From Candidatus Brocadiia bacterium (lineage in GTDB: Bacteria; Planctomycetota; PUPC01; DSUN01): a stretch of DNA of 64,000 nucleotides. The stretch lies in the NCBI GenBank assembly GCA_046538415.1, contig JBKHIY010000013.1:747-64746 (forward strand). The letters run 5' to 3'. The position numbers and the translations under genes were made by a program. The first letter of the stretch is position 1; each line of letters opens with the position of its first letter. The notes beneath the pieces were generated by a model, which did not search any database, was not told the origin of the DNA, and saw only the letters and a program-made list of their open reading frames with translations. Of the stretch, positions 1-64,000 are shown piece by piece.

Positions 1-403
1 GGCCTATGGCCTGGGCGGTGGCGAAGGCGCTGGCGGTGTTGACCTCGAGGGTGCGGGCCAGCTGGTCGAGGCCCACCTCTTCGGCGGGTGCCCGCAGGTT
101 GATGCCCGCGGCGTAGAGGAGCACGTCGAGGGTTCCCAGGGCGCCCTCGGCGTCGGCCACTACGGCCTCGCAGTCGGCGGGCCGGGCGAGATCGGCGGGT
201 CGGACGAAGGTCCTGGCGCCGGCCTCTCGGACCTCGGCGGCGGCGGCCTCGAGGTCGTCCTGGGAGCGGGCCACGAGGGCCACGTCGGCGCCCGCCTGGG
301 CGAGGGCGAGGGCGCAGGCCCTGCCGATGCCCCGGCTGGCGCCGGTGACCAGGGCGTGGCGGCCTGCGAGGCGGAAGCGGTCGAGGACCGGGGCGTCGTG
401 GCC
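1..403 (-). CDS. SDR family NAD(P)-dependent oxidoreductase; the C-terminal part runs off the window edge
   Basis: Reverse-strand translation from the ATG at 403 reads MGHDAPVLDRFRLAGRHALVTGASRGIGRACALALAQAGADVALVARS... The TGxxxGIG Rossmann motif is typical of short-chain dehydrogenases. The ORF continues past position 1. Confidence 0.7.
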
Positions 404-415
404 CATGGGCGGCTC

Positions 416-1468
416 TCAGGTGCGTTCCCAGGGCGGGCTTTCGGGCAGGTGGGCCTGGAAGTCGTGGATGAGCTTGGTCTCGTAGTCGCCGGCGTAGTCC
501 TCGGCGAGGAACTTGTCGATGGCTTCCTTGAAGAACCGCTCCCAGCTCTGCTCCTCGTGGCCGGGGTTGACGGGGAAGAAGAGGGCCTGGTTGGCCCGTG
601 CGGCCTTGAGGTCGCCGGGGGCGTCGCCGACCATGAGGACGTGGCCCTGGGGGTATCGCTGTCCGATCTCGGCGACGCTGCCCTTCCCGTCGAGCTTTCC
701 GCCGCAGGCGAGGCCGATGTGCTCGGCCTTCTTGCCCTGCTCCTGGCCGCAGATGATGGCGGCGTATCGAGCGATGTCGTGCTCCTCCCACTCGCGGGTG
801 AGGGCCTCGAAGGGGGTGGCGGAGACGCAGATGATGTCGGCCTTGGGGGCCAGCTTCTCGAGGCTTTCGCACACGTGGGGGAAGGGGGGCACGTCGCGCA
901 CGCGGAGGGCGACGAGGGCGTTGACCAGGTGGGTCCAGTAGATGAGACGCACGAGGCAGCTCTGGGGGTCGGTGGGCGCGTCGGTGACCTCTCGGCCCAT
1001 GGGCGAGGTGGCCACGGCCACGGGGTCGGCGACGACGCAGCGTGCGAGCAGCTCGGCGGGCGGGGTATCGAGCTTCTCGCCGGCGAACAGCAGGAGCCCC
1101 TGGTTGCTCAGGTGGACGTCCTCGCGTTCGTCGGCGGCCTGGATGAACTCGCGGATCACGTCCAGGTGGGCCTCCAGGAAGGGCTGGAACCGCTCGTAGG
1201 GCGAAAGCTCGATGAGGTACTGGAAGGTGTCGCGGAGCGCCAGCCAGCGGTTGCACCCGCGGGTCGTGCCGTTGAGGTTCACGAAGTCCCACACGTCCCT
1301 CAGGATGCGTGCCAGGGCGGCCAGGCCGTATGCGTGGAGCACGGCCACGACGAAGCAGAACTTGTGCTTGACCTCCATGGTGTCGAAGGTGCAGCCGTCG
1401 CTGTCGATGCAGACCAGGAAGTCGTGCTGCGGCTCGAAGGCCTTGAGCTGCGCTTGCGGGTCGGCCAT
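416..1468 (-). CDS. HAD-like hydrolase or phosphatase, tentative
   Basis: A 350-aa ORF. The N-terminus FLVCIDSDGCTFD resembles HAD motif I (hhhDxDG). No other family signature was recognised. Confidence 0.35.
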   Translation of the reverse strand: MADPQAQLKAFEPQHDFLVCIDSDGCTFDTMEVKHKFCFVVAVLHAYGLAALARILRDVWDFVNLNGTTRGCNRWLALRDTFQYLIELSPYERFQPFLEAHLDVIREFIQAADEREDVHLSNQGLLLFAGEKLDTPPAELLARCVVADPVAVATSPMGREVTDAPTDPQSCLVRLIYWTHLVNALVALRVRDVPPFPHVCESLEKLAPKADIICVSATPFEALTREWEEHDIARYAAIICGQEQGKKAEHIGLACGGKLDGKGSVAEIGQRYPQGHVLMVGDAPGDLKAARANQALFFPVNPGHEEQSWERFFKEAIDKFLAEDYAGDYETKLIHDFQAHLPESPPWERT

Positions 1469-1505
1469 TGGACGGGTCTCCTAAGCTGTGAAAGGATGCT
1501 GCGGG

Positions 1506-2381
1506 TCACACGCCGCTGAAGGCGGAGAAGCCGCCGTCGATGGGCACCACCACGCCGTGGACGAATCGCGCCGCGGGGGAGAGCAGCCACACGATGGTGC
1601 CCACCAGGTCGGCGGGCACGCCGAAGCGTCCCATGGGGGTGTGGTCGAGGATGGTGCGGCCGCGCTCGGAGAGCTCCGCCGCGCACTCGCCCGTCTCGGG
1701 GTCCACGTCCGCCTCGTAGTCCCTCTCGGTATCGTAGAGCAGGGAGTGGTTCTGGATGGTATGGAAGAAGCCCGGGGCGATGGCGTTGACGCGGATGGCG
1801 GGGCCGAAATGCTGGGACATGTAGACGGCCAGCCACTGGGTGAAGTTGCTCACCGCGGCCTTGGCCGCGGAGTAGGCCACGACGCGGGTGAGGGGGGTGA
1901 AGGCGCACATCGAGGAGGTATTGAGCACCACCCCTTCGTTTCGCTGGGCGAGGTATTTGCCCAGCACCTGGCAGGGCAGGAGGGTGCCGATGCAGTTGAG
2001 CTCGAAGACCCATCGCATGGCGTCCGGGGGGATGTCGAAGAAGGGCATCTGGTCGGTGGCGGTGGCCCGCGGGTTGTTCCCGCCGGCGCCGTTGATGAGG
2101 AAGTCGATCTGTCCGAAGCGGTCGAGGACGGCGTCGCGGGCGGCCTCGATGCTCTCGCGGTCGAGCACGTCGCAGACCACGGGAAGGGCCTCGCCGCCGG
2201 CCTGGGCCACGGCCCGGGTCACCTCGGCGGCGGCCTCCTCGCGAATGTCGAGCACCGCCACCTGGACGCCCAGGCGGGCCAGGGCCGCGGAGATGGCGCT
2301 GTAGAGCACGCCGCCTCCGCCGGTGATCACCGCCACCTTGCCGTCGATGCCGAAGAGGTCGCGCAGCGGGTCGTCAGCCAT
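1506..2381 (-). CDS. SDR family oxidoreductase, resembling the UxuB-type fructuronate/mannonate reductase
   Basis: 291 aa. GKVAVITGGGGVLYSAISAALARLGVQV gives the Rossmann motif. The catalytic YxxxK (YSAAK) and a NAIAPG motif are present. The size and C-terminal extension fit SDR-type hexuronate reductases. It is adjacent to the UxaE-like gene. Confidence 0.7.
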   Translation of the reverse strand: MADDPLRDLFGIDGKVAVITGGGGVLYSAISAALARLGVQVAVLDIREEAAAEVTRAVAQAGGEALPVVCDVLDRESIEAARDAVLDRFGQIDFLINGAGGNNPRATATDQMPFFDIPPDAMRWVFELNCIGTLLPCQVLGKYLAQRNEGVVLNTSSMCAFTPLTRVVAYSAAKAAVSNFTQWLAVYMSQHFGPAIRVNAIAPGFFHTIQNHSLLYDTERDYEADVDPETGECAAELSERGRTILDHTPMGRFGVPADLVGTIVWLLSPAARFVHGVVVPIDGGFSAFSGV

Positions 2382-2384
2382 CGG

Positions 2385-3962
2385 TCATCCTTTCGCCAGG
2401 GGCTCGATGTGTCGTCCCAGGTGGCGCTGGAGGGCTCGCGTATAGGAGTCCTCGTTGCGGCGCAGGGCCTCGAGCAGTCGGTCGCGGAACCGCGGCTCGC
2501 CGCCCTCGGCCTCGGCGTTGAGCACGGAGCCGTAGGTCACGTGGAGCACCTGGCGGGCGTGGAAGTCGTCGAGGACGCTCTCCAGCTCGCCGTCATCGAG
2601 GTGCGAGGTGCGGGGCACCTGGCCGAGGGAGGCGGAGACGTGGTAGGTGGCCCGGTCGTCCTCGTAGCGCTCGCAGGCGAAGTCGAGCACCTCCCGCAGC
2701 AGGTCGGGGGCCACGCGGCCCACGGTGCGGAGGGCCTCCAGGTAGCTGGTGCCCGCGGTCTTCACGTGCAGGAGGTCGCCGGCCAGCCGCGCGGCGAGGG
2801 GGTAGACGGCGAACTTGTCGCTGCCCGAGTGGATGCTCAGCTTATAGGGGCCCAGGGCGCGGGCGATGGCCGCGTGCTGGGCGAAGGAGCGCTCGAAGGC
2901 CCCCAGGTCGCCCTGGAAGTCCACCCCCTTCTCGAACCGTCCCTCGAAGCGGGGCGCCAGGCTCACCCAGCTCACGCCCAGCCGCCTGAGCTCCCGGGCC
3001 ACGAGGTAGTGCTCCTGGGGCGTGGTGGGTGTGGCCGTCTCGTCGACCGACACCTCGAGCTCGACGGCCCGCTCGCCGGCCCGCTCGGCCAGGTGGCGTG
3101 CGAGCATGGCGGTGTGGGCCACCGCGGCCCCGTACTTCACCGCGGCCCGCATCAGCGCCTCCTCGTCCAGCTCGACGACCAGGTCGCCCTCGACGTGGGC
3201 GGGCCGGTCGGCGTAGGCGGCGATGCAGTCGTCGGGCGAGCTCTCGAGGGCGTCCCAGGGCAGGTTGCGGAAGGCCTGGACGAGCGGCTCGGGCGGCAGC
3301 TCGGCGGCCCCGTCGTCCACGTGGTCGCCGGGGTCGATGGTGAAGAGGGTGAAGCCGGCGTCCAGGCAGCGGTCCACGTCGCCGAGGGTCTTCAGGTGGT
3401 CGGCGTCGGCGCCGTGGGGCTCGCGCCAGCCCTCCTGGAGGAGGCCCCAGGTGGCATCGTCGAGCACGTCGGGGGGCGTCCGCCCGGTGCGGGTCATCTC
3501 CCGGACCGACTGCTGTGCGAAGACGGGCCGCAGGCCGCTGCCGCGCACGGCGCGGACGTGGCCGGGGGTGGCCAGGCCCAGGCGGTCGCCGAGGCCGAAG
3601 GAGCGGTCGAGGCCGAGGCAGCAGGGCTGGAGAAAGGGCAGGTGGCGGCGCAGCGCCGCCGCGTTGCCATGGGTGCGCCGGCAGAGCTTGATGGCCACCT
3701 CGACCCCCGCCAGCTCCCTGGTCTCCACCGTGCCCTCGAAAGCCTCGGCGGCGGGGGGAGGCGAGGCGGCGTCGTAGGCCACGCCCAGGTGCTTGTCGTA
3801 GGCGCTGCGGGCCAGGAAGTAGATCGCCCGGTCGGCCCCCGCGATGGACGGCTCGCAGACCTCCATCTCCACCGCCCCCGAGAGCAGGCCGGCCAGCCGT
3901 TGCGGACGGTCCACCGGCGGGGCGAGGCCGTGGGTGACGAGCAGAAGCTGCAACTCGTGCAT
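2385..3962 (-). CDS. Tagaturonate/fructuronate epimerase (UxaE)-like protein, tentative
   Basis: A 525-aa soluble protein. Its size and sequence character fit the UxaE family, and it sits next to an SDR reductase, as in hexuronate utilisation modules. This rests on recall only. Confidence 0.4.
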   Translation of the reverse strand: MHELQLLLVTHGLAPPVDRPQRLAGLLSGAVEMEVCEPSIAGADRAIYFLARSAYDKHLGVAYDAASPPPAAEAFEGTVETRELAGVEVAIKLCRRTHGNAAALRRHLPFLQPCCLGLDRSFGLGDRLGLATPGHVRAVRGSGLRPVFAQQSVREMTRTGRTPPDVLDDATWGLLQEGWREPHGADADHLKTLGDVDRCLDAGFTLFTIDPGDHVDDGAAELPPEPLVQAFRNLPWDALESSPDDCIAAYADRPAHVEGDLVVELDEEALMRAAVKYGAAVAHTAMLARHLAERAGERAVELEVSVDETATPTTPQEHYLVARELRRLGVSWVSLAPRFEGRFEKGVDFQGDLGAFERSFAQHAAIARALGPYKLSIHSGSDKFAVYPLAARLAGDLLHVKTAGTSYLEALRTVGRVAPDLLREVLDFACERYEDDRATYHVSASLGQVPRTSHLDDGELESVLDDFHARQVLHVTYGSVLNAEAEGGEPRFRDRLLEALRRNEDSYTRALQRHLGRHIEPLAKG

Positions 3963-4144
3963 GGCAGGACACCGAACGCGAGGCGAAAGCAGCGGTCTCC
4001 ACGGGAATGGGTGCTATTCTAGCCAGCGGGCCATGGAAGTCAAGTCGCCGCGCCGGCGGCCCGGCCAGGGGCGCGTTGACTCGGTCCCCGCGGACCGCTA
4101 TAGTGGCCCCGTAGGCCACAACAAGAGGAAAGGAGCGCTGCCTC

Positions 4145-4951
4145 ATGGTGCGAGCCATCATCAACGGCGCCGGGGGACGGATGGGCCGGCGGCTGGTGGC
4201 CCTGGCCGCCGAGGATGCGCGGTTCCAGGTGGTGGGGGCCTTCGAGAAGCCCGGCCACCCCCGCCTGGGCGCCGACGCGGGGGTTCTGGCGGGCGTCGGC
4301 GAGCTGGGCATCGAGCTGAGCGAGCGGCGCGACGTCGAGGCCGACGTGGCCGTCGACTTCTCCCACGCCGACGCGGCCCTGGAGATGATCGACTGGTCCG
4401 CCGCCCGGGGCATCCCCGTGGTGGTGGGCACCACCGGCCTGGGCGACGAGGGCGCCCGGCGCGTGGCCGCCGCCGCACAGCGCATCCCTTGCCTCCTGGC
4501 ACCCAACATGAGCCTGGGCATCAACCTCCTGTGCCGCGTGGCCGCCCAGGTGGCCCAGGCCCTGGGCGAGGGCTACGACGTGGAGATCATCGAGGCCCAC
4601 CACAACAAGAAAAAAGACGCGCCCAGCGGCACCGCCCTGGCCCTCGGCCAGTGCGTGGCCACGGCCCTGGGGCGCGAGCTGGCCGATGCCGCTGTCCACG
4701 GTCGCCAGGGCATGGTGGGCGAGCGGGGACGGGCCGAGATCGGCTTCCACGCCGTGCGGGCCGGCGACATGGTGGGCGAGCACACGGTGCTCTTCGGCGG
4801 GCAGGGCGAGCGGGTGGAGCTGCGGCACGTGGCGACCAGCCGCGACACCTTCGTCCGCGGCGCCCTGCGAGCCGCCGCCTTCCTGGCCGGCAAGCCCCCG
4901 GGGACCTACGGCATGCCCGACGTGCTGGGCCTCTCGGGCGGCGGAGAATGA
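4145..4951 (+). CDS. dapB: 4-hydroxy-tetrahydrodipicolinate reductase
   Basis: 268 aa. The N-terminal dinucleotide-binding motif is INGAGGRMGR. The C-terminal region EAHHNKKKDAPSGTA is the hallmark of DapB. Confidence 0.9.
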   Translation: MVRAIINGAGGRMGRRLVALAAEDARFQVVGAFEKPGHPRLGADAGVLAGVGELGIELSERRDVEADVAVDFSHADAALEMIDWSAARGIPVVVGTTGLGDEGARRVAAAAQRIPCLLAPNMSLGINLLCRVAAQVAQALGEGYDVEIIEAHHNKKKDAPSGTALALGQCVATALGRELADAAVHGRQGMVGERGRAEIGFHAVRAGDMVGEHTVLFGGQGERVELRHVATSRDTFVRGALRAAAFLAGKPPGTYGMPDVLGLSGGGE

Positions 4952-5036
4952 GCCCTAAGGTTTGTGGTTGACAGCACGTAGAGGTCGCCTATAATCGGGC
5001 ATGACCCGAATCGACGTCACTGCAAGAGGGGCACTC

Positions 5037-6416
5037 ATGGGCAACTACGACGTCGTAGTGGTAGGCTCCGGGCCGGGAGGCTACGTGGCCGCGCTGCGCG
5101 CCGCACAACTGGGAGGGAAGACCTGCGTCGTCGAGCGCGACGCCCTGGGCGGGGTGTGCCTGAACCGGGGCTGCATCCCCACCAAGGCCCTGGCCCACAC
5201 CGCCGAAGTCCTCTCCATGGCCCGGGAGGGCGAGGAGCTGGGCATCGTGGCCCAGCAGGTCGCCGTGGACTTCCCCAGGGCGATGGCCAACAAGGACGCC
5301 GTGGTCGAGAAGCTCACCAAGGGCGTGGGCTTCCTGCTCCAGCGGGCCGGGGTCGACGTGGTGGAGGGCAGGGGACGGCTGGCAGGGCGGGGCAAGGTCG
5401 CCGTGGCCACTCCCGAGGGCGACGAGCAGACCCTCGAGGCCGCCAAGATCATCCTGGCCACGGGCTCCGAGCCCGCCAGGCCGCAGTGGGTGTCGTTCGA
5501 CAGCGACCGCGTGCTCACCAGCGACGAGGCCCTGGCCCTGGAGGCCCTGCCGCAGAGCATGGTGGTGCTGGGCGGGGGCTACATCGGCTGCGAGTTCGCC
5601 TCCATCTTCGCCCAGTTCGGCACCCAGGTGACCCTGGTGGAGATGCTGGAGGGGCTGCTGCCCACCCTCGACCCCGACGTGGGGCCGGCGATCGCCAAGG
5701 CCCTCAAGAAGCGCAAGGTGAAGGTCCACCTGGGGACCAAGGTGGAGTCCATGGAGTCCGGGCAGAACGGCGTGAAGGCCGCGCTATCGAACGACCAGAG
5801 CGTGGAGGCCGAGGTGGCCCTGGTGTGCGTGGGCCGCCGGCCCCTCAGCGAGGGCCTGGGCCTCGAGGAGGCCGGGGTGCAGGTGGACGAGGGGGCCATC
5901 GTCGTCGACTCCCACTGCGAGACGTCCACGCCCGGCATCTATGCCATCGGCGACGTCACGGGCAAGCTGCTGCTCGCCCACGTGGCCTCGGCCCAGGGCA
6001 TCGTGGCCGCCGAGCACGCCATGGGCCAGGAGGCCACGATGGACTACCGGTGCGTGCCCGCCGCGGTGTTCACCCAGCCCGAGGCGGCCACCGTGGGCCT
6101 CACCGAGGCGCAGGCCGGCGAGGCCGGCTACCGGCCCAAGGCCGCCGCATTCCCCCTCCAGGCCCTGGGCCGCGCCGTGGCCATGGGCCAGACCGCCGGC
6201 TTCGCCAAGGTGGTGGGCGACGAGGAGACGGGCCAGGTGCTGGGCCTCCACCTCGTCGGGCCCCACGCCTCCGACGTCATCGCCGAGGGGGCCATGGCCG
6301 TGGCACTGGAAGCTACCATGGACGAACTGGCCCGCACGGTGCACGCCCATCCCACCCTGCCCGAGGCGGTGATGGAGGCGGCCCGGGCGTGGCTCGGCCA
6401 GGGCATCCACGCCTGA
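5037..6416 (+). CDS. lpdA: Dihydrolipoyl dehydrogenase (E3)
   Basis: The FAD motif is YDVVVVGSGPGGY. The redox disulfide is GGVCLNRGCIPTK. A second Rossmann motif is GGGYIGCEF, and the C-terminal dimerisation His-Pro motif is HAHPTLPE. The ORF track starts 12 codons earlier at 5001. The ATG at 5037 gives the canonical N-terminus. Confidence 0.9.
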   Translation: MGNYDVVVVGSGPGGYVAALRAAQLGGKTCVVERDALGGVCLNRGCIPTKALAHTAEVLSMAREGEELGIVAQQVAVDFPRAMANKDAVVEKLTKGVGFLLQRAGVDVVEGRGRLAGRGKVAVATPEGDEQTLEAAKIILATGSEPARPQWVSFDSDRVLTSDEALALEALPQSMVVLGGGYIGCEFASIFAQFGTQVTLVEMLEGLLPTLDPDVGPAIAKALKKRKVKVHLGTKVESMESGQNGVKAALSNDQSVEAEVALVCVGRRPLSEGLGLEEAGVQVDEGAIVVDSHCETSTPGIYAIGDVTGKLLLAHVASAQGIVAAEHAMGQEATMDYRCVPAAVFTQPEAATVGLTEAQAGEAGYRPKAAAFPLQALGRAVAMGQTAGFAKVVGDEETGQVLGLHLVGPHASDVIAEGAMAVALEATMDELARTVHAHPTLPEAVMEAARAWLGQGIHA

Positions 6417-6584
6417 GCCCCTGGCCCTCCCCGTTCCCCGTAAGCGTCGCTCCCGCCAGCCCGGCGGCCCGGGCCTGGGCCGGGCGGCACCCCGGGAGCC
6501 ACGGTCGGGGCCGGCAGGGGGCGTCCCGGGGCGGCCGGTTCCCTGGTCGAGGGGCTTGCGGCCCGAGGACGAGGAAGGTGGCGG

Positions 6585-7094
6585 GTGCGCTGGTTGCGGT
6601 TCGCTCTCGTGGCTCTCGTGGCGGTTCTGGCCCAGGTGACCGTGATGCGGGCCTGCGGGCCGCCGGCCAGGCGTCCCGACCTGGTGGTGGCCGTGCTGGT
6701 GGTCTTCGCCCTGGGGGTGCGGAAGGGCCAGGCGTTCGCCGCGGGGGGCCTGCTGGGCCTGGGGCGCGACCTGTTCACCGTCGAGCCCTTCGGCCTGGGC
6801 ATCGCCACGCTGGCCCTGCTGGGGCTGGGCCTGGCGTGGCTGCGGCCCAACGTCTTCGCCGACCACCCGGTGACCCACGCCATCCTGGGCTTCGTGTGCG
6901 CGGCGGCCTGCGGCGGGGTGTCGGCGCTGGCGGTGGCGGTGCAGGGCGGGGCGCCCTCGCTGGCCGCGGTGGGCAAGAGCCTGGCCCTGCGGGGCGCCGA
7001 GACGGCCCTGGTGGCGGGGCTGTTGGGCTGGCTGGTGTGGCGACGGGCGCGGTGGTTTGGGCTGCGTCCCCGGGTGGAGTTTCGGCATGTATAG
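6585..7094 (+). CDS. mreD: Rod shape-determining protein MreD
   Basis: 169-aa polytopic membrane protein with a GTG start after the Shine-Dalgarno GAGGAAGG. It lies immediately upstream of mrdA and rodA and overlaps mrdA by 8 nt. Confidence 0.6.
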   Translation: MRWLRFALVALVAVLAQVTVMRACGPPARRPDLVVAVLVVFALGVRKGQAFAAGGLLGLGRDLFTVEPFGLGIATLALLGLGLAWLRPNVFADHPVTHAILGFVCAAACGGVSALAVAVQGGAPSLAAVGKSLALRGAETALVAGLLGWLVWRRARWFGLRPRVEFRHV

Positions 7095-9213
7095 ATTTCG
7101 CGTCCGCGTGGTGCTGATCCTGATCTTCGGCGGCATGCTGATGGTCTCCACGCGGCTTTTCTACCTCCAGGTGGTGCGGGGGAGCCACTACCGGCACATT
7201 GCGGACAACGTGCGGCTCGACCAGCGGGAGACGGAGGCGAACCGGGGGCAGATCTTCGACTGCGACGGGGAGCGCCTGGCCTTCGACGCCCCCGCGTTCA
7301 ACCTCGCCCTGGCCCCCACCCGCCTGCCTCAGTGGCGGCGGCTGTGCCGCCCCGTGCTGGACCTCTATCGCCTGCGTCGCCGCGAGAGGGTGCTGTCGGT
7401 CGAGGAGGTGGAGATCGACGTCCAGCCCCTGGGCTCGGGCGGGCTGGAGGTGAGCTTCGAGGTGGCCGCCGCCTTCCTCCGCCGCAAGGGCACCGAGCTG
7501 GTCGAGCGCGACGAGCGCCACGGAGCCCGGTTCCGCGTGCCCGCCCCGGTGATGGCCCTGCTCGAGCGCCTGGCCGAGGCGGCCGTCCTGGGCAGGGGCG
7601 GGCTGGAGAGCCCGGACGAGGAGGCCGTGGCCGGGCCAGTGGCCATGGTGGAGGCCTTCATGGAGGGCCTGGCCCAGGTGGGCCGGGGCTGGCGGCGCCT
7701 GGGAAGCCCCTGCGTCGTGGCCCGCGACGTGGGCTTTGCCGCGGCGGCGGAAGTGGAGTCGCACCAGGCGGCCTACCCCGGCGTGCGCGTCGTCGTGTCC
7801 GCCAAGCGGGTCTATCCCTACAACCAGCGGGCCTGCCACCTGCTGGGCTACATGCAACAGGTCTCCGCCGGCGAGTACCGCCGGTGGCAGGAATCCTACG
7901 CGGGCAGCCCCGCCAAGCGGTTCCTGCCCGACGACGTGATCGGGCGAGCGGGCATCGAGCGGGCGCTCGACCCCCTGCTGCGGCCCGCACGGGGCGAGCA
8001 GCTGGTGGAGGTCGACGCCGCGCGGCGCACCCAGCAGATCCTCAGCGAGGTGCCCGCCGTGCCAGGGGCCGACGTCTACCTGACCATCGACCAGGACGTG
8101 CAGGCCCTGGCCGAGCGACTGCTCGAGGGCCACATCGGAGCCGTGGTGCTCCTGGAGGCCCGCAGCGGACGCATCCTGGCCATGGCCAGCCAGCCGGGCT
8201 TCGACCCCAACGAGATGCCTCGCCCCGTGGACCCCGAGCGGGCCGAGCTGGCCCCCCGGCTCAACCGCGCCACCCAGGGCGAATACCCCCTGGGCTCGGC
8301 CTTCAAGCTCCTGCTTGCCCAGGCCGCCCTGGAGGAGGGATGCTGGTTCCGCGAGATCACCTGCCGCGGCGAGTACCGGGGACACGAGTGCCACAACCAC
8401 CGCCTGCCCATGGTGGTGGACTTCCACAACGCCATCAAGCGCTCGTGCAACGTCTACTTCTACCGCACGGCCGAGCGGCTGGGCATCCACCGCATCGCCA
8501 AGTGGGCCTCGCGCTTCGGCCTCGGCCGGCCCACGGGGGTGGAGCTGCCGGTCGAGGGCGACGGCCTCCTGCCCACGGCCCAGTGGAAGTCCCGGCGCTT
8601 CGGCGAGGCCTGGTACCCGGGCGACACCCGCAACCTGGCCATCGGCCAGGGCTACCTGCTGGTCACTCCCCTCCAGGTGGCCCGCATGGTGGCCGCCCTG
8701 GCCAACGGTGGGCGCCTGGTGCGCCCCCGGCTGGTCGACAGGGTCGTCTACCCCGACGGCACCGAGGAGCCCTGGCGAGCGGGCGAGGAGGCGGCCGCCC
8801 TGGGCCTCTCGCCCTCCCGCCTGGCCATGCTCCACCGGGCCATGCGGGCCGTGTGCCACGAGCGGGGAGGCACCGGCTGGCGAGCCTGGTCGAGCAGCCA
8901 GAGCGGCACGCCCTGGATCGAGGAGCAGGGCTACGCGGTGGCGGGCAAGACGAGCACCGCCGACTGCCCCCTGCGGGGCCGGCGGAGCAACGTGGGCTGG
9001 TTCGTGGGCTTCGCCCCGGCGCGGGAGGCGCGGCTGGCCTTCGTGGTCGTCCTGGAGCACGAGGGCCAGCACCTGCACGGGGGCGACGTGGCGGCGCCCC
9101 TGGCCCGCCGCCTCCTGGCCGGCCTGCCCGAGCGCTACCTGGAGGGCGTGCCCGGCAAGCGGCGGCGCGAGGAGCGTCGCCAGCGCCTGGCGGCGAAAGG
9201 AGGGGGGCCATGA
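7087..9213 (+). CDS. mrdA: Peptidoglycan D,D-transpeptidase MrdA (PBP2)
   Basis: An N-terminal TM segment VVLILIFGGMLMVSTRLFYLQV is followed by a transpeptidase domain with an SxxK motif STFK-like (LGSAFKLL), SxN (KRSCN) and KTG (AGKTSTA). The stop overlaps the rodA ATG as ATGA. Confidence 0.85.
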   Translation: MYRFRVRVVLILIFGGMLMVSTRLFYLQVVRGSHYRHIADNVRLDQRETEANRGQIFDCDGERLAFDAPAFNLALAPTRLPQWRRLCRPVLDLYRLRRRERVLSVEEVEIDVQPLGSGGLEVSFEVAAAFLRRKGTELVERDERHGARFRVPAPVMALLERLAEAAVLGRGGLESPDEEAVAGPVAMVEAFMEGLAQVGRGWRRLGSPCVVARDVGFAAAAEVESHQAAYPGVRVVVSAKRVYPYNQRACHLLGYMQQVSAGEYRRWQESYAGSPAKRFLPDDVIGRAGIERALDPLLRPARGEQLVEVDAARRTQQILSEVPAVPGADVYLTIDQDVQALAERLLEGHIGAVVLLEARSGRILAMASQPGFDPNEMPRPVDPERAELAPRLNRATQGEYPLGSAFKLLLAQAALEEGCWFREITCRGEYRGHECHNHRLPMVVDFHNAIKRSCNVYFYRTAERLGIHRIAKWASRFGLGRPTGVELPVEGDGLLPTAQWKSRRFGEAWYPGDTRNLAIGQGYLLVTPLQVARMVAALANGGRLVRPRLVDRVVYPDGTEEPWRAGEEAAALGLSPSRLAMLHRAMRAVCHERGGTGWRAWSSSQSGTPWIEEQGYAVAGKTSTADCPLRGRRSNVGWFVGFAPAREARLAFVVVLEHEGQHLHGGDVAAPLARRLLAGLPERYLEGVPGKRRREERRQRLAAKGGGP

Positions 9214-10406
9214 GACTCGGCCGGCCGCGGCTCCAGGGACGCGACTGGGCGGCGATCGCCGTGATCGTCGTGCTCCTGGCCATCGGGGTCACGTTCGTGC
9301 GCAGCGCGTCCTACCGCTCGGGGCCCATGGGCGAGGGCTACTACACGGCCAGCCCGGCCAAGCAGGTGGTGTGGGCCGCCTTCGGCGCCGTGGTCTTCGC
9401 GGGCGTGCTGTTCCTCAACTACCGCCACCTCCTGGAGCACGCCTACGTGCTCTACGGGCTGGGGCTGGTGCTCCTGGTGGCGGTGCTCTTCGTGGGGGTG
9501 ACCAGCGACGTGATCCACGCCCGGCGATGGCTCCAGGTGGGGCCCTTCCGCCTCCAGCCCTCGGAGCTGATGAAAATCCTGGTGATCCTGGCCCTGGCCC
9601 GCTACCTGATGTACAGCGAGCAGCACCGCCGCTTCGGCGGGCTGGCCGTGCCTTTCCTCATGGTGCTCGTGCCCATGGTGCTGATCGCCAAGGAGCCCGA
9701 CCTGGGCACCGCCCTGGTGCTCCTGCCCGTGGCCTTCGCGCTGCTCTACGTGGCCGCCGCGCGGTCCCGCCACCTGCTGCTCATCGTCCTCCTCATGGCC
9801 ACCGCGGCCCCCGTGGTGTGGCTCCACATGCGGCCCTACCAGAAGGAGCGGGTGCTCGCCTTCCTGGCCCAGGAGGACCGCAACGTGCGCGAGGAGTACC
9901 AGCTGCGCCAGGCCAAGGCGGCCATCGGGGCGGGCAGGCTGTGGGGCCGGGGGCTGGGGCAGGGGACGCAGAACCGCCTGAACTTCCTGCCCGCGGCCAA
10001 CAACGATTTCATCTTCGCCGTGATCTGCGAGGAATGGGGCTTCGTCGGCGCCAACGCCGTGCTCGCCCTCTACTTCCTCCTCCTCTTGCTGTGTCTGCGC
10101 ACCGCCGAGGACACCCACCACCCCGGGGGGCGCCTCATCGTGGTGGGCGTGGTGGCCATGGTGGGCTCCCAGGTGATCGTCAACACCGCCATGGCCGCGG
10201 GGCAACTGCCCATCGTGGGCCTCACCCTGCCGCTGATCAGCTACGGCGGCTCCTCGCTGCTCTCCTCCCTCATCGGCCTCGCCCTGGTGGTGAACGTGAG
10301 CACCTACCGCCAGGTGGCCCTGGCCGGCGACGACTTCGATCCCGAGGCCGAGGCCCGCCGGGCCACGGCTCCCATGCCCGAAGAAAGTTTCATGAGGCCC
10401 TCCTGA
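9210..10406 (+). CDS. rodA: Peptidoglycan glycosyltransferase RodA (SEDS family)
   Basis: A 10-TM protein with conserved SEDS motifs LQPSELMKI and NDFIFAVICEEWGFVG. The Shine-Dalgarno AAGGAGGGGGG precedes the ATG. Confidence 0.9.
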   Translation: MRLGRPRLQGRDWAAIAVIVVLLAIGVTFVRSASYRSGPMGEGYYTASPAKQVVWAAFGAVVFAGVLFLNYRHLLEHAYVLYGLGLVLLVAVLFVGVTSDVIHARRWLQVGPFRLQPSELMKILVILALARYLMYSEQHRRFGGLAVPFLMVLVPMVLIAKEPDLGTALVLLPVAFALLYVAAARSRHLLLIVLLMATAAPVVWLHMRPYQKERVLAFLAQEDRNVREEYQLRQAKAAIGAGRLWGRGLGQGTQNRLNFLPAANNDFIFAVICEEWGFVGANAVLALYFLLLLLCLRTAEDTHHPGGRLIVVGVVAMVGSQVIVNTAMAAGQLPIVGLTLPLISYGGSSLLSSLIGLALVVNVSTYRQVALAGDDFDPEAEARRATAPMPEESFMRPS

Positions 10407-10418
10407 CGCCCACCGACC

Positions 10419-12230
10419 ATGAGCGACCTGACCTACGACCCAATCCTCGACCGCGTCGAGCGCCCCGCCCAGTACATCGGCGGGGAGTGGAACGCCGTGG
10501 TCAAGGACCACGAGGCGGTGGACCTCACCGTGGCCCTCGCCTTTCCCGACACTTACGCCATCGGAATGTCCCACACCGGCCTGGCCATCCTCTACGAGAC
10601 GCTCAACCGCCAGCCCTGGATCGCCGCGGAGCGGGTCTTCATGCCCCAGCCCGACATGCAGGCCCAGCTCCAGGCCGCGGGCATCCCCCTGCTGAGCCTG
10701 GAGACGCGGACTCCGCTGGCCGAGTTCGACCTCGCGGGCTTCACCCTCCAGTACGAGATGTGCCTCACCAACGTGCTGGCGGTGCTCGAGCTGGCGGGCA
10801 TCCCCGTGCGGGCCGCCGACCGCGACGACGCCCAGCCCCTGGTCGTGGCCGGGGGCGTGGGCGCCATGGCCCCCGAGCCCATGGCCCCGTTCATCGACCT
10901 CTTCGCCGTGGGCGACGGCGAGCAGATGGCGGTGACCCTGGCCGAGGCGGCTCGCGACACCCGCGGGATGCCCCGCGAGCGGCGCCTGCGGGCCCTCGCC
11001 GCGGCGAGCCCCCACTTCTACGTGCCCGCGCTCTACCGCGAGCGGCGCGAGCCCTCTGGGCGCCTCGCCGGCCTCGAGCCGCTGGCCCCCGAGGCCCGTC
11101 CCGTGGTTCGCCGGGCCGTGGCCGACGACCTGGAAGAGGCTCCCTACCCGGTGCGGCCCATCGTGCCTTTCTGCGAGGTGGTGCACGACCGCATCGCGGT
11201 CGAGATCATGCGGGGCTGCACCCGGGGCTGCCGCTTCTGCCAGGCGGGGATGACCCGCCGCCCAGTGCGCCATCGCTCGGTCGAGACCCTCCGCGACCAG
11301 GCCCGCCAGGCCTACCGGGCCACGGGCCACGACGAGGTGAGCCTCACCTCGCTGTCCAGCAGCGACTATCCCGACCTGCCCGCCCTCATCGCGGCCATGG
11401 CCGAGACCTTCGACGGCCAGGCCGTGAACGTGGCTCTGCCGTCCCTGCGGGTCGACGACCAGCTGGCGGGCATCCCCCGGGCCATCCGCCGCGTGCGCAA
11501 GTCGGGCCTCACCCTGGCCCCCGAGGCGGCGCGCGAGGAGCTGCGGCGGCGGATCAACAAGGACATCCGCACCGACGACCTCCTGCGGGGCGTACGGCGG
11601 GCCTACCAGGAGGGCTGGCGTTCGGTGAAGCTCTACTTCATGATCGGCCTCCCCGGGGAGACCGAGGCCGACGTGGACGCCATCGTCGACCTGGCCTACG
11701 AGGTCTCCGCCCAGCGCGGCGGCAAGGGGGGCCACGTGAACGTCTCGGTGGCCTCCTTCGTACCCAAGCCCCACACCCCGTTCCAGTGGGAGCCCATGGA
11801 CGAGCCCCAGGTGCTGCGGGCCAAGCACGAGCGCATCCTGGCCCGGGCCCGGGGCCGGCGGGTGCGGTTCAAGTTCCACGACGCGGCCCGCAGCCACGTG
11901 GAGGCGGTGATCGCCCGGGGCGACCGGCGGGTGGCCGAAGCCATCGGCCAGGCTCGCCGCATGGGAGCCCAGCTCGACGCCTGGGACGAGCACTTCGACC
12001 ACCCTCGATGGCTCCGCGCCTTCGACTGGGCAGGCGTCGCCCCCGCGGCCTACGCCAACCGCCGCCGCGAGGACCACGAGCCGCTGCCCTGGGACCACAT
12101 CGACGCGGGGGTCACCAAGGCTTTCCTGCTCGAGGAGAAGCGCCGCGCCGAGCGCGGAGAGACCACCCCCGACTGCCGCTTCGGCCCCTGCTCCCGCTGC
12201 GGGGCCTGCCCCGGAACCCGAGAGGAGTGA
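10419..12230 (+). CDS. TIGR03960-family B12-binding-domain radical SAM protein
   Basis: 603 aa. The CxxxCxxC cluster motif is IMRGCTRGCRFCQAG. The N-terminal region ERPAQYIGGEWNAV is characteristic of the TIGR03960 family that commonly follows rodA/mreBCD. Confidence 0.8.
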   Translation: MSDLTYDPILDRVERPAQYIGGEWNAVVKDHEAVDLTVALAFPDTYAIGMSHTGLAILYETLNRQPWIAAERVFMPQPDMQAQLQAAGIPLLSLETRTPLAEFDLAGFTLQYEMCLTNVLAVLELAGIPVRAADRDDAQPLVVAGGVGAMAPEPMAPFIDLFAVGDGEQMAVTLAEAARDTRGMPRERRLRALAAASPHFYVPALYRERREPSGRLAGLEPLAPEARPVVRRAVADDLEEAPYPVRPIVPFCEVVHDRIAVEIMRGCTRGCRFCQAGMTRRPVRHRSVETLRDQARQAYRATGHDEVSLTSLSSSDYPDLPALIAAMAETFDGQAVNVALPSLRVDDQLAGIPRAIRRVRKSGLTLAPEAAREELRRRINKDIRTDDLLRGVRRAYQEGWRSVKLYFMIGLPGETEADVDAIVDLAYEVSAQRGGKGGHVNVSVASFVPKPHTPFQWEPMDEPQVLRAKHERILARARGRRVRFKFHDAARSHVEAVIARGDRRVAEAIGQARRMGAQLDAWDEHFDHPRWLRAFDWAGVAPAAYANRRREDHEPLPWDHIDAGVTKAFLLEEKRRAERGETTPDCRFGPCSRCGACPGTREE

Positions 12231-12237
12231 GCCCCCC

Positions 12238-13083
12238 GTGGAACGCCCCGTGACCTTCCGCAAGGACGGCCGCCTGGTGGGCATCCTGCACGAGCCCGAG
12301 GGCCAGGCCCGGGGCGCGGGCGTGGTCTTCATCCACGGCTGGTCGGGCTACCGGGCGGGCCCCCACCGGATGTTCGTGGAGGCCGCGCGGCGGCTGTGTG
12401 CCCAGGGCTACCACGCCCTGCGCTTCGACCTGCGGGGCCGGGGCGATAGCGAAGGCCAGGTGGCGGCCACGGACCTGGACGGAATGGTCGACGACGCGCG
12501 GGCGGCCCGCCGCTTCCTCCTCCAGGAGACGGCGGTGGCGGCCACCTACTGGCTGGGCATCTGCTCGGGCGGCAACGTGGCCCTGGGCGCCGCCTCGCTG
12601 GAGAAGGACGTGGACGGCCTGGTGCTGTGGTCCACGCCGCTGTTCGCGCCCCAGAAGAGCCGCGGCCAGGAGGCCGTGCGCCGGGGCATGTTCTTCGTGG
12701 AATACGCCAGGAAGCTCTTCCGGCGGGAGACCTGGGCCAAGGTGCTTCGGGGGCGGGTGCGCCTGGGCATCATCGCCCGCATCCTCTTCGGCCGCCGAGA
12801 GCCGGCCGAGGGCCAGCGGGACCCCAAGGACTCGCGGCGCGACGTGATGGCCGACCTGCGCGGCTACCGCGGCAGGGCCCTCTTCGTCTACGGGAGCAAG
12901 GACGACGAGGCGGTGGGCGCCCCCGGCTACTACCGCGCCTTCTGTCGCCAGGAGGGCATCCCCGCCCGCTTCCACACCGTCGAGGGAGCCAACCACAGCT
13001 ACTACTCGGTGGCGTGGACGGAGGAGGTGCTCGACCGGACCCTGGCGTGGCTGGCCGAGGCGTCGGAGGGGCAGGCGTCGTAG
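12238..13083 (+). CDS. Alpha/beta-fold hydrolase
   Basis: 281 aa. GVVFIHGWSGYRAG and a nucleophile-elbow-like GICSGGNVAL (GxSxG variant) are present. The start codon is GTG. Confidence 0.7.
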   Translation: MERPVTFRKDGRLVGILHEPEGQARGAGVVFIHGWSGYRAGPHRMFVEAARRLCAQGYHALRFDLRGRGDSEGQVAATDLDGMVDDARAARRFLLQETAVAATYWLGICSGGNVALGAASLEKDVDGLVLWSTPLFAPQKSRGQEAVRRGMFFVEYARKLFRRETWAKVLRGRVRLGIIARILFGRREPAEGQRDPKDSRRDVMADLRGYRGRALFVYGSKDDEAVGAPGYYRAFCRQEGIPARFHTVEGANHSYYSVAWTEEVLDRTLAWLAEASEGQAS

Positions 13084-13108
13084 GAACGTCCGGGAGGGAC
13101 CGCGGGCC

Positions 13109-13153
13109 CAAGACGAAGACCTCCCCTTCCGACCACGGGAAGAGGAGGTCTTG
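13109..13153. terminator. Bidirectional stem-loop between convergent genes
   Basis: An inverted repeat AAGACCTCC...GGAGGTCTT surrounds an inner CTTCC/GGAAG repeat and is followed by TTGGTTT on the + strand. It lies between the convergent hydrolase gene and the histone-fold gene. Confidence 0.4.
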
Positions 13154-13177
13154 GTTTCACTACCAGAGGCTGGGAGG

Positions 13178-13393
13178 CTAGAGGTCCTGGGGCTTGACCG
13201 TGGCGCGCTTGTTGGCCTTGGCCCGCTCGATGGCCTTATCCAGGGCGCAGGTCACCATGTCGTTGAGCGCCTCGAGGAGCTCACCGGACATCATGGCCTT
13301 CTTGCCGCGGATGTAGGCTCGCACCTTGGTGCCCACGACCAGCGTATCCTTGGGCGCTTTCTTCTTCTTCGACTTCTTCTTCGACTTGGCCAT
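13178..13393 (-). CDS. Bacterial histone-fold protein (archaeal HMf-like singlet histone)
   Basis: 71 aa reading MAKSKKKSKKKKAPKDTLVVGTKVRAYIRGKKAMMSGELLEALNDMVTCALDKAIERAKANKRATVKPQDL. The C-terminal half aligns by eye with archaeal HMfB (…[33 protein letters not shown]). There is a lysine-rich N-terminal tail. An ATG with the Shine-Dalgarno GGAGAG sits 24 codons inside the annotated ORF. Confidence 0.55.
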   Translation of the reverse strand: MAKSKKKSKKKKAPKDTLVVGTKVRAYIRGKKAMMSGELLEALNDMVTCALDKAIERAKANKRATVKPQDL

Positions 13394-13476
13394 TCTCTCC
13401 TCTACCCCCTTCTGGAAAAAGACACCGGTCAAACGGGTGCGCGGCACGCGCCGGCCCGCTACCACACGCTGCCCCC

Positions 13477-13505
13477 TATATAATCGCGGGGGCCGGGCTT
13501 GTCAA
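13477..13505 (-). promoter_or_regulatory. Sigma70-consensus promoter for the histone-fold gene
   Basis: The minus strand reads gattttttgc-TTGACA-agcccggcccccgcgat(17)-TATATA. There is a perfect -35 box, a 17-nt spacer, a 5/6 -10 box and an upstream T-tract resembling an UP element. This is rare in a 70% GC background. Confidence 0.55.
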
Positions 13506-13566
13506 GCAAAAAATCGCCGTAGCGGGCTGTTCCTGGGAGCATGAGCCGATTCGCGGCACTGCGCAC

Positions 13567-14661
<1,095 letters not shown>

Positions 14662-14695
14662 GGCGTGTGCTCCTGTGTTGGCGGTGCGGGCCTGA

Positions 14696-17600
14696 TCATT
14701 GCTGAGCGGCGATGCGGACGATGCGGAAGCGCGGCGACTCGCCGGGCACCTCGCCCAGGATCCGAGGGGGCCGCACGGCGGGCCGGCGCGTCTCCTCCTC
14801 GACCACGGCGTAGAGCGAGCGGCCCAGGAGCTGGAGGGCGTGGAGCCGACCCTTGCCCACGGACACCTCCTGAGCCTCCTCGCCGGTCCGCGGATCCAGG
14901 GTCAGCACGGCCGCGGCCTGGGCGTCGACTACGTCGCTGCGGCTGAGGCCGAGGAAGAGCGCCTGGGGAGCAGCGCACCAGTCGTCCAGCGTGGTGTCCC
15001 GCTCGAGGGCGTACTCCCAGGCGACCTCGCCGCTACGGGCATCCAGGCGCACGAGGGTGGCCACGCCGGCTCGGCGCGTCGCTGCGTAGAGAGCCTGCGG
15101 GGTCAGGGCAGCCCGCTGGAGGCTCTCTCCGCGCTGGAGGGCCAGCGACCAGAGGGCCTCGCCGCTGTCCGCCCGGCGGCATTCCAGGACCTCCAGGCCG
15201 CGGCCGTCCTCCCCGTGGGCCACCAGGCGCTGCCCCGCGACCCACAGGCGGCGCGAAGCGAAGTTCTCCACCCGCCGGCTCCACACCAGCTCCTCCGCCG
15301 CGGCGTCGTAGCAGCCCAGGGTGGAGCCCATGGCATAGCACAGCCGGCCACGGCCCGCGGGAGCGAGCAGCGGCGGCGTGAGGGCCCGCCGGGCCTCGAC
15401 GCGGAAGAGGAGCCGCCCGTCGAAAGGGTTGAGGATCTCGACGGCCGAGGGCTGCGCGTAGGCCGCCACCAGCCCGTGCTCCCAGAGGGCCAGCCGGCGC
15501 AGCGATGGGCCGGCCAGGGGGCGGGTCCACAGCACGCGTCCCGTCTGGGGGTCGAGCGCGAAGAGCCGCTGACGCTCGTCGGCGATCGCCACGATGCCAG
15601 GGGCGCTGGCGGAGGCCCACGCCGCGCCGTCCGCCTCGAGGCCCCCGGCGCTCTGCTCCAGGGCGAACGACCAGGCCCGGGCCCCCCCCTCGACGCGGAT
15701 GGCGTCGAGGCGCTGCTCGCGCCGCACGAACACGCAGCCGCCGGCCAGCCCCACGAAGCTGTGGGGCTGGAGGTGGAACTCGCCGGCCTGGGTGGGCCGC
15801 TCGCCCAGCTCCAGATGTATCTTGTGCTCCTCGCCGTCCCGCAGGAAGCGCACGGCCACCCGGGTGCCCGGGCGGCGGGCCAGGCAGGTGTCGATCAGCT
15901 CGGTTACGTGGCGCACCGCTCGAGCGTCGAAGCTCACGATCACGTCGCCGTTGCGAAGCCCCGCCCGCGCCGCCGGCGTCCCGTGCACCACGCCTCGCAC
16001 GAGCACCCCGCCCTTGCGGCGATCGGCGTCCAGGATATGGATGCCGATCCACCCCGGGCGGTCGGCCCACCGCAGCGCCCCGTCGGCCGCCTCGCGGCAC
16101 TCGAAGGAGCGGCCCACCAGGAGGAAGAACTCGTCCGCCCCACCGCGGTCGCCCGCCACGTAGAGCTCCGACGAGCCGTATTCCTGGGGCACCCCCCACT
16201 GGACGGCCAGCGGAGGAGCCAGCGTAGGGGCCTCGGCGGGCCTCGGGGCGCGGAAATGCTCGGCCAGGAGGGCCTCGGGCTCGACCTTCGCCGAGGCCGC
16301 ACGTCCGTCCACCACGGCTCGCCACTCGGGGTGCTCGCGCCCCAGGGCGCGCAGGGCGCCGCGGGCCATGGCCCTGGCCCCTGCCCTGGCGTGGACCAGG
16401 GCCAGGCGGTAGAGGGCCTCGGGGGCGTGGGGCGAGGCGGGATAGTCGTGGGCCAGGCGGTGGAGCCACAGCTTGGCCTGGGCGAGCCGCCCGTCGCGCC
16501 GCGCCGCGGCCGCCAGGCCGAGGAGGGCCTGCGGGGCCGCGCGGCTGTTGGGATAGCGGCGCACAACCTCCTGAAGGCTCCGCTGACTGCCCTCGCGGAG
16601 CGCCGCGGCAGCTTCCTGCTCGAACCGCTCGTAGAGCCCCCTGCCGGCCCGGGCCAGCAGGTCGCCCAGCCCGCGGCGGGCCTCTTGCCAGTCGGGCCCG
16701 CGCGGCTCCGCGGCGGCGAGCACATGGTGGTAGGCCTCGATCGCTTCGTCCCATTGGCGAAGCGTGGTGCACAGGCGGGCCACGCGGAGGTGGAGGCACG
16801 GGGCCTCCAGGGGCTCGGCGTAGCGCAGGGCGGCCCGGGCGGCGTTGAGGGCCATGTCGTGCCTGCGGGCCTCCTGGTGGCGGCGCGAGAGGGCGGCGTA
16901 GGAGGCGGACAGGCGTCGGCGGACGTCGCCCAGCTCGCCGGCCGACAGGGCCTCGGGGTGCTGGGCGGCCAGCTCCAGGGTCTTCTCGAACGCGGCGGCG
17001 GCGGCCGCCAGGTCGCCTTCCCACTGGTGCTCCTTGGCCACGGCGAAGTGCACCCTGGGGTCCTGCGGGTTGCGGGCCAGCTCGCGCTCCAGGGCCGGGC
17101 GCGGCTCCAGGGGGGAGAAGACGTTGAGGGTGAAGGGGGTAGCCACAAACAACCTGCCCTCGGCGATCAACAGGTCGCCCGAGGACAGATCGGCGTCCCA
17201 CGTCGGCTCGTGGGTGCTCTTCCACTCGGCCCAGGACGTCTCGGCCAGCTTGTGCCCCGTCCTGGCGTCCAGGAACAGCAGCCCCCCGTCCACGGGCAGG
17301 TGGAGGACGTGGCCGGCGAGGGCCGGCCGGCCCACCACCTCGGCCGGCACGTGGGCCTCCCATTCGAGCTCGCCTTCGGCGCTCAGCGACGCGGCCCGGC
17401 GGCCCGCGAGGTAGACGCCGCCTCGGTCGGCCGCGGCCAGGTAGTGGTGGTCCTGACGTTCGGCCCGCCAGAGGAACCGCCCGGTGGCCAGGTCCAGGGC
17501 GTAGAGGAAGTCCGAGTCGACGGGCGTCACGTAGGCCACGCCGTCGGCCACGACAGGCGTGGGCGTTCGCCAGCCGTCGTGGAGGACGATGCGTCCGGTC

Positions 17601-19264
17601 CGCACCGCGGCTTCGTCCGCCTGGTCGTAGCGAAACAGCCAGGCCAGTCGCCCTGTGGCGGTCTCCGCCGCGGCCACGATGCCCCCGCCCGCGCAGGCGA
17701 CCACCAGCCCATCGCCGGACGCGGGCATTCCCTCGAACCACTGCTGGTGGAGGCCGATGCGGAAGAAGCGGCTGGCCGGACGGCTGCACACGAAGCGCCG
17801 CCACAGCAACCCGCCGTCGCGGGCACGCAGGGCGCACAGATGGTACTCGTGGCCCGTCTCCCCGGCGCGCAGGCCGACCATCAGGCGCTCCCCGCGGGGG
17901 AGTGGCGGCGACACGAACCAGCCGCTGGCCAGCGGCTTGGGCAGATGCTCCTCCGCACCATGCTGCCAGCGCAGGGCGCCTCGCGCCGCGCCCACCGCCA
18001 GCATCTCGCCCACCATCTCCTGGCCGCGCACCCGGTGGGAGGTGCGCAGCATGGGGAAGGAGCAGTAGACCCGCTGGCCCCGGGCCGAGCACCACCAGCG
18101 GCCCACGGAGGACGACGTGGCGGTGGAAAAGGGCTCGACCAGGCGCCCGCTCGTGGGCGGCCAGGGCAGCTCCCACAGCAGCTTCCCGGAGTCCAGGTCG
18201 CGAGCCACCACGCCCCCCCTGGAGGGGTAGATCACCCGCCCCTGTCCCACCGCGGGCAGCACCCACACGGGTGGGCGGTAGGGCCTCGCCGCACGGCGCG
18301 CGGCCTGGCGCCCGGAGCGGAAGGCCGCGGCCTGGGCCACGGCCTTGGCGTGGATCAGATCGGACCACAGCAGGGGGCCTGGGCGGACCGGGGTCGCCGC
18401 GTCGGGCCGCGCCGGGCAACCGCCCGGGTAGGCCCACTCGCTGGCTTCCGTGGCCAGACGGGGCAGGCGGTCCAAGACCTTGGCATACGCGGCGAGCGGG
18501 ATACGCCGGCCGGCCACCGCCAGCGTGGCCCCCGGGCCGGCCTCGTTCGCCGCTCGGCGGAGCAGCGCCCGGGCGGCCGCGGGACGGCCCAGGCGCTGGA
18601 GGCAGGTGGCCAGCTTGGCCGCCGTGGCCACCAGGTCGGTATCCGTATCCGAGCACAGCCGGAGCAGGCGCCGCCAGGCGCGGAGGGCCTGGCCCGCCTT
18701 CCCCCGGGCGAGCCACGCCGTGGCCAGGCGGTCGAGCGCGTCGTCGCCCCAGGAGCTGAGCAGAAAGCGCTGCGCCACGAGCCTGAGCGCGGCGAGGTCG
18801 CCGCTGGCCACCGCGGCGTGGTAGAGCTCCGCCGCCCGCCCGTCCACCGCCGCCCGGTAGACCCGGCGCCCCTCGGGGGGCAGGGCGGCCAGCCGCTCTT
18901 CGACGAAGCTGCGGATAGGCACGTAGCGGCGAGGCTCGGGATGGCACAGCTCGTGGGGAGCCTCGTCCACCAGGCGCTGGTAGAGCTCGATGGCCTGGCT
19001 CCATCGCTCGTCCTGCTCCAGCCGACGGGCCCGCTCCAGGGCCGCGTTGGGCCGGGAATGCGGCGAGTAGTCGGCCGTCACCGCCCCTTCGGGCTCGGCC
19101 AGGCTGGCGCCCGAGGAGGGCCGGGGGGCCGTCGCCGCCAGGCTCCGGCGAAGAGCGGCTGCCAGGCGCCCTCGGGCCGTGGGCTCCGGCTCCGCGCCCC
19201 AGCTCGCCGTCGCTGCCAACAACAAGACCAGCGCGTTGACCGCTGGACGCATGCAGAAACTCAC
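14696..19264 (-). CDS. Giant secreted multidomain protein with TPR-like regions, two PQQ-like beta-propellers and a PDZ domain
   Basis: 1522 aa. The N-terminal signal peptide is [22 protein letters not shown]. Repeated motifs such as ALDxxTGxxLW and AxDAxTGxxxW resemble BamB/PQQ blades. A PDZ-like segment reads [33 protein letters not shown] central TPR region resembles YbgF. Its stop lies 35 bp from the moxR start. Confidence 0.7.
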
Positions 19265-19485
19265 TGAAAACTAGAACATACGACGGATACCGAACCCATC
19301 TTAGTATGCGCCCCGAGGGAAGTCAAGAACGCCCACGGCGGCGGCGAACGACTGGCGGCGGCCGCAACCGCACGCTGCGACGCCCGCGTCTTCCTTCCGG
19401 CGAGCGGCGGGACGCGGCCCGGGGCGGCGCCCTGGCCCACAGCCGCGGGCCGGTGGCTCCCGGAGCGCGTAACCTGCAAGGGCGC

Positions 19486-19514
19486 TTGACCTTCCGTAAT
19501 GCATGTGATACAGT
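19486..19514 (+). promoter_or_regulatory. Putative promoter for rnc
   Basis: TTGACC-N17-TACAGT, with a TG motif at the extended -10 position (tgaTACAGT). It lies about 45 nt upstream of the rnc ATG. Confidence 0.35.
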
Positions 19515-19558
19515 TGCAGCGGCTTACGCAAGCGGCTGAGCGAGCTGAGGAAGCTCCC

Positions 19559-20299
19559 ATGGACCAGGAGCGCGTCGAGGCCTGCGAGCGGGCCATCGGC
19601 TACCGATTCAGCGAGTCCTTCTGGCTCCAGAAGGCCCTCATCCACTCCTCGAATCGCAGCGACGAGGGACTGAGCAACGAGCGCATGGAGTTCCTGGGCG
19701 ACGCCATCCTGGGAATGGTCACCTCGGAATACCTCTTCCACACCTATCCCGAACACACGGAGGGCGAGCTGACGGCCATCAAGAGCATCGTGGTCAGCCA
19801 GCGCACCCTGGCCCGCCACGGCCGCGAGCTCCAGCTCGACGAATTCCTGTCCGTGGGTCGGGGGATGAGCGTGGCCCGGCGGCTGCCCAATTCGGTGGTG
19901 GCCAACGTCTTCGAGGCCCTGGTGGCGGCCATTTACCTCGACGCCGGCCTGGCCGCGGCCCGCCAGTTCGTCCTTCGCAACCTCGAAGCCGAAATCGAAG
20001 AGGCCGAGCGCACCAAGCACGCGGTCAACTACAAGTCGCAACTCCAGCAGCTCGCCCAGCGAGAGCTCGCCTGCACCCCCACCTACCGGGTGGTCGAGGA
20101 AGCAGGGCCCGACCACGCCAAGTCGTTCCGCGTGGTCACCGTGATCAACGACGTGGACTACGGCACGGGCTGGGGGCGGAACAAGAAGGAAGCCGAGCAA
20201 CGCTCGGCCAAGGAGAGCCTGGCGGTGCTCAAGGCCGAGGTCGAACTGGCGGGCGACGAGACCGCGGGCAGCGTGGAGACGGAAGCCGCCGAGAGCTGA
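19559..20299 (+). CDS. rnc: Ribonuclease III
   Basis: The RNase III signature is ERMEFLGDAILG. A C-terminal dsRBD is present. The Shine-Dalgarno GAGGAAG precedes an internal ATG. The ORF track begins 20 codons earlier. Confidence 0.9.
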   Translation: MDQERVEACERAIGYRFSESFWLQKALIHSSNRSDEGLSNERMEFLGDAILGMVTSEYLFHTYPEHTEGELTAIKSIVVSQRTLARHGRELQLDEFLSVGRGMSVARRLPNSVVANVFEALVAAIYLDAGLAAARQFVLRNLEAEIEEAERTKHAVNYKSQLQQLAQRELACTPTYRVVEEAGPDHAKSFRVVTVINDVDYGTGWGRNKKEAEQRSAKESLAVLKAEVELAGDETAGSVETEAAES

Positions 20300-20339
20300 G
20301 GCGTCGGCACCCCCCGGCGCCCTGTCCCTGGGGTCAGCG

Positions 20340-21458
20340 ATGGCACGGGACCTCAATGCCACGGTCGAGGACTACCGGCGGGGCCTCGCCGCGCAGAATC
20401 GCGAGATCGAGCGCCTCCAGGCCATGGTGCGCGAGCTGGAGGAGCAGGCCCACGGCATCGGCTCGCGGCGCATCGAGAAGTCGCTGCGCCGGGCCCGGCA
20501 CGACCTGCGGCGCGCCCAGGCCGAGCGCGCCGACCTCCAGCGCGAGTACGCACGCTTCCGCCTCCGCGAGTTCATCGGCGACGACCCGGCCCACATCGAC
20601 ACCCAGCTTTTCGACGAGGAGCTGCTCCGCGTCACGTCCGCTCGCCTCGCCCGTCGCCGCTCAGGAGTGCTCTACGAGGGGCGGATCTCGGCCGACTCCT
20701 TCCGCACCGCCCTGCTCGCCGACCTGCCGCTCGACCAGCTGATCGAGAACGAGCGCTCGGAGCGGAAGGCCGGGGTGATCCTCGATCTCCTCGACGAGCA
20801 CACCTCCACCAAGGCCATTCTCCGCCACTGGGCGGCACTCGTCCAGTCCGACGACTACGTCTGCGGCGTCCTCCACCGCGCCGAGGACGCCACGGCTCGC
20901 TTCGAGGAGCATCTGGCCAACTTCACGCGGGGCCTGGAGAACCTGCGGATCGACTACGAGCTGCGCCAGCGGAAGGTCGACGACCTGCTCTTCTCCTTCG
21001 ACGACGGCCGCCCCGCGCTGCTGGCCGCCAACTACTGGGACAACATCGAGCGGCTGTGCGCCAGCCAGGTCCAGCAGCTCTTCGGCCAGTTCCTTGGCCT
21101 GGACCGGGCCCGCGAGGAGCTGCGGGTCCTCCGCGAGGAACTGAACGAGGAGCTGAGGCAGTTCATGAGGGCCTTCGTGCCCCGCTACCTGGCCTACGCC
21201 GCCAGCCAAGGCCGCCGCGGCCCCCGCCGAATGCGCCTGGGATGGCTCGCCACCCGCCGCCTGTGCCGCTACGTGCTCGACGAGGTGGACCGCACGGACC
21301 TCCTCCTGCCCCAGGGCGGCGGCATGGAGATCCCCCTGCCCCGTGTGCCCCGGAACATCGCGGCCTTCCGCAAGCTCAAGTCGTATCGCCGCTTCAAGGA
21401 ATCGGGCGAGGCCCAGGCCGACGCGGAGAGCCCCACGACGGCCCAGGGGACACGCTGA
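20340..21458 (+). CDS. Hypothetical coiled-coil protein
   Basis: 372 aa. An N-terminal heptad-rich segment (EIERLQAMVRELEEQ...) is followed by an Arg/Leu-rich C-terminal part. No family was recognised. It lies 40 bp downstream of rnc on the same strand. Confidence 0.5.
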   Translation: MARDLNATVEDYRRGLAAQNREIERLQAMVRELEEQAHGIGSRRIEKSLRRARHDLRRAQAERADLQREYARFRLREFIGDDPAHIDTQLFDEELLRVTSARLARRRSGVLYEGRISADSFRTALLADLPLDQLIENERSERKAGVILDLLDEHTSTKAILRHWAALVQSDDYVCGVLHRAEDATARFEEHLANFTRGLENLRIDYELRQRKVDDLLFSFDDGRPALLAANYWDNIERLCASQVQQLFGQFLGLDRAREELRVLREELNEELRQFMRAFVPRYLAYAASQGRRGPRRMRLGWLATRRLCRYVLDEVDRTDLLLPQGGGMEIPLPRVPRNIAAFRKLKSYRRFKESGEAQADAESPTTAQGTR

Positions 21459-21519
21459 GGCCGCGGGCCCGCTCCTGTGCCCCTGGCCCCGCCACATCCT
21501 GCCAGGTCGCGCGCGCTTC

Positions 21520-22638
21520 ATGAGCCAGGCGCCATCGCCACCGCCGGGAAGGGACGAGACGACGGAGGCTCCCGCTCCGAGAAGCCTCCGAGCGCGGCTG
21601 CTCCTCGTCCTGGCCGGCCTGCTCGGGGCGCTGGTGGTGGCCGAGGCGGCGCTCCAGGTGGGCGGCGTCGAGGTGCGCGCCGGGCGGCTCACCCGTGACC
21701 CCCTGCTCGGCTGGCGCAACCGCCCCGGCTGGGAAGGCCCCGTCTTCTCGGTCAACTCCCTGGGATTCCTGGGCGAGGAGTTCTCGCCGACCAAGCCGCC
21801 GGGCACCGTCCGCGTCTTCTGCCTCGGCGATTCGTGCACCGCGGGAGACCTCCTGGCGTCGTTCGATCGGACCTACCCGCGACAGCTGGAGCAGGAGCTG
21901 GAGCGGCGGCTCCCCGGCGCGCGCTGGCAGGCGATCAACGCCGGGGTGGGCGGCTACAGCTCGTTCCAGGGCCGGCTGTGGCTGGAGCGCGAGATCCTGG
22001 GCTACGAGCCCGACGCGCTGGTGCTCTACTTCGGCTGGAACGACCACTGGCCCGCCCGCTCGGGCGGCCCGGACAAGGAAGTCTCGGGCTCCCTCCCCGA
22101 GCGCCTGCGGGCCGGGCTCTCCTGGTGCAAGCTGCTCCAGCTGGGCATCAAGGCTTATCACATGGCCCGGGAGCGCGAGCCCCTCCCCGCAGCAGGGCCG
22201 GCGGGCGGAACGGCCTCCCAGCCGGATCGCCCGCCCAGGGTCTCACGGGAGGATTACGCCGAAAACCTGCTGGCCATGGTCCAGGCCATGGGCGAGAGGG
22301 GAGGGGAGACGGTGATCGTCACCGCGCCCAACTACCTGGCCGCCGTACCGCTCGACTCCCTGCCCCCTGGCCTCCATGGCGGACGCGACGCGGTGGCGGC
22401 CCTGGTGGAGCTGCACGACGAGTACAATGCCATCGCGCGGGACGTGGCCAGGGAGGCGGGCGCCTGCCTGGTGGACGCGGCCCGCGACTTCGCCGAGGCC
22501 GCCGACCCCGAGGCGCTGTTCTGGAATCCGCCGCAGGACTTCATTCATCTCAGCGCCGAGGGCTGTCGGCGGCTCGCTTCCGCCGTGGCCCGCTGCCCCG
22601 CCTTCGGGAAGCTGGCCAACGAGGTCGAGCAGCCATGA
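21520..22638 (+). CDS. SGNH/GDSL-family hydrolase with an N-terminal membrane anchor
   Basis: The ATG is at 21520 and the TM helix is LLLVLAGLLGALVVA. Block I is FCLGDSCTAG (GDSx with Ser nucleophile). GWND marks a later block. A C-terminal DFIH resembles the DxxH catalytic pair. Confidence 0.7.
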   Translation: MSQAPSPPPGRDETTEAPAPRSLRARLLLVLAGLLGALVVAEAALQVGGVEVRAGRLTRDPLLGWRNRPGWEGPVFSVNSLGFLGEEFSPTKPPGTVRVFCLGDSCTAGDLLASFDRTYPRQLEQELERRLPGARWQAINAGVGGYSSFQGRLWLEREILGYEPDALVLYFGWNDHWPARSGGPDKEVSGSLPERLRAGLSWCKLLQLGIKAYHMAREREPLPAAGPAGGTASQPDRPPRVSREDYAENLLAMVQAMGERGGETVIVTAPNYLAAVPLDSLPPGLHGGRDAVAALVELHDEYNAIARDVAREAGACLVDAARDFAEAADPEALFWNPPQDFIHLSAEGCRRLASAVARCPAFGKLANEVEQP

Positions 22639-24302
22639 GCATCCCCAGCGCTGGTAGCCCGTCCTGGCGTCCCTCGCGCGGCTTCCGCCACGCGCTGGCC
22701 TGCCTGGCGCTGCTGGTTCTTGTGGGGGCGGCGTTCCTCAACGCTCTGGCCAACGGCTTCGTCACCTACGACGACTGGTTCCTGGTCGAGGAGAACCCGC
22801 GCATCCGCTCGCTCGCCTGGCCTCGCGTGGTGGCGCTGTTCGCCCGGCCCAACGACCGTGGGGTGTGGCTGCCGCTGCGCGAGCTCAGCTACGCCGTGGA
22901 CTACCGCTTGTGGGGCCTTGACCCCTTCGGCTACCACCTGACCAACGTAGGGCTCCACGCGGCCAACGTGCTCCTGGCCTACGCCCTGGTGTGCTGGGTG
23001 GTGGGGCGGCCGGCGATGGCCTTCCTCGGAGCGGCGGTGTTCGCCGTGCATCCGGTGCAGGCGGAGTCGGTGGCCTGGGTGGCGGGCCGCCGGGACGTGC
23101 TGAGCGGCTTCTTCTTCCTCGCCGCGTTCCTGGCGTTCGTGGGCTTCGAGCGGCGGGGGGGCAGGCGGCGGTGGCTTCTCTACGCCGCTTCGTTGGCCGG
23201 GCTGGCGTGCGCCCTGGCCTCGAAGGCTACGGCGATGATGCTGCCCGCGGTGTTGGTGCTCGCCGTGCTGGTGTTCGGGGGGCGGGCCGGCGCGGTGTGG
23301 CGTCGGGTGGCGCTGTGCGTGCCCCACGGCCTGTTGGCGGCAGGGGGTGCGGCGGTGCACTTCCTGGCGGCCCGTCAGGCCGGGGTCGTCAAGGAGGTGG
23401 TGGCCGGGGGCCGGCTGCCCAGCGTGGCGTGGAGCCTGGCGGCCTACTGGCGGCTGCTGTTCTTCCCCGTGGGCCTGTCCACGCCGCAGGCCCGACAGCC
23501 GGTGCCGTGGTCGGCCACGTGGGTCGTCCTCGGCTCCGTGGCGGTCGTGGTGGGGGTGGTGGCGGCGGCGTGGTGGGCGGCCCCTCGGCGGCGGCTGGCG
23601 CTGTTCTGCCTCGGCTGGTGGTTCCTGCTCCTGCTGCCGGTGTCGAACCTGGTGCCGCTGAGCATGCTCATCGCCGAGCGCTACCTGTACCTGCCGCTGC
23701 TCGGCGCCGGGGCCTACGGCGCCGAGCTGGTGGCGAGCCTGGCCAGGCGGCGTGGGGCGCTCGTCGTCGCCTGCTCGGCCCTGGTGGTGGGGCTTCTGGG
23801 AACGGCCACGGTGGAGCGTAACCGCACGTGGCGAAACAGCATGGTCTTCTGGAAGGAGGCGGTCGAGCGCTGGCCCGATTCGCCCGTCACTCGCCTCGGC
23901 CTGGCCAGCGCTTACGTCGACGCGAACCGCCCGGAGAGGGCCTGGGGGCAGTATCTCGAGGTCGCCTCCCACGCCGGCACCGCGCTGTCGCGGAACCCGG
24001 AGCACGAGCGCTTCATCCGCGCCGGCCTGGAGCGGTGCTCCGAGCGACTGGGCCGGCTCCTGGAGGCCAGGGGCGAGCGGGAGCGGGCGCTGGAGGTCTA
24101 CGCCACCGCGCTCAGCCTGCGGCCCGACGACATCGAGCTGCGGGCACAGCTCGCCAGGGCCTACGAGCGCTACGGCATGGTCGAGGAGGCCAGGGCGCAG
24201 GTGGAGGCCATCGCCGAGGCGGAGGGCGATGTCCCGGGGCTCGAGCAGTGGCTGGAGCGCCTGGAGAGGAAAGCCTCGTGGCGGTCGAAAGGGGAGGAAT
24301 AG
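22635..24302 (+). CDS. TMTC-like GT-C glycosyltransferase (PMT_2/DUF1736 membrane domain) with C-terminal TPR repeats
   Basis: 555 aa. The N-terminal motif is FVTYDDWFLVEENPRIRSL…LRELSYAVDYRLWGLDPFGYHLTNVGLH, followed by about 10 TM helices. The C-terminal segment is rich in TPR-like helices. The ATG overlaps the stop of the SGNH gene as ATGA. Confidence 0.7.
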   Translation: MSIPSAGSPSWRPSRGFRHALACLALLVLVGAAFLNALANGFVTYDDWFLVEENPRIRSLAWPRVVALFARPNDRGVWLPLRELSYAVDYRLWGLDPFGYHLTNVGLHAANVLLAYALVCWVVGRPAMAFLGAAVFAVHPVQAESVAWVAGRRDVLSGFFFLAAFLAFVGFERRGGRRRWLLYAASLAGLACALASKATAMMLPAVLVLAVLVFGGRAGAVWRRVALCVPHGLLAAGGAAVHFLAARQAGVVKEVVAGGRLPSVAWSLAAYWRLLFFPVGLSTPQARQPVPWSATWVVLGSVAVVVGVVAAAWWAAPRRRLALFCLGWWFLLLLPVSNLVPLSMLIAERYLYLPLLGAGAYGAELVASLARRRGALVVACSALVVGLLGTATVERNRTWRNSMVFWKEAVERWPDSPVTRLGLASAYVDANRPERAWGQYLEVASHAGTALSRNPEHERFIRAGLERCSERLGRLLEARGERERALEVYATALSLRPDDIELRAQLARAYERYGMVEEARAQVEAIAEAEGDVPGLEQWLERLERKASWRSKGEE

Positions 24303-24327
24303 GTCACCGGGCGCCTGCTCGCGACCC

Positions 24328-25314
24328 CTAGTTTCTCAACTGCCAGAGCAGCCCACCCTCTTTGCCCACGCCGCGGCGGAGGTCGATCTCGCGGTTGGTC
24401 TTGAACTCGACGTGGCTGTCGAAGAAGAGCACGCTCATCCCGCCGTTGTGCTCCTCGCCGTGGTTGATGGGGTCCTGGGTGTCGTCGCTGCCCATGGGCA
24501 TGTTGGGTGGGAACATGTCGGGGATGGCCCGGGCCACCCGCGTACCGCCCGCTTCGGTCATGCTGTAGTAGTGCATGCCCGCGTAGCTGACGGTGTGGGG
24601 GCCGAAGCGCCAGCGGTCGGCGCGCTCGGCTCCCAGGTCGCGGCCGTTGTGGTTCGTGTCGGACGTGCTGGGGCAGAGGAAAACGCCGGGGTCGGGCACC
24701 ACGCTGGTCCAGTAGAGGCTGGCCAGCCACTCGGCGCCGTTGTAGTTGTCGGCCCGCGCGCCCCGTCCCAGGGGGCAGGGGTAGAAGCGGTTGTCGCCCA
24801 GCTCGGTGAGGTAGGTGGCCATCCCCTTGGCCATCTGGTTGAGGTTGTTGCGGCAGCGGATGCGTCGGGCCTCTTCCCGCGCCCGGGCCAGGGCCGGGAG
24901 CATCATGAGGCTGAGGACGATGGAGCCGAAGAGGGCTACGGCCACCACACCGCAGGGCACGCCCACGGCGATGGCGCTGACCAGGGCATTGCGGTCCGCC
25001 CGGGGGTAGGCCAGGCGCATGCCGGCGAGCGCTTGCGGGGGCGTGGCCTCCCCGCGGACCACCGCGGCGAAGGGCTCCACCTGCCCCATGGGCTGCCAGT
25101 CGGCCATGCCCTCCCGCCAGCAGGGGGTGGTCTCGTCGACCTGCCCTCGCCACAGGCGGTCGAGCAGCCGGTCCGTGGAAAAAGGTCCCGAGGGCCGGTC
25201 GCCGGCTCCTCGGACGTACCACTGGTCGGGCGGGGTGCTCACCTTCCTGCCTCCTGCGCTCGCGGTCCGTGCGGAACGGGTCAGTGGCAGTCGTAGCCCG
25301 TGAAGACGGGGCAA
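24328..25314 (-). CDS. DUF1559 (H-X9-DG) domain protein with an N-terminal GYF/DUF4339-like domain and a single TM
   Basis: 328 aa with a TTG start. The N-terminal segment DQWYVRGAGDRPSGPFSTDRLLDRLWRGQVDETTPCWREGMADWQPMG resembles DUF4339. A TM helix follows, and then about 190 aa that are near-identical to the downstream pseudopilin paralog, ending in the [20 protein letters not shown] motif. Confidence 0.7.
   Translation of the reverse strand: MPRLHGLRLPLTRSARTASAGGRKVSTPPDQWYVRGAGDRPSGPFSTDRLLDRLWRGQVDETTPCWREGMADWQPMGQVEPFAAVVRGEATPPQALAGMRLAYPRADRNALVSAIAVGVPCGVVAVALFGSIVLSLMMLPALARAREEARRIRCRNNLNQMAKGMATYLTELGDNRFYPCPLGRGARADNYNGAEWLASLYWTSVVPDPGVFLCPSTSDTNHNGRDLGAERADRWRFGPHTVSYAGMHYYSMTEAGGTRVARAIPDMFPPNMPMGSDDTQDPINHGEEHNGGMSVLFFDSHVEFKTNREIDLRRGVGKEGGLLWQLRN
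24331..24909. repeat. Tandem-duplication copy A, the 3' part of the first DUF1559 gene
   Basis: It encodes about 190 aa that are more than 85% identical to copy B. Antisense-frame ORFs 24362..24568 and 25336..25698 also translate near-identically, which shows nucleotide-level similarity. Confidence 0.6.
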
Positions 25315-25380
25315 CTGTAGCGCGACGGGGGGAAGGTGTCAACTGAGAAGCGGCGGAGGAGCGGGCGGCGTCGGGGCGGG

Positions 25381-25424
25381 TTAAAAGCCGAGCAGCCCGC
25401 CTTGGGAGGCGGGCTGCTCGGGGC
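25381..25424 (-). terminator. Intrinsic terminator after the prepilin/DUF1559 gene
   Basis: On the minus strand the 15-bp GC stem reads GCCGAGCAGCCCGCC-tcccaa-GGCGGGCTGCTCGGC and is followed by TTTTAA. Confidence 0.6.
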
Positions 25425-25442
25425 GACACTGGATGGTCTGCC

Positions 25443-26111
25443 TCAGTTGCTGAGCTGCCAGAGCAGCGACTTGTCGGCCCCACCGCTGTCGGCGCCCACG
25501 CCTCGCAGCAGGTCAATGTCGGTATTGGTCCTGAATTCGACGTGGCTGTCGAAGAACAGGACGCTCATACCGCCGTTGTTCTCCTCGCCGTGGTTGATGG
25601 GGTCTTGGGTGTCGTCGCTACCCATCGGCATGTTGGGCGGGAAGTTGTCGGGGATGGCCCGGGCCACCCGCGTACCGCCCGCTTCGGTCATGCTGTAGTA
25701 GTGCATGCCCGCATAGCTGACGGTACCTTCGTCGAAGGTGGTAGCGGCGGTTTCCGAGCCGATCCGGAGCCCGTCCTCGTTCGTGTCGGGCGAACTCGGG
25801 CAGATGAAAACGCCGGGGTCGGGCACCACCCTGGTCCAATAGAGACTGGCCAGCCATTCGGCTCCGTTGTAGCTGTCGCCGCTTGCCGACCGCGTCCGAC
25901 CGAGCGGACACGGATAGAAGCGGTTGTCGCCCAGCTCGGTCAGGTATGTGGCCATACCCTTGGCGAGCTGGTTGAGGTTGTTACGACAACGGATCCGTCT
26001 GGCCTCCTCACGAGCCCTGGCCAAGGCAGGCAGAAGCATGCCCGCCAGAATTGCGATAATGGCAATGACGACCAAGAGCTCGATGAGGGTAAAGCCGCGC
26101 CTTTTCTTCAT
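25443..26111 (-). CDS. Prepilin-type N-terminal cleavage/methylation domain protein with DUF1559 (type II secretion pseudopilin-like, H-X9-DG)
   Basis: 222 aa. The class III signal is MKKRRG|[20 protein letters not shown], with G at -1, F at +1 and E at +5. The DUF1559 body carries the [20 protein letters not shown] motif. Confidence 0.85.
25446..26033. repeat. Tandem-duplication copy B, the second DUF1559 gene body
   Basis: See copy A. Boundaries are approximate. Confidence 0.6.
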
Positions 26112-26171
26112 CTTGTCTCACCCCCTTTCTGGGTTGAAAAGGCTATAGGCTGTGACCTGACACCACCCTAA

Positions 26172-26199
26172 ATTATACGCCGGCGACGCGCGGTGTCAA
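26172..26199 (-). promoter_or_regulatory. Sigma70-consensus promoter for the prepilin/DUF1559 gene
   Basis: The minus strand reads gatttgc-TTGACA-ccgcgcgtcgccggcg(16)-TATAAT. Both hexamers are perfect. An A-rich tract lies upstream. The Shine-Dalgarno AAAGGGGGTGAGA lies before the ATG at 26111. Confidence 0.55.
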
Positions 26200-26237
26200 G
26201 CAAATCCCACAAAAACTCGCGGCCCCACACAGCCCCC

Positions 26238-27530
26238 TCACAGCTCCTCCAGGGAACGGAAGACCATGCCAGTGCGAGGCTTGGGCCAGAAATAGGTCGA
26301 CTTCGGCGGCATCCGCTGTCCCGCGTTCACCACGGCCATCAGCTCCTCGGCCCGTACCCCGGGCAGGAGGGCCGCCATCCGGGCCGCCCCCGCGTCCACC
26401 TGGGCGGTGGCCCGCGCCGCGCACGCCTCGTAGCTGACCTCCGGCTCGCGTTCCGTAAATGCAGCGCTCACAAAGCCATGCGTGAAAACGGCAGCGGGAA
26501 GGCGGCGGACGGGCGAGCCGCTCGGGTAGGGGGACTCGGCGAGCGCCGCCTCGTCGCGCAGCTCGAGGAGGGTGTAGCCCGGCCCCTGGCCGCCGTGGAG
26601 CGCGAAGGCGGCCCGCCCCGCCCGGTCGGCCAGGGCCGCCAGAGCATCGTCCACGCTCGCCTCGGCCAGCCGCTGCACGTCGAACCATGCTGCCGCGCGG
26701 TCCACCACCTCGTCCGCCGTCGGTTCGCCCGCCCAGCGGAGGACGCGGTGGGTGGGGCGGATGACCAGCCCGGGGTCCGCGGAGGACATGCAGGCGGCGA
26801 GGACGTAGTCGCAGGGCAGCTGGCCCTCCGGCGCGGGATGGCCGGCGCGCTGGAGGCGTCGGTAGGCCAGAGCCGTTTCGTAGCGGTGGTGTCCGTCCGC
26901 GATATAGAGGGGCAGGGGGGCGAGCGCATCGGCCAGCGCGGCCCTGCGGTCGGCCGACCACAGGGGGCGCAGCTCGTGGTCGATGCCCCGCTCGTCGGCG
27001 AAGACGGCGAGGGGCTCGGCCTGGGGGCCCGCCAGGAGGTCTCGCACCCGCGCCTCCGGGTCGGGGAAGAAGGCCAGGATGGGGCTGAGGTTCGCGGGGC
27101 AGGCTCTCATCAGGCGCAAGCGGTCGGCCTTCGGCCCGGGCATGGTATTCTCGTGGGGCAGCACGCTGCCCTCTTCGTACGGCTCGAGGCGCAGGGCGCC
27201 CATCACCAGCGTGCGCTGGCGGCGCTCGCCCTGGTGGTTGAACCGCTGGACGTAGAGGTAGAAGGCGGGCTCGGGATCGGGGACCAGGATGCCCTGGCGG
27301 AGCCAGGCGCGGTAGAGCTCCTTGGCCCGCTCGTACCAGTCGTCGGCCGGCGGGGCTTCTGCGCGGCGGCGCTCCCCGAGGATCAGGCGCACCGCGTTGT
27401 AGGGGCTTCGCCGGCACAGGGCGACGTGGTCCTCCGGCCCAATGACGTCGTAGGGCGGCGAGACCAGATCGGCGAGGGGACCGGCGTCGCTAGCGTAGCG
27501 AATGCCGCGAAAGGGCTTCAGCTCTGGCAT
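26238..27530 (-). CDS. DUF1015 family protein
   Basis: 430 aa starting MPELKPFRGIRYA…. A conserved ADGHHRYETA motif is present. The longer ORF in the track is Arg/Pro-rich before this ATG and is an artefact. The start lies inside the 3' end of the upstream STT3 gene, with a 13-nt overlap. Confidence 0.6.
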   Translation of the reverse strand: MPELKPFRGIRYASDAGPLADLVSPPYDVIGPEDHVALCRRSPYNAVRLILGERRRAEAPPADDWYERAKELYRAWLRQGILVPDPEPAFYLYVQRFNHQGERRQRTLVMGALRLEPYEEGSVLPHENTMPGPKADRLRLMRACPANLSPILAFFPDPEARVRDLLAGPQAEPLAVFADERGIDHELRPLWSADRRAALADALAPLPLYIADGHHRYETALAYRRLQRAGHPAPEGQLPCDYVLAACMSSADPGLVIRPTHRVLRWAGEPTADEVVDRAAAWFDVQRLAEASVDDALAALADRAGRAAFALHGGQGPGYTLLELRDEAALAESPYPSGSPVRRLPAAVFTHGFVSAAFTEREPEVSYEACAARATAQVDAGAARMAALLPGVRAEELMAVVNAGQRMPPKSTYFWPKPRTGMVFRSLEEL

Positions 27531-29560
27531 CCGTGGGCCTGCCTCGTCTGTGGGAGTCTCGGGAGAACGTGGGCCTCGCCCGTCGCCTCGGCCGGGCCAG
27601 GGGGCACCAGCTCGAAGAGCCGCGTGGAGAAGTCGCGGCCCAGACGGCGGCTGTGGTGGACCGTCTCGTGGACCAGGCGGAACTGGCGCAGCGGCCGGCG
27701 CGTGCCCGGGGCCAGCGGCTCGGGGCGGGCCTGGAGCGCGCCGGCCATCACGGCCGCCTCGGCCCCCGTGCGGGGGTCGAGCCCCAGGTCGGCGAGAATG
27801 AGGGGCAGGAAGAAGTCGGTGGACAGCACGTAGCGGACCCCCAACCGTCGGCACAGCGCCGCGGCTTGCGCCTCCGAGCGGGCCCCGAAGAAGGCCCTCG
27901 CCCGCTCCAGCCCCAGACGGTGCTGCGGGGTGTTGCCGAAGGGGCACGCGACGTTGGCTCGCTGCCCCAGGTAGGTGAGCCAGTGCCCGTAGTGCCAGTA
28001 GGCCATCACCGCGTACGGGGGCCGCGTATCGAAGTCCGAGATGTCCCCCCCGGGCGGGGCCTCGGCACGCAGCCACTCCAGGGCCGGCAGCACCCGCTGA
28101 AGCTCGTAGCGGGGAAGGCCCAGGCGCGGGCGCCATCGCTCGACCGGCGCCCCGGCGGCGACCGCAGTCACCGCCACCAGCGACACGCGGCAGAGCACCC
28201 GCGTGCGCGGCGCCCCCAGGGCCGCCGCGCGCCAGAGCCCCGCGGCCAGCGCCGCCAGGCACAGCGCCAGGGGCGCGGCCAGGTGCCCTGCGAAGCGGCG
28301 CTGGGCCACGGCCAGGAGGCAGGTGCCCGCCGCCCAGACGGCCACCAGCCAGTCGCCCTCGGCCGCCCGCCGCCCCGCGGCCCGCCACACCACCAGGAGC
28401 AGACCGGCGGGGAAGGCCACCGCGGCCCACGTGAGCCGATTCACCGCGCCGTCCAGCCCGGTGGCGAACAGGCCCCTCGCCTCGCCCGCCGTGGCCACCA
28501 CCACGTCCGTCCGTCGGCCCATGAACCCGATGCCGCCCCCGAGCGCCGACCAGCCCCCGGGAACGGCCCACACGGCCGCCGCAGCCAGCGCCGCGTGCGA
28601 GCCCACCACCCAGGCCAGCTTCGCGCCCCGGCTCAGCCGACCGCTCCGCAATACCGCCCAGAGCAGCACCGGGCTCGCCCCACAGGCCAGCGCCGCCGCC
28701 CCATGGAAGCCGGAAAGGAACGCGAACGAGGCCCCCCAGGGCCGCGCCGCCGGCGAAAGACCCAGGAGGAACACGACCACCAGGGCCGCGCCGCCCAGCG
28801 CCGCGCTCGCCGCACCCCAGCCACGCGGTACCGGCCGCTGCAACGCGAGCGCGGTTACCGCACGCACCCAAAGGCTCCCCGCGGCCAGGAGCACGAAGAC
28901 CACCGAGCCGGGCCACAGCCACAACGAGCCGCCCAGCAGGAGACCCGCCAGCCCGCTCCAGGCGAGCCGTCTTCGCCGGCCCGGCTGCCGCCGCGCCGCG
29001 AGCCAGCAGCCCAGGCCAGCCGTCACCGCTGCGACCACCGCCGCGTCGTGGTCTACCTTCCCCACCGCCGAGGCCGCGATGCACGTCGGAAGCAGGGCCA
29101 CCAGGGCCGCCGCCACACAGCCCACCGACCGACCGCGCCACAGGGAGCCGAACCAGTACGTGGCCACCACGACCAGGCAGCCCAGCACGGGCATGGCCCA
29201 CGCACACACGCGCTCGACGTCCTGCGACCAGGGGCGGGCCCCGGCCACCCGCCCCGCGGCGGCGAGGACGAGGTCGAAGCCTGCCGGCCAGTAGATGTGG
29301 GCTCCCTCGGGGTAGTTCACGTAGGCGTCGAAGGCGGGTACCGTGGGGAAATCGGCGACCGCCTTCTGGACGCGTCGCAGGTGGTAGTAGGGGTCGTTGC
29401 CCGGCAGGAGCACGCGCCCGTCGACGAATACGAAGTGAGCGTCGCGAGCGCGGGCGAGGAAGGCTCCGGCCAGCACCAGCACGAGGGCCGCCCCACAGGC
29501 CCACCTGCGGCGGCCTGCCCACGGCTTGCGGCGTTCGTGCTCATCCTCGGGCAGCGCCAT
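27518..29560 (-). CDS. STT3/AglB/PglB-family oligosaccharyltransferase (GT-C)
   Basis: 680 aa with about 13 TM helices. The N-terminal loop reads GNDPYYHLRRV. The periplasmic C-terminal domain carries AYWHYGHWLTYLGQRANVACPFGNTPQH, which matches the WWDYG motif region. It is followed by SEAQAAALCRRLGVRYVLSTDFF, which resembles the eukaryotic/archaeal STT3 '…MRELDVDYVLVIFGG' segment. Confidence 0.55.
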   Translation of the reverse strand: MALPEDEHERRKPWAGRRRWACGAALVLVLAGAFLARARDAHFVFVDGRVLLPGNDPYYHLRRVQKAVADFPTVPAFDAYVNYPEGAHIYWPAGFDLVLAAAGRVAGARPWSQDVERVCAWAMPVLGCLVVVATYWFGSLWRGRSVGCVAAALVALLPTCIAASAVGKVDHDAAVVAAVTAGLGCWLAARRQPGRRRRLAWSGLAGLLLGGSLWLWPGSVVFVLLAAGSLWVRAVTALALQRPVPRGWGAASAALGGAALVVVFLLGLSPAARPWGASFAFLSGFHGAAALACGASPVLLWAVLRSGRLSRGAKLAWVVGSHAALAAAAVWAVPGGWSALGGGIGFMGRRTDVVVATAGEARGLFATGLDGAVNRLTWAAVAFPAGLLLVVWRAAGRRAAEGDWLVAVWAAGTCLLAVAQRRFAGHLAAPLALCLAALAAGLWRAAALGAPRTRVLCRVSLVAVTAVAAGAPVERWRPRLGLPRYELQRVLPALEWLRAEAPPGGDISDFDTRPPYAVMAYWHYGHWLTYLGQRANVACPFGNTPQHRLGLERARAFFGARSEAQAAALCRRLGVRYVLSTDFFLPLILADLGLDPRTGAEAAVMAGALQARPEPLAPGTRRPLRQFRLVHETVHHSRRLGRDFSTRLFELVPPGPAEATGEAHVLPRLPQTRQAHGCQS

Positions 29561-29577
29561 GTGGGACACGCGGACGC

Positions 29578-30612
29578 CTAGCGGGAGCCTGCCTGGTCGA
29601 CCTGGAGCCGCTCGAAGCCGCTGGAGCGCGCCGTAGCCAGCTCCCCGTCGCGGCGGTACATGATGAGCATCTCGACCTCCTCGCGCTTTTCGGCGAAGGC
29701 CAGCGCCTGCTCGACCCCCATCACGCTCGCCGCCGTGGCGTAGGCGTCGGCGGTCATCGGGTCGGCCGCCACCACGGTGACGCTGGTCATGTCCTCCACG
29801 GGACGGCCGGTGCGAGGGTCCAGGATGTGGGAGTAGCGCCGCCCGTCGACCATTCCGAACTGCTCGTAGTCGCCCGAGGTGGCCACGGCGCGGTCGCGCA
29901 GGAGGATGGGCCGGGGCAGGATCTTGCCTCGCCGGCTGGGGTCGCGGACGCCGATGAGCCAGCCCTCGCGGCCCGGCGGGGCGCCCACGCCGTAGATGTC
30001 GCCGCCGGCGTCCACCAGAGCGGCGCGAATGCCATGGGCCTGGAGGGCTTCGATCGCCTGGGCCACGGCGTAGCCCTTGCCGATGCCGCTGAGCTCGAGC
30101 CTCTGGCCCGCCTTGGCCAGCCGCACGCGGGGCGCGTCGGGAGCGCACTCCACCGACCGGTAGTCCACGAGAGCCCTGGCCGCCGCGATCTCTTCGTCGC
30201 CGGGGCGCTTGCCCGTGCGCCAGCTGCGCCGCCACAGCGCCACCACGGGGCCCACCGTGGGGTCGAAGGCGCCGCGGGTCTCCTCGGCGATCTCCACGGC
30301 CCTCCGCAGGGGCACCCACAGATGCTCGCTCACGGCCATGGGCGGCGACCCGGCGGCGCGGTTGAGCTTCGAGACGTCGCTGTCCTCCCGCCAGGTGCTG
30401 GTGGCCGCCTCCACCTCCTCGACGCGCTGGAACGCGGCCTCGATGGCCCGCAGCCCTGCCTCCCGCCCGGGCGCGTAGACGGTCACCGCCATGTAGGTGC
30501 CCATGGGCCTGCGCGTGCGGGACAGGCGCACCAGGTCGGCCTCCCCGGCGCCGCTCCGCGCGGCGGCGAGGACCAGCAGGCACGCGACGGGCTGGATGCG
30601 CGCTGCTCGCAT
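29578..30612 (-). CDS. apbE: FAD:protein FMN transferase
   Basis: 344 aa. A signal or lipoprotein-like N-terminus is followed by MGTYMAVTVYA, GIGKGYAVAQAIEAL and a TSGDYEQF motif typical of ApbE. Confidence 0.85.
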   Translation of the reverse strand: MRAARIQPVACLLVLAAARSGAGEADLVRLSRTRRPMGTYMAVTVYAPGREAGLRAIEAAFQRVEEVEAATSTWREDSDVSKLNRAAGSPPMAVSEHLWVPLRRAVEIAEETRGAFDPTVGPVVALWRRSWRTGKRPGDEEIAAARALVDYRSVECAPDAPRVRLAKAGQRLELSGIGKGYAVAQAIEALQAHGIRAALVDAGGDIYGVGAPPGREGWLIGVRDPSRRGKILPRPILLRDRAVATSGDYEQFGMVDGRRYSHILDPRTGRPVEDMTSVTVVAADPMTADAYATAASVMGVEQALAFAEKREEVEMLIMYRRDGELATARSSGFERLQVDQAGSR

Positions 30613-30726
30613 CAGGGCACACTCCCATCTCCCCCTGTCATTCTAGCAGAATGGGCACGGGGGAAAAACCATGGCATGGGCCTCGCCGTATGTCCTCACG
30701 CCGGTCCCTGGGCGAGGGCAGCACCA

Positions 30727-31329
30727 TCATTCCAGGTTGGCGTGCTTGGCGGACATACTTTCTGGCGAGGCCCCGCGGTGCTCCTGGAGCAGGAGCACCA
30801 TGGCGTCGAGAAAGAGGAGGAGGGACTGCTCGAACAGCGACGCCCCGAACTGCTCCGATGGCGAGGCGCTGGAGGGCGTGGTGGGCGCCGGAAGCACCAC
30901 CTCGATATCCGCCTCCGCCGCCAGGCGGCTGCCCGGCGCGGCGGTGATGGCCGCCACCGTGGCGCCCACCTCGCGGGAGCGGCGGGCGCGGTGGCAGGTG
31001 ATGGGCGTCTCGCCGGAGCCGGAGCAGGCGATGCACAGGTCGCCGGCCTCGATGGCGGGAGTGATGGTCTCCCCGCACACGAAGCTGTGCATCCCCAGGT
31101 GGATGAGGCGCATGGCGAAGGCCCGTCCCACCAGGCCCGAGCGGCCCTCGCCCGCCACGTACACGCGGCGAGCCGCTACGAGGCCGTCGAGCAGGCGGTC
31201 GGCAGCGCCCAGGTCGGCCCGGGCGAAGAGCTCCTCGAGCTCCTCCTCGATCTGTCGCACGGCCCGGTGGATGTCCATCGCTCGCTCCGCGACGTTCTGC
31301 TGCGGCATTGTGCCCAAGTATACCCTCAC
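30727..31329 (-). CDS. SIS-domain sugar-phosphate isomerase, 6-phospho-3-hexuloisomerase-like
   Basis: 200 aa. RRVYVAGEGRSGLVGRAFAMRL and ACSGSGET are SIS motifs. Confidence 0.7.
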   Translation of the reverse strand: MRVYLGTMPQQNVAERAMDIHRAVRQIEEELEELFARADLGAADRLLDGLVAARRVYVAGEGRSGLVGRAFAMRLIHLGMHSFVCGETITPAIEAGDLCIACSGSGETPITCHRARRSREVGATVAAITAAPGSRLAAEADIEVVLPAPTTPSSASPSEQFGASLFEQSLLLFLDAMVLLLQEHRGASPESMSAKHANLE

Positions 31330-31372
31330 GGCACCCTTCCCGCAAGGCCCGCGGCGAGTGCCTGGCGGCCGC

Positions 31373-32440
31373 TTACGCCCCGTCGCAGCGTTCGGACGCC
31401 CGGTGGGGCGTCACGGCCACCGCGCCCTCGCCGCCGACCTCGCCCTCCAGGACGACCGTGGCGTCGACGAACCGCTCGATCACCCGCGCGTTCGTGACCA
31501 GGTGCGTGGTGATGCACGGCACGGGGAACCGCGAGGGAGCCGACGCCAGGGCGAGGGCCAGGAGCAGCTGGTCGGCGCTGTGGGCGTCCACGGCCCCCGC
31601 GGTGCCCAGGAAGCCCAGCAGCGCGTCGCACGCCTCGTCGGCCACCTGCTCGGCCCGCTTTCCCCGGGCTCCCAGCGCGTCGAAGGCGGCCCGCCCGCCC
31701 CCTCGGTAGCAGGACAGGAGGTGGAGCACCGTGCCCTTGCCAGGGGAGGGCAGCTCGGCGATCTCGATGCCCGCGTGCAGCCCCGCCGCCTCCAGGCGTG
31801 CCAGGGCCTGGCGCCGCTGGCGCTCGGCGATGGAGCGCGGCAGGTTGCTCACCGCCGACACCCCCTCCAGCCGCTCCAGCGGGCCGCGAGACCCCAGCTC
31901 CAGCGGGTCCACGGAGCGGGCGGGCAGGATCTTCGCCCGAACCTGGCCCCCGCCCTCCGGATAGTAGCCGGCCTGGCTGAGGGTCAGCTCCACCTCGATC
32001 CCCATCCTGCGGAGCAGCGACGCCCACTGGTGGCGCAAGAAGTGGAACGAGGGGCTGAACGGCACGTGCGTGCCGCCCCCGAGCGTGACCACGGAGCGCG
32101 ACGGCTCCAGGGCCAGGGGCAGGGACAGGGTCTGGAGGAGAAGCGAGGTGGAGCCTGCCGTGCGGATATCGAACCGATACGTGCCCGGACGAACCGCCGA
32201 GGGCGCGAAGCGGACCGTCCTGGAGCCCAGCGCGGCGCCCTCCACCTGGGCGCCGCTCACCTTGGCCGCCGCCTTCACGCACGCCAGGTGCTGGGGCCGC
32301 AGCCCCGGCTTGCGCCGGCCGGCCCGCAGGTTCCGGATCGCGAACGGCCGGCCAGTGACCATGGAGAGGGCTAGGGCCGTGCGCAGAATCTGCCCGCCGC
32401 CCTCGCCTTCGGAGCCGTCGATGTGGAGTATCTCGGCCAC
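31373..32440 (-). CDS. rtcA: RNA 3'-terminal phosphate cyclase
   Basis: The motif ILHIDGSEGEGGGQILRTALALSMVTGRPF matches the RtcA N-terminus. The annotated ATG at 32539 would collide with the divergent gmhB start. A GTG at 32440 (VAEILHIDG…) gives the canonical length. The start is uncertain. Confidence 0.75.
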   Translation of the reverse strand: MAEILHIDGSEGEGGGQILRTALALSMVTGRPFAIRNLRAGRRKPGLRPQHLACVKAAAKVSGAQVEGAALGSRTVRFAPSAVRPGTYRFDIRTAGSTSLLLQTLSLPLALEPSRSVVTLGGGTHVPFSPSFHFLRHQWASLLRRMGIEVELTLSQAGYYPEGGGQVRAKILPARSVDPLELGSRGPLERLEGVSAVSNLPRSIAERQRRQALARLEAAGLHAGIEIAELPSPGKGTVLHLLSCYRGGGRAAFDALGARGKRAEQVADEACDALLGFLGTAGAVDAHSADQLLLALALASAPSRFPVPCITTHLVTNARVIERFVDATVVLEGEVGGEGAVAVTPHRASERCDGA

Positions 32441-32536
32441 GTCCCATCCCCGTGTTCGCCGCGCCCTGCGCCGGCGACGAGCTTCGCCGGCGGCTTGCCG
32501 TCGGCGCGTGCCGCGGCTACAATACAGCCCCGTGAC

Positions 32537-33104
32537 CATGGACGCAACCCGCTCCTACCGCCGCGTGGTGTTCCTGGACCGCGACGGGGTGGTCAACAGG
32601 CCGCCGCCGAAGGGGAGCTGGGTGTTCCGGTGGGAGGACTTCCACTTCGCCGACGGGGCCCTGGACGCCCTGCGGACGCTCCGCCGCCACGGCTTCACCG
32701 TGGTGGTAGTGACCAACCAGTCGTGCGTGGGCCGGGGCTTCGCGCAGCTGGCGGCCATCGAGGCCATTCACGCCAGGATGCTCGCCGCCGTGGGCGAGGC
32801 CGGCGGGGCCATCGCTGGGGTCTACGTCTGCCCCCACGTGGACGAGGACCGCTGCCCCTGCCGCAAGCCCAGGCCGGGGCTCATCGACCGGGCCGCCGCC
32901 GAGCTGGGCATCGATCCCGCGGGGGCCTTCCTGGTGGGCGACTCTCCCCGCGACGTCCAGGCGGGAGCGGCCAGGGGCTGCACCACCATCCTCGTAGACG
33001 CGGAAGAGGCTCCTGCGTGCGAGGCCGACTTCGTGGCCGCCGACCTGCGGGAGGCCACCCACCTGATCCTCCGCCTGGTGGGGGACTTGCCCCGGGAGCC
33101 CTGA
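32537..33104 (+). CDS. gmhB: HAD-IIIA phosphatase, D,D-heptose 1,7-bisphosphate phosphatase (GmhB)-like
   Basis: 189 aa. Motif I is VVFLDRDGVVN. CPHVDEDRCPCRKPRPGL carries the Zn-binding Cys residues of GmhB. The text continues with LVGDSPRDVQAGAARGC. Confidence 0.7.
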
Positions 33105-33112
33105 GCCCGGCG

Positions 33113-34108
33113 TCACTCTCCCGCTCGGTCCACCAGCTCGACCAGGGCGGCGAGCAGGGCCGGGATGCCCTCGCCCGTGGCGGCCGAGATGGGTAGGACG
33201 CGCACCGGCAGGTCGGCCTCCAGGGCCCGTACCGCCTCTCGCCCCTCGGGCAGGTCTACCTTGTTGGCCGCTACCAGGGCTGGCCTGTCGAGGAGGGCGT
33301 GGCCGTAGGAGGCCAGCTCGTCGCGGAGCACGCGGTAGGCCTCCAGGGGCGGCGTGCCGTCCACCCCCGCCGCGTCGACCACGTGGAGGAGCACGCGGGT
33401 GCGTTCGATGTGGCGGAGGAACTCGATGCCCAGGCCGTGGCCTTCGTGGGCTCCCTCGATGAGGCCCGGGATGTCGGCAACGACCAGGCGGCGGAAGTCC
33501 CCCATGTCCACGATGCCCAGGCACGGCTGGCGGGTGGTGAAGGGGTAGGGGGCCACGCGGGGATGGGCGTGGGAGATGCGGGAGATGAGGGTGGACTTTC
33601 CCGCGTTGGGGAGGCCCACCAGGCCCACGTCGGCGAGCAGCTTGAGCTCCAGGCGCAGGGTACGCTCCTCGCCGGGCTGGCCCTCCTCGGCTTCGCGGGG
33701 GGTCTGGTGGGTGGCGGTGGCGAAGTGCTTGTTGCCGCGTCCCCCGGCGCCTCCCCGGGCCACGCACACCCGCTCCCCCTGCTTGCTCAGGTCGCGGAGC
33801 AGGAGGCTCTTGTCCACGTCGTAGACCAGGGTGCCCACGGGCACGGGGACGACCAGGTCCGGGGCGCTGGCCCCCGTCTTGTTCTTGCCCTGGCCGCCCT
33901 TGCCGGCCTTGGCCACCAGGTGGCGGCGGTAGGTGAAATCGTAGAGGGTGTCGACCGAGGGGTCGGCGACGAGGACTACGTCGCCCCCCTTACCGCCGTC
34001 GCCGCCGTCGGGGCCGCCGCGGGGCACGAACTTCTCGCGGCGGAAGCTCACGCAGCCGTCGCCCCCCCTGCCGGCCCGCACATAGACTGTGGCTTCGTCG
34101 ATGAACAT
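33113..34108 (-). CDS. obg: GTPase Obg
   Basis: MFIDEATVYVRAGRGGDGCVSFRREKFVPRGGPDGGDGGKGGDV is the Obg fold N-terminus. The G-domain motifs are GLPNAGKST and DIPGLIEGA. Confidence 0.9.
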   Translation of the reverse strand: MFIDEATVYVRAGRGGDGCVSFRREKFVPRGGPDGGDGGKGGDVVLVADPSVDTLYDFTYRRHLVAKAGKGGQGKNKTGASAPDLVVPVPVGTLVYDVDKSLLLRDLSKQGERVCVARGGAGGRGNKHFATATHQTPREAEEGQPGEERTLRLELKLLADVGLVGLPNAGKSTLISRISHAHPRVAPYPFTTRQPCLGIVDMGDFRRLVVADIPGLIEGAHEGHGLGIEFLRHIERTRVLLHVVDAAGVDGTPPLEAYRVLRDELASYGHALLDRPALVAANKVDLPEGREAVRALEADLPVRVLPISAATGEGIPALLAALVELVDRAGE

Positions 34109-34163
34109 GGCGTGGCGGGGATGGGAGGCGGGCGCCCGATGCCGGGCGCCCATCCCTGGGGGC

Positions 34164-34406
34164 TCAGTCGGCGAGGACGTGGACCTTGCGGCCGGTGCCG
34201 AAGTGGACGCGCCCGGCGGACTTGGCGAAGAGGGTGTCGTCGGAGCCCCGTCCGACGTTGAACCCCGGCTTGAATCGCGTTCCGCACTGTCGGATGATGA
34301 TGGTCCCCGACTTCACCGACTGGCCGCCGAAGCGCTTGACGCCGCGGTGCTGGGCATTGCTGTCCCGTCCGTTCCGCGAGGACCCCTGTCCTTTCTTGTG
34401 TGCCAT
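34164..34406 (-). CDS. rpmA: 50S ribosomal protein L27
   Basis: [29 protein letters not shown] is the canonical L27 N-terminus. Confidence 0.95.
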
Positions 34407-34424
34407 GGGAGGAGCTCCTTTTGC

Positions 34425-34739
34425 TCAGGATGCGAGGATACGGTTGATCTGCACTCGGGTGAGTTTCTGGCGGTGGCCCATTTTCCGGCGGCGTCCCTTT
34501 CGCCGCTTGAAGGTGGCCACGGTGATCTTCTCGCCCAGCTCGTGGGCGACCACGGAGCCGATCACGCGCACGTCGGCCAGGGTCGGGCTGCCCCAGCGCA
34601 CGTCGTCGCCGTCGCTGTAGAAGAGGACTCGCTCGAACTCGATGGGCTCGCCGGCCTTGTCGGGCAGGCGCTCGACCTCGATGGTGTCGCCGGGGGCCAC
34701 CTTGTGCTGTTTTCCTCCGCTCTCGATGACGGCGTACAT
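34425..34739 (-). CDS. rplU: 50S ribosomal protein L21
   Basis: MYAVIESGGKQHKVAPGDTIEVERL…, 104 aa. The longer ORF in the track is an upstream read-through in the same frame. Confidence 0.95.
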   Translation of the reverse strand: MYAVIESGGKQHKVAPGDTIEVERLPDKAGEPIEFERVLFYSDGDDVRWGSPTLADVRVIGSVVAHELGEKITVATFKRRKGRRRKMGHRQKLTRVQINRILAS

Positions 34740-34756
34740 GATGGGGTCTCCTGGAC

Positions 34757-36274
34757 TCAGAGCGTGGTCTTCTTGCCCGATTTCAGGTAGCACACCACCT
34801 CGCAGTCGCCGGGCCCGAGTCCGGGACGGCAGATGATGCGTAGTCGTCGGTTCGATTCGCGCTCGATGCGGTCGAGTTCGTGGCGCTTGGCGTTGGCCAG
34901 CTCCTCGGCCACCTGGGGATGGGTGGCGACCTCGATGCGCTCGGCGTCCTTCTTGGAGACGGCCAGGCGCGTCTGGCGCATCACGTGGGGCACCATGCTC
35001 TCCACGCTGCGCACCAGGCCGGTGCCCGAGCACGTGGGGCACGAGGTGAACAGGGCTCGCTTGGTGCCCTCGCGGACCCGCTGCCGGGTGATCTGCATGA
35101 GGCCGAAGCTGGACATTCGGAGGACTCGGCTGCGCGCCCTGTCGCGCCGCAGCTCGGCGGTCATGGTCTTCTCCACCTTGCGGCGGTGTTTGTCCTGGCG
35201 CATGTCGATGAAGTCCACCACGATCACCCCGCCCATGTCGCGCAGTCGGAGCTGTCGTGCGACCTCCTTGGCCGCCTCCATGTTGGTGCGGAAGGCGGTC
35301 TCCTCGATGTCGTCCTCGTTGGTGTAGCGGCCGGAATTGACGTCGATGGCCACCAGGGCTTCGGCCTGCTCGATGACGATGGAGCCGCCGCTCTTGAGGG
35401 GGAAGCGGTTGGAGAAGGTCTTCTGGATTTCCTCTTCGATGCCGTAGCGGTGGAAGAGGGGGGTGGCGCCGCGGTAGTGCTTGACCCGCTTGCAGTGGGT
35501 GGGGGAGACCATGCGGAGGAACTCGGCGGCCTTGTGGCAGGCGTCCTCGGTGTCGATCACGATCTGCTGGATGTCGGGGGTGAGCACGTCGCGCAGGCAC
35601 CGGATCACGATGTCGCTTTCCTGGTAGACGAGCGAGGGGGCCTTGGTCTTTCGAATCCGCTCCTCCAGGGCTTGCCACAGCCTCTTGAGGTAGCGCAGGT
35701 CGCGCTGGAGGTCGGACTTGCGGCAGTCGGCCCCCGCGGTGCGCACGATGAAGCCCATCTTCTCGGGCAGGTCGAGCTCCTGGAGCATCTTGCGCAGCCG
35801 CTGGCGCTCGGGGTCGTCCTGGATCTTCCGCGACACCCCTCGGTGGACCACCCCGGGCATCATCACCAGGTAGCGCCCGGGGAGGCTGATGTAGGTGGTG
35901 ACGCTGGGGCCTTTGTTTCCGATGGGCTCCTTGGTCACCTGGACGACGATCTCCTGGCCTTTCTTGAGGCTTTTCTGGATGGGCGGGGAGTTCTTCCGCC
36001 GCGTGGCCACGGCCCCGTCGGTGGGCACCAGCTCGTCGGCGCCGTTGGGCTTGACCTCGGAGACGTGGAGGAAGGCGTTCTTGGGCAGCCCGATGTCCAG
36101 GAATGCGGCCTGGATGCTCCGCTCCACGTTGGTGATGCGGCCCTTGTAGATGTTGCCCAGGTACTGCTCGGTGGCCGTGGGCTGGATGTAGAGCTCCTGT
36201 AGCACGTCGTCCTCGAGGATGGCGATGCGGCTTTCCTCGGGCTCCAGGGCATTGATGAGCATCTTACGTTGCAT
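34757..36274 (-). CDS. rng: Ribonuclease G (RNase E/G family)
   Basis: The N-terminal S1 domain reads GNIYKGRITNVERSIQAAFLDIG. The catalytic region carries the DVNSG/DFIDM motifs. Confidence 0.9.
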   Translation of the reverse strand: MQRKMLINALEPEESRIAILEDDVLQELYIQPTATEQYLGNIYKGRITNVERSIQAAFLDIGLPKNAFLHVSEVKPNGADELVPTDGAVATRRKNSPPIQKSLKKGQEIVVQVTKEPIGNKGPSVTTYISLPGRYLVMMPGVVHRGVSRKIQDDPERQRLRKMLQELDLPEKMGFIVRTAGADCRKSDLQRDLRYLKRLWQALEERIRKTKAPSLVYQESDIVIRCLRDVLTPDIQQIVIDTEDACHKAAEFLRMVSPTHCKRVKHYRGATPLFHRYGIEEEIQKTFSNRFPLKSGGSIVIEQAEALVAIDVNSGRYTNEDDIEETAFRTNMEAAKEVARQLRLRDMGGVIVVDFIDMRQDKHRRKVEKTMTAELRRDRARSRVLRMSSFGLMQITRQRVREGTKRALFTSCPTCSGTGLVRSVESMVPHVMRQTRLAVSKKDAERIEVATHPQVAEELANAKRHELDRIERESNRRLRIICRPGLGPGDCEVVCYLKSGKKTTL

Positions 36275-36962
36275 TCGCCCCGTCCCTCTCTTCTCGCTGC
36301 TCGGTGCCCCCTCGGGGTCTTCGCCGGGTCGGGCCCGCCAGGTGGACGCGGGTGCGGCGGTAGCGGGTTCCTCTCAGCTCGTCCGTCCTGCGCCCGAGCA
36401 CCGCGGCCACCACTTCGGCGGGCCGGGGCGTGCCTCCGGGTGCGACTCGGAGGGCGAAGGTCAGCCGCCGGCCCTCCACCTCCATGGCCTCCACGGGCGG
36501 GCGGAGATCGATCCGCCGGGTCCCCTTCTTGGTCGTCCGCTGGACCTCGAGCGAGTCGCGGGCCAGGAAACGGTCCACGTCGGCGGAGCCGACGGGCAGA
36601 TGGGGCGGCAGCTCGGCCTGGTAGACGATAGCCTCGACGCGCGCCCGCTGGTGCTCGTCCAGGGCCTGTGCCGAGGCGAACGAGAGCCCGGAAGGCAACT
36701 GCTCATCCAGGCGCGCCAGCAGGTCGGCCGGGGGCACGGGGCTCGCCAGGTCGACCTCCAGGGGCTCCTCGTCCGCCTCCGCGCCGAGGGGCAGGGCCAG
36801 GACGATGGCCAGCCTGGGGTGCGGGTTGAAGCCCTGGGTCATGCGCACCGGGAGCCCCGCACGCCGCACCGCCCGAGCGAAGAGCCGCATCAGGTCGCGA
36901 TGCGACAGGAACCTCGCTTCTCCTTCCTTGCGAAAACGCAACAGGACACGATGAAGGGTCAT
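36264..36962 (-). CDS. TIGR03936/DUF2344-family radical-SAM-associated protein
   Basis: About 232 aa. RFRKEGEARFLSHRDLMRLFARAVRRAGLPVRMTQGFNPHPR is the DUF2344 signature. It overlaps the rng start by 11 nt. Confidence 0.75.
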   Translation of the reverse strand: MTLHRVLLRFRKEGEARFLSHRDLMRLFARAVRRAGLPVRMTQGFNPHPRLAIVLALPLGAEADEEPLEVDLASPVPPADLLARLDEQLPSGLSFASAQALDEHQRARVEAIVYQAELPPHLPVGSADVDRFLARDSLEVQRTTKKGTRRIDLRPPVEAMEVEGRRLTFALRVAPGGTPRPAEVVAAVLGRRTDELRGTRYRRTRVHLAGPTRRRPRGGTEQREERDGANAT

Positions 36963-37028
36963 GGCAGCTCGATGCTGCATGCGGCCTGGCGGCCGCCACG
37001 TTCGGTCTCGGTGTGCCCCGTGGCCACT

Positions 37029-38816
37029 CTACTTCCCCTTCCGAGAGGCTTCGGCGCCTGCTGTCCGGGCCGCCTGGGGGGCTGGCTGGACCTGCTCGGC
37101 CAGCAGCTCCTCGGTGACTTCCCGCAGGTAGGCCACCGTGCGTTCGGCCTCGTCGAAGGACAGGGCCTGGCGCGTGACCTCCCGGGCGTACTCCAGGGAC
37201 ACGGAGCGGATGATCTCCTTGATCTGGGGAAGGACGGCGGGGCTGACGCTGAACTCGTTGAGGCCCAGCCCCACGAGCAGAATGGCGTAGACCACGTCGC
37301 CCGACATCTCGCCGCACATGGCCACACGGGTGCCGGTGCTCCGCGCCTCGGTGATCACGTCGCGGATCATCCGCAGCACCGCGGGATCGGCGGGCTGAAA
37401 GAGCGAGGAGACGCACTGGTTGCCCCGGTCGACGGCGAGACAGTACTGCACCAGGTCGTTGGTGCCGATGGAGAAGAAGTCCACCTCCTGGGCCAGCAGG
37501 TCGGCGGTCCACACGGCGCTGGGCACCTCGACCATGATGCCCATTTCGATGTTGCGGTCGAAGGGCACTCCCTCCTCGTCCAGCTCGGCCATCACTTCGT
37601 GGACGAAGCGCTTGGCCAGGCGGATCTCGCGGAGCATGGCGATCATGGGGAACAGGATGTTCACGTTCCCTCGCGCCGAGGCCCGCAGGATGGCGCGGAT
37701 CTGGGTGCGGAAGAGGTCCGGGTTCTGGAAGCACAGGCGGATCGACCGGCAGCCCAGGAAGGGGTTGCGCTCGCTGGCGCTCTCGCCGGGGACCAGCTTG
37801 TCGCCCCCCATGTCGAAGGTGCGGATGGCCACCGGCCGCCCGCCCAGGGCGTCCACTACGTGGCGGTAGGCCTCGTAGTGCTCCTCCTCCTCGGGGGGCC
37901 GGCCCTTCTCGAAGAAGAGGAACTCGGTGCGGTAGAGGCCCACCCCCTCGGCGCCCCGCTCCACGGCGACCTGCACCTCGGCCGGCGACTCGATATTGGC
38001 GTAGAGGCGCACGCGGTGGCCGTCGGTAGTCTCCGCGGGAAGCTGGCGGAGGCGGGCCAGGCGCACCTCGTGCTCCTGGATGTTCTGCACTTCGGCGTGG
38101 TAGCGGTCGAGGGTATCGGCGTCGGGATTGACCACCACCGCGCCCGAGCCGCCATCTACGATCAGCAGGTCGCCGCCCACCACCTCGGCCGTGATGGAGC
38201 CCAGGCCCACCACCGCGGGGATGCCCAGGGCACGAGCGATGATGGCCGTGTGGGAGGTGCGGCCCCCGGCGTCGGTGGCGAAGGCTACCACCTTCTCCTT
38301 GTCCAGGGTCACGGTCTGTGACGGGGAGAGGTCCTTGGCCACGATGATCACGTCGGACTCCAGGTGGCTGAGGTCCTCTCGCTTGAGCCCGTGGAGGTGG
38401 CGCAACAGCGTGTGCTCGATATCGTAGAGGTCGTGGACCAGGCGCTTGAGGTACTCGTTGTCCAGGAACTTGCGCACGTAGCGCTTGATGACCGACGAGA
38501 CGGCGAGCTCGGCCGTGCAGTTCCTCGATTCGATCTCCTCGAAGACGCCCCGCTTCAGCTCCTCGTCGCGGAGGATGGAGATGTGGGCGTCGAAGATCTT
38601 GAGGTATTCGCCCGCCGCGCCGTCCGAGGCCTGCTGCTGGATGGACTGGATTTCGGCGATGGCGTCGCTCACGCTTTGCTCGAAGCGCTCCTTCTCCCTG
38701 GGCACCTCCTCCGCGTTGATCTTGCGGTGCGAGATGGGGAATTCCTGGCTGTCCAGCACCAGGGCCTCGGCGATGGCCACCCCGGGAGAGGTGGGGATTC
38801 CACTGAGCTCTTCCAT
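37029..38816 (-). CDS. ptsI: Phosphoenolpyruvate-protein phosphotransferase (PTS enzyme I)
   Basis: 595 aa from MEELSGIPTSPGVAIA. The active-site His region is GGRTSHTAIIARALGIPAVVG. The PEP-utilising C-terminal domain carries NDLVQYCLAVDR. The 122 codons upstream in the track ORF are Arg/Gly-rich artefact. Confidence 0.9.
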   Translation of the reverse strand: MEELSGIPTSPGVAIAEALVLDSQEFPISHRKINAEEVPREKERFEQSVSDAIAEIQSIQQQASDGAAGEYLKIFDAHISILRDEELKRGVFEEIESRNCTAELAVSSVIKRYVRKFLDNEYLKRLVHDLYDIEHTLLRHLHGLKREDLSHLESDVIIVAKDLSPSQTVTLDKEKVVAFATDAGGRTSHTAIIARALGIPAVVGLGSITAEVVGGDLLIVDGGSGAVVVNPDADTLDRYHAEVQNIQEHEVRLARLRQLPAETTDGHRVRLYANIESPAEVQVAVERGAEGVGLYRTEFLFFEKGRPPEEEEHYEAYRHVVDALGGRPVAIRTFDMGGDKLVPGESASERNPFLGCRSIRLCFQNPDLFRTQIRAILRASARGNVNILFPMIAMLREIRLAKRFVHEVMAELDEEGVPFDRNIEMGIMVEVPSAVWTADLLAQEVDFFSIGTNDLVQYCLAVDRGNQCVSSLFQPADPAVLRMIRDVITEARSTGTRVAMCGEMSGDVVYAILLVGLGLNEFSVSPAVLPQIKEIIRSVSLEYAREVTRQALSFDEAERTVAYLREVTEELLAEQVQPAPQAARTAGAEASRKGK

Positions 38817-38827
38817 AGCTACCCAAC

Positions 38828-39133
38828 CTAGGCGTCGCCGGGGCGTAGCCTGGCGACGGACTCCTCGTCGAACTCGCCTCCGATCAGCGCCGCCAGGGCG
38901 GCCACCGCTTGCTCCGCATCGTGGCCCCGGGCCTCGATGGTCAGCCGCGCGCCCTTGGGCGAGGCCAGCTCGAGGACGGGCAGGAACTCCTTGGCATCCA
39001 CCGCGCGGTCGCCCTGTCGGAGCACGATGTCCGAGTCGAACTGCTGCGCCACTTCCACGATCACCTGGGCGGGCCGGAAGTGGATGCCCTGTGCGTGCGT
39101 CACCTCGACTTGCTGCGCAGCTTGCTGGGCCAC
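38828..39133 (-). CDS. ptsH: Phosphocarrier protein HPr/NPr
   Basis: The motif …VEVTHAQGIHFRPAQVIV… contains the active His in the GIHxRPA context. The size is 88-101 aa depending on the start chosen. Confidence 0.8.
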   Translation of the reverse strand: MAQQAAQQVEVTHAQGIHFRPAQVIVEVAQQFDSDIVLRQGDRAVDAKEFLPVLELASPKGARLTIEARGHDAEQAVAALAALIGGEFDEESVARLRPGDA

Positions 39134-39188
39134 GGGCGCGGCTGGCTCTCTGCGTTGGGCTCCCAGCGCGGGGTCCGCCCACGAGGTC

Positions 39189-39566
39189 TCAGGCGCTGGT
39201 GTCGTCTGCTCCTGGTTGCTCGGCGGGCCCCTGGGCGCCGGGGGCGCCCCCGGGCGCCGCCTGCGGGCCGCGATGGTGGTGGTCGCGGATCTTGTCCTTG
39301 TGCTTTCGCAGCTGGGCCTCCACCTTGTCGGCGGCCTTGTGGAGCGAGGCGTAGGCGTTGTCGGTCGACACCTTGGCGACGACGGCAGGGCCGTGGCTGA
39401 CGTTGGCCACCAGTTCAGCGATGCGCCGCTCCTTTTCGGCCTGCAAGGTCACGTGCAGGCACAGGACGCCATCGAAGAAGTGCTCCAGGCGGTCGGCGAG
39501 GTGCTGGACGTAGCCGCGCAACTCGTCGGTCACCTCGAGATGGTGCGCGGAGAGCTCGATTTGCAC
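39189..39566 (-). CDS. hpf: Ribosome hibernation-promoting factor (HPF/RaiA)
   Basis: A GTG start after GGGAAGAG. (V)QIELSAHHLEVTDELRGYVQHLADRLEHFFDGVLCLHVTLQAEK… matches the HPF/YfiA fold. Confidence 0.8.
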   Translation of the reverse strand: MQIELSAHHLEVTDELRGYVQHLADRLEHFFDGVLCLHVTLQAEKERRIAELVANVSHGPAVVAKVSTDNAYASLHKAADKVEAQLRKHKDKIRDHHHRGPQAAPGGAPGAQGPAEQPGADDTSA

Positions 39567-39758
39567 TTTGCTCTTCCCTGCGAGGGTCGTGGCGGCGTGG
39601 GCCGCCCCCTGAGAACCGTGCCTATGGGGTCGTAAAGCCCCGTATTTTAGCACCTTCTGGCGTGTCGGTCAAAGTTTTTTTCGCTTGACACATGGGGGGC
39701 CAGGGGTAGAATCGTGGCCGTTCGCCGCCCATCGAGGCCCAGGTCGCGGAGGCCGGCA

Positions 39759-41249
39759 GTGCATTGTCCCTCCTTCCCCGAGTTTCAGCGGCTGGCTCGC
39801 ACGGCCAACGTGATTCCCGTCTACCGCCAGCTCCTGGCCGACACCCTTACGCCGGTCTCCGCCTTCCAGAAGCTGGACGTGGCGGACCACGGCTTCCTCC
39901 TGGAAAGCGTGACGGGGGGCGAGCGGATCGGACGCTACTCCTTCCTGGGGGGCGGCCCGCCGGCCATCCTCCGGGCGCGGGACCACCGCGTGGAGATCGT
40001 CAGGGGGCAGGCCGTCAAGCAGTACGAGTCGGCCGACCCGCTGGGCGAGGTGGAGCAGCTCCTGGCCCACACCCACCCGGCGCGGCTGCCCGACCTGGAG
40101 GCCTTCACGGGCGGCGTGGTGGGCTACCTGGGCTACGACGTGGTGCGCTACGTGGAGGACCTGCCCCACGCCCCCAGCGACGACCTGGGCCTGCCCGACA
40201 TCTACCTCCTGGCCTGCGAGACCCTGGTGGTCTTCGACCACGTGTTCAAGACCATCAAGGTGGTCACCAACGCCCGGCTCGACGGGCGCTCGGCCCGCGA
40301 GGCCTACGACCAGGCGGCGAGCCGCATCGACGCCGTGGTCGAGCGCCTGCGCACCCCCGTCACCCAGGTGACCGACGACGTGCGCCCCGCCGGCGAGGTC
40401 ACCGTGCCCTTCGAATCGAACTTCACCCGGCAGGACTTCGAGGACGCCGTGCGCCGCTGCCTGGACTACATCCGCGCCGGCGACATCATCCAGGTCGTCC
40501 TCTCTCAGCGGCTGGCGGTCGAGACCCAGGCCCACCCCTTCGACGTCTACCGCGTGCTGCGGGTGGTCAACCCCTCGCCCTACATGTTTTATCTCCGCCT
40601 GGGGGAGCTGACCCTGGTAGGGGCCTCGCCCGAGGTGATGGTCAAGCTGGAGGGGGATAAGGTGACCGTGCGGCCCATCGCCGGCACCCGCCCCCGCGGG
40701 GCCACTGCCGAGGACGACGAGCGCCTGGCCGCCGAGCTGCTCGCCGACCCCAAGGAGCGGGCCGAGCACGCCATGCTCCTCGACCTGGGGCGCAACGACG
40801 TAGGCCGCGTGGCGCGCTACGGCTCCGTGACCGTCGACGAGCAGATGGTGATCGAGCGCTACTCCCACGTGATGCACATCACCTCCAACGTCACGGGGCG
40901 GCTCCGCCCCGACGCAGGCCCCTTCGACGTCCTCCGCGCCTGCCTCCCCGCGGGCACCGTGTCCGGAGCCCCCAAGGTGCGGGCCATGCAAATCGTCGAC
41001 GAGCTGGAGCCCACCCGCCGTGGCCCCTACGCCGGGGCCGTAGGCACCATCGATTTCCACGGCAACATCAATACCTGCATCACCATCCGAACCATCGCCT
41101 TCCACCAGGGCAGGGCCTACGTGCAGGTGGGCGCCGGGATGGTGGCCGACTCCGTGCCCGCGCGAGAGCACGAGGAGACCATCAACAAGGCCAAGGCCCT
41201 GCTCCGGGCCATCGAGCTGGCCGAGCAACTGTCCGGCGGCCACGGCTAA
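39759..41249 (+). CDS. trpE: Anthranilate synthase component I
   Basis: LLESVTGGERIGRYSFLG is the Trp-binding region. The chorismate-binding C-terminus carries GAVGTIDFHGNINTCITIRT. A GTG at 39759 after GGAGG is preferred over the Arg-rich ATG at 39714. Confidence 0.9.
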   Translation: MHCPSFPEFQRLARTANVIPVYRQLLADTLTPVSAFQKLDVADHGFLLESVTGGERIGRYSFLGGGPPAILRARDHRVEIVRGQAVKQYESADPLGEVEQLLAHTHPARLPDLEAFTGGVVGYLGYDVVRYVEDLPHAPSDDLGLPDIYLLACETLVVFDHVFKTIKVVTNARLDGRSAREAYDQAASRIDAVVERLRTPVTQVTDDVRPAGEVTVPFESNFTRQDFEDAVRRCLDYIRAGDIIQVVLSQRLAVETQAHPFDVYRVLRVVNPSPYMFYLRLGELTLVGASPEVMVKLEGDKVTVRPIAGTRPRGATAEDDERLAAELLADPKERAEHAMLLDLGRNDVGRVARYGSVTVDEQMVIERYSHVMHITSNVTGRLRPDAGPFDVLRACLPAGTVSGAPKVRAMQIVDELEPTRRGPYAGAVGTIDFHGNINTCITIRTIAFHQGRAYVQVGAGMVADSVPAREHEETINKAKALLRAIELAEQLSGGHG

Positions 41250-42457
41250 CGGCCCGCGGCCAGACCCTCGTAGAGTTCCGCCATCTGCCCCAGGAATCGC
41301 GCCTCGGTGTAGTGCGTCAGCACTCGCTGGCGAGCCGCGGCGGCGAGCTCACGACGCCATCCGGCATCGTCCAGAAGCCGTGCCACGGCCCGGGCGAAGC
41401 CCCGCCAGTCCCCGGGCTCGATCAGCAGCCCGCTTCGCTCGTGCTCCACGGCGTCGCGGTTGCCCGTCACGTCCGATGCCACGGGCACCACGCCGCGGGC
41501 CATGGCCTCGAGCAGCGAGTAAGGCAGGCCCTCGTAGCGGGAGGGCAGGACCACGGCGTCGAAGGCGGCGACCAGGTCGGCCGCGTCCGCGCGGTGCCCC
41601 AGCACGCGGATGGGCAGGGACGGCGACCACAGGACCGGCTCGGCGGGCCTCAGGTCGCGCACCACCACCCGCCACACCGGGGGCGCGTAGCGGGGCTCCA
41701 GGCTCCGCAGGTAGCGGGGATTGTCGGTCCGACCGACCAGGAAGGCGTGGACGTCGGGGCGCGGGCGCCGAAGCTCGCTCACCGCAGAGAGGTAGGTCTG
41801 CACGTCCTTCTGCGGGGTCAGCCGGCCTACGAAGGCCACGGCCCCGGCCTCGTCGGCCAGCTCCAGCTCCCGCCGGTAGCGTGCCCGCAGCGCCCCGGGG
41901 GCGGCTTCGGGGGGCCGAATGCCGTTTTCCACGACCAACAGCTTCTCCTCCTCGCACAGCCGCGCGCGGCGAGCGGTCTCCCGCTGGCTGGGGGCGACCA
42001 GCACGATGCGGTCCGCCCAGCGCGCCGCGCGGCGCTCGAGGCGCCGATAGAGCCAGCCCAGCCGCGTGTCCGCCCGCTCGAAGGGGAAAGTGTGGGGGGT
42101 ATGGACGACCGCCGGCACCCTCGCGCGCCGGGCGGCCAGGCGGCCCAGGAAACCCGCCTTCGCCGCGTGCGTATGCACCACGTCGTAGCTCCCGCGTTTC
42201 ATCAAGCGGGTGAGCTGGCCGAGGGCGGCGCAATCGGCCCGCGCGCTGGGGGCCCGCTTCATGGGCACCACCTCGACCTCGCAGCCTTCGGCGCGGAGGC
42301 CCTCGACCACCTCCTCGCCCTCGCCCCCTCGCTCCACGGAGCAGGCGAGGTGGAGGTCGAAGCGGCGGCGGTCAAGCCCCCTAAGGATCTGCTCGACGTG
42401 CTTGCGCGCCCCCCCGGCGTAGGCCTCTACGACCTCCAGGATTCGGATGGGCTTCAT
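41246..42457 (-). CDS. Glycosyltransferase family 4 (GT-B, EX7E type)
   Basis: 403 aa. The N-terminal RILEVVEAYAGGARKHV and the C-terminal LPSRYEGLPYSLLEAMARGVPVVASD carry the EX7E motif. It is convergent with trpE by 4 nt. Confidence 0.85.
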   Translation of the reverse strand: MKPIRILEVVEAYAGGARKHVEQILRGLDRRRFDLHLACSVERGGEGEEVVEGLRAEGCEVEVVPMKRAPSARADCAALGQLTRLMKRGSYDVVHTHAAKAGFLGRLAARRARVPAVVHTPHTFPFERADTRLGWLYRRLERRAARWADRIVLVAPSQRETARRARLCEEEKLLVVENGIRPPEAAPGALRARYRRELELADEAGAVAFVGRLTPQKDVQTYLSAVSELRRPRPDVHAFLVGRTDNPRYLRSLEPRYAPPVWRVVVRDLRPAEPVLWSPSLPIRVLGHRADAADLVAAFDAVVLPSRYEGLPYSLLEAMARGVVPVASDVTGNRDAVEHERSGLLIEPGDWRGFARAVARLLDDAGWRRELAAAARQRVLTHYTEARFLGQMAELYEGLAAGR

Positions 42458-42641
42458 CTGGCTCCCGCATTCCGCTTGGTGGCGCCCGGAGAGTAGCAGA
42501 AAGCCCCGGGCGACGCAAGACCGCGAAGGAGCGGGCCGCGGGCTTGACTTCGTTCCGGGCCGCGCTTACGCTACACTTGGGAAAGTGGGGCGTAGCCCCC
42601 GCCGCAAGGCAAGGCCGAACTCGGTGAAGACGAGGTAAGTC

Positions 42642-43319
42642 GTGCTGATAGAAGTACATAGGAAGTCGGACAAGAGGGCACAGCAGGAGGCCCGGGCGCG
42701 AAGAAGGGCGAAGAGATGCCGGGCCGCCGCGCTGGCCGCGGCCTTCGCCGCCACCATCGTCGCCTGCTTCCTGCTGGGGCGGCTGGCCAGGCCCGCCGAG
42801 GACTGGTCGCGCCAGCATACCGATACCGACGACGACCCCAAGGTCTTCCGTAACTCCTTCCTCGGCCTGTGCATGCTGATTCCCGACGAAGACGACTGGC
42901 GGATGGTCAGCGATCCTTCCCACTTTCGCTTTCAGGGCCTGAAGGGCGTCAACAAGGTGCTGGAAATCGACCGGATGGTCGGCCCCGGGGAAAGCCGCCG
43001 CCAGTGGGCGCGGATGGACCTCTTCGTCCATCCCCTCTACGGCCAGGTGGAGCCCGACCACGTGCTGCGCGTGCTCGAGTTCCGGCCCCAGCGTCCCGGC
43101 TTCCGCATCGTTGACGAGCGGACGGTGACCATCGGGGGAGAGGAGGGGACGGCGCGCACCGGTGCCTGGAGCCTCGGGGGGCGGCGGTTCCGGGCCATCA
43201 ACTACGCGGTGAGCCACGCCGAACGCCTCTTGTGCTTCGTCGCGGTGTGCGAGGCGGAGGCCTTCGCCCGGCACCGCGCGCGCTTCGACCGGATCGTTGC
43301 CTCCGTCCGCTTCGAGTAG
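42642..43319 (+). CDS. Cassette partner X1, a small membrane-anchored hypothetical protein
   Basis: 225 aa with a GTG start. A basic N-terminus is followed by a TM helix AAALAAAFAATIVACFLLGRL. The C-terminal motif LLCFVAVCEAEAFARHRARFDRIVASVRFE is shared with X2 and X3. Confidence 0.5.
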   Translation: MLIEVHRKSDKRAQQEARARRRAKRCRAAALAAAFAATIVACFLLGRLARPAEDWSRQHTDTDDDPKVFRNSFLGLCMLIPDEDDWRMVSDPSHFRFQGLKGVNKVLEIDRMVGPGESRRQWARMDLFVHPLYGQVEPDHVLRVLEFRPQRPGFRIVDERTVTIGGEEGTARTGAWSLGGRRFRAINYAVSHAERLLCFVAVCEAEAFARHRARFDRIVASVRFE

Positions 43320-43633
43320 CCCGCCCCGCGACCTCCATCGCCGCCGCCCATCAACCCATACCCCAGGCCCGTCGCAGGCCCCGCCACGCGGTGCTCTGGC
43401 CCGCCGCTGCGGGGGAGGCAAGCCCCGAGGCGACCACGTCGCGGCGCCCTGCCTGGGCGCCAGCCCCGGCGCATAAGTGTCGCTATACCAGATGGGTATG
43501 CGTAGCTGAGGCAGTCCCGCACGGTGGCTCAGCCGCCCGCCGGCACGCCGCTTGCACGATGCACCAAGCGCCTGCGGCGAGACCGCCGCCGGAAGCCGTG
43601 AAGACGCCGAGCCAAGGGAAAAGGAGAACGACG

Positions 43634-45094
43634 ATGGGTGGACTGCGAACGAGGAACCGAAGGGCCTTCGTCGCCGTCGAGGTGGCCGCCGTGGTGGCCG
43701 TGATCGCGCTGCTGCTGGCCATGGGCTTCATGCTCTATCGCGGCATGCGGCTCGCCGCCCGGGCCTCCCTGGCCGAGAGCAACCTCAAGCAGGTCTCCAC
43801 GGGGATGGAGCTCTACTTCCGCAAGTACAACAGCTATCCCCCCGAGGGCAGCGACCTGACGGCCGAGCTGGCTCCCTTCGTGACCGACCCCGACGCCTTC
43901 GCCAACCCCCTCAAGGAGGAGCAGAGCCCGGGCGAGACCCTCAACGCCCTCTACAAGGAGCCCTCCCTGGAGCAGCTCGACAGCCCCGACCACTACATCA
44001 CCTCCCTGGTCTCCGAGGACGGCCGCACCGTGGTGGTGCTGAAGACCGGCGGTAAGGTCGAGCGCCGCAACGACTTGCGGTTCGACCCCGACGCGCCGCC
44101 CGGCGACCTGGTGGCCATGCTCGACCCGGAAACGACCACCAGCTCGGGCGATGGCGACGACGACGTGGTGATCCTTGCCGCGCCCGACGAGCCCACCGAT
44201 ACCAGCTCGCCCGATGACCATAGCAACGAGGTCGTCCCCGGGGTGATCAAGGTCCTCGACGACGTGGTCGTGGACTTCGAGGTCATCGAGACCGCGCTCA
44301 GCTCCGGCACCACGGACCTGGACGTCTTCGTGGAGGGCAAGTTCGGCAAGGCCATCACCTACGTAGTGGTCCAGGACGGGGTGAGCCGCGTGAAGTTCGA
44401 GGACGCCCCGGAGGGCCTGGGCGAGGACGACGCCCAGGAGACCGACCGCTTCGTGATGAGCGTCCAGGGCACCACCGACTCGGTCACCGTCTCCACCAAG
44501 GCGGCTACGGGCAAGGCCACTACCACCCTGCCCGCCGAGGTGGGCGCCACGGCCAAGGACGAGCTGGGCTTCGTGATCACCGTCGAGAGCATCTCCGACG
44601 ATAGTGTCTACACCCTCTCGGTGAGCAGCGAGAGCAACGAGCACGCCCTCAGCCACGTGGAGTTCGACTTCGGCGAAGGCACGGAAGTCGAGGTGACCGA
44701 GGACGTTACGCGGATGAGCGGCGAGCCGCTCTTCGGCGGCGCCGACGTGGACGGCGGCGAGTTCGACTCCAAGACCCTCGCCAAGGACCAGTCCTTCGCC
44801 CTCATCGGCATCGCCGGCACCGCCACCTACGCCAGCGACGTCCACACCTCCCAGGTACTCACCCTGCGCAACGGCGATCAGGCGTTCGAGGACCCCGCGA
44901 CGAGCAACATCCCCATCACCGGCACCCCGCTGGAGGGCCTCATCGACCCCGTCACCGGCACGGTCACCATCGAGAACGACCAGGTGCTGTTCCTCTTCGA
45001 GCTGGGCACCATCGACCCCAGCAGCAGCGCCTTCGACCTCGACGACCTCGTCGTCCTCGCCACCCTCAAGAAGACCGCCACCAGCGAGCAGTAG
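43634..45094 (+). CDS. Cassette protein Y1, a large acidic type IV pilin-like protein
   Basis: 486 aa, preceded by the Shine-Dalgarno AAGGAG. The class III signal MGGLRTRNRRA|FVAVEVAAVVAVIALLLAMGF has F at +1 and E at +5. A pilin-like helix follows. Then come Asp/Glu/Thr/Ser-rich linkers and two beta-rich modules, A (KFEDAPEGLGEDDAQETD…HALSHVEFDFGEG) and B (VLTLRNGD…DLVVLATLKK). Confidence 0.6.
   Translation: MGGLRTRNRRAFVAVEVAAVVAVIALLLAMGFMLYRGMRLAARASLAESNLKQVSTGMELYFRKYNSYPPEGSDLTAELAPFVTDPDAFANPLKEEQSPGETLNALYKEPSLEQLDSPDHYITSLVSEDGRTVVVLKTGGKVERRNDLRFDPDAPPGDLVAMLDPETTTSSGDGDDDVVILAAPDEPTDTSSPDDHSNEVVPGVIKVLDDVVVDFEVIETALSSGTTDLDVFVEGKFGKAITYVVVQDGVSRVKFEDAPEGLGEDDAQETDRFVMSVQGTTDSVTVSTKAATGKATTTLPAEVGATAKDELGFVITVESISDDSVYTLSVSSESNEHALSHVEFDFGEGTEVEVTEDVTRMSGEPLFGGADVDGGEFDSKTLAKDQSFALIGIAGTATYASDVHTSQVLTLRNGDQAFEDPATSNIPITGTPLEGLIDPVTGTVTIENDQVLFLFELGTIDPSSSAFDLDDLVVLATLKKTATSEQ
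43664..43873. repeat. Conserved pilin-helix coding segment, copy 1
   Basis: It is about 85% nt-identical to 46207..46416, with FVAVEVAAVVAVIALLL…NLKQVSTGMELYFR. Boundaries are approximate. Confidence 0.5.
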
Positions 45095-45143
45095 GGCGCA
45101 GAGGACGCCGCCGAGATGAGCACCTCCATCGGGACAAAGGCCC

Positions 45144-45180
45144 GCCTGGGCACGGAGCCGCCTGCCCGTGCCCAGGCGGC
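45144..45180 (+). other. GC-rich hairpin downstream of Y1, a possible attenuator or partial terminator
   Basis: GCCTGGGCACGG-agccgcctgc-CCGTGCCCAGGC is a 12-bp stem. It is followed by an A-rich rather than a U-rich tract. Confidence 0.35.
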
Positions 45181-45250
45181 CAAAACTCCACTGAAACCGA
45201 GGACACCACGAGCCCAGAGCTGGCAGCCGCATCCACCGGACACTCAAGCC

Positions 45251-45859
45251 ATGAACACACGTCGACGCACCGCCCGCCTCCTGCTCGCCGCACTGGGCGC
45301 CGCTCTCCTGGCAGCGGGGTGCAGCAGCTCGAAGGACGAGCGGTACTACCGCGGCCCGGCCTTCGAAGTCGGTAAGCCCCCTTCCCAAGGGTGGATCCTG
45401 GTCTCCAAGCCCAGGAACTTCGCGTTCGCAGCGGCCCGCGGCCACGTGGGGCTCGCGGACACGGCGGAGGGCAAGCTCGTGGAGCTGACCAACCCCGCGG
45501 CCCGGGCCTCCGCCGAAATCTACCTCGTCGACACCACTGCCGCCGACACGCAGACCGTCGTCACAGCTCTCCTTCGCCAGCCGCCGAGGCGCCACCTGAC
45601 CGAGGGGCCGAGGAGACGCGTCCTCGTCGACGGCCGCGAGGGAGTCGGAAGCATCTTCGCCTGGCGACAGAGCCGCAACGCCACGACCTACTATCTCTAC
45701 TGCGTGCGAGTGCCGCTGGGCACCAAGCTGTGGTGCTTCGTGGGCACGGCCCCGGCCGAAGCCTTCCCTCGCCTGCGGTGGGACTTCAAGACGGTGCTCC
45801 GCACCGTGCGCTTCAAGGCCCCTGCTTTGGCCACGGCGGGCGTGAACGGCAAAGGATAA
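45251..45859 (+). CDS. Cassette partner X2, a lipoprotein
   Basis: 202 aa. MNTRRRTARLLLAALGAALLAAGCSSSK is a lipobox LAAGC. The C-terminal motif LWCFVGTAPAEAFPRLRWDFKTVLRTVRF is homologous to X1 and X3. Confidence 0.5.
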   Translation: MNTRRRTARLLLAALGAALLAAGCSSSKDERYYRGPAFEVGKPPSQGWILVSKPRNFAFAAARGHVGLADTAEGKLVELTNPAARASAEIYLVDTTAADTQTVVTALLRQPPRRHLTEGPRRRVLVDGREGVGSIFAWRQSRNATTYYLYCVRVPLGTKLWCFVGTAPAEAFPRLRWDFKTVLRTVRFKAPALATAGVNGKG

Positions 45860-46176
45860 TCCCCGGGTGGGGAGGGGGCAAGGCGCGACGACTCCGCGCC
45901 GTCCGCCCACCGGTCGCTCGCCGGAACCCGGGCCCCGCGCGACGGGGCCCAACCCCCGCGATGCGTAGGCGCCTCGCCACCGGCGAGAGCCCGTCGCGAC
46001 GGGCGCCAACCGCCCGCACAATCCCACAACAGCCTGTGGCATAGACGCTTAGGCCTCCAGGCCGGTCCCCCCCGGGAAACCGCGGCCCGAGGCGGCACGG
46101 GGCTTGCAAGCGGGCAGGGACGGTGGCGAAGGAACTGACCGCGCCTGGTCTCACGCACTGGGGAGAGGAGAGAACA

Positions 46177-48087
46177 ATGAGCGGGTCCCGACGCACGAAG
46201 AAGACGGGCTTCGTGGCCGTAGAGGTGGCCGCCGTGGTGGCGGTGATCGCGCTGCTCCTGGCCCTGGGCTTCATGCTCTATCGAGGCATGCGACTGGCGG
46301 CCCACGCCTCCGTCGCCGAGAACAACCTCAAGCAGGTCTCCACCGGCATGGAGCTCTACTTCCGCCAGTACAGCAGCTATCCGCCGGAGGATAGCGACCT
46401 GACCGTCGAGCTGGCGCCCTTCGTCGAGAATCCGGAAGTCTTCGAAAACCCCCTGCTGGACGAAGAAGCTCCCGGCGAGACCATCAACAAGCTCTACCGC
46501 CAGCCCACCCTCGAGGAGCTCGACCGCCCCGACCAGTACATCACCGCCATGGTCTCCGATAACGGGAAGACCGCGGTGATCCTCAAGACCAACAGCAAGG
46601 TGGAACGGGAGGACGACCTGCTCTTCGACCCCGACGCCCCCGCCGAAGAGCTCCTGGCCGTCCTCGACCCCGACCTGGGCGAGGAGGAGGACGCGCCCGA
46701 CGCGCCCGCAGAGCCCGTAGAGGAGGAGGCGGGCTTCGACTTCCACGACGACGGGGAGGTCGAGACCAGGACCTGCTCCGACCTCCGCATCTTCATCGTC
46801 GGCTCCCAATTCGGCTACGAGGACGGGAGCCTGGTGGACGTCGTGACCGAGGCCGACCTGGGGGACGGCTGGTTCGACCTCTTCAACGGCCAGCCCGTGC
46901 GGGCTGGCGACGAGTTCACCCGCGACAGCGTGCCCGCAGGCACCCGGGTGGTGGTGAAGGGCGAGATCGCCGGGGCCTACGAGCGCTGGCTGTGGAGCTA
47001 CTACGGCTACCCCCTCTCCTACAGGTCCACCGACGGCACGGGCCAGGTGCTCACCCTCCAGCGGGGCGACACCCCGGTCTACTTCGAGCCCGGGTTCCCC
47101 TGCCAGGCGCCCGTGGGCGAGCTGCTCGCCCCCTACGTGGACCCCCAGACAGGCACCGTGACCATCGCCGAGAACGAGGCGTTGTGGCTGTGGGACTTCA
47201 ATCCCCTGGAGACCGAGTACGGCATCGACTTCCAGGACCTCATCGTCCTGGCCACGGCCACCGTCGCCGAGCGCGAGTGTGAAGAAGACGACGAGGGCGG
47301 CGGCTCGGAGCCGCCTTCCGAGGACCCTGAGCCCGTGCTCGCCATCGCCTCGGACGGCGTGAGCGAAGGCGAGATCGAGGACACCACGTCGAGCGTCGAG
47401 TACGTGGTCGAGCGCGACGAGGACAACACCATCAAGTTCGAGGACGCTCCCGTGGGCCTCGGCGAGGACGGCGCCCACCAGACCGACGAGTTCGTCATCT
47501 CCGTCGAGGGCGACGTGACCAGCGTGAAGGTCAAGACCAAGGCGGCCACGGGCACGGCGACCAACGATGTGCCCCTCGGTGGCAGCGTGACCGACACCCT
47601 GGGCTTCCGGACCAGCCTCGAGCCCCTGGGCGGCGGCCAGTACAAGCTCTCGGTCACCAGCGTGAGCAACCGCCACGCCCTCAGCCACGTGGAATTCGAA
47701 TTCGAGGGCGGCGAGGTCGTCGGCCCCGATGGCCCCTACGCGGCCACCCGACGCGAGGAGGCCACGGTTCCCAGTAGCTATACCGCCACCGCGGTGATCA
47801 CCAACACCGCCTCGGATCCGCAGGACGCCGCCGCCGACGTGCAGCTCGGCATCCAAGTGGTCGAGGGCGCGAGCCACGTCGAGGCCATCCAGTGCCAGAC
47901 CGACGTCGGCTCCGTGCCCAGCGGCGAGAGCCATTCCGTGGACATCACCGTTACCACGAAGCCGAGCTGGCAGACCGCCTTCGGCGAGCACATCCGCGTG
48001 CGAGTGACCATCGAGAACGAGGCGAACGACCCCGACGTCAACGAGGGCAAGAGCGTGACCTTCACCTTCGACGGGCCGGAGGGCTAG
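46177..48087 (+). CDS. Cassette protein Y2, a large acidic type IV pilin-like protein
   Basis: 636 aa, preceded by the Shine-Dalgarno GGAGAGGAGAG. The class III signal MSGSRRTKKTG|FVAVEV… is the canonical G/F…E at +5. The pilin helix is about 85% nt-identical to Y1. Module order is B' (VLTLQRGD…DLIVLATATV), an acidic linker, A' (KFEDAPVGLGEDGAHQTD…HALSHVEFEFEGG), and then an extra C-terminal beta domain. Confidence 0.6.
   Translation: MSGSRRTKKTGFVAVEVAAVVAVIALLLALGFMLYRGMRLAAHASVAENNLKQVSTGMELYFRQYSSYPPEDSDLTVELAPFVENPEVFENPLLDEEAPGETINKLYRQPTLEELDRPDQYITAMVSDNGKTAVILKTNSKVEREDDLLFDPDAPAEELLAVLDPDLGEEEDAPDAPAEPVEEEAGFDFHDDGEVETRTCSDLRIFIVGSQFGYEDGSLVDVVTEADLGDGWFDLFNGQPVRAGDEFTRDSVPAGTRVVVKGEIAGAYERWLWSYYGYPLSYRSTDGTGQVLTLQRGDTPVYFEPGFPCQAPVGELLAPYVDPQTGTVTIAENEALWLWDFNPLETEYGIDFQDLIVLATATVAERECEEDDEGGGSEPPSEDPEPVLAIASDGVSEGEIEDTTSSVEYVVERDEDNTIKFEDAPVGLGEDGAHQTDEFVISVEGDVTSVKVKTKAATGTATNDVPLGGSVTDTLGFRTSLEPLGGGQYKLSVTSVSNRHALSHVEFEFEGGEVVGPDGPYAATRREEATVPSSYTATAVITNTASDPQDAAADVQLGIQVVEGASHVEAIQCQTDVGSVPSGESHSVDITVTTKPSWQTAFGEHIRVRVTIENEANDPDVNEGKSVTFTFDGPEG
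46207..46416. repeat. Conserved pilin-helix coding segment, copy 2
   Basis: See copy 1. Confidence 0.5.
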
Positions 48088-48134
48088 GGCCCCGCCCTCG
48101 GCCCGGGCGAGCGCGGCCGCTCGCCGGTCATCCG

Positions 48135-48164
48135 CCCCGGGCGCGGCAGCTCCCGCGCCCGGGG
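48135..48164 (+). other. GC hairpin downstream of Y2
   Basis: CCCCGGGCGCGG-cagctc-CCGCGCCCGGGG is a 12-bp perfect stem followed by CTTCC. Confidence 0.35.
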
Positions 48165-48302
48165 CTTCCGCATGCGTAAGCGTGTCAGACACCTATGAAC
48201 ACGGCTTGACGGCGGGCGCGACTCCGGACATGCTTGCAGGGGGCCCCGCGCCCGCGGCGGAGGGCCCGGGGCCGCAACGACACGCGAGATGAGGGGGACG
48301 AG

Positions 48303-49052
48303 ATGCAGCGCTCGACCATCGCCATCGCCGCAGCGCTCCTGGCCGCAGGCGGAGCGGCGTTTCTCGCCGGGCGCGCCGGCACTCGCCGCAAGCTGGTCCC
48401 GGCCGTGGCCATGGCCCGGCCGGCAACCGTCGGCGCCCAGGATGCCCGCTCGGAGCCGCCGGCCGCAGACATCCCAGCCTCCCGGGCCGTCCGTGAGGCC
48501 CCCGCTGGCAACGAGCAACGGCCGCAGCCCCTCGCTGCGCCGGAACCGGCGGAGCGCACCGTATGCCAGACCTTCGAAGACGACGAGCTGGAGGTGAAGG
48601 TCGAGAAGCCGAAGAGCACGGACTGGACGGTGTCGACCAAGAGGACCAACTTCCGCGACCCCGTGCGCCATCCGGCCAAGGTCCTGGAGATGCGAAGAAA
48701 CCCTCGATCCGGGGAGCCGAAGTTTGCTATCATAGAGTTGTTCGTCGCGGAGATTCCCTCGGGCTCGACGGCGTGGCAGGAGGTGGAGCGCTTCGAGAAG
48801 CTGGGCCGACGCGGCGTCCTGGCGTCCTTCGAGGTGGTGGAGGAGGGGACGGTGCGAATCGGTGGGCGGGCGTTCACCCGCCGCGTGTCGCTATGCAGGT
48901 GGCGGGGCCGCCGGGAGCAAGCGAAGTTCCTGAGCGTCCATACCGTGCTGGAGGGCAAGCTCTACCTGCTGATGGGCTATGCGTCGGCGGAGCACTTCGA
49001 CGAGCTGCTGCCGGAATTCGAGCAGGCGTTCGCGTCGCTGGAGATTGGCTGA
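48303..49052 (+). CDS. Cassette partner X3, a membrane-anchored hypothetical protein
   Basis: 249 aa from an ATG after the Shine-Dalgarno GAGGGGGA. The N-terminal TM helix is IAIAAALLAAGGAAFLAG. The C-terminal motif LYLLMGYASAEHFDELLPEFEQAFASLEI is shared with X1 and X2. Confidence 0.5.
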   Translation: MQRSTIAIAAALLAAGGAAFLAGRAGTRRKLVPAVAMARPATVGAQDARSEPPAADIPASRAVREAPAGNEQRPQPLAAPEPAERTVCQTFEDDELEVKVEKPKSTDWTVSTKRTNFRDPVRHPAKVLEMRRNPRSGEPKFAIIELFVAEIPSGSTAWQEVERFEKLGRRGVLASFEVVEEGTVRIGGRAFTRRVSLCRWRGRREQAKFLSVHTVLEGKLYLLMGYASAEHFDELLPEFEQAFASLEIG

Positions 49053-49095
49053 GTATCGGCGAGGGCCTTCCATAGGCGGGCATGTCACAGGCACC

Positions 49096-50016
49096 GTGAT
49101 CCGGCTCGACACCGCTTCCTGCCTTGTGAGGGCGGACGGCGAGACCGTGCGCTGCCCGCTGCGGGGCAGGTGGCGCCTCCACCGCGGCGAGCAGACGCGT
49201 CCCATCGCAGTCGGCGACCGGGTGGTGGTCGCGCCGGGGGACGAAGGGGAGGGGGTGGTCGAGCGCATTCTCCCTCGCGAGAAGGGCAAGCTCTCGCGCA
49301 AGGCCGCCGGGGGCCGCCGCGGGGAGCAGGTGGTGGCGGCGAACGTCGACCAGCTCGTCGCCGTGGTCGCCGCCGCGGAGCCGCCGCTGAACCGACGCCT
49401 CCTCGACCGGATCGTCGTCTCCGGGGAGCACGACGAGCTCGACGTGGTGGTGTGTGTGAACAAGATTGACCTCGTCGACCTCGCGGCCCTCCAGCCCCTT
49501 CTCGACCTATACCGCCGGCTCGGCTACGCGGCCCTGGCTACGAGCGCGGTGACCGGGGAGGGCTTGGACGCCCTGCGAGGAACCCTCCGGAACAAGACGA
49601 GCGTCCTGGCGGGACCGTCCGGCGCCGGGAAATCGGCGCTCCTCAACCGCCTCCAGCCGGGGCTCGAACTGCGGGTGGGCGAGGTGAGCCAGAGCACGCA
49701 GAAGGGCCGCCATACCACCACCGCGGTCCAGCTCCTGCCCCTGGACTTCGGCGGCTTTGTGGTGGACACCCCGGGGGTGCGGGAGTACGCGCTGTACGAC
49801 ATCCACCGCGACGTGCTCCAGCACCACTTTCCCGAGATCGGCTGCCGCTTCCACGACTGCCGCTTCGCCGACTGCATCCACACCCACGAGCCGGGCTGCG
49901 CCGTGATCGCCGCGGTGGAGAGCGGTGAGATCGACCCCGAGCGCTACGAGAGCTACTGCCGCATCCTGGAGACCCTCCCCGAGGCCGGGGTCTACCGCGA
50001 CGACAGCAAGAGATAG
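49096..50016 (+). CDS. rsgA: Ribosome small-subunit-dependent GTPase A
   Basis: An N-terminal OB fold (TVIRLDTASCLVRADGE) is followed by a circularly permuted GTPase (VCVNKIDL …GPSGAGKSAL… DTPG) and a C-terminal Zn finger CRFHDCRFADCIHTHEPGC. The start is uncertain. A GTG at 49096 is chosen to avoid a long overlap with X3. Confidence 0.8.
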   Translation: MIRLDTASCLVRADGETVRCPLRGRWRLHRGEQTRPIAVGDRVVVAPGDEGEGVVERILPREKGKLSRKAAGGRRGEQVVAANVDQLVAVVAAAEPPLNRRLLDRIVVSGEHDELDVVVCVNKIDLVDLAALQPLLDLYRRLGYAALATSAVTGEGLDALRGTLRNKTSVLAGPSGAGKSALLNRLQPGLELRVGEVSQSTQKGRHTTTAVQLLPLDFGGFVVDTPGVREYALYDIHRDVLQHHFPEIGCRFHDCRFADCIHTHEPGCAVIAAVESGEIDPERYESYCRILETLPEAGVYRDDSKR

Positions 50017-50024
50017 GTGCCCCG

Positions 50025-50735
50025 GTGTCCCTCTCCGCGAACCGCAGCGGCGCCGTGATCTTCGACCTCGACGGCGTGCTGGTGGACAGCGAGCCCCTGC
50101 ACGTCCAGGCCTGGAAGATCCTCTTCGCCCAGCACGGCATCGACGCCACGGAAGAAGAGTACGCCCACGGCATCGGGATGCGCGACGCCGAGTGGATCCA
50201 GTACCTCTTCGAGCGGCGCGGCCAGGAGACCGACCCCCGCTGGTGGCAGGAAGCCAAGCGGCAGGTCTTCGCCCGCATCCTGGAGCGCCACGTGAGGCCC
50301 TTCGAGGGTGTGCCCCAGCTCATCGAGACCCTCCACCCCGAGTTCCACCTGGCCGTCGCGTCCAACTCCTGGCGCGAGAACATCCAGACGGTGCTGCGGG
50401 CCATGGGCGTCGAGGCGCGCTTCCAGGCTCTCGTAGGCCAGGAGGAGGTCGAGCGGCACAAGCCGCACCCCGAGGCCTTCCTGCTCGCGGCCTCGCGCCT
50501 GGGCGTCCCCGGGCCGCGGTGCACGGTGATCGAGGATTCCCCCCTGGGCATCCGGGCCGCCAGGGCCGCGGGCATGCCCTGCATCGGGGTCGCGAAGACC
50601 CTGCCCGCCGCCCAACTCCACGAGGCCGACCTGGTCCTCGCCTCTCTCGCCGATCCGGAGCCCGTGGTCCGCTTCGCCCGCATGGTCGTGCGGCGAGCGG
50701 ACCAGCAGCGCGGCGGAAAGCGCGGAAGCGGGTAG
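50025..50735 (+). CDS. HAD-family hydrolase (beta-phosphoglucomutase-like subfamily IA)
   Basis: Motif I is VIFDLDGVLVDSE. Motif IV is GMPCIGV…. It is about 230 aa. Confidence 0.8.
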   Translation: MSLSANRSGAVIFDLDGVLVDSEPLHVQAWKILFAQHGIDATEEEYAHGIGMRDAEWIQYLFERRGQETDPRWWQEAKRQVFARILERHVRPFEGVPQLIETLHPEFHLAVASNSWRENIQTVLRAMGVEARFQALVGQEEVERHKPHPEAFLLAASRLGVPGPRCTVIEDSPLGIRAARAAGMPCIGVAKTLPAAQLHEADLVLASLADPEPVVRFARMVVRRADQQRGGKRGSG

Positions 50736-50750
50736 AGTGGGGGAGGGGGG

Positions 50751-51635
50751 TCAGCGTCGCTTGCGGCACACGAAGCCCATCAGCTCGCGGTCGTACTCCG
50801 CGTCGAACCCCGCGCTCGACAGGTGCTGGGCGATGCTGCGATGGAAGTCCTTCTGGCCCCGCCGCGAGAAGGGGACCCCCACGTAGTGGTACATCTTGCC
50901 GCTGGCGCCCAGCACGCGGCTGAGCTCGAAATAGAAATGCTTGTCGTAGAGGGGTGCCGCCCGCGAGAAATGCGGGGGGTCGTGGACCGCGGAGTCGAAC
51001 GAGCCGGAGGGCTGGCTGGCCAGGTAGTCGGTCACGTCCTCAGGGATCACGTCGATGCGGCTATCGAAGAAGTACTCCTCGGACCACGGGTTCAGGCGGG
51101 CCAGTTCCAGGACGTCGAGGTCGTACTCGACGGAAACCACGCGCTCGGCCCCCAGGCGAGCCGCCCAGATGGCCGTATAGCCCAGGCCCCCGCAGGTGTC
51201 CAGGAACCGGTCCCCCGTGGTCACCACGCTGCGCACGATGAGCTCCGCCTGTGTATAGGGGCAGCAGCCCTCCGTGCGGTGCATCTTCACCCCGCTCATC
51301 TCCAGCGTAGGGGCCGTGTCGGTGGCCAGCAGGCGGTAGTGGTAGGTGCCCTGCCGCTCCACGGGCACCAGCTCGCCCCCTCGAACCACGAACACCCGCT
51401 TCCCCCGACGGGACAGCGACCGCAGGTCGTCCACGGACAGCTCGGCCTCGTCGGGGAACACCACCTTGCGACCCTCGATGCGGACCACCGACCGCGAGCG
51501 GTTGAGGTCCAGCGACACCGTGGCTCGATCTTTCCGCGCTCGCCGAGCCTTCAGCACCTCGCCTGCGACCGAGGAGGTGAGGCAAACGCGCTGCGTGGGG
51601 GGAACGTGAAGATCGGGAAGATGTGGTTGGGACAT
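50751..51635 (-). CDS. Class I SAM-dependent methyltransferase with an (N/D)PPH motif, a putative N-methyltransferase of RNA or DNA
   Basis: 294 aa. The SAM-binding motif is LDTCGGLGYTAIWAARLGA…VVSVEYD. Motif IV is VHDPPHF, which is DPPY-like. Confidence 0.65.
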   Translation of the reverse strand: MSQPHLPDLHVPPTQRVCLTSSVAGEVLKARRARKDRATVSLDLNRSRSVVRIEGRKVVFPDEAELSVDDLRSLSRRGKRVFVVRGGELVPVERQGTYHYRLLATDTAPTLEMSGVKMHRTEGCCPYTQAELIVRSVVTTGDRFLDTCGGLGYTAIWAARLGAERVVSVEYDLDVLELARLNPWSEEYFFDSRIDVIPEDVTDYLASQPSGSFDSAVHDPPHFSRAAPLYDKHFYFELSRVLGASGKMYHYVGVPFSRRGQKDFHRSIAQHLSSAGFDAEYDRELMGFVCRKRR

Positions 51636-51869
51636 TCAGCGACTCGTACCTGGGATTCCGCTCCGCCCCGCTCGCCAGCGGGCGTCGCTCGAAGACAGGA
51701 AGCGCTCCGGCCCCCCCGCTTCCCGCAGGGGGCGCACCGCCACACCGTGGGCCGCCTCGCGCCCTGCTGCAGCGACCGCTCGCGCACTTTCCGACCGCGA
51801 TTATACCCGCGCAGGCAGGTAAAGTCAACAGCAAAACTGGCCATAGCCGTCCCGGCGGTCTGATTCCGG

Positions 51870-51898
51870 TTGCATCCTGTTGGCGCCGCTGCTAGAAT
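51870..51898 (+). promoter_or_regulatory. Putative sigma70 promoter for the dapA-family gene
   Basis: TTGCAT-N17-TAGAAT lies about 45 nt upstream of the preferred GTG start at 51944. That start is preceded by the Shine-Dalgarno GAGGAG. Confidence 0.4.
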
Positions 51899-51943
51899 AC
51901 CGGCGGTTCCCTCCCTGCGATCGCTGTGCGAGGAGACGGCTCC

Positions 51944-53005
51944 GTGGAGTTGAAACGGCTACAAGGCGCCTGGACCGCGCTGGTGACCCCCTTCGCTATC
52001 GACGGGGACATCGCGTGGGACGAGTTCGAACGGCTCGTCGAATTCCAGATCGACCAGGGCATCGACGGCTTGGTGCCCGTGGGTACCACCGGCGAGTCTC
52101 CGACCCTGGAGTGGCGGGACCACGACCAGGTGATCGAGACCACCATCCGGCTCAGCCGCGGCCGCTGCGGCGTGCTCGCCGGCACTGGCTCCAACTCTAC
52201 GGCCGAGGCCCTCCGCGGCTCCAAGCACGCGGCCGAGGCCGGAGCCCACGCGCTGCTGCTCGTGGACTGCTACTACAACGGCCCGTCCAGCCTCGAGCTG
52301 CGCCGTCACTACCACGGGGCCGTGGCCGAGGCCTGTCCCAAAACCCTCATCGTCCCCTACGTGATCCCAGGGCGTTCGGGCACCGCCCTGGCACCTGAAG
52401 ACCTCGCCCTGCTGGCCGATGCCTACCCCAACGTCCGCTCCGTCAAGGAGGCCACGGGAGACCTCGAGCGGATGGCCCACACCCGCGCCCTGGTCGGCGG
52501 GGACTTCGATATCCTCTCCGGCGACGACAACATGACGGCCACCATGATGCTCGACGAGGCGGTGAGGGCCGACGGCGTCGTCTCCGTGATGTCCAACGTA
52601 GTCCCCGCCTCGGTCGCCGCCATGGTCCGGGCACTGGCCGAGGGACGCAGCGACGAAGGCCTGGCCCGGGCCAAGGCGCTGGAGCCGCTGTTCGGCATCG
52701 TCACCGTGACGGTCGACGATCCCAGGAGCCTGCGGGGCCAGCCGCTCACCGTGCGCGACAAGTTCCGAAATCCGGCGCCGGTGAAGACCCTGATGCAGGG
52801 CCTGGGGATGATCGCCAACGGCTGCCGCCCGCCCCTGGGCAAGATGTCGCCAGCGGGGGTGGAGGTGGTGCGCGCCGCGGCCCGCGAGGTGTGGAGCACG
52901 AGCCCGGAGGTCCTCGAGCCCATCGCCGAAGCCTTCGATGTCGACATCGAGCAGCGCCTGGCCGACGACGCCCTCTGGGCCTCCCTCGCCGAGCCGTCCA
53001 CCTGA
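51944..53005 (+). CDS. DapA-family (4-hydroxy-tetrahydrodipicolinate synthase / N-acetylneuraminate lyase superfamily) protein
   Basis: ALVTPF, GLVPVGTTGESPTL and the Schiff-base Lys context VKEATGD are present. It has a C-terminal extension of about 60 aa relative to typical DapA. The track ORF starts at 51926 (GTG). Confidence 0.75.
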   Translation: MELKRLQGAWTALVTPFAIDGDIAWDEFERLVEFQIDQGIDGLVPVGTTGESPTLEWRDHDQVIETTIRLSRGRCGVLAGTGSNSTAEALRGSKHAAEAGAHALLLVDCYYNGPSSLELRRHYHGAVAEACPKTLIVPYVIPGRSGTALAPEDLALLADAYPNVRSVKEATGDLERMAHTRALVGGDFDILSGDDNMTATMMLDEAVRADGVVSVMSNVVPASVAAMVRALAEGRSDEGLARAKALEPLFGIVTVTVDDPRSLRGQPLTVRDKFRNPAPVKTLMQGLGMIANGCRPPLGKMSPAGVEVVRAAAREVWSTSPEVLEPIAEAFDVDIEQRLADDALWASLAEPST

Positions 53006-53057
53006 CCCCCGCGCTCGCGAAAACGGGCCGCGCTCTGGGAAAGGGGAAGACCCCAAC

Positions 53058-54170
53058 GTGACCACCAGCTATCCCGTCCGCTGGTCCCGGGTCGCTGTTG
53101 CCGCCCTGGCCGGCTTCGCTGCCGGCTGCGCCTACCAGCCGCGCCGCATGCTCCGTATCGCCGCCACCCGCAACGTGCTCGAGGGCCGGCCGGCCCGCGT
53201 CAGGGTCACGGTCAAGAACGTCCTCAGCCAGCCCATCGTCCCGGTCTCCCTGGGTCTCCACCTGCGTCGCGCCCCTGGCGAGTACTTCGCCCTCCCGCGG
53301 ACCCTGGCGGAGGCGGACTACCTGAGGCCCATCCGCGCCACCCAGGTGCGCCACTTGCCCTCGCTGAATCGAATCGAGGCATTGCATATCCGGGACGCCG
53401 GCGTGTGGCGGCGGGTGCCCAACTCGCGTTTCCTCCACCCCGCGCGCATCCTCCTGCCCGGCCAGAGCTACGTCGAGACCTTCGACTGCCAGGCCCGCCG
53501 CTACTACCGGGGGCGGCTCTACTGCGACCTCTACTACCTGCGCCTCGCCACGCCCCAGGTGGCCGGCAGCCTCTATCGCCGCGCCGGTCCGGAGACTGTC
53601 CCGCCCGACGCCGACCGCTACACCGAGGTATTCACCCCCGTGGAGCCCGAGCAGGTCTCTCCCGTCGCCTCGCCGCCCGACCGGTATCTCCTCGTCCGCC
53701 CCCGCGGGCCGTCCGCCCAGCCGGCCCGGCTGGTCCGCAAGCGCGTGCCCCTGGACGTCCGGCCCCGACCGTTCAGCTACCACGACGCCGCGGCCAAGGC
53801 CCGCTACGGGGCCCGCGACTACGCCTACTTCTCCGCCGCCGGCATGTGGGTCTTCGACTACGGCCCCGAGGGCACCTGGTTCGTCGGGCCGGTGGCCACC
53901 GTCAAGCTCCAGGGCTCCTACGTCGATCTCATCAAGGCTCTGGAGACTACCGACGCCGCCAGCCTCACGCTCACCGCGCCCCGACGTCCCGACGACAAGC
54001 TCGCAGCCCTGTTCCGCAAGGCCGGTTACACCGATCCCCAGGCCGCGGGCGACACGCTCCTCGCCACCATTCCCGTCGAGCACCTCCTGCCCACCCTGGA
54101 GCAAGCCGAGGCCCTCGGCTACGCCATCGACGGTACCACCTGGCGGCCCCTCGACGCCGCCGGCACCTAG
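53058..54170 (+). CDS. Hypothetical lipoprotein
   Basis: A GTG start after the Shine-Dalgarno AAGGGGAAG. The lipobox is LAGFAAGC. The body is Arg/Tyr/Pro-rich. No family was recognised. Confidence 0.45.
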   Translation: MTTSYPVRWSRVAVAALAGFAAGCAYQPRRMLRIAATRNVLEGRPARVRVTVKNVLSQPIVPVSLGLHLRRAPGEYFALPRTLAEADYLRPIRATQVRHLPSLNRIEALHIRDAGVWRRVPNSRFLHPARILLPGQSYVETFDCQARRYYRGRLYCDLYYLRLATPQVAGSLYRRAGPETVPPDADRYTEVFTPVEPEQVSPVASPPDRYLLVRPRGPSAQPARLVRKRVPLDVRPRPFSYHDAAAKARYGARDYAYFSAAGMWVFDYGPEGTWFVGPVATVKLQGSYVDLIKALETTDAASLTLTAPRRPDDKLAALFRKAGYTDPQAAGDTLLATIPVEHLLPTLEQAEALGYAIDGTTWRPLDAAGT

Positions 54171-54708
54171 TCCTCCCTCGCGGCCCGTCTTCCACGCCAG
54201 GGAAGAGCGCCGACCACCCTTTCGCCTCGCCGACGCCGCTTCCCGGCCCTCATCTCGCTCCCGCGCGCCTCGTCCTCAGGCGGCCTCACGCCCGCGGCGA
54301 ACTCCGCCAAAGCCGCTGTCATTCGTCCTGCCGACGCGCACGCCACGCTGCCGCCCGCCGCCTGTCCGCATCCTGCGCTCGCACCGCCCACGCCACCACG
54401 CGCAGCTGTCCCGAGAACGCCAATCGGGCGCCAGAGCTTCCACCCGACGCCATTTCCTCCGCCGCTCGTGCTTGCCCACTTGCTCACGCGCCGAGACCGA
54501 GCCACACGCCGCCCACGCGCCGTATCTCCTGGCACACAGCGGCTTCCGGGAGTCGGATCAGTGGATGCCTACGGTCTGATAATGTCTGTTATGTCGCGCT
54601 CCGGCTTGCGCGGCCCAGCTAGAGCCCCAAAGCCCTCCTGCGGTCCCGTCCGTGCGATTCCATCATTAGGTCAAGGGAATCGAGGGCCCGGACGGCAGCG
54701 GTTGCGAC

Positions 54709-55437
54709 TTAGCGCTTGGGGGGCACGTAGATGGGCGGCAGGCGGCGCTTGTGCTCGGAGGCGCGCATGGCCTCGCGGACTCGCGAAAGCGCGGGCGCGG
54801 GCATGGCCGTGGGATCTTTGGTGGCCATGGCGCGGAGTGCGAGGTCGAGTTGGCCGTAGGACATGCCCAGCTCGTCCTCGTCGGTCTGGCCCGGCCACAG
54901 GCCGGCGCTGGGCGGCTTGTCGATGATGCGCTGCGGGATGGCGAGCTGGCGGGCGAGCTCGCGCACCTCGTACTTGAGCAGGCCGCCGATGGGCATCAGG
55001 TCGACGGCGCTGTCGCCGTACTTCGTGAAGTAGCCCATGGCGATCTCGGTGCGATTGCTGGCGCCGCACACCAAGTAGCTGCGGGTGGCGGCGAAGTAGT
55101 ACAGCGAAGTCATGCGGAGGCGGGGCTTGATGTTGGCTCGCGCCAGGCGGTCGCCCTCGGGCAGGACTTCGAGCAGGGCCTGATAGGCGGGCGTGAGGTC
55201 GGCCTCGGCGGTCTCGATGTCCAGGGTGTTGGCCACGAGGCGAGCGTCCTCGGCGTCCTGAGGCTCGCTCTCGCAGGGGAGGATGACGCCGAGCACTTTG
55301 CGTCGGAAAGCGCGCTGGGCGAGGGCCGCGGTGACGGCGGAGTCGATGCCGCCACTGAGCCCTAGCACCAGACCCTCGGCCTCGGCGTCGTGGACGATGG
55401 TGCGGATCCAGGCAGCGATGTCGTCGGCCAGGCTCAT
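54709..55437 (-). CDS. nadE: NH3-dependent NAD+ synthetase
   Basis: 242 aa from MSLADDIAAW. The PP-loop is GLSGGIDSAV. The 3' end overlaps the upstream oxidoreductase gene by 4 nt. Confidence 0.9.
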   Translation of the reverse strand: MSLADDIAAWIRTIVHDAEAEGLVLGLSGGIDSAVTAALAQRAFRRKVLGVILPCESEPQDAEDARLVANTLDIETAEADLTPAYQALLEVLPEGDRLARANIKPRLRMTSLYYFAATRSYLVCGASNRTEIAMGYFTKYGDSAVDLMPIGGLLKYEVRELARQLAIPQRIIDKPPSAGLWPGQTDEDELGMSYGQLDLALRAMATKDPTAMPAPALSRVREAMRASEHKRRLPPIYVPPKR

Positions 55438-56597
55438 GTCGCGCTCCGGGGAGGTTCGAGGTCGACCCACCGCCCGGTGCGCGAGGACTGGTAGGCCGCG
55501 GCCATCACGCGCTGGACGGCGATGGCGTCGTGGATGCTCGGGCGCGCCGGGCGGTCCTCGACGATGCAGGTCAGGAAGTTGTGGAGACAGGCGATGTGGG
55601 CCCGCACCCAGCCCACGGGGCACTTGGGGCTGGGGAGCGCGGCGGGTCGGGGATAGCGCTGGACGGTCTGGATGGCCTTGAAGCCGCGGTCGCCGCCATG
55701 GGGACCGGGCGCGTCGCGGTGGTCGTAGGCGTAGAGCCAGTTGGGAGCCATGAGGTCGAACCTCAGAGCGCCCTGGTTCCCGTGGATGTCGAACTTCAGT
55801 TCGTCCTGGACGCCCGTGGCCAGGCGAGAGGCCTCGATGGTGCCCAGCGCTCCGTCGGCCAGCTCCACCATCAGGAGGGCCAGATCGTCGACCTCGACGG
55901 GGGCTGTGCCGCCGTCGGCAGTGGGCCGCTCGGGGATGAATGTGGCGCACCGCGCTGAGACGCGCGCCATCTCGCCGGCCAGGTGGCGCATGAGGTCGAT
56001 GATGTGGGAGCCGAGGTCCAGGAGGGCCCCGCCCCCTGCGGCCTGGCGGTCGAGGCGCCAGGACATGGGCCGCGAGGGCTCGATGTAGCCCGAGTGGAGG
56101 TAGCCGGCGCGGTAGCTGAACAGGCGCCCGCAGAAGCCCTCGTCCACGAGCTCCTTGGCCCGGAGGGTGGCGGGCAGGAAGCGGCACTGGAAGGTCATCT
56201 GGTGCCTCACGCCGGCGGCGCGTTCGGCGGCCGCGGCCACCTCCTCGGCCTCCGCCAGGTTTCGGGCCAGGGGCTTGTCGCAGTAGAGGTGCTTGCCCGC
56301 CTCGAGGGCCGCCACGCAGGCATCGCGGTGGGCCGCGTTGGGGGTGCACACGTGCACGACGTCCACGTCGGGGTCGTCGACGACCTCTCGGTAGTCCGTG
56401 GCGGCGTGCTTGTAGCCGCCGCGCTCTGCAGCCCGCCGCGCGGTGTCCTCGTGGGCCGTGCACACGGCCACGAAACGGGGCTGCACGGGCGGTGGATCGT
56501 AGAGGAACGGGAGGCTGCGGTAGGCGTAGGTGTGGATCGCCCCCATCGAGCCGTAGCCGATCATCCCGACTCCGAGCTCCGGGATGCTTTCACCCAT
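55434..56597 (-). CDS. Gfo/Idh/MocA-family oxidoreductase
   Basis: The N-terminal Rossmann segment is VGMIGYGSMGAIH. The dimerisation/C-terminal domain is typical of the family. Confidence 0.9.
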   Translation of the reverse strand: MGESIPELGVGMIGYGSMGAIHTYAYRSLPFLYDPPPVQPRFVAVCTAHEDTARRAAERGGYKHAATDYREVVDDPDVDVVHVCTPNAAHRDACVAALEAGKHLYCDKPLARNLAEAEEVAAAAERAAGVRHQMTFQCRFLPATLRAKELVDEGFCGRLFSYRAGYLHSGYIEPSRPMSWRLDRQAAGGGALLDLGSHIIDLMRHLAGEMARVSARCATFIPERPTADGGTAPVEVDDLALLMVELADGALGTIEASRLATGVQDELKFDIHGNQGALRFDLMAPNWLYAYDHRDAPGPHGGDRGFKAIQTVQRYPRPAALPSPKCPVGWVRAHIACLHNFLTCIVEDRPARPSIHDAIAVQRVMAAAYQSSRTGRWVDLEPPRSAT

Positions 56598-56685
56598 GGG
56601 CGCTCTCCTGCCGTTCGATGGCGCGGGACGGCGATATTATAGCCGACCTGGGAATCGTCTTCAACGCCTTGGCCGGTGCGGAATC

Positions 56686-56713
56686 TTGACATTGGGCGCC
56701 CCTACGCTATACT
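56686..56713 (+). promoter_or_regulatory. Sigma70-consensus promoter for the FHA-GAF histidine kinase operon
   Basis: TTGACA-ttgggcgcccctacgc(16)-TATACT lies about 45 nt upstream of the ATG at 56763. Confidence 0.5.
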
Positions 56714-56762
56714 TGACCTCGATGCCGGACAGTGCCGGCCCGGACGCTCGCGAGGGGCCGCC

Positions 56763-58421
56763 ATGAAGCTGATCATCGCCAGGGGGCCGAACAAGGGCTC
56801 GCTCTTCGACGTGCCCGACGAGCGGTGCACCATCGGCCGTGCCCACTCGAACCGCGTGGTGCTCTACGACCGCCGCGTCTCCGCGCACCACGCGGCGGTC
56901 GAGCCCCAGGATAGCGGCTACGAGATCCGCGACCTGGGCAGCTCCAACGGCACCTACGTCAACGGCTTGCTCATTACGCGTTCGCGCCTCCGCCCCGGCG
57001 ACGCCATCCAGCTCGGGGACACCGTGCTGGCCTTCGAGCGCCTGCCCCAGCAGGAGGCGGAGCCGCCCTCCTTCGAGGTCGTGCGCGACGCCCCCGAGCA
57101 AAGCTCCACCATCCGGGCCACGGTCAAGCAGAAGGACTCCTCGACCATCGTCGGAGCGCGGCGGAAGAAGGTCGACGTGGATGCCCTGCGGGAGGATCGC
57201 CGCAAGCTCCTCGCCCTCTACCGCGTGAACAGCGCCATCAACTCCGTGCGCGAGACCCACGAGATGCTGTGCCGCGTGCTGGAGGAGATCTTCGACGTGC
57301 TCAATGCCGAGCGGGGCTTCGTCATGCTCCTCGACCAGGAGACGGGGGCCCTGTTGCCCGCCGCCATGCGTCGCCGCCGCGCCGAGGACGATGCTCCCCA
57401 GGTGACCATCAGCCGCACCATCGCCCGCCAGGTGATCGAGCAAGGCGAGGCGGTGCTCAGCGCCGACGCCGCCCACGACGAGCGCTTCGCCGCCTCCGAG
57501 AGTATCGTGGCCCACGGTATCCGCTCCGCCATGTGCGCCCCTCTGCACGGGCGGGCCAGCCTCCAGGGCATCATCTACCTGGATAACGTGGGCTCCGCCC
57601 ACAGCTTCACCCCTCGCGACCTCCGGCTGCTCACCGCCATGGCCAACCAAGTGGGCATCGCGGTAGAGAGCTCCCGCCTGGTCGAGGCTCGCGTGGCCGG
57701 CGAGCGCTACGCCGCCATCGGCCAGGCCGTGGCCGGGCTGTCCCATTACATCAAGAACATCCTGGGCTGCACTCAAGGCGGCGCTGCCATCGTCCAACGC
57801 GGGCTGGCCACGAGCGACCTGGAGGCCGTCCAGCGAGGGTGGGAGATCGTGCGCCGCAACGAGGCCAAGATCTCCGAGCTGGTGCTCGACATGCTCAACT
57901 ATTCGGGCGCCGCAGAGCCCCTCACCCGGCCCTCGCAGGTCAACGACATCGTCCGCGAGACCGCCGAGGACGTGGCTCCCCAGGCGGAGAAGGAGGTGCG
58001 GGTGGAATGCGACCTCGCTCCCCACCTCCCCGAGGCCCGGGTGGACCCCAACGCCGTTCACCGCTGCCTGCTCAACCTGGTGTCCAACGCCATCGATGCC
58101 CTTCCCGACGCCGGTGGCGTCGTGCGCCTCGCCACCCGCTACGATCGGGACGAGCAGGCGGTACGAATCGCCGTCACCGACAACGGCTGCGGCATCGAGC
58201 CCGAGCTGATCCCCACGCTCTTCAACGTCTTCGTGAGCACCAAGGGCTCCAAGGGCACGGGCCTGGGGCTGGCCGTGGTGGACAAGCTGGTGAAGGAGCA
58301 CGGGGGCCGGGTGGAGGTCGCATCCAGCCCCGGCGAAGGCAGCGCCTTCACCCTCGTCTTGCCCCTGGAGCCGGAGAGCGACGTCTCGGAGACGGCCCGG
58401 CCCGCCGCCCCCCCGTCCTGA
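56763..58421 (+). CDS. Sensor histidine kinase with N-terminal FHA and GAF domains
   Basis: The FHA region is CTIGRAHSNRVVLYDRRVSAHHAAV…GSSNGTYVNG. The GAF region is GFVMLLDQETG…IYLD. The HisKA H-box is AGLSHYIKNIL. The HATPase_c region carries the N (LLNLVSNAIDA), G1 (DNGCGI) and G2 (GTGLGL) boxes. Confidence 0.85.
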   Translation: MKLIIARGPNKGSLFDVPDERCTIGRAHSNRVVLYDRRVSAHHAAVEPQDSGYEIRDLGSSNGTYVNGLLITRSRLRPGDAIQLGDTVLAFERLPQQEAEPPSFEVVRDAPEQSSTIRATVKQKDSSTIVGARRKKVDVDALREDRRKLLALYRVNSAINSVRETHEMLCRVLEEIFDVLNAERGFVMLLDQETGALLPAAMRRRRAEDDAPQVTISRTIARQVIEQGEAVLSADAAHDERFAASESIVAHGIRSAMCAPLHGRASLQGIIYLDNVGSAHSFTPRDLRLLTAMANQVGIAVESSRLVEARVAGERYAAIGQAVAGLSHYIKNILGCTQGGAAIVQRGLATSDLEAVQRGWEIVRRNEAKISELVLDMLNYSGAAEPLTRPSQVNDIVRETAEDVAPQAEKEVRVECDLAPHLPEARVDPNAVHRCLLNLVSNAIDALPDAGGVVRLATRYDRDEQAVRIAVTDNGCGIEPELIPTLFNVFVSTKGSKGTGLGLAVVDKLVKEHGGRVEVASSPGEGSAFTLVLPLEPESDVSETARPAAPPS

Positions 58422-58432
58422 GGTCCGCGCGT

Positions 58433-59245
58433 ATGGCTGGCCATCCCACCGCCCCCCGGAGGCCCTCCCCGCCCTGGAAGGCTGTGTGCCTGGTCCTGGG
58501 GCTCTACGCGCTCCTCCTGGGCGGCCTGGCAGCGCGGGCCCGGGGCTCTGGGTCCGAGATCGCTGAGATTCTAGTGACCGCGGAATCGGCCATGGTCGCG
58601 GTGGGGGCGCCTTTCTTCCTTGTGGCGGCTCGGCGGATGCGGGGAGGGCTGCGGCGGGCCCTGTGTGCCGCCGGCCCGCTGCTGCTGGTCTTCGCTCTGT
58701 CGCTTGCCATCCGGGGCATCGCCGACGACGCCGGGCGCCAGGCCGGGGCTTTCGCCTGGGCGCAGGTGTTTCTCCTTTCCTTCGCTCTGCTGCTGTGGGG
58801 CTTCGCGACGGGCCTGGCGCGCCTGGGCGCCCGCCCCACGGCGGCTCAGGCGGCAGCCACCCTGGTGGGCCTGGCCATGGTGGGCAACCTTTTCTACGCG
58901 AATCCCTTCATCGAGGCGCACGAGCCTGGGCCGGGCAAGCTGCGGGCCGTGAAGGCGGCCCTGTGGACGAATCCCTGGGTCATCGCGCTGCGCAGCATTC
59001 TGGAGGAGGACCCGCTCCAGACGGAAGGGCTCTACGCCGTCACCGTCGTCCACTGGTACGACGTCCGCTACCCAGGCACGGAGGTCGAGGGCACGGCTTC
59101 CCGCGTGGGGCTCTTGAGCGGCGCCTACGCCGCGTCGGCCCTCGTCGTGTGGGGCCTGAGCTGGCTGGCGCTGGGGGTGCGGCGAGGGGCTGGACGGGCC
59201 GCGGCGAGGGCGCGGGGCCCGCGTGCCGGGCCGCCGGCCCGCTGA
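58433..59245 (+). CDS. Hypothetical polytopic membrane protein, co-transcribed with the kinase
   Basis: 270 aa with about 6 predicted TM helices and an Arg-rich C-terminal tail. It starts 11 nt after the kinase stop. Confidence 0.45.
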   Translation: MAGHPTAPRRPSPPWKAVCLVLGLYALLLGGLAARARGSGSEIAEILVTAESAMVAVGAPFFLVAARRMRGGLRRALCAAGPLLLVFALSLAIRGIADDAGRQAGAFAWAQVFLLSFALLLWGFATGLARLGARPTAAQAAATLVGLAMVGNLFYANPFIEAHEPGPGKLRAVKAALWTNPWVIALRSILEEDPLQTEGLYAVTVVHWYDVRYPGTEVEGTASRVGLLSGAYAASALVVWGLSWLALGVRRGAGRAAARARGPRAGPPAR

Positions 59246-59317
59246 TCCCAGGATGCGCGGCGCCCGGAGGGAAACAAAGGGGCCGCCCCCCGCCATCCCC
59301 TGCCCTCCTCCATGCGC

Positions 59318-60535
<1,218 letters not shown>

Positions 60536-60582
60536 CGCTTCCTGGGCTCGAGGATGGTTCGGGGTCACGGTCGAGCGGCGCG

Positions 60583-61716
60583 TCAGCGTTGCCTGGTGAC
60601 CTTCGGGGGGTTGATGTAGTCGTGGTATTTCTCGCGGACTCGGGCCACGGAGGCATCGCCGAGGTGGATGAAGATGCGGTAGTCGAAGCGGAGCTGCTCG
60701 CCGGCCTTGAGGGTGTACTCGCCGGTTTCCCCGGAGTCGGGCTGGAAGTAGGAGATGCCGAAGGGGTTGGCGGTCATCAGGCCGTAGTCGCGCACGTGCC
60801 AGTAGGTCGGGTAGCGGAAGTTGGTGGGGGTGTCGAAGACGGCGATGCCCACCAGCTTGCCGCGCACGGGGCCGCTGTAGTCGCACCATACGGCGCGGCG
60901 TCCCCACGTCTCGTCCTCGCCGATGGCGCCGTAGGAGTTTTCGATGCTGCCGTCTTTGTTGCCGTCCATCGAAGTGGCCACGCGCACGGAGCAGAGGCCG
61001 CCCTCCTTGGTGTCGCCGAAGGTGACCTTGCGCGAGGTGGCCTTGAAGGTCACGCTGAGGTCCATGATCCGCTCTTCGGGGCTGGCGGCGTAGACTCGCA
61101 CCTCGCGCTCCTCGCTGCACAGCTTCTTGCCCCGGTTCGAGACCCAATCGAGGTCCTGGCGGAGGAGGGCCGCCACGGGACCGTCGCTGAGCTCCTTGAC
61201 CCTCCGGCTCACCTGGCGGCCGTGGCCTTTCTCCTCCGACCAGTTGTCCGCCCCGCTCACGTCGCCGTGGGCCACCCACAGGCTCTTGTGGTGAGGGTGG
61301 TCGGTGGTCTCTCCGGGCACGTTGTCGACCAGGGGATAGCTGCGGGTGATGGGGGTCTGCTCGGGGCCGTAGAGCGGGTAGAAGAAGGGCCGCGCCCAGT
61401 CCTTGGCGAAGTTGTAGGTGGTGAAGAGCTTGCCCCGCACGAAGAAGTGCACGGCGTCGCCGTCGCGGGTGGCCTCCGCCGCCTTGCCCCCTGCCCTGCT
61501 GCCCCGGCCGGTTTCGAGCAGGTAATGCTTCTCCTCGCCGGGGGGAATGTGGTCGAGCATCCAGCACAGCTCGCCGCGCACCACCTGGCAGGGCACCACT
61601 CGCTGGGTGGTCTCGTCGGTGAGCTTGGCCTTCTTCGCTCGGCCGATCGGCATGCCCATGGGGACGTCGTGGCGGGGCCGCGGCCCTGCTTCCACCACCA
61701 GCCGGCTCTTGGCCAT
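60583..61716 (-). CDS. PmoA-family (PF14100-like) protein, tentative
   Basis: 377 aa. It is beta-rich with His-rich motifs [13 protein letters not shown]. It is co-localised with a xylose-isomerase-like TIM barrel gene and a Gfo/Idh/MocA gene, as seen for PmoA-family proteins in Planctomycetota. This is a recall-based call. Confidence 0.35.
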
Positions 61717-61779
61717 AGGAACAACCCTCCTCCGCAGGAACGGGAGCGGGGTGAGTCGCCGCCTCCCGATAGCAGCGGC

Positions 61780-62598
61780 CTATGGGCGAAACACCTCGCG
61801 CAAGTAGTCCAGCGACCGCGTGGCGATGGTCTGGGGATCGGGCGAGAAGTCGAACACCTCGACCGACACCCAACTCTCGTAGCCGATGTCGCGGAGAGCA
61901 GCGGCGATGGGATGGAAGTCCACCTCGCCGAAGCCCGGCCCCCGCAGGTTCACGTCGTTGGCGTGCACGTGAGCCAGGTGGTCCTTGCTCTCGCGGATGA
62001 TCGTCTCGGGCGGGCGCTCCTCCTCGCCCACCATGGCCTTCACGTCTAGATGCAGGCGCACCGCGGGGCAGTCCACGGCCTCGATGAGCCGCACCGCCTC
62101 GTCCTTGGTGCGCAGGAAATTGGTCTCCTTGCTGGTCAGCGGCTCGAGGGCGATGGTCACGCCGTGGCGGGCGGCCTCGTCGCCGCAGGAGCGGAACATG
62201 GCCACGCTGCGCTCCCAGGCCGCCTCGTAGGTGTCCCCCTCGGCCACGTTGCGCTGTCCCGGCGAGCCGAACACCATCACCTGGCCGCCCAGGTCGCGGC
62301 ACAGGCGGATGAGGGCGAACATGAAGTCGCGGGTCCGCTCTCGCGCCGCCTCGTCGGGGCCGTTGATCGACAGGCCCTTGGGGCTGGAGAGCAGCCAGTG
62401 GAGCCCCACGATGGCCATGCCTGCCTCCTCGGCCGCTCGGCGCACCTCCGCCGCTCGGCCCGCGGGCAGCTCACGGATGTCTTCCGCCAGCGTGAAGGGA
62501 GCCACCTCCACCCCCTCGTAGCCCACCGACGCAGCGTAGCGCAGCACCCGCTCGAGGGGCCACCCCTCGAACAGCTCGTTGCAGATGGCGAATCGCAT
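61780..62598 (-). CDS. Sugar phosphate isomerase/epimerase (xylose isomerase-like TIM barrel)
   Basis: 272 aa. [10 protein letters not shown]…, GYEGVEV and the metal-binding His/Glu pattern (…ALEPL…, [10 protein letters not shown]) are present. Confidence 0.85.
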
Positions 62599-62629
62599 CC
62601 TCGTCGTCCTCCGCCGCCCGGTCGCGGGG

Positions 62630-63991
62630 CTAAGTGATGTTCAGCACCTGGATGCTCGCCGCTGCGAGCACCGCCTGGACCGCTTGCGCCGCGAATACCA
62701 CGGCGAAGGCAGCCAGACGATACGGAGCCAGCCGCTCGACCTCGGCCGCCGCCCCCACGGCGCAGGCGGGCATCAGGAACATCCACAGCCGGGCCACCTC
62801 GCCGCGGTTGGCGCCCGCCAGGTCGAGCGCCACCAGGAGGCCGGCCAGGATCAGCGTCGGCCAGTCCCCCGCTCGTAACCCCTTCGTCCGCAGGGCTCTG
62901 AGCTCACGCAGGCTCCTGGCCACGAACAGGCAGGCCACAGGCACCCCGAGGAAGAAGCCGTACTCCAGGGGGTTGAGGACCAGCCACGTCCAATAGCCAC
63001 GCTGCGTCCGCGCGTTGAACTCCGCGTTGCCCTCCCAGCAGGCCCGCCACACGGCGAACGAGTTGTAGCCCACCACGGCGTACAGGACGCCCACCGGCAC
63101 CAGCACCCCCGCGCCCCCGCAGGCCAGGAGCTTCGCCCAGGTTCCCGCCGGCCCCCTGCCCTGCCCCCGCCACAGGCCCACCACACCGAGCAGCCCCGTC
63201 CAACCCGCGACCACCGCGAACGACAGCGACAGAAACAGGCCCGCAGAAACCACCAGCCCCGCGGCGAACGCCCGCCGCCCGCTCCCCTTCTGCCCCGCCG
63301 TGAGCCCCAGCCAGCACGCGCTCAGTGCCAGCACAGGAAAACACACGTCCAGAGCAGGGCTGAACATGAGCAAGCTGGGCACCGCCGCCGCGAACCCCGC
63401 GGCGAGCAGAGCCGTCCGCCGTCCATAGAGGCTCCTGCCCAGCGCATAGGCGGGCAGGACCACCAGGCACCCCGCCAGGCGAACGACGAACGTGCCCAGC
63501 CACAAGCCGGCCATCTCCGCCGCCGTGCGGTCCCGCAGCAAGTGAGCGGCCCACGGCGTCTGCGCCAGGCGCACGCCGCCGCCCACCACGTCCTCGCACC
63601 CCCGCACAAAGGCGCGGGCCGCCTCGGGGTGCCCCTCGAAGACCCGGTTGAGACCCCAGAAGGTGACCAGCGGCCCGGCCGGATGGGTGCTCAACTGGGC
63701 GCGAAACCGCTGCCCCATCCACTTCTCGTAGCTGCGCAGCCGCTCCCCCAGGTCCTCCACCTCCCGCGCCGCCTCATGGTAGCTGCTCGCCCCGCGGCGG
63801 CCCAGGGCCACCAGCCCCGCCTGGTAGCCCGCCGGCGCCTGCCGACCTGCGGCGATCTGGGCCAGCAACGCAAGGACCGCGATCCCGACCAGCAAGAGAG
63901 CCTCCCGAGCCCGGCTCGCGGCTGCCGCCCCGCGCCATGCCAGGGCTACCACGGCGCCCAGGACGGCGAACACCACCAGCGGCTGCCACAC
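62630..63991 (-). CDS. Hypothetical polytopic membrane protein, possibly a GT-C-like glycosyltransferase
   Basis: 453 aa with about 11 TM helices. No motif was recognised. The ATG lies 9 nt from the window end, so the true start may be outside. Confidence 0.4.
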   Translation of the reverse strand: MWQPLVVFAVLGAVVALAWRGAAAASRAREALLLVGIAVLALLAQIAAGRQAPAGYQAGLVALGRRGASSYHEAAREVEDLGERLRSYEKWMGQRFRAQLSTHPAGPLVTFWGLNRVFEGHPEAARAFVRGCEDVVGGGVRLAQTPWAAHLLRDRTAAEMAGLWLGTFVVRLAGCLVVLPAYALGRSLYGRRTALLAAGFAAAVPSLLMFSPALDVCFPVLALSACWLGLTAGQKGSGRRAFAAGLVVSAGLFLSLSFAVVAGWTGLLGVVGLWRGQGRGPAGTWAKLLACGGAGVLVPVGVLYAVVGYNSFAVWRACWEGNAEFNARTQRGYWTWLVLNPLEYGFFLGVPVACLFVARSLRELRALRTKGLRAGDWPTLILAGLLVALDLAGANRGEVARLWMFLMPACAVGAAAEVERLAPYRLAAFAVVFAAQAVQAVLAAASIQVLNIT

Positions 63992-64000
63992 CTGCCCCCA

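Follow-up and report, generated by a model that had tools for sequence, protein, structure and literature searches.

Two multi-modular type IV pilin-like proteins of a planctomycete carry an old domain rearrangement in which one module is nested within another

The two nearby genes that we call Y1 and Y2 are probably old paralogues within a small family of multi-modular type IV pilin-like proteins in Planctomycetota. In such proteins the carrier part, a class III (prepilin) signal peptide with a small pilin fold of ~155 aa, would be followed by a flexible acidic/proline linker and then by beta-sandwich "effector" modules taken from a common set, i.e., B1 or B2 (~180 aa, extracellular), A (~115 aa), the Ig-like C, and D. 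Module A appears to have been placed twice, independently and long ago, being nested in B1 in one case and appended after B2 in the other, and the two lineages would have retained different B paralogues. Since the rearrangement is old and sets one domain within another, the pair is a new instance of the "modular pilin" design already known, and not a recent swap. The vague call of domain shuffling made in the initial annotation thus becomes a precise anatomy, namely a pilin carrier with exchangeable effector domains and one case of a domain within a domain.

Both genes lie in the window (the whole 64-kb stretch of DNA that was analysed), and the initial annotation had placed them and their motifs correctly. 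Each has a GGAG-type ribosome-binding site a few bases 5' of its ATG. Their modules are as follows.

43634..45094, plus strand: Y1 gene (NCBI ACLF0G_04480), ORF of 486 aa with a GGAG site upstream; architecture N - linker - B1 with A nested
43634..44131, plus strand: Y1 pilin module N, aa 1-166, with class III signal peptide motif; 69% identity to Y2 1-166
44210..44350, plus strand: Y1 module B1, N-terminal part, aa 193-239; aligns with the B1 start in 12 relatives (alignment A3)
44351..44704, plus strand: Y1 module A, aa 240-357, in a loop of B1; BLASTP match to Y2 406-514 and A-profile match
44705..45079, plus strand: Y1 module B1, C-terminal part, aa 358-482; the B-profile match covers 341-482
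46177..48087, plus strand: Y2 gene (NCBI ACLF0G_04490), ORF of 636 aa with a GGAG site upstream; architecture N - linker - B2 - linker - A - C, in tandem
46177..46674, plus strand: Y2 pilin module N, aa 1-166; Gly -1, Phe +1, Glu +5
46732..47280, plus strand: Y2 module B2, aa 186-368, uninterrupted; B-profile positions 3-183, E 2.6e-69
47392..47718, plus strand: Y2 module A', aa 406-514, following B2 in tandem with an acidic/proline linker between them
47719..48084, plus strand: Y2 module C, aa 515-636, Ig-like beta-sandwich; 46-47% identity to P0002 C1

The Y1 protein is identical to P0022 and the Y2 protein to P0001, which was also independently assembled in a Logan contig. Judged from their sequences and predicted structures, both are multi-modular type IV pilin-like proteins with a class III signal peptide. 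Module N of Y1 starts with a basic 10-aa leader with Ala at -1, Phe at +1 and Glu at +5, followed by a hydrophobic helix and a small beta-sheet; the leader junction reads ...NRRA|FVAVEV... in Y1 and ...KKTG|FVAVEVAAVVAVIALLLALGF in Y2. A basic leader, Gly or Ala at -1 and Glu at +5 are found in 21/21 family members with a complete N-terminus. The AF2 models (mean pLDDT 84.8 for Y1 and 82.4 for Y2) predict a pilin fold made of a ~60-residue helix, short helices and a 3-stranded sheet, with pLDDT of about 85-95; in the Y1 model the helix spans residues 2-65 and the strands 121-126, 133-137 and 141-145. Pfam N_methyl scored above threshold in the relatives P0020 (30.3 bits) and P0015 (25.1 bits), with no reported match for Y1 or Y2 themselves. 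Neither protein reached a curated family threshold, and three sub-threshold candidates were rejected: GspG (TIGR01710; 17.0 bits and E 0.0047 for Y2, 12.3 bits for Y1, cut-off 88.85), PF08334 (T2SS GspG; 12.8 bits vs a cut-off of 21), and DUF1559 (PF07596; 12.9 bits vs a cut-off of 23.3, over residues 38-74 only). The window contains another prepilin-like gene, a DUF1559 gene at 25443-26117.

BLASTP of Y1 against Y2 returned three blocks, i.e., residues 1-166 of both proteins (69% identity, E 5e-66), module A (Y1 240-352 vs Y2 406-514; 54%, E 7e-28) and module B (Y1 398-477 vs Y2 281-360; 39%, E 3e-10), so that A/A' and B/B' are true homologous domains and not low-complexity acidic matches. 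Y2 also has, as described, a second acidic linker and an Ig-like domain at its C-terminus. The opposite module order proposed for the two proteins describes the linear similarity blocks well, but Y1 is not "A then B", as its A lies inside its B. Moreover, what had been described as B is only the C-terminal half of a ~180-aa domain, and the copies in Y1 and Y2 belong to different paralogous subtypes.

We regard A of Y1 as inserted in a loop of B because the 47 residues preceding A are the start of B. These residues (193-239) match B-profile positions 1-48, with pLDDT of about 88-97 in the AF2 model, and the A profile matches Y1 at 234-357. When residues 240-357 were excised in silico, Y1 gave a single contiguous B match (HMM 1-180, 117.8 bits). 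In alignment A3, A sits between the loop flanks "VPVVVEG.." and "LFGG.DVDGGE" in Y1, P0023 and P0024, and P0005 carries another insert, of 70 aa, at the same loop, which is a recurrent insertion site of B1. Profile mapping of P0023, P0024 and P0069 gave B(1-49) + A + B(19-183). On these alignments, Y1 is a B1 with A nested within a variable hairpin loop, and the B1 halves would pack around A, as drawn from the alignment and the model confidence values. The reversed order is not the product of a swap between Y1 and Y2, because the architectures are N-B1 with A inserted and tandem N-B2-A-C, respectively.

Relatives, 25 of which were mapped module by module, show at least ten architectures assembled from N, B1, B2, A, C and D (D being confined to relatives), and the N-domain tree does not track architecture; domain shuffling is therefore real and pervasive in the family. 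Longer relatives have B1 and B2 side by side (N-B1-B2-C-C), and the two are homologous over their full length at ~33% identity. B' of Y2 is 71% identical to P0002 B2 over 183 aa and 41% identical to P0002 B1, and B of Y1 is 52% identical to P0002 B1 (its C-terminal part, to positions 75-195) and 30% identical to P0002 B2; by sequence identity, the two copies are distinct old paralogues, B1 and B2. Module A is also encoded as stand-alone secreted proteins of ~165 aa. The B profile matched at least 1000 clusters (686 at E<=1e-10), and among the 142 top matches ~25 had prepilin N-termini of the bacterial type and 2 of the archaeal type. B-domain proteins mostly have an ordinary signal peptide, and their other architectures include NosD/beta-helix and Big_1. 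A and B are thus autonomous, unannotated domains, and Y1 and Y2 join a pilin module to extra modules that exist independently of it, A as a stand-alone protein and B as a widespread domain.

The A and B profiles had no match among PDB sequences. When the whole models were searched with Foldseek, every match was a generic beta-sandwich, phage-tail or Ig one at a low TM-score, and none points to a particular ligand. Module C of Y2 is modelled with seven to eight strands (pLDDT 88-96), and its fold search returned generic Ig/beta-sandwich matches only. We infer the processing, filament incorporation and ligand binding of these proteins, and any role of the X proteins described below, as follows. 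Prepilin peptidase would cleave Y1 and Y2 after the Gly or Ala at -1, the hydrophobic helix would place the bulky subunit in a type IV filament, where its size makes a tip position or a low abundance most likely, and the B, A and C modules would be displayed to bind a ligand outside the cell, which may be a polysaccharide or a surface.

The locus has the layout glycosyltransferase / [X / pilin]n / X / rsgA, where X stands for a family of small, membrane-anchored paralogous proteins, and it is syntenic in related Planctomycetota. Besides Y1 and Y2, it comprises the following genes.

41246..42457, minus strand: glycosyltransferase-like gene, the conserved left flank (tblastn synteny with L012, 60% identity)
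42642..43319, plus strand: X0, membrane-anchored small protein of the upstream partner type, a paralogue of X1 and X2
45251..45859, plus strand: X1, lipoprotein-like paralogue between Y1 and Y2 (paralogy, synteny)
48303..49052, plus strand: X2, the rsgA-proximal paralogue (paralogy, synteny)
48979..50016, plus strand: rsgA, the conserved right flank (Pfam annotation of syntenic genes, tblastn synteny)

Downstream of rsgA are genes for a HAD hydrolase, for a protein of 294 aa (minus strand) and for DHDPS. X0 holds the same position in L008, L010, L012, L018 and L019, and X2 adjoins rsgA in L006, L008, L010, L012, L015 and L020. The related genomes have one to three pilin genes of varied architectures at this locus. 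In L012, for instance, these flanks enclose just one pilin gene, of the N-B1-B2-C-C type. Uncultured Planctomycetota thus have a conserved chromosomal slot that hosts very different pilin architectures, and functional variation, which the initial annotation had also raised, is plausible between loci.

This synteny raises the possibility, which we consider less likely than not, that Y1 and X1 arrived as a cassette by lateral transfer or recombination into a one-pilin locus, and not by local duplication. The order X0 / one pilin / X2 / rsgA in L012 resembles such a starting locus, a Y1-type gene is followed by an X1-type gene in L002 and adjoins unrelated genes in L003, and the N-domain of Y1 groups with that of P0024 while the N-domain of Y2 groups with that of P0002. 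Nevertheless, the GC content and GC3 of Y1 equal those of its surroundings, a search for mobile-element genes and flanking repeats returned none, and the contigs with Y1-type orthologues are short, with the wider context lying outside them.

It is unlikely, in our estimation, that Y1 and Y2 are not filament subunits at all and that the helix is an uncleaved membrane anchor, with the modules acting in the periplasm or on the surface, e.g., in binding, perhaps together with X proteins. Within the window, neither genes for pilus or type II secretion machinery (assembly ATPase and platform included) nor one for a prepilin peptidase was found, most B-domain proteins have an ordinary signal peptide, and every pilin gene has beside it an X neighbour with an N-terminal anchor. 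Planctomycetota are also rich in prepilin-like proteins with no known role, such as the product of the DUF1559 gene mentioned above, and the Ala at -1 in Y1 is less well tolerated by prepilin peptidases than Gly. Against an anchor stand the complete pilin fold predicted beyond the helix, the leader and Glu +5 kept in all 21 complete members, Glu5 of type IV filament subunits being important for assembly and not for anchoring, and the fusion of B to unrelated bacterial and archaeal pilin N-termini, which points to filament display as a recurrent solution.

Going beyond the preferred reading of Y1 and Y2 as old paralogous pilin-like proteins, the glycosyltransferase-rsgA interval might be a diversification hot spot of cassettes of a modular pilin and an X, with B a very widespread, previously unrecognised ligand-binding domain and the X proteins dedicated Eag/DcrB-like partners, although we consider this combination decidedly improbable. 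Cassettes would be gained, lost and re-tooled, giving related Planctomycetota varied combinations of B, A, C and D at the tips of their surface filaments; B would have been recruited repeatedly onto type IV pilins, separately by Bacteria and Archaea; and the X proteins might hold or deliver the bulky pilin before assembly, e.g., by shielding its hydrophobic helix. The X proteins, compared with the DcrB/PsbP/DUF1795 (Eag chaperone) superfamily of the Mog1/PsbP-like fold, gave weak matches to Pfam DcrB in 2/13 members (best E 0.0052; X0 E 0.019) and a weak match to PsbP (E 0.1), and the X profile aligned with EagT6, PA0094 and DUF1795 in the PDB at E 0.36-1.7, all over X 116-200.

As for the age of the arrangement, the initial annotation had seen recent cassette recombination and possible antigenic variation in the reversed blocks and in pilin-helix DNA put at about 85% identity. 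We measured 89% over the helix codons 11-65 and 79% over the 486 nt of the N-terminal domain. At 4-fold sites, the 165 nt that encode the helix agree at 23/33 positions and the remainder of the domain at 19/36, and pairs from different genomes agree at 7-17 of about 25; this modest synonymous excess is the only hint of exchange. A of Y1 is 69-75% identical to A of the same nested architecture in other metagenomes, as opposed to 55% identical to A of Y2, and the A modules of the nested form, which recurs in other metagenomes (P0023, P0024 and P0069), make up a clade of their own. The N-domains of Y1 and Y2 share 66% identity, and each shares as much with that of P0005, which comes from another sample. 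Orthologues elsewhere are at least as similar to Y1 and to Y2 as Y1 is to Y2. The two genes have no exact DNA match longer than one of 21 nt, their upstream regions are unrelated, and no silent or partial copy of any module was found in the 64 kb. These comparisons indicate that the shuffling is old, and recent exchange of A/B cassettes between Y1 and Y2 is very improbable and already largely refuted, each module being nearer to those in other organisms (A vs A' 55%, B vs B' 39%).

For gene conversion, the pilE/pilS antigenic variation system of Neisseria depends on silent partial copies that lack promoters and on long conserved tracts. As in Neisseria, pilin genes with related sequence blocks lie close together here, but Y1 and Y2 are both full-length with their own starts. 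A cassette system of this type was rejected on the lack of extra module copies in the window, the 21-nt maximum run and the 39-55% protein identity of the modules. Nothing in these comparisons supports antigenic variation.

Modular type IV pilins are known from Streptococcus sanguinis, in which PilB joins a pilin module to vWA and PilC to a lectin (Raynaud et al. 2021, PMC8179133; PMC9934059). As in PilB and PilC, the N-terminal pilin module of Y1 and Y2 carries, via a linker, autonomous extra modules that exist outside pilins, and as in modular pilins generally, many architectures have arisen by "tinkering" and the subunits are predicted to be tip-exposed and binding. Unlike PilB and PilC, the Y1/Y2 family carries as many as five extra modules, all of them lacking a database signature, and has one module nested in another; the host is a diderm planctomycete, and any function of the modules here would be a prediction. 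The type IVb minor pilins CofB and TcpB (PMC8179133) are similarly large, with signature-less beta-rich domains on a flexible linker after the pilin module, and CofB trimerises and initiates assembly; however, no sequence relationship to them was detected, and the Y1/Y2 locus is without a pilus operon. The T2SS minor pseudopilin GspK (PMC8179133) provides a precedent for a domain inserted within a domain of a pilin-like subunit, but its alpha-domain lies in the pilin module's own beta-sheet, whereas in Y1 a beta-domain lies in the effector module and the pilin module is intact.

Two unannotated domain families are flagged by this work, B (at least 1000 clusters of sequences, with repeated fusion to pilins of bacteria and archaea) and A (stand-alone, tandem and nested insert), and both merit being defined as families and screened for ligands. 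Planctomycete pili-like fibres bind dextran (PMC5394234), and if the modules bind polysaccharides, they would be molecular candidates for substrate-binding fibres on planctomycete cells. The planctomycetal DUF1559 (PF07596)/PulG-like proteins share the phylum and the kind of N-terminus with Y1 and Y2, but the score is sub-threshold and the C-terminal modules are unrelated. Haloarchaeal type IV pilins (Halomarina rubra, Natronomonas sp.; Pfam Pilin_N 54 and 42 bits) also have a pilin N-terminus followed by a C-terminal B-core domain, with the motif VLRNGD..P...DP..G.I.L.DNQAIFLFDFN...YQDAVVLVSF. Unlike Y1 and Y2, they have an archaeal-type signal peptide and no A, C or D modules, and their B similarity is detectable over the C-terminal half only, at 29-33% identity.

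The two paralogous pilin-like genes, Y1 and Y2, lie in DNA of about 70% G+C that exactly matches a contig of a metagenome-assembled genome (MAG) labelled Candidatus Brocadiia bacterium by NCBI, phylum Planctomycetota. Both have a GGAG-type ribosome-binding site just 5' of the ATG, and three genes for small membrane-anchored proteins (X0, X1, and X2) stand beside them. The analysis detected no sigma-70-like promoters, and sites resembling terminators were no more frequent than expected by chance.

Pilin-like and accompanying genes in the window
42642-43319: X0, small membrane-anchored protein
43634-45094, + strand: Y1, 486 aa
45251-45859: X1, small membrane-anchored protein
46177-48087, + strand: Y2, 636 aa
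48303-49052: X2, small membrane-anchored protein
25443-26117, - strand: separate prepilin-type gene (Pfam N_methyl, 41 bits; start of DUF1559 also matches)

BLASTP of Y1 against Y2 returned three significant blocks, i.e., an N-terminal pilin-like domain (N; residues 1-166 in both, 69% identity, E 5e-66), module A (Y1 240-352 and Y2 406-514, 54% identity, E 7e-28), and module B (Y1 398-477 and Y2 281-360, 39% identity, E 3e-10), which are therefore homologous domains. The initial annotation had placed A and B in opposite linear order in the two proteins; this order and the shared blocks are real, but the domain anatomy had to be corrected, as A is nested within a B module in Y1. An artefact of acidic low-complexity sequence is ruled out by the E-values of the A and B blocks and by profile matches that span the full domain length. 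An assembly chimera is likewise ruled out, Y2 being identical in an independent Logan contig and the nested architecture occurring again in JGI samples.

Module B exists as two subtypes, B1 and B2, homologous along their entire length of about 180 aa at roughly 33% identity (alignment A11). When compared to the B1 and B2 modules of the relative P0002, the B copy of Y2 is of the B2 type (71% identity to B2, 41% to B1) and that of Y1 of the B1 type (52% to B1, 30% to B2). The sequences show Y1 to be N-B1 with A nested inside B1, and Y2 to be N-B2-A-C, where C is Ig-like. We read Y1 in this way because of three results. First, the 47 residues preceding A (Y1 193-239) can be aligned to the beginning of B1 in 12 relatives, and A fills a variable B1 loop flanked by the strand "..VPVVVEG.F" and by "LFGG.DVDGGE" (alignment A3). 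Second, profile HMMs mapped the order B(1-49), A, B(19-183) in the relatives P0023 and P0024 and in a further representative, P0069. Third, when Y1 240-357 is deleted in silico, the split B match becomes one contiguous full-length match (HMM 1-180, 117.8 bits, E 7e-38).

In P0005, the same B1 loop holds a different insert of about 70 aa that is rich in His, Asp, and Gly, and the two B1 matches of the fetched locus L018 are separated by a gap of comparable size. A segment of about 60 aa of this kind (HGNN.DHDDEDNPGQGGGNHGAD.GYDDDGYDDDENGGG) lies in the P0005 loop at residues ~252-320 and between C1 and C2 in P0002, P0004, P0007, and P0008; it is another element, besides A, with two different locations, and it shares the B1 loop with the A module of Y1. 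Within the pilin family, 32 of the 34 contiguous B modules carry a Cys close to the start and another just past the end, a pair that likely forms a disulfide clamp. Both are lost together in Y1 (window 44210-44300 and 45050-45091 compared), P0024, and P0025.

AF2 models, built from alignment A4 for Y1 and alignment A2 for Y2, reached a mean pLDDT of 84.8 and 82.4, respectively, with the B1 fragment preceding A at about 88-97. The lower values at the start of the Y2 A module (58-73) are probably explained by alignment A2, in which a further module, D, is misaligned onto A in eight rows. The MAFFT alignments A5-A8, which included fragments, misplaced A, C, or D modules and were set aside.

Searching 5.8 billion proteins gave 25 relatives, each from a metagenome or a Planctomycetota MAG. 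Mapping of the seed modules onto these sequences yielded a family assembled from N, B1, B2, A, C, and D, bearing out the proposal of domain shuffling.

Module architectures of Y1, Y2, and relatives
N-B1-B2-C-C: P0002, P0004, P0005, P0007, P0008
N-B1-B2-C-C-D: P0003, P0009
N-B1-B2-D-C-C: P0006, P0014
N-B1-B2-B2-D: P0010
N-B1-B2-A: P0012
N-B2-A: P0011 (partial)
N-B2-D: P0013, P0015, P0017, P0019, P0021
N-B2: P0016, P0018
N-B1-B2: P0020
N-B1 with A nested: Y1, P0023, P0024
N-B2-A-C: Y2

The initial annotation had attributed the reversed order to recent cassette recombination, possibly serving antigenic variation. The nested A modules of Y1, P0023, and P0024 form one clade at 69-75% identity; the A of Y2 is 55% identical to that of Y1 and 56-57% identical to those of P0011 and P0025. 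N-domain identity is 66% between Y1 and Y2, each of which is equally near to P0005, from another sample, and in the N tree, which does not follow architecture, Y1 pairs with P0024 and Y2 with P0002. Exact DNA matches between the two genes run to 21 nt at most, their upstream regions are unrelated, and no further copy of any module is present in the 64-kb window. From the A clade, the N-domain distances, the 21-nt limit, and the lack of extra copies, the reversed order reflects old, independent placements of A. A recent cassette swap thus finds no support, nor does antigenic variation, there being no other module copy in the window. N-domain DNA is 79% identical between the genes, rising to 89% over helix codons 11-65. 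Within these 165 nt (43664-43828 and 46207-46371), 23/33 fourfold sites are identical versus 19/36 elsewhere in the domain, and third-position identity is 78% versus 38-71% in between-genome pairs; this synonymous excess, the only hint of exchange, is suggestive at best and points weakly to local gene conversion or to strong codon constraint.

When window genes were compared to the fetched loci by tblastn, a conserved frame emerged: glycosyltransferase (-), [X / pilin]n, X, rsgA, HAD hydrolase, a 294-aa gene (-), and a DHDPS gene. Presence/absence and order polymorphism between genomes, for which the initial annotation had proposed looking, was found within this frame. Contigs with Y1-type orthologues were too short to contribute to the comparison of gene context.

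Content of the conserved frame
Window: X0, Y1, X1, Y2, X2
L012: X0-type, single N-B1-B2-C-C pilin, X2-type
L008: N-D, N-B2, X, N-B2-D, X
L010: X, N-B2-D, X, N-D
L015: N-B2-D, X
L006: N-B1-B2-C-C, X

X0, X1, and X2 are paralogues (about 25-30% identical) that alternate with the pilin genes, and their positions are kept in related loci. X proteins combine an N-terminal membrane anchor or lipobox with a domain of about 150 aa and fall into three positional subtypes. A word-index search retrieved only 3 clusters of relatives, and hints of a DcrB/PsbP/DUF1795 (Eag chaperone-like) fold were weak and mutually consistent, none being significant. At its longest, the rsgA reading frame shares 74 nt with the end of X2 (48979-49052); the true start is probably downstream, because relatives align from residue 31 or later, mostly 37-38. 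Elsewhere in the window, 14696-19270 (-) encodes a protein of about 1520 aa with BamB/PQQ beta-propeller repeats, TPR repeats, and a PDZ domain.

The N-terminus is complete in 21 family members, and each of these shows a basic leader of at most 11 aa, Glu at +5, and a hydrophobic helix. Position -1 is Gly in 18 and Ala in three, Y1 among them, and position +1 is hydrophobic in 19 and Ser in P0007 and P0008. Pfam N_methyl scores above threshold in two relatives, weak GspG/T2SSG matches recur on residues 40-100, and both AF2 models predict a sheet of three strands packed with a helix that reaches residue 65. We class Y1 and Y2 as type IV pilin-like proteins outside the GspG and DUF1559 families, as they do not reach the curated thresholds for either. 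Prepilin/DUF1559 genes such as the separate one at 25443-26117 are typical of Planctomycetota. The C-terminal part of the Y1 pilin domain (aa 127-169, window 44012-44140; TVVVLKTGGKVERRNDLRFDPDAPPGDLVAMLDPETT) weakly resembles the module B core QVLTLRNGD.P..FDP...LIDP.TGT (domain E-value 0.02), which may reflect chance or an ancient relationship.

The chief functional alternative has Y1 and Y2 remain membrane-anchored, a view favoured by the Ala at -1 in Y1 and by the 64-kb window, where the neighbours are housekeeping genes and no pilus or type II secretion machinery was found; the strict conservation of Glu at +5, the full pilin fold predicted, and the finding that B has been fused repeatedly to pilin N-termini unrelated to one another argue against it. 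As pilins, Y1 and Y2 would be cleaved by prepilin peptidase and enter a type IV filament via the conserved helix, where B, A, and C would be displayed by way of flexible acidic linkers. They share the design of modular pilins, in which effector modules are grafted onto a pilin carrier and which are proposed to bind ligands at filament tips (Raynaud et al. 2021, PMC8179133), and are new, unannotated members of that class. Since pili-like fibres of planctomycetes bind dextran (PMC5394234), polysaccharide is a reasonable guess for what the modules might bind. Added interest lies in the nested-domain architecture, in two domain families without a database model, and in a syntenic locus that varies in architecture and has a dedicated partner gene.

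No Pfam or NCBIfam model exists for A, B, D, or X, and the A and B profiles found no relative among PDB sequences. Foldseek with the whole models returned only generic tandem beta-sandwich, Ig, and phage tail/receptor-binding likeness at low TM-scores. The A profile matched 20 proteins, mostly stand-alone, secreted, and about 165 aa long; the B profile matched at least 1000 clusters (50% identity) at E<=1e-3, and 686 at E<=1e-10, among 1.84 billion representatives. B occurs on its own in secreted proteins of about 230-250 aa, together with NosD/beta-helix or Big_1 domains in giant surface proteins, and in prepilin fusions in several lineages. Among the 142 top B matches outside the first set (P0046-P0187; reference copy, window 46732-47280), 87 carry an ordinary signal peptide; the N-terminus is of the bacterial prepilin type (e.g., KGFTLVE) in about 25, which represent clearly different lineages, and of the archaeal pilin type in two. 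B has been joined to pilins in Bacteria and Archaea alike, because a B-like module forms the C-terminal end of haloarchaeal Pilin_N proteins (54 and 42 bits) in two genomes, Halomarina rubra (L013 ~9300-10396) and Natronomonas sp. (L014 9149-10297). A and B are also found together outside pilins, where each of the three arrangements is seen (B-A, A...B, and A nested in B). Many stand-alone A (P0027-P0037) and B proteins end in a conserved ...YD (also FD or MD; e.g., ADAAYD, EPLYD). We know of no described motif of this kind; it may be a sorting or processing signal, and a terminal YD, FD, or MD is present in 39 of the 142 B-domain proteins.
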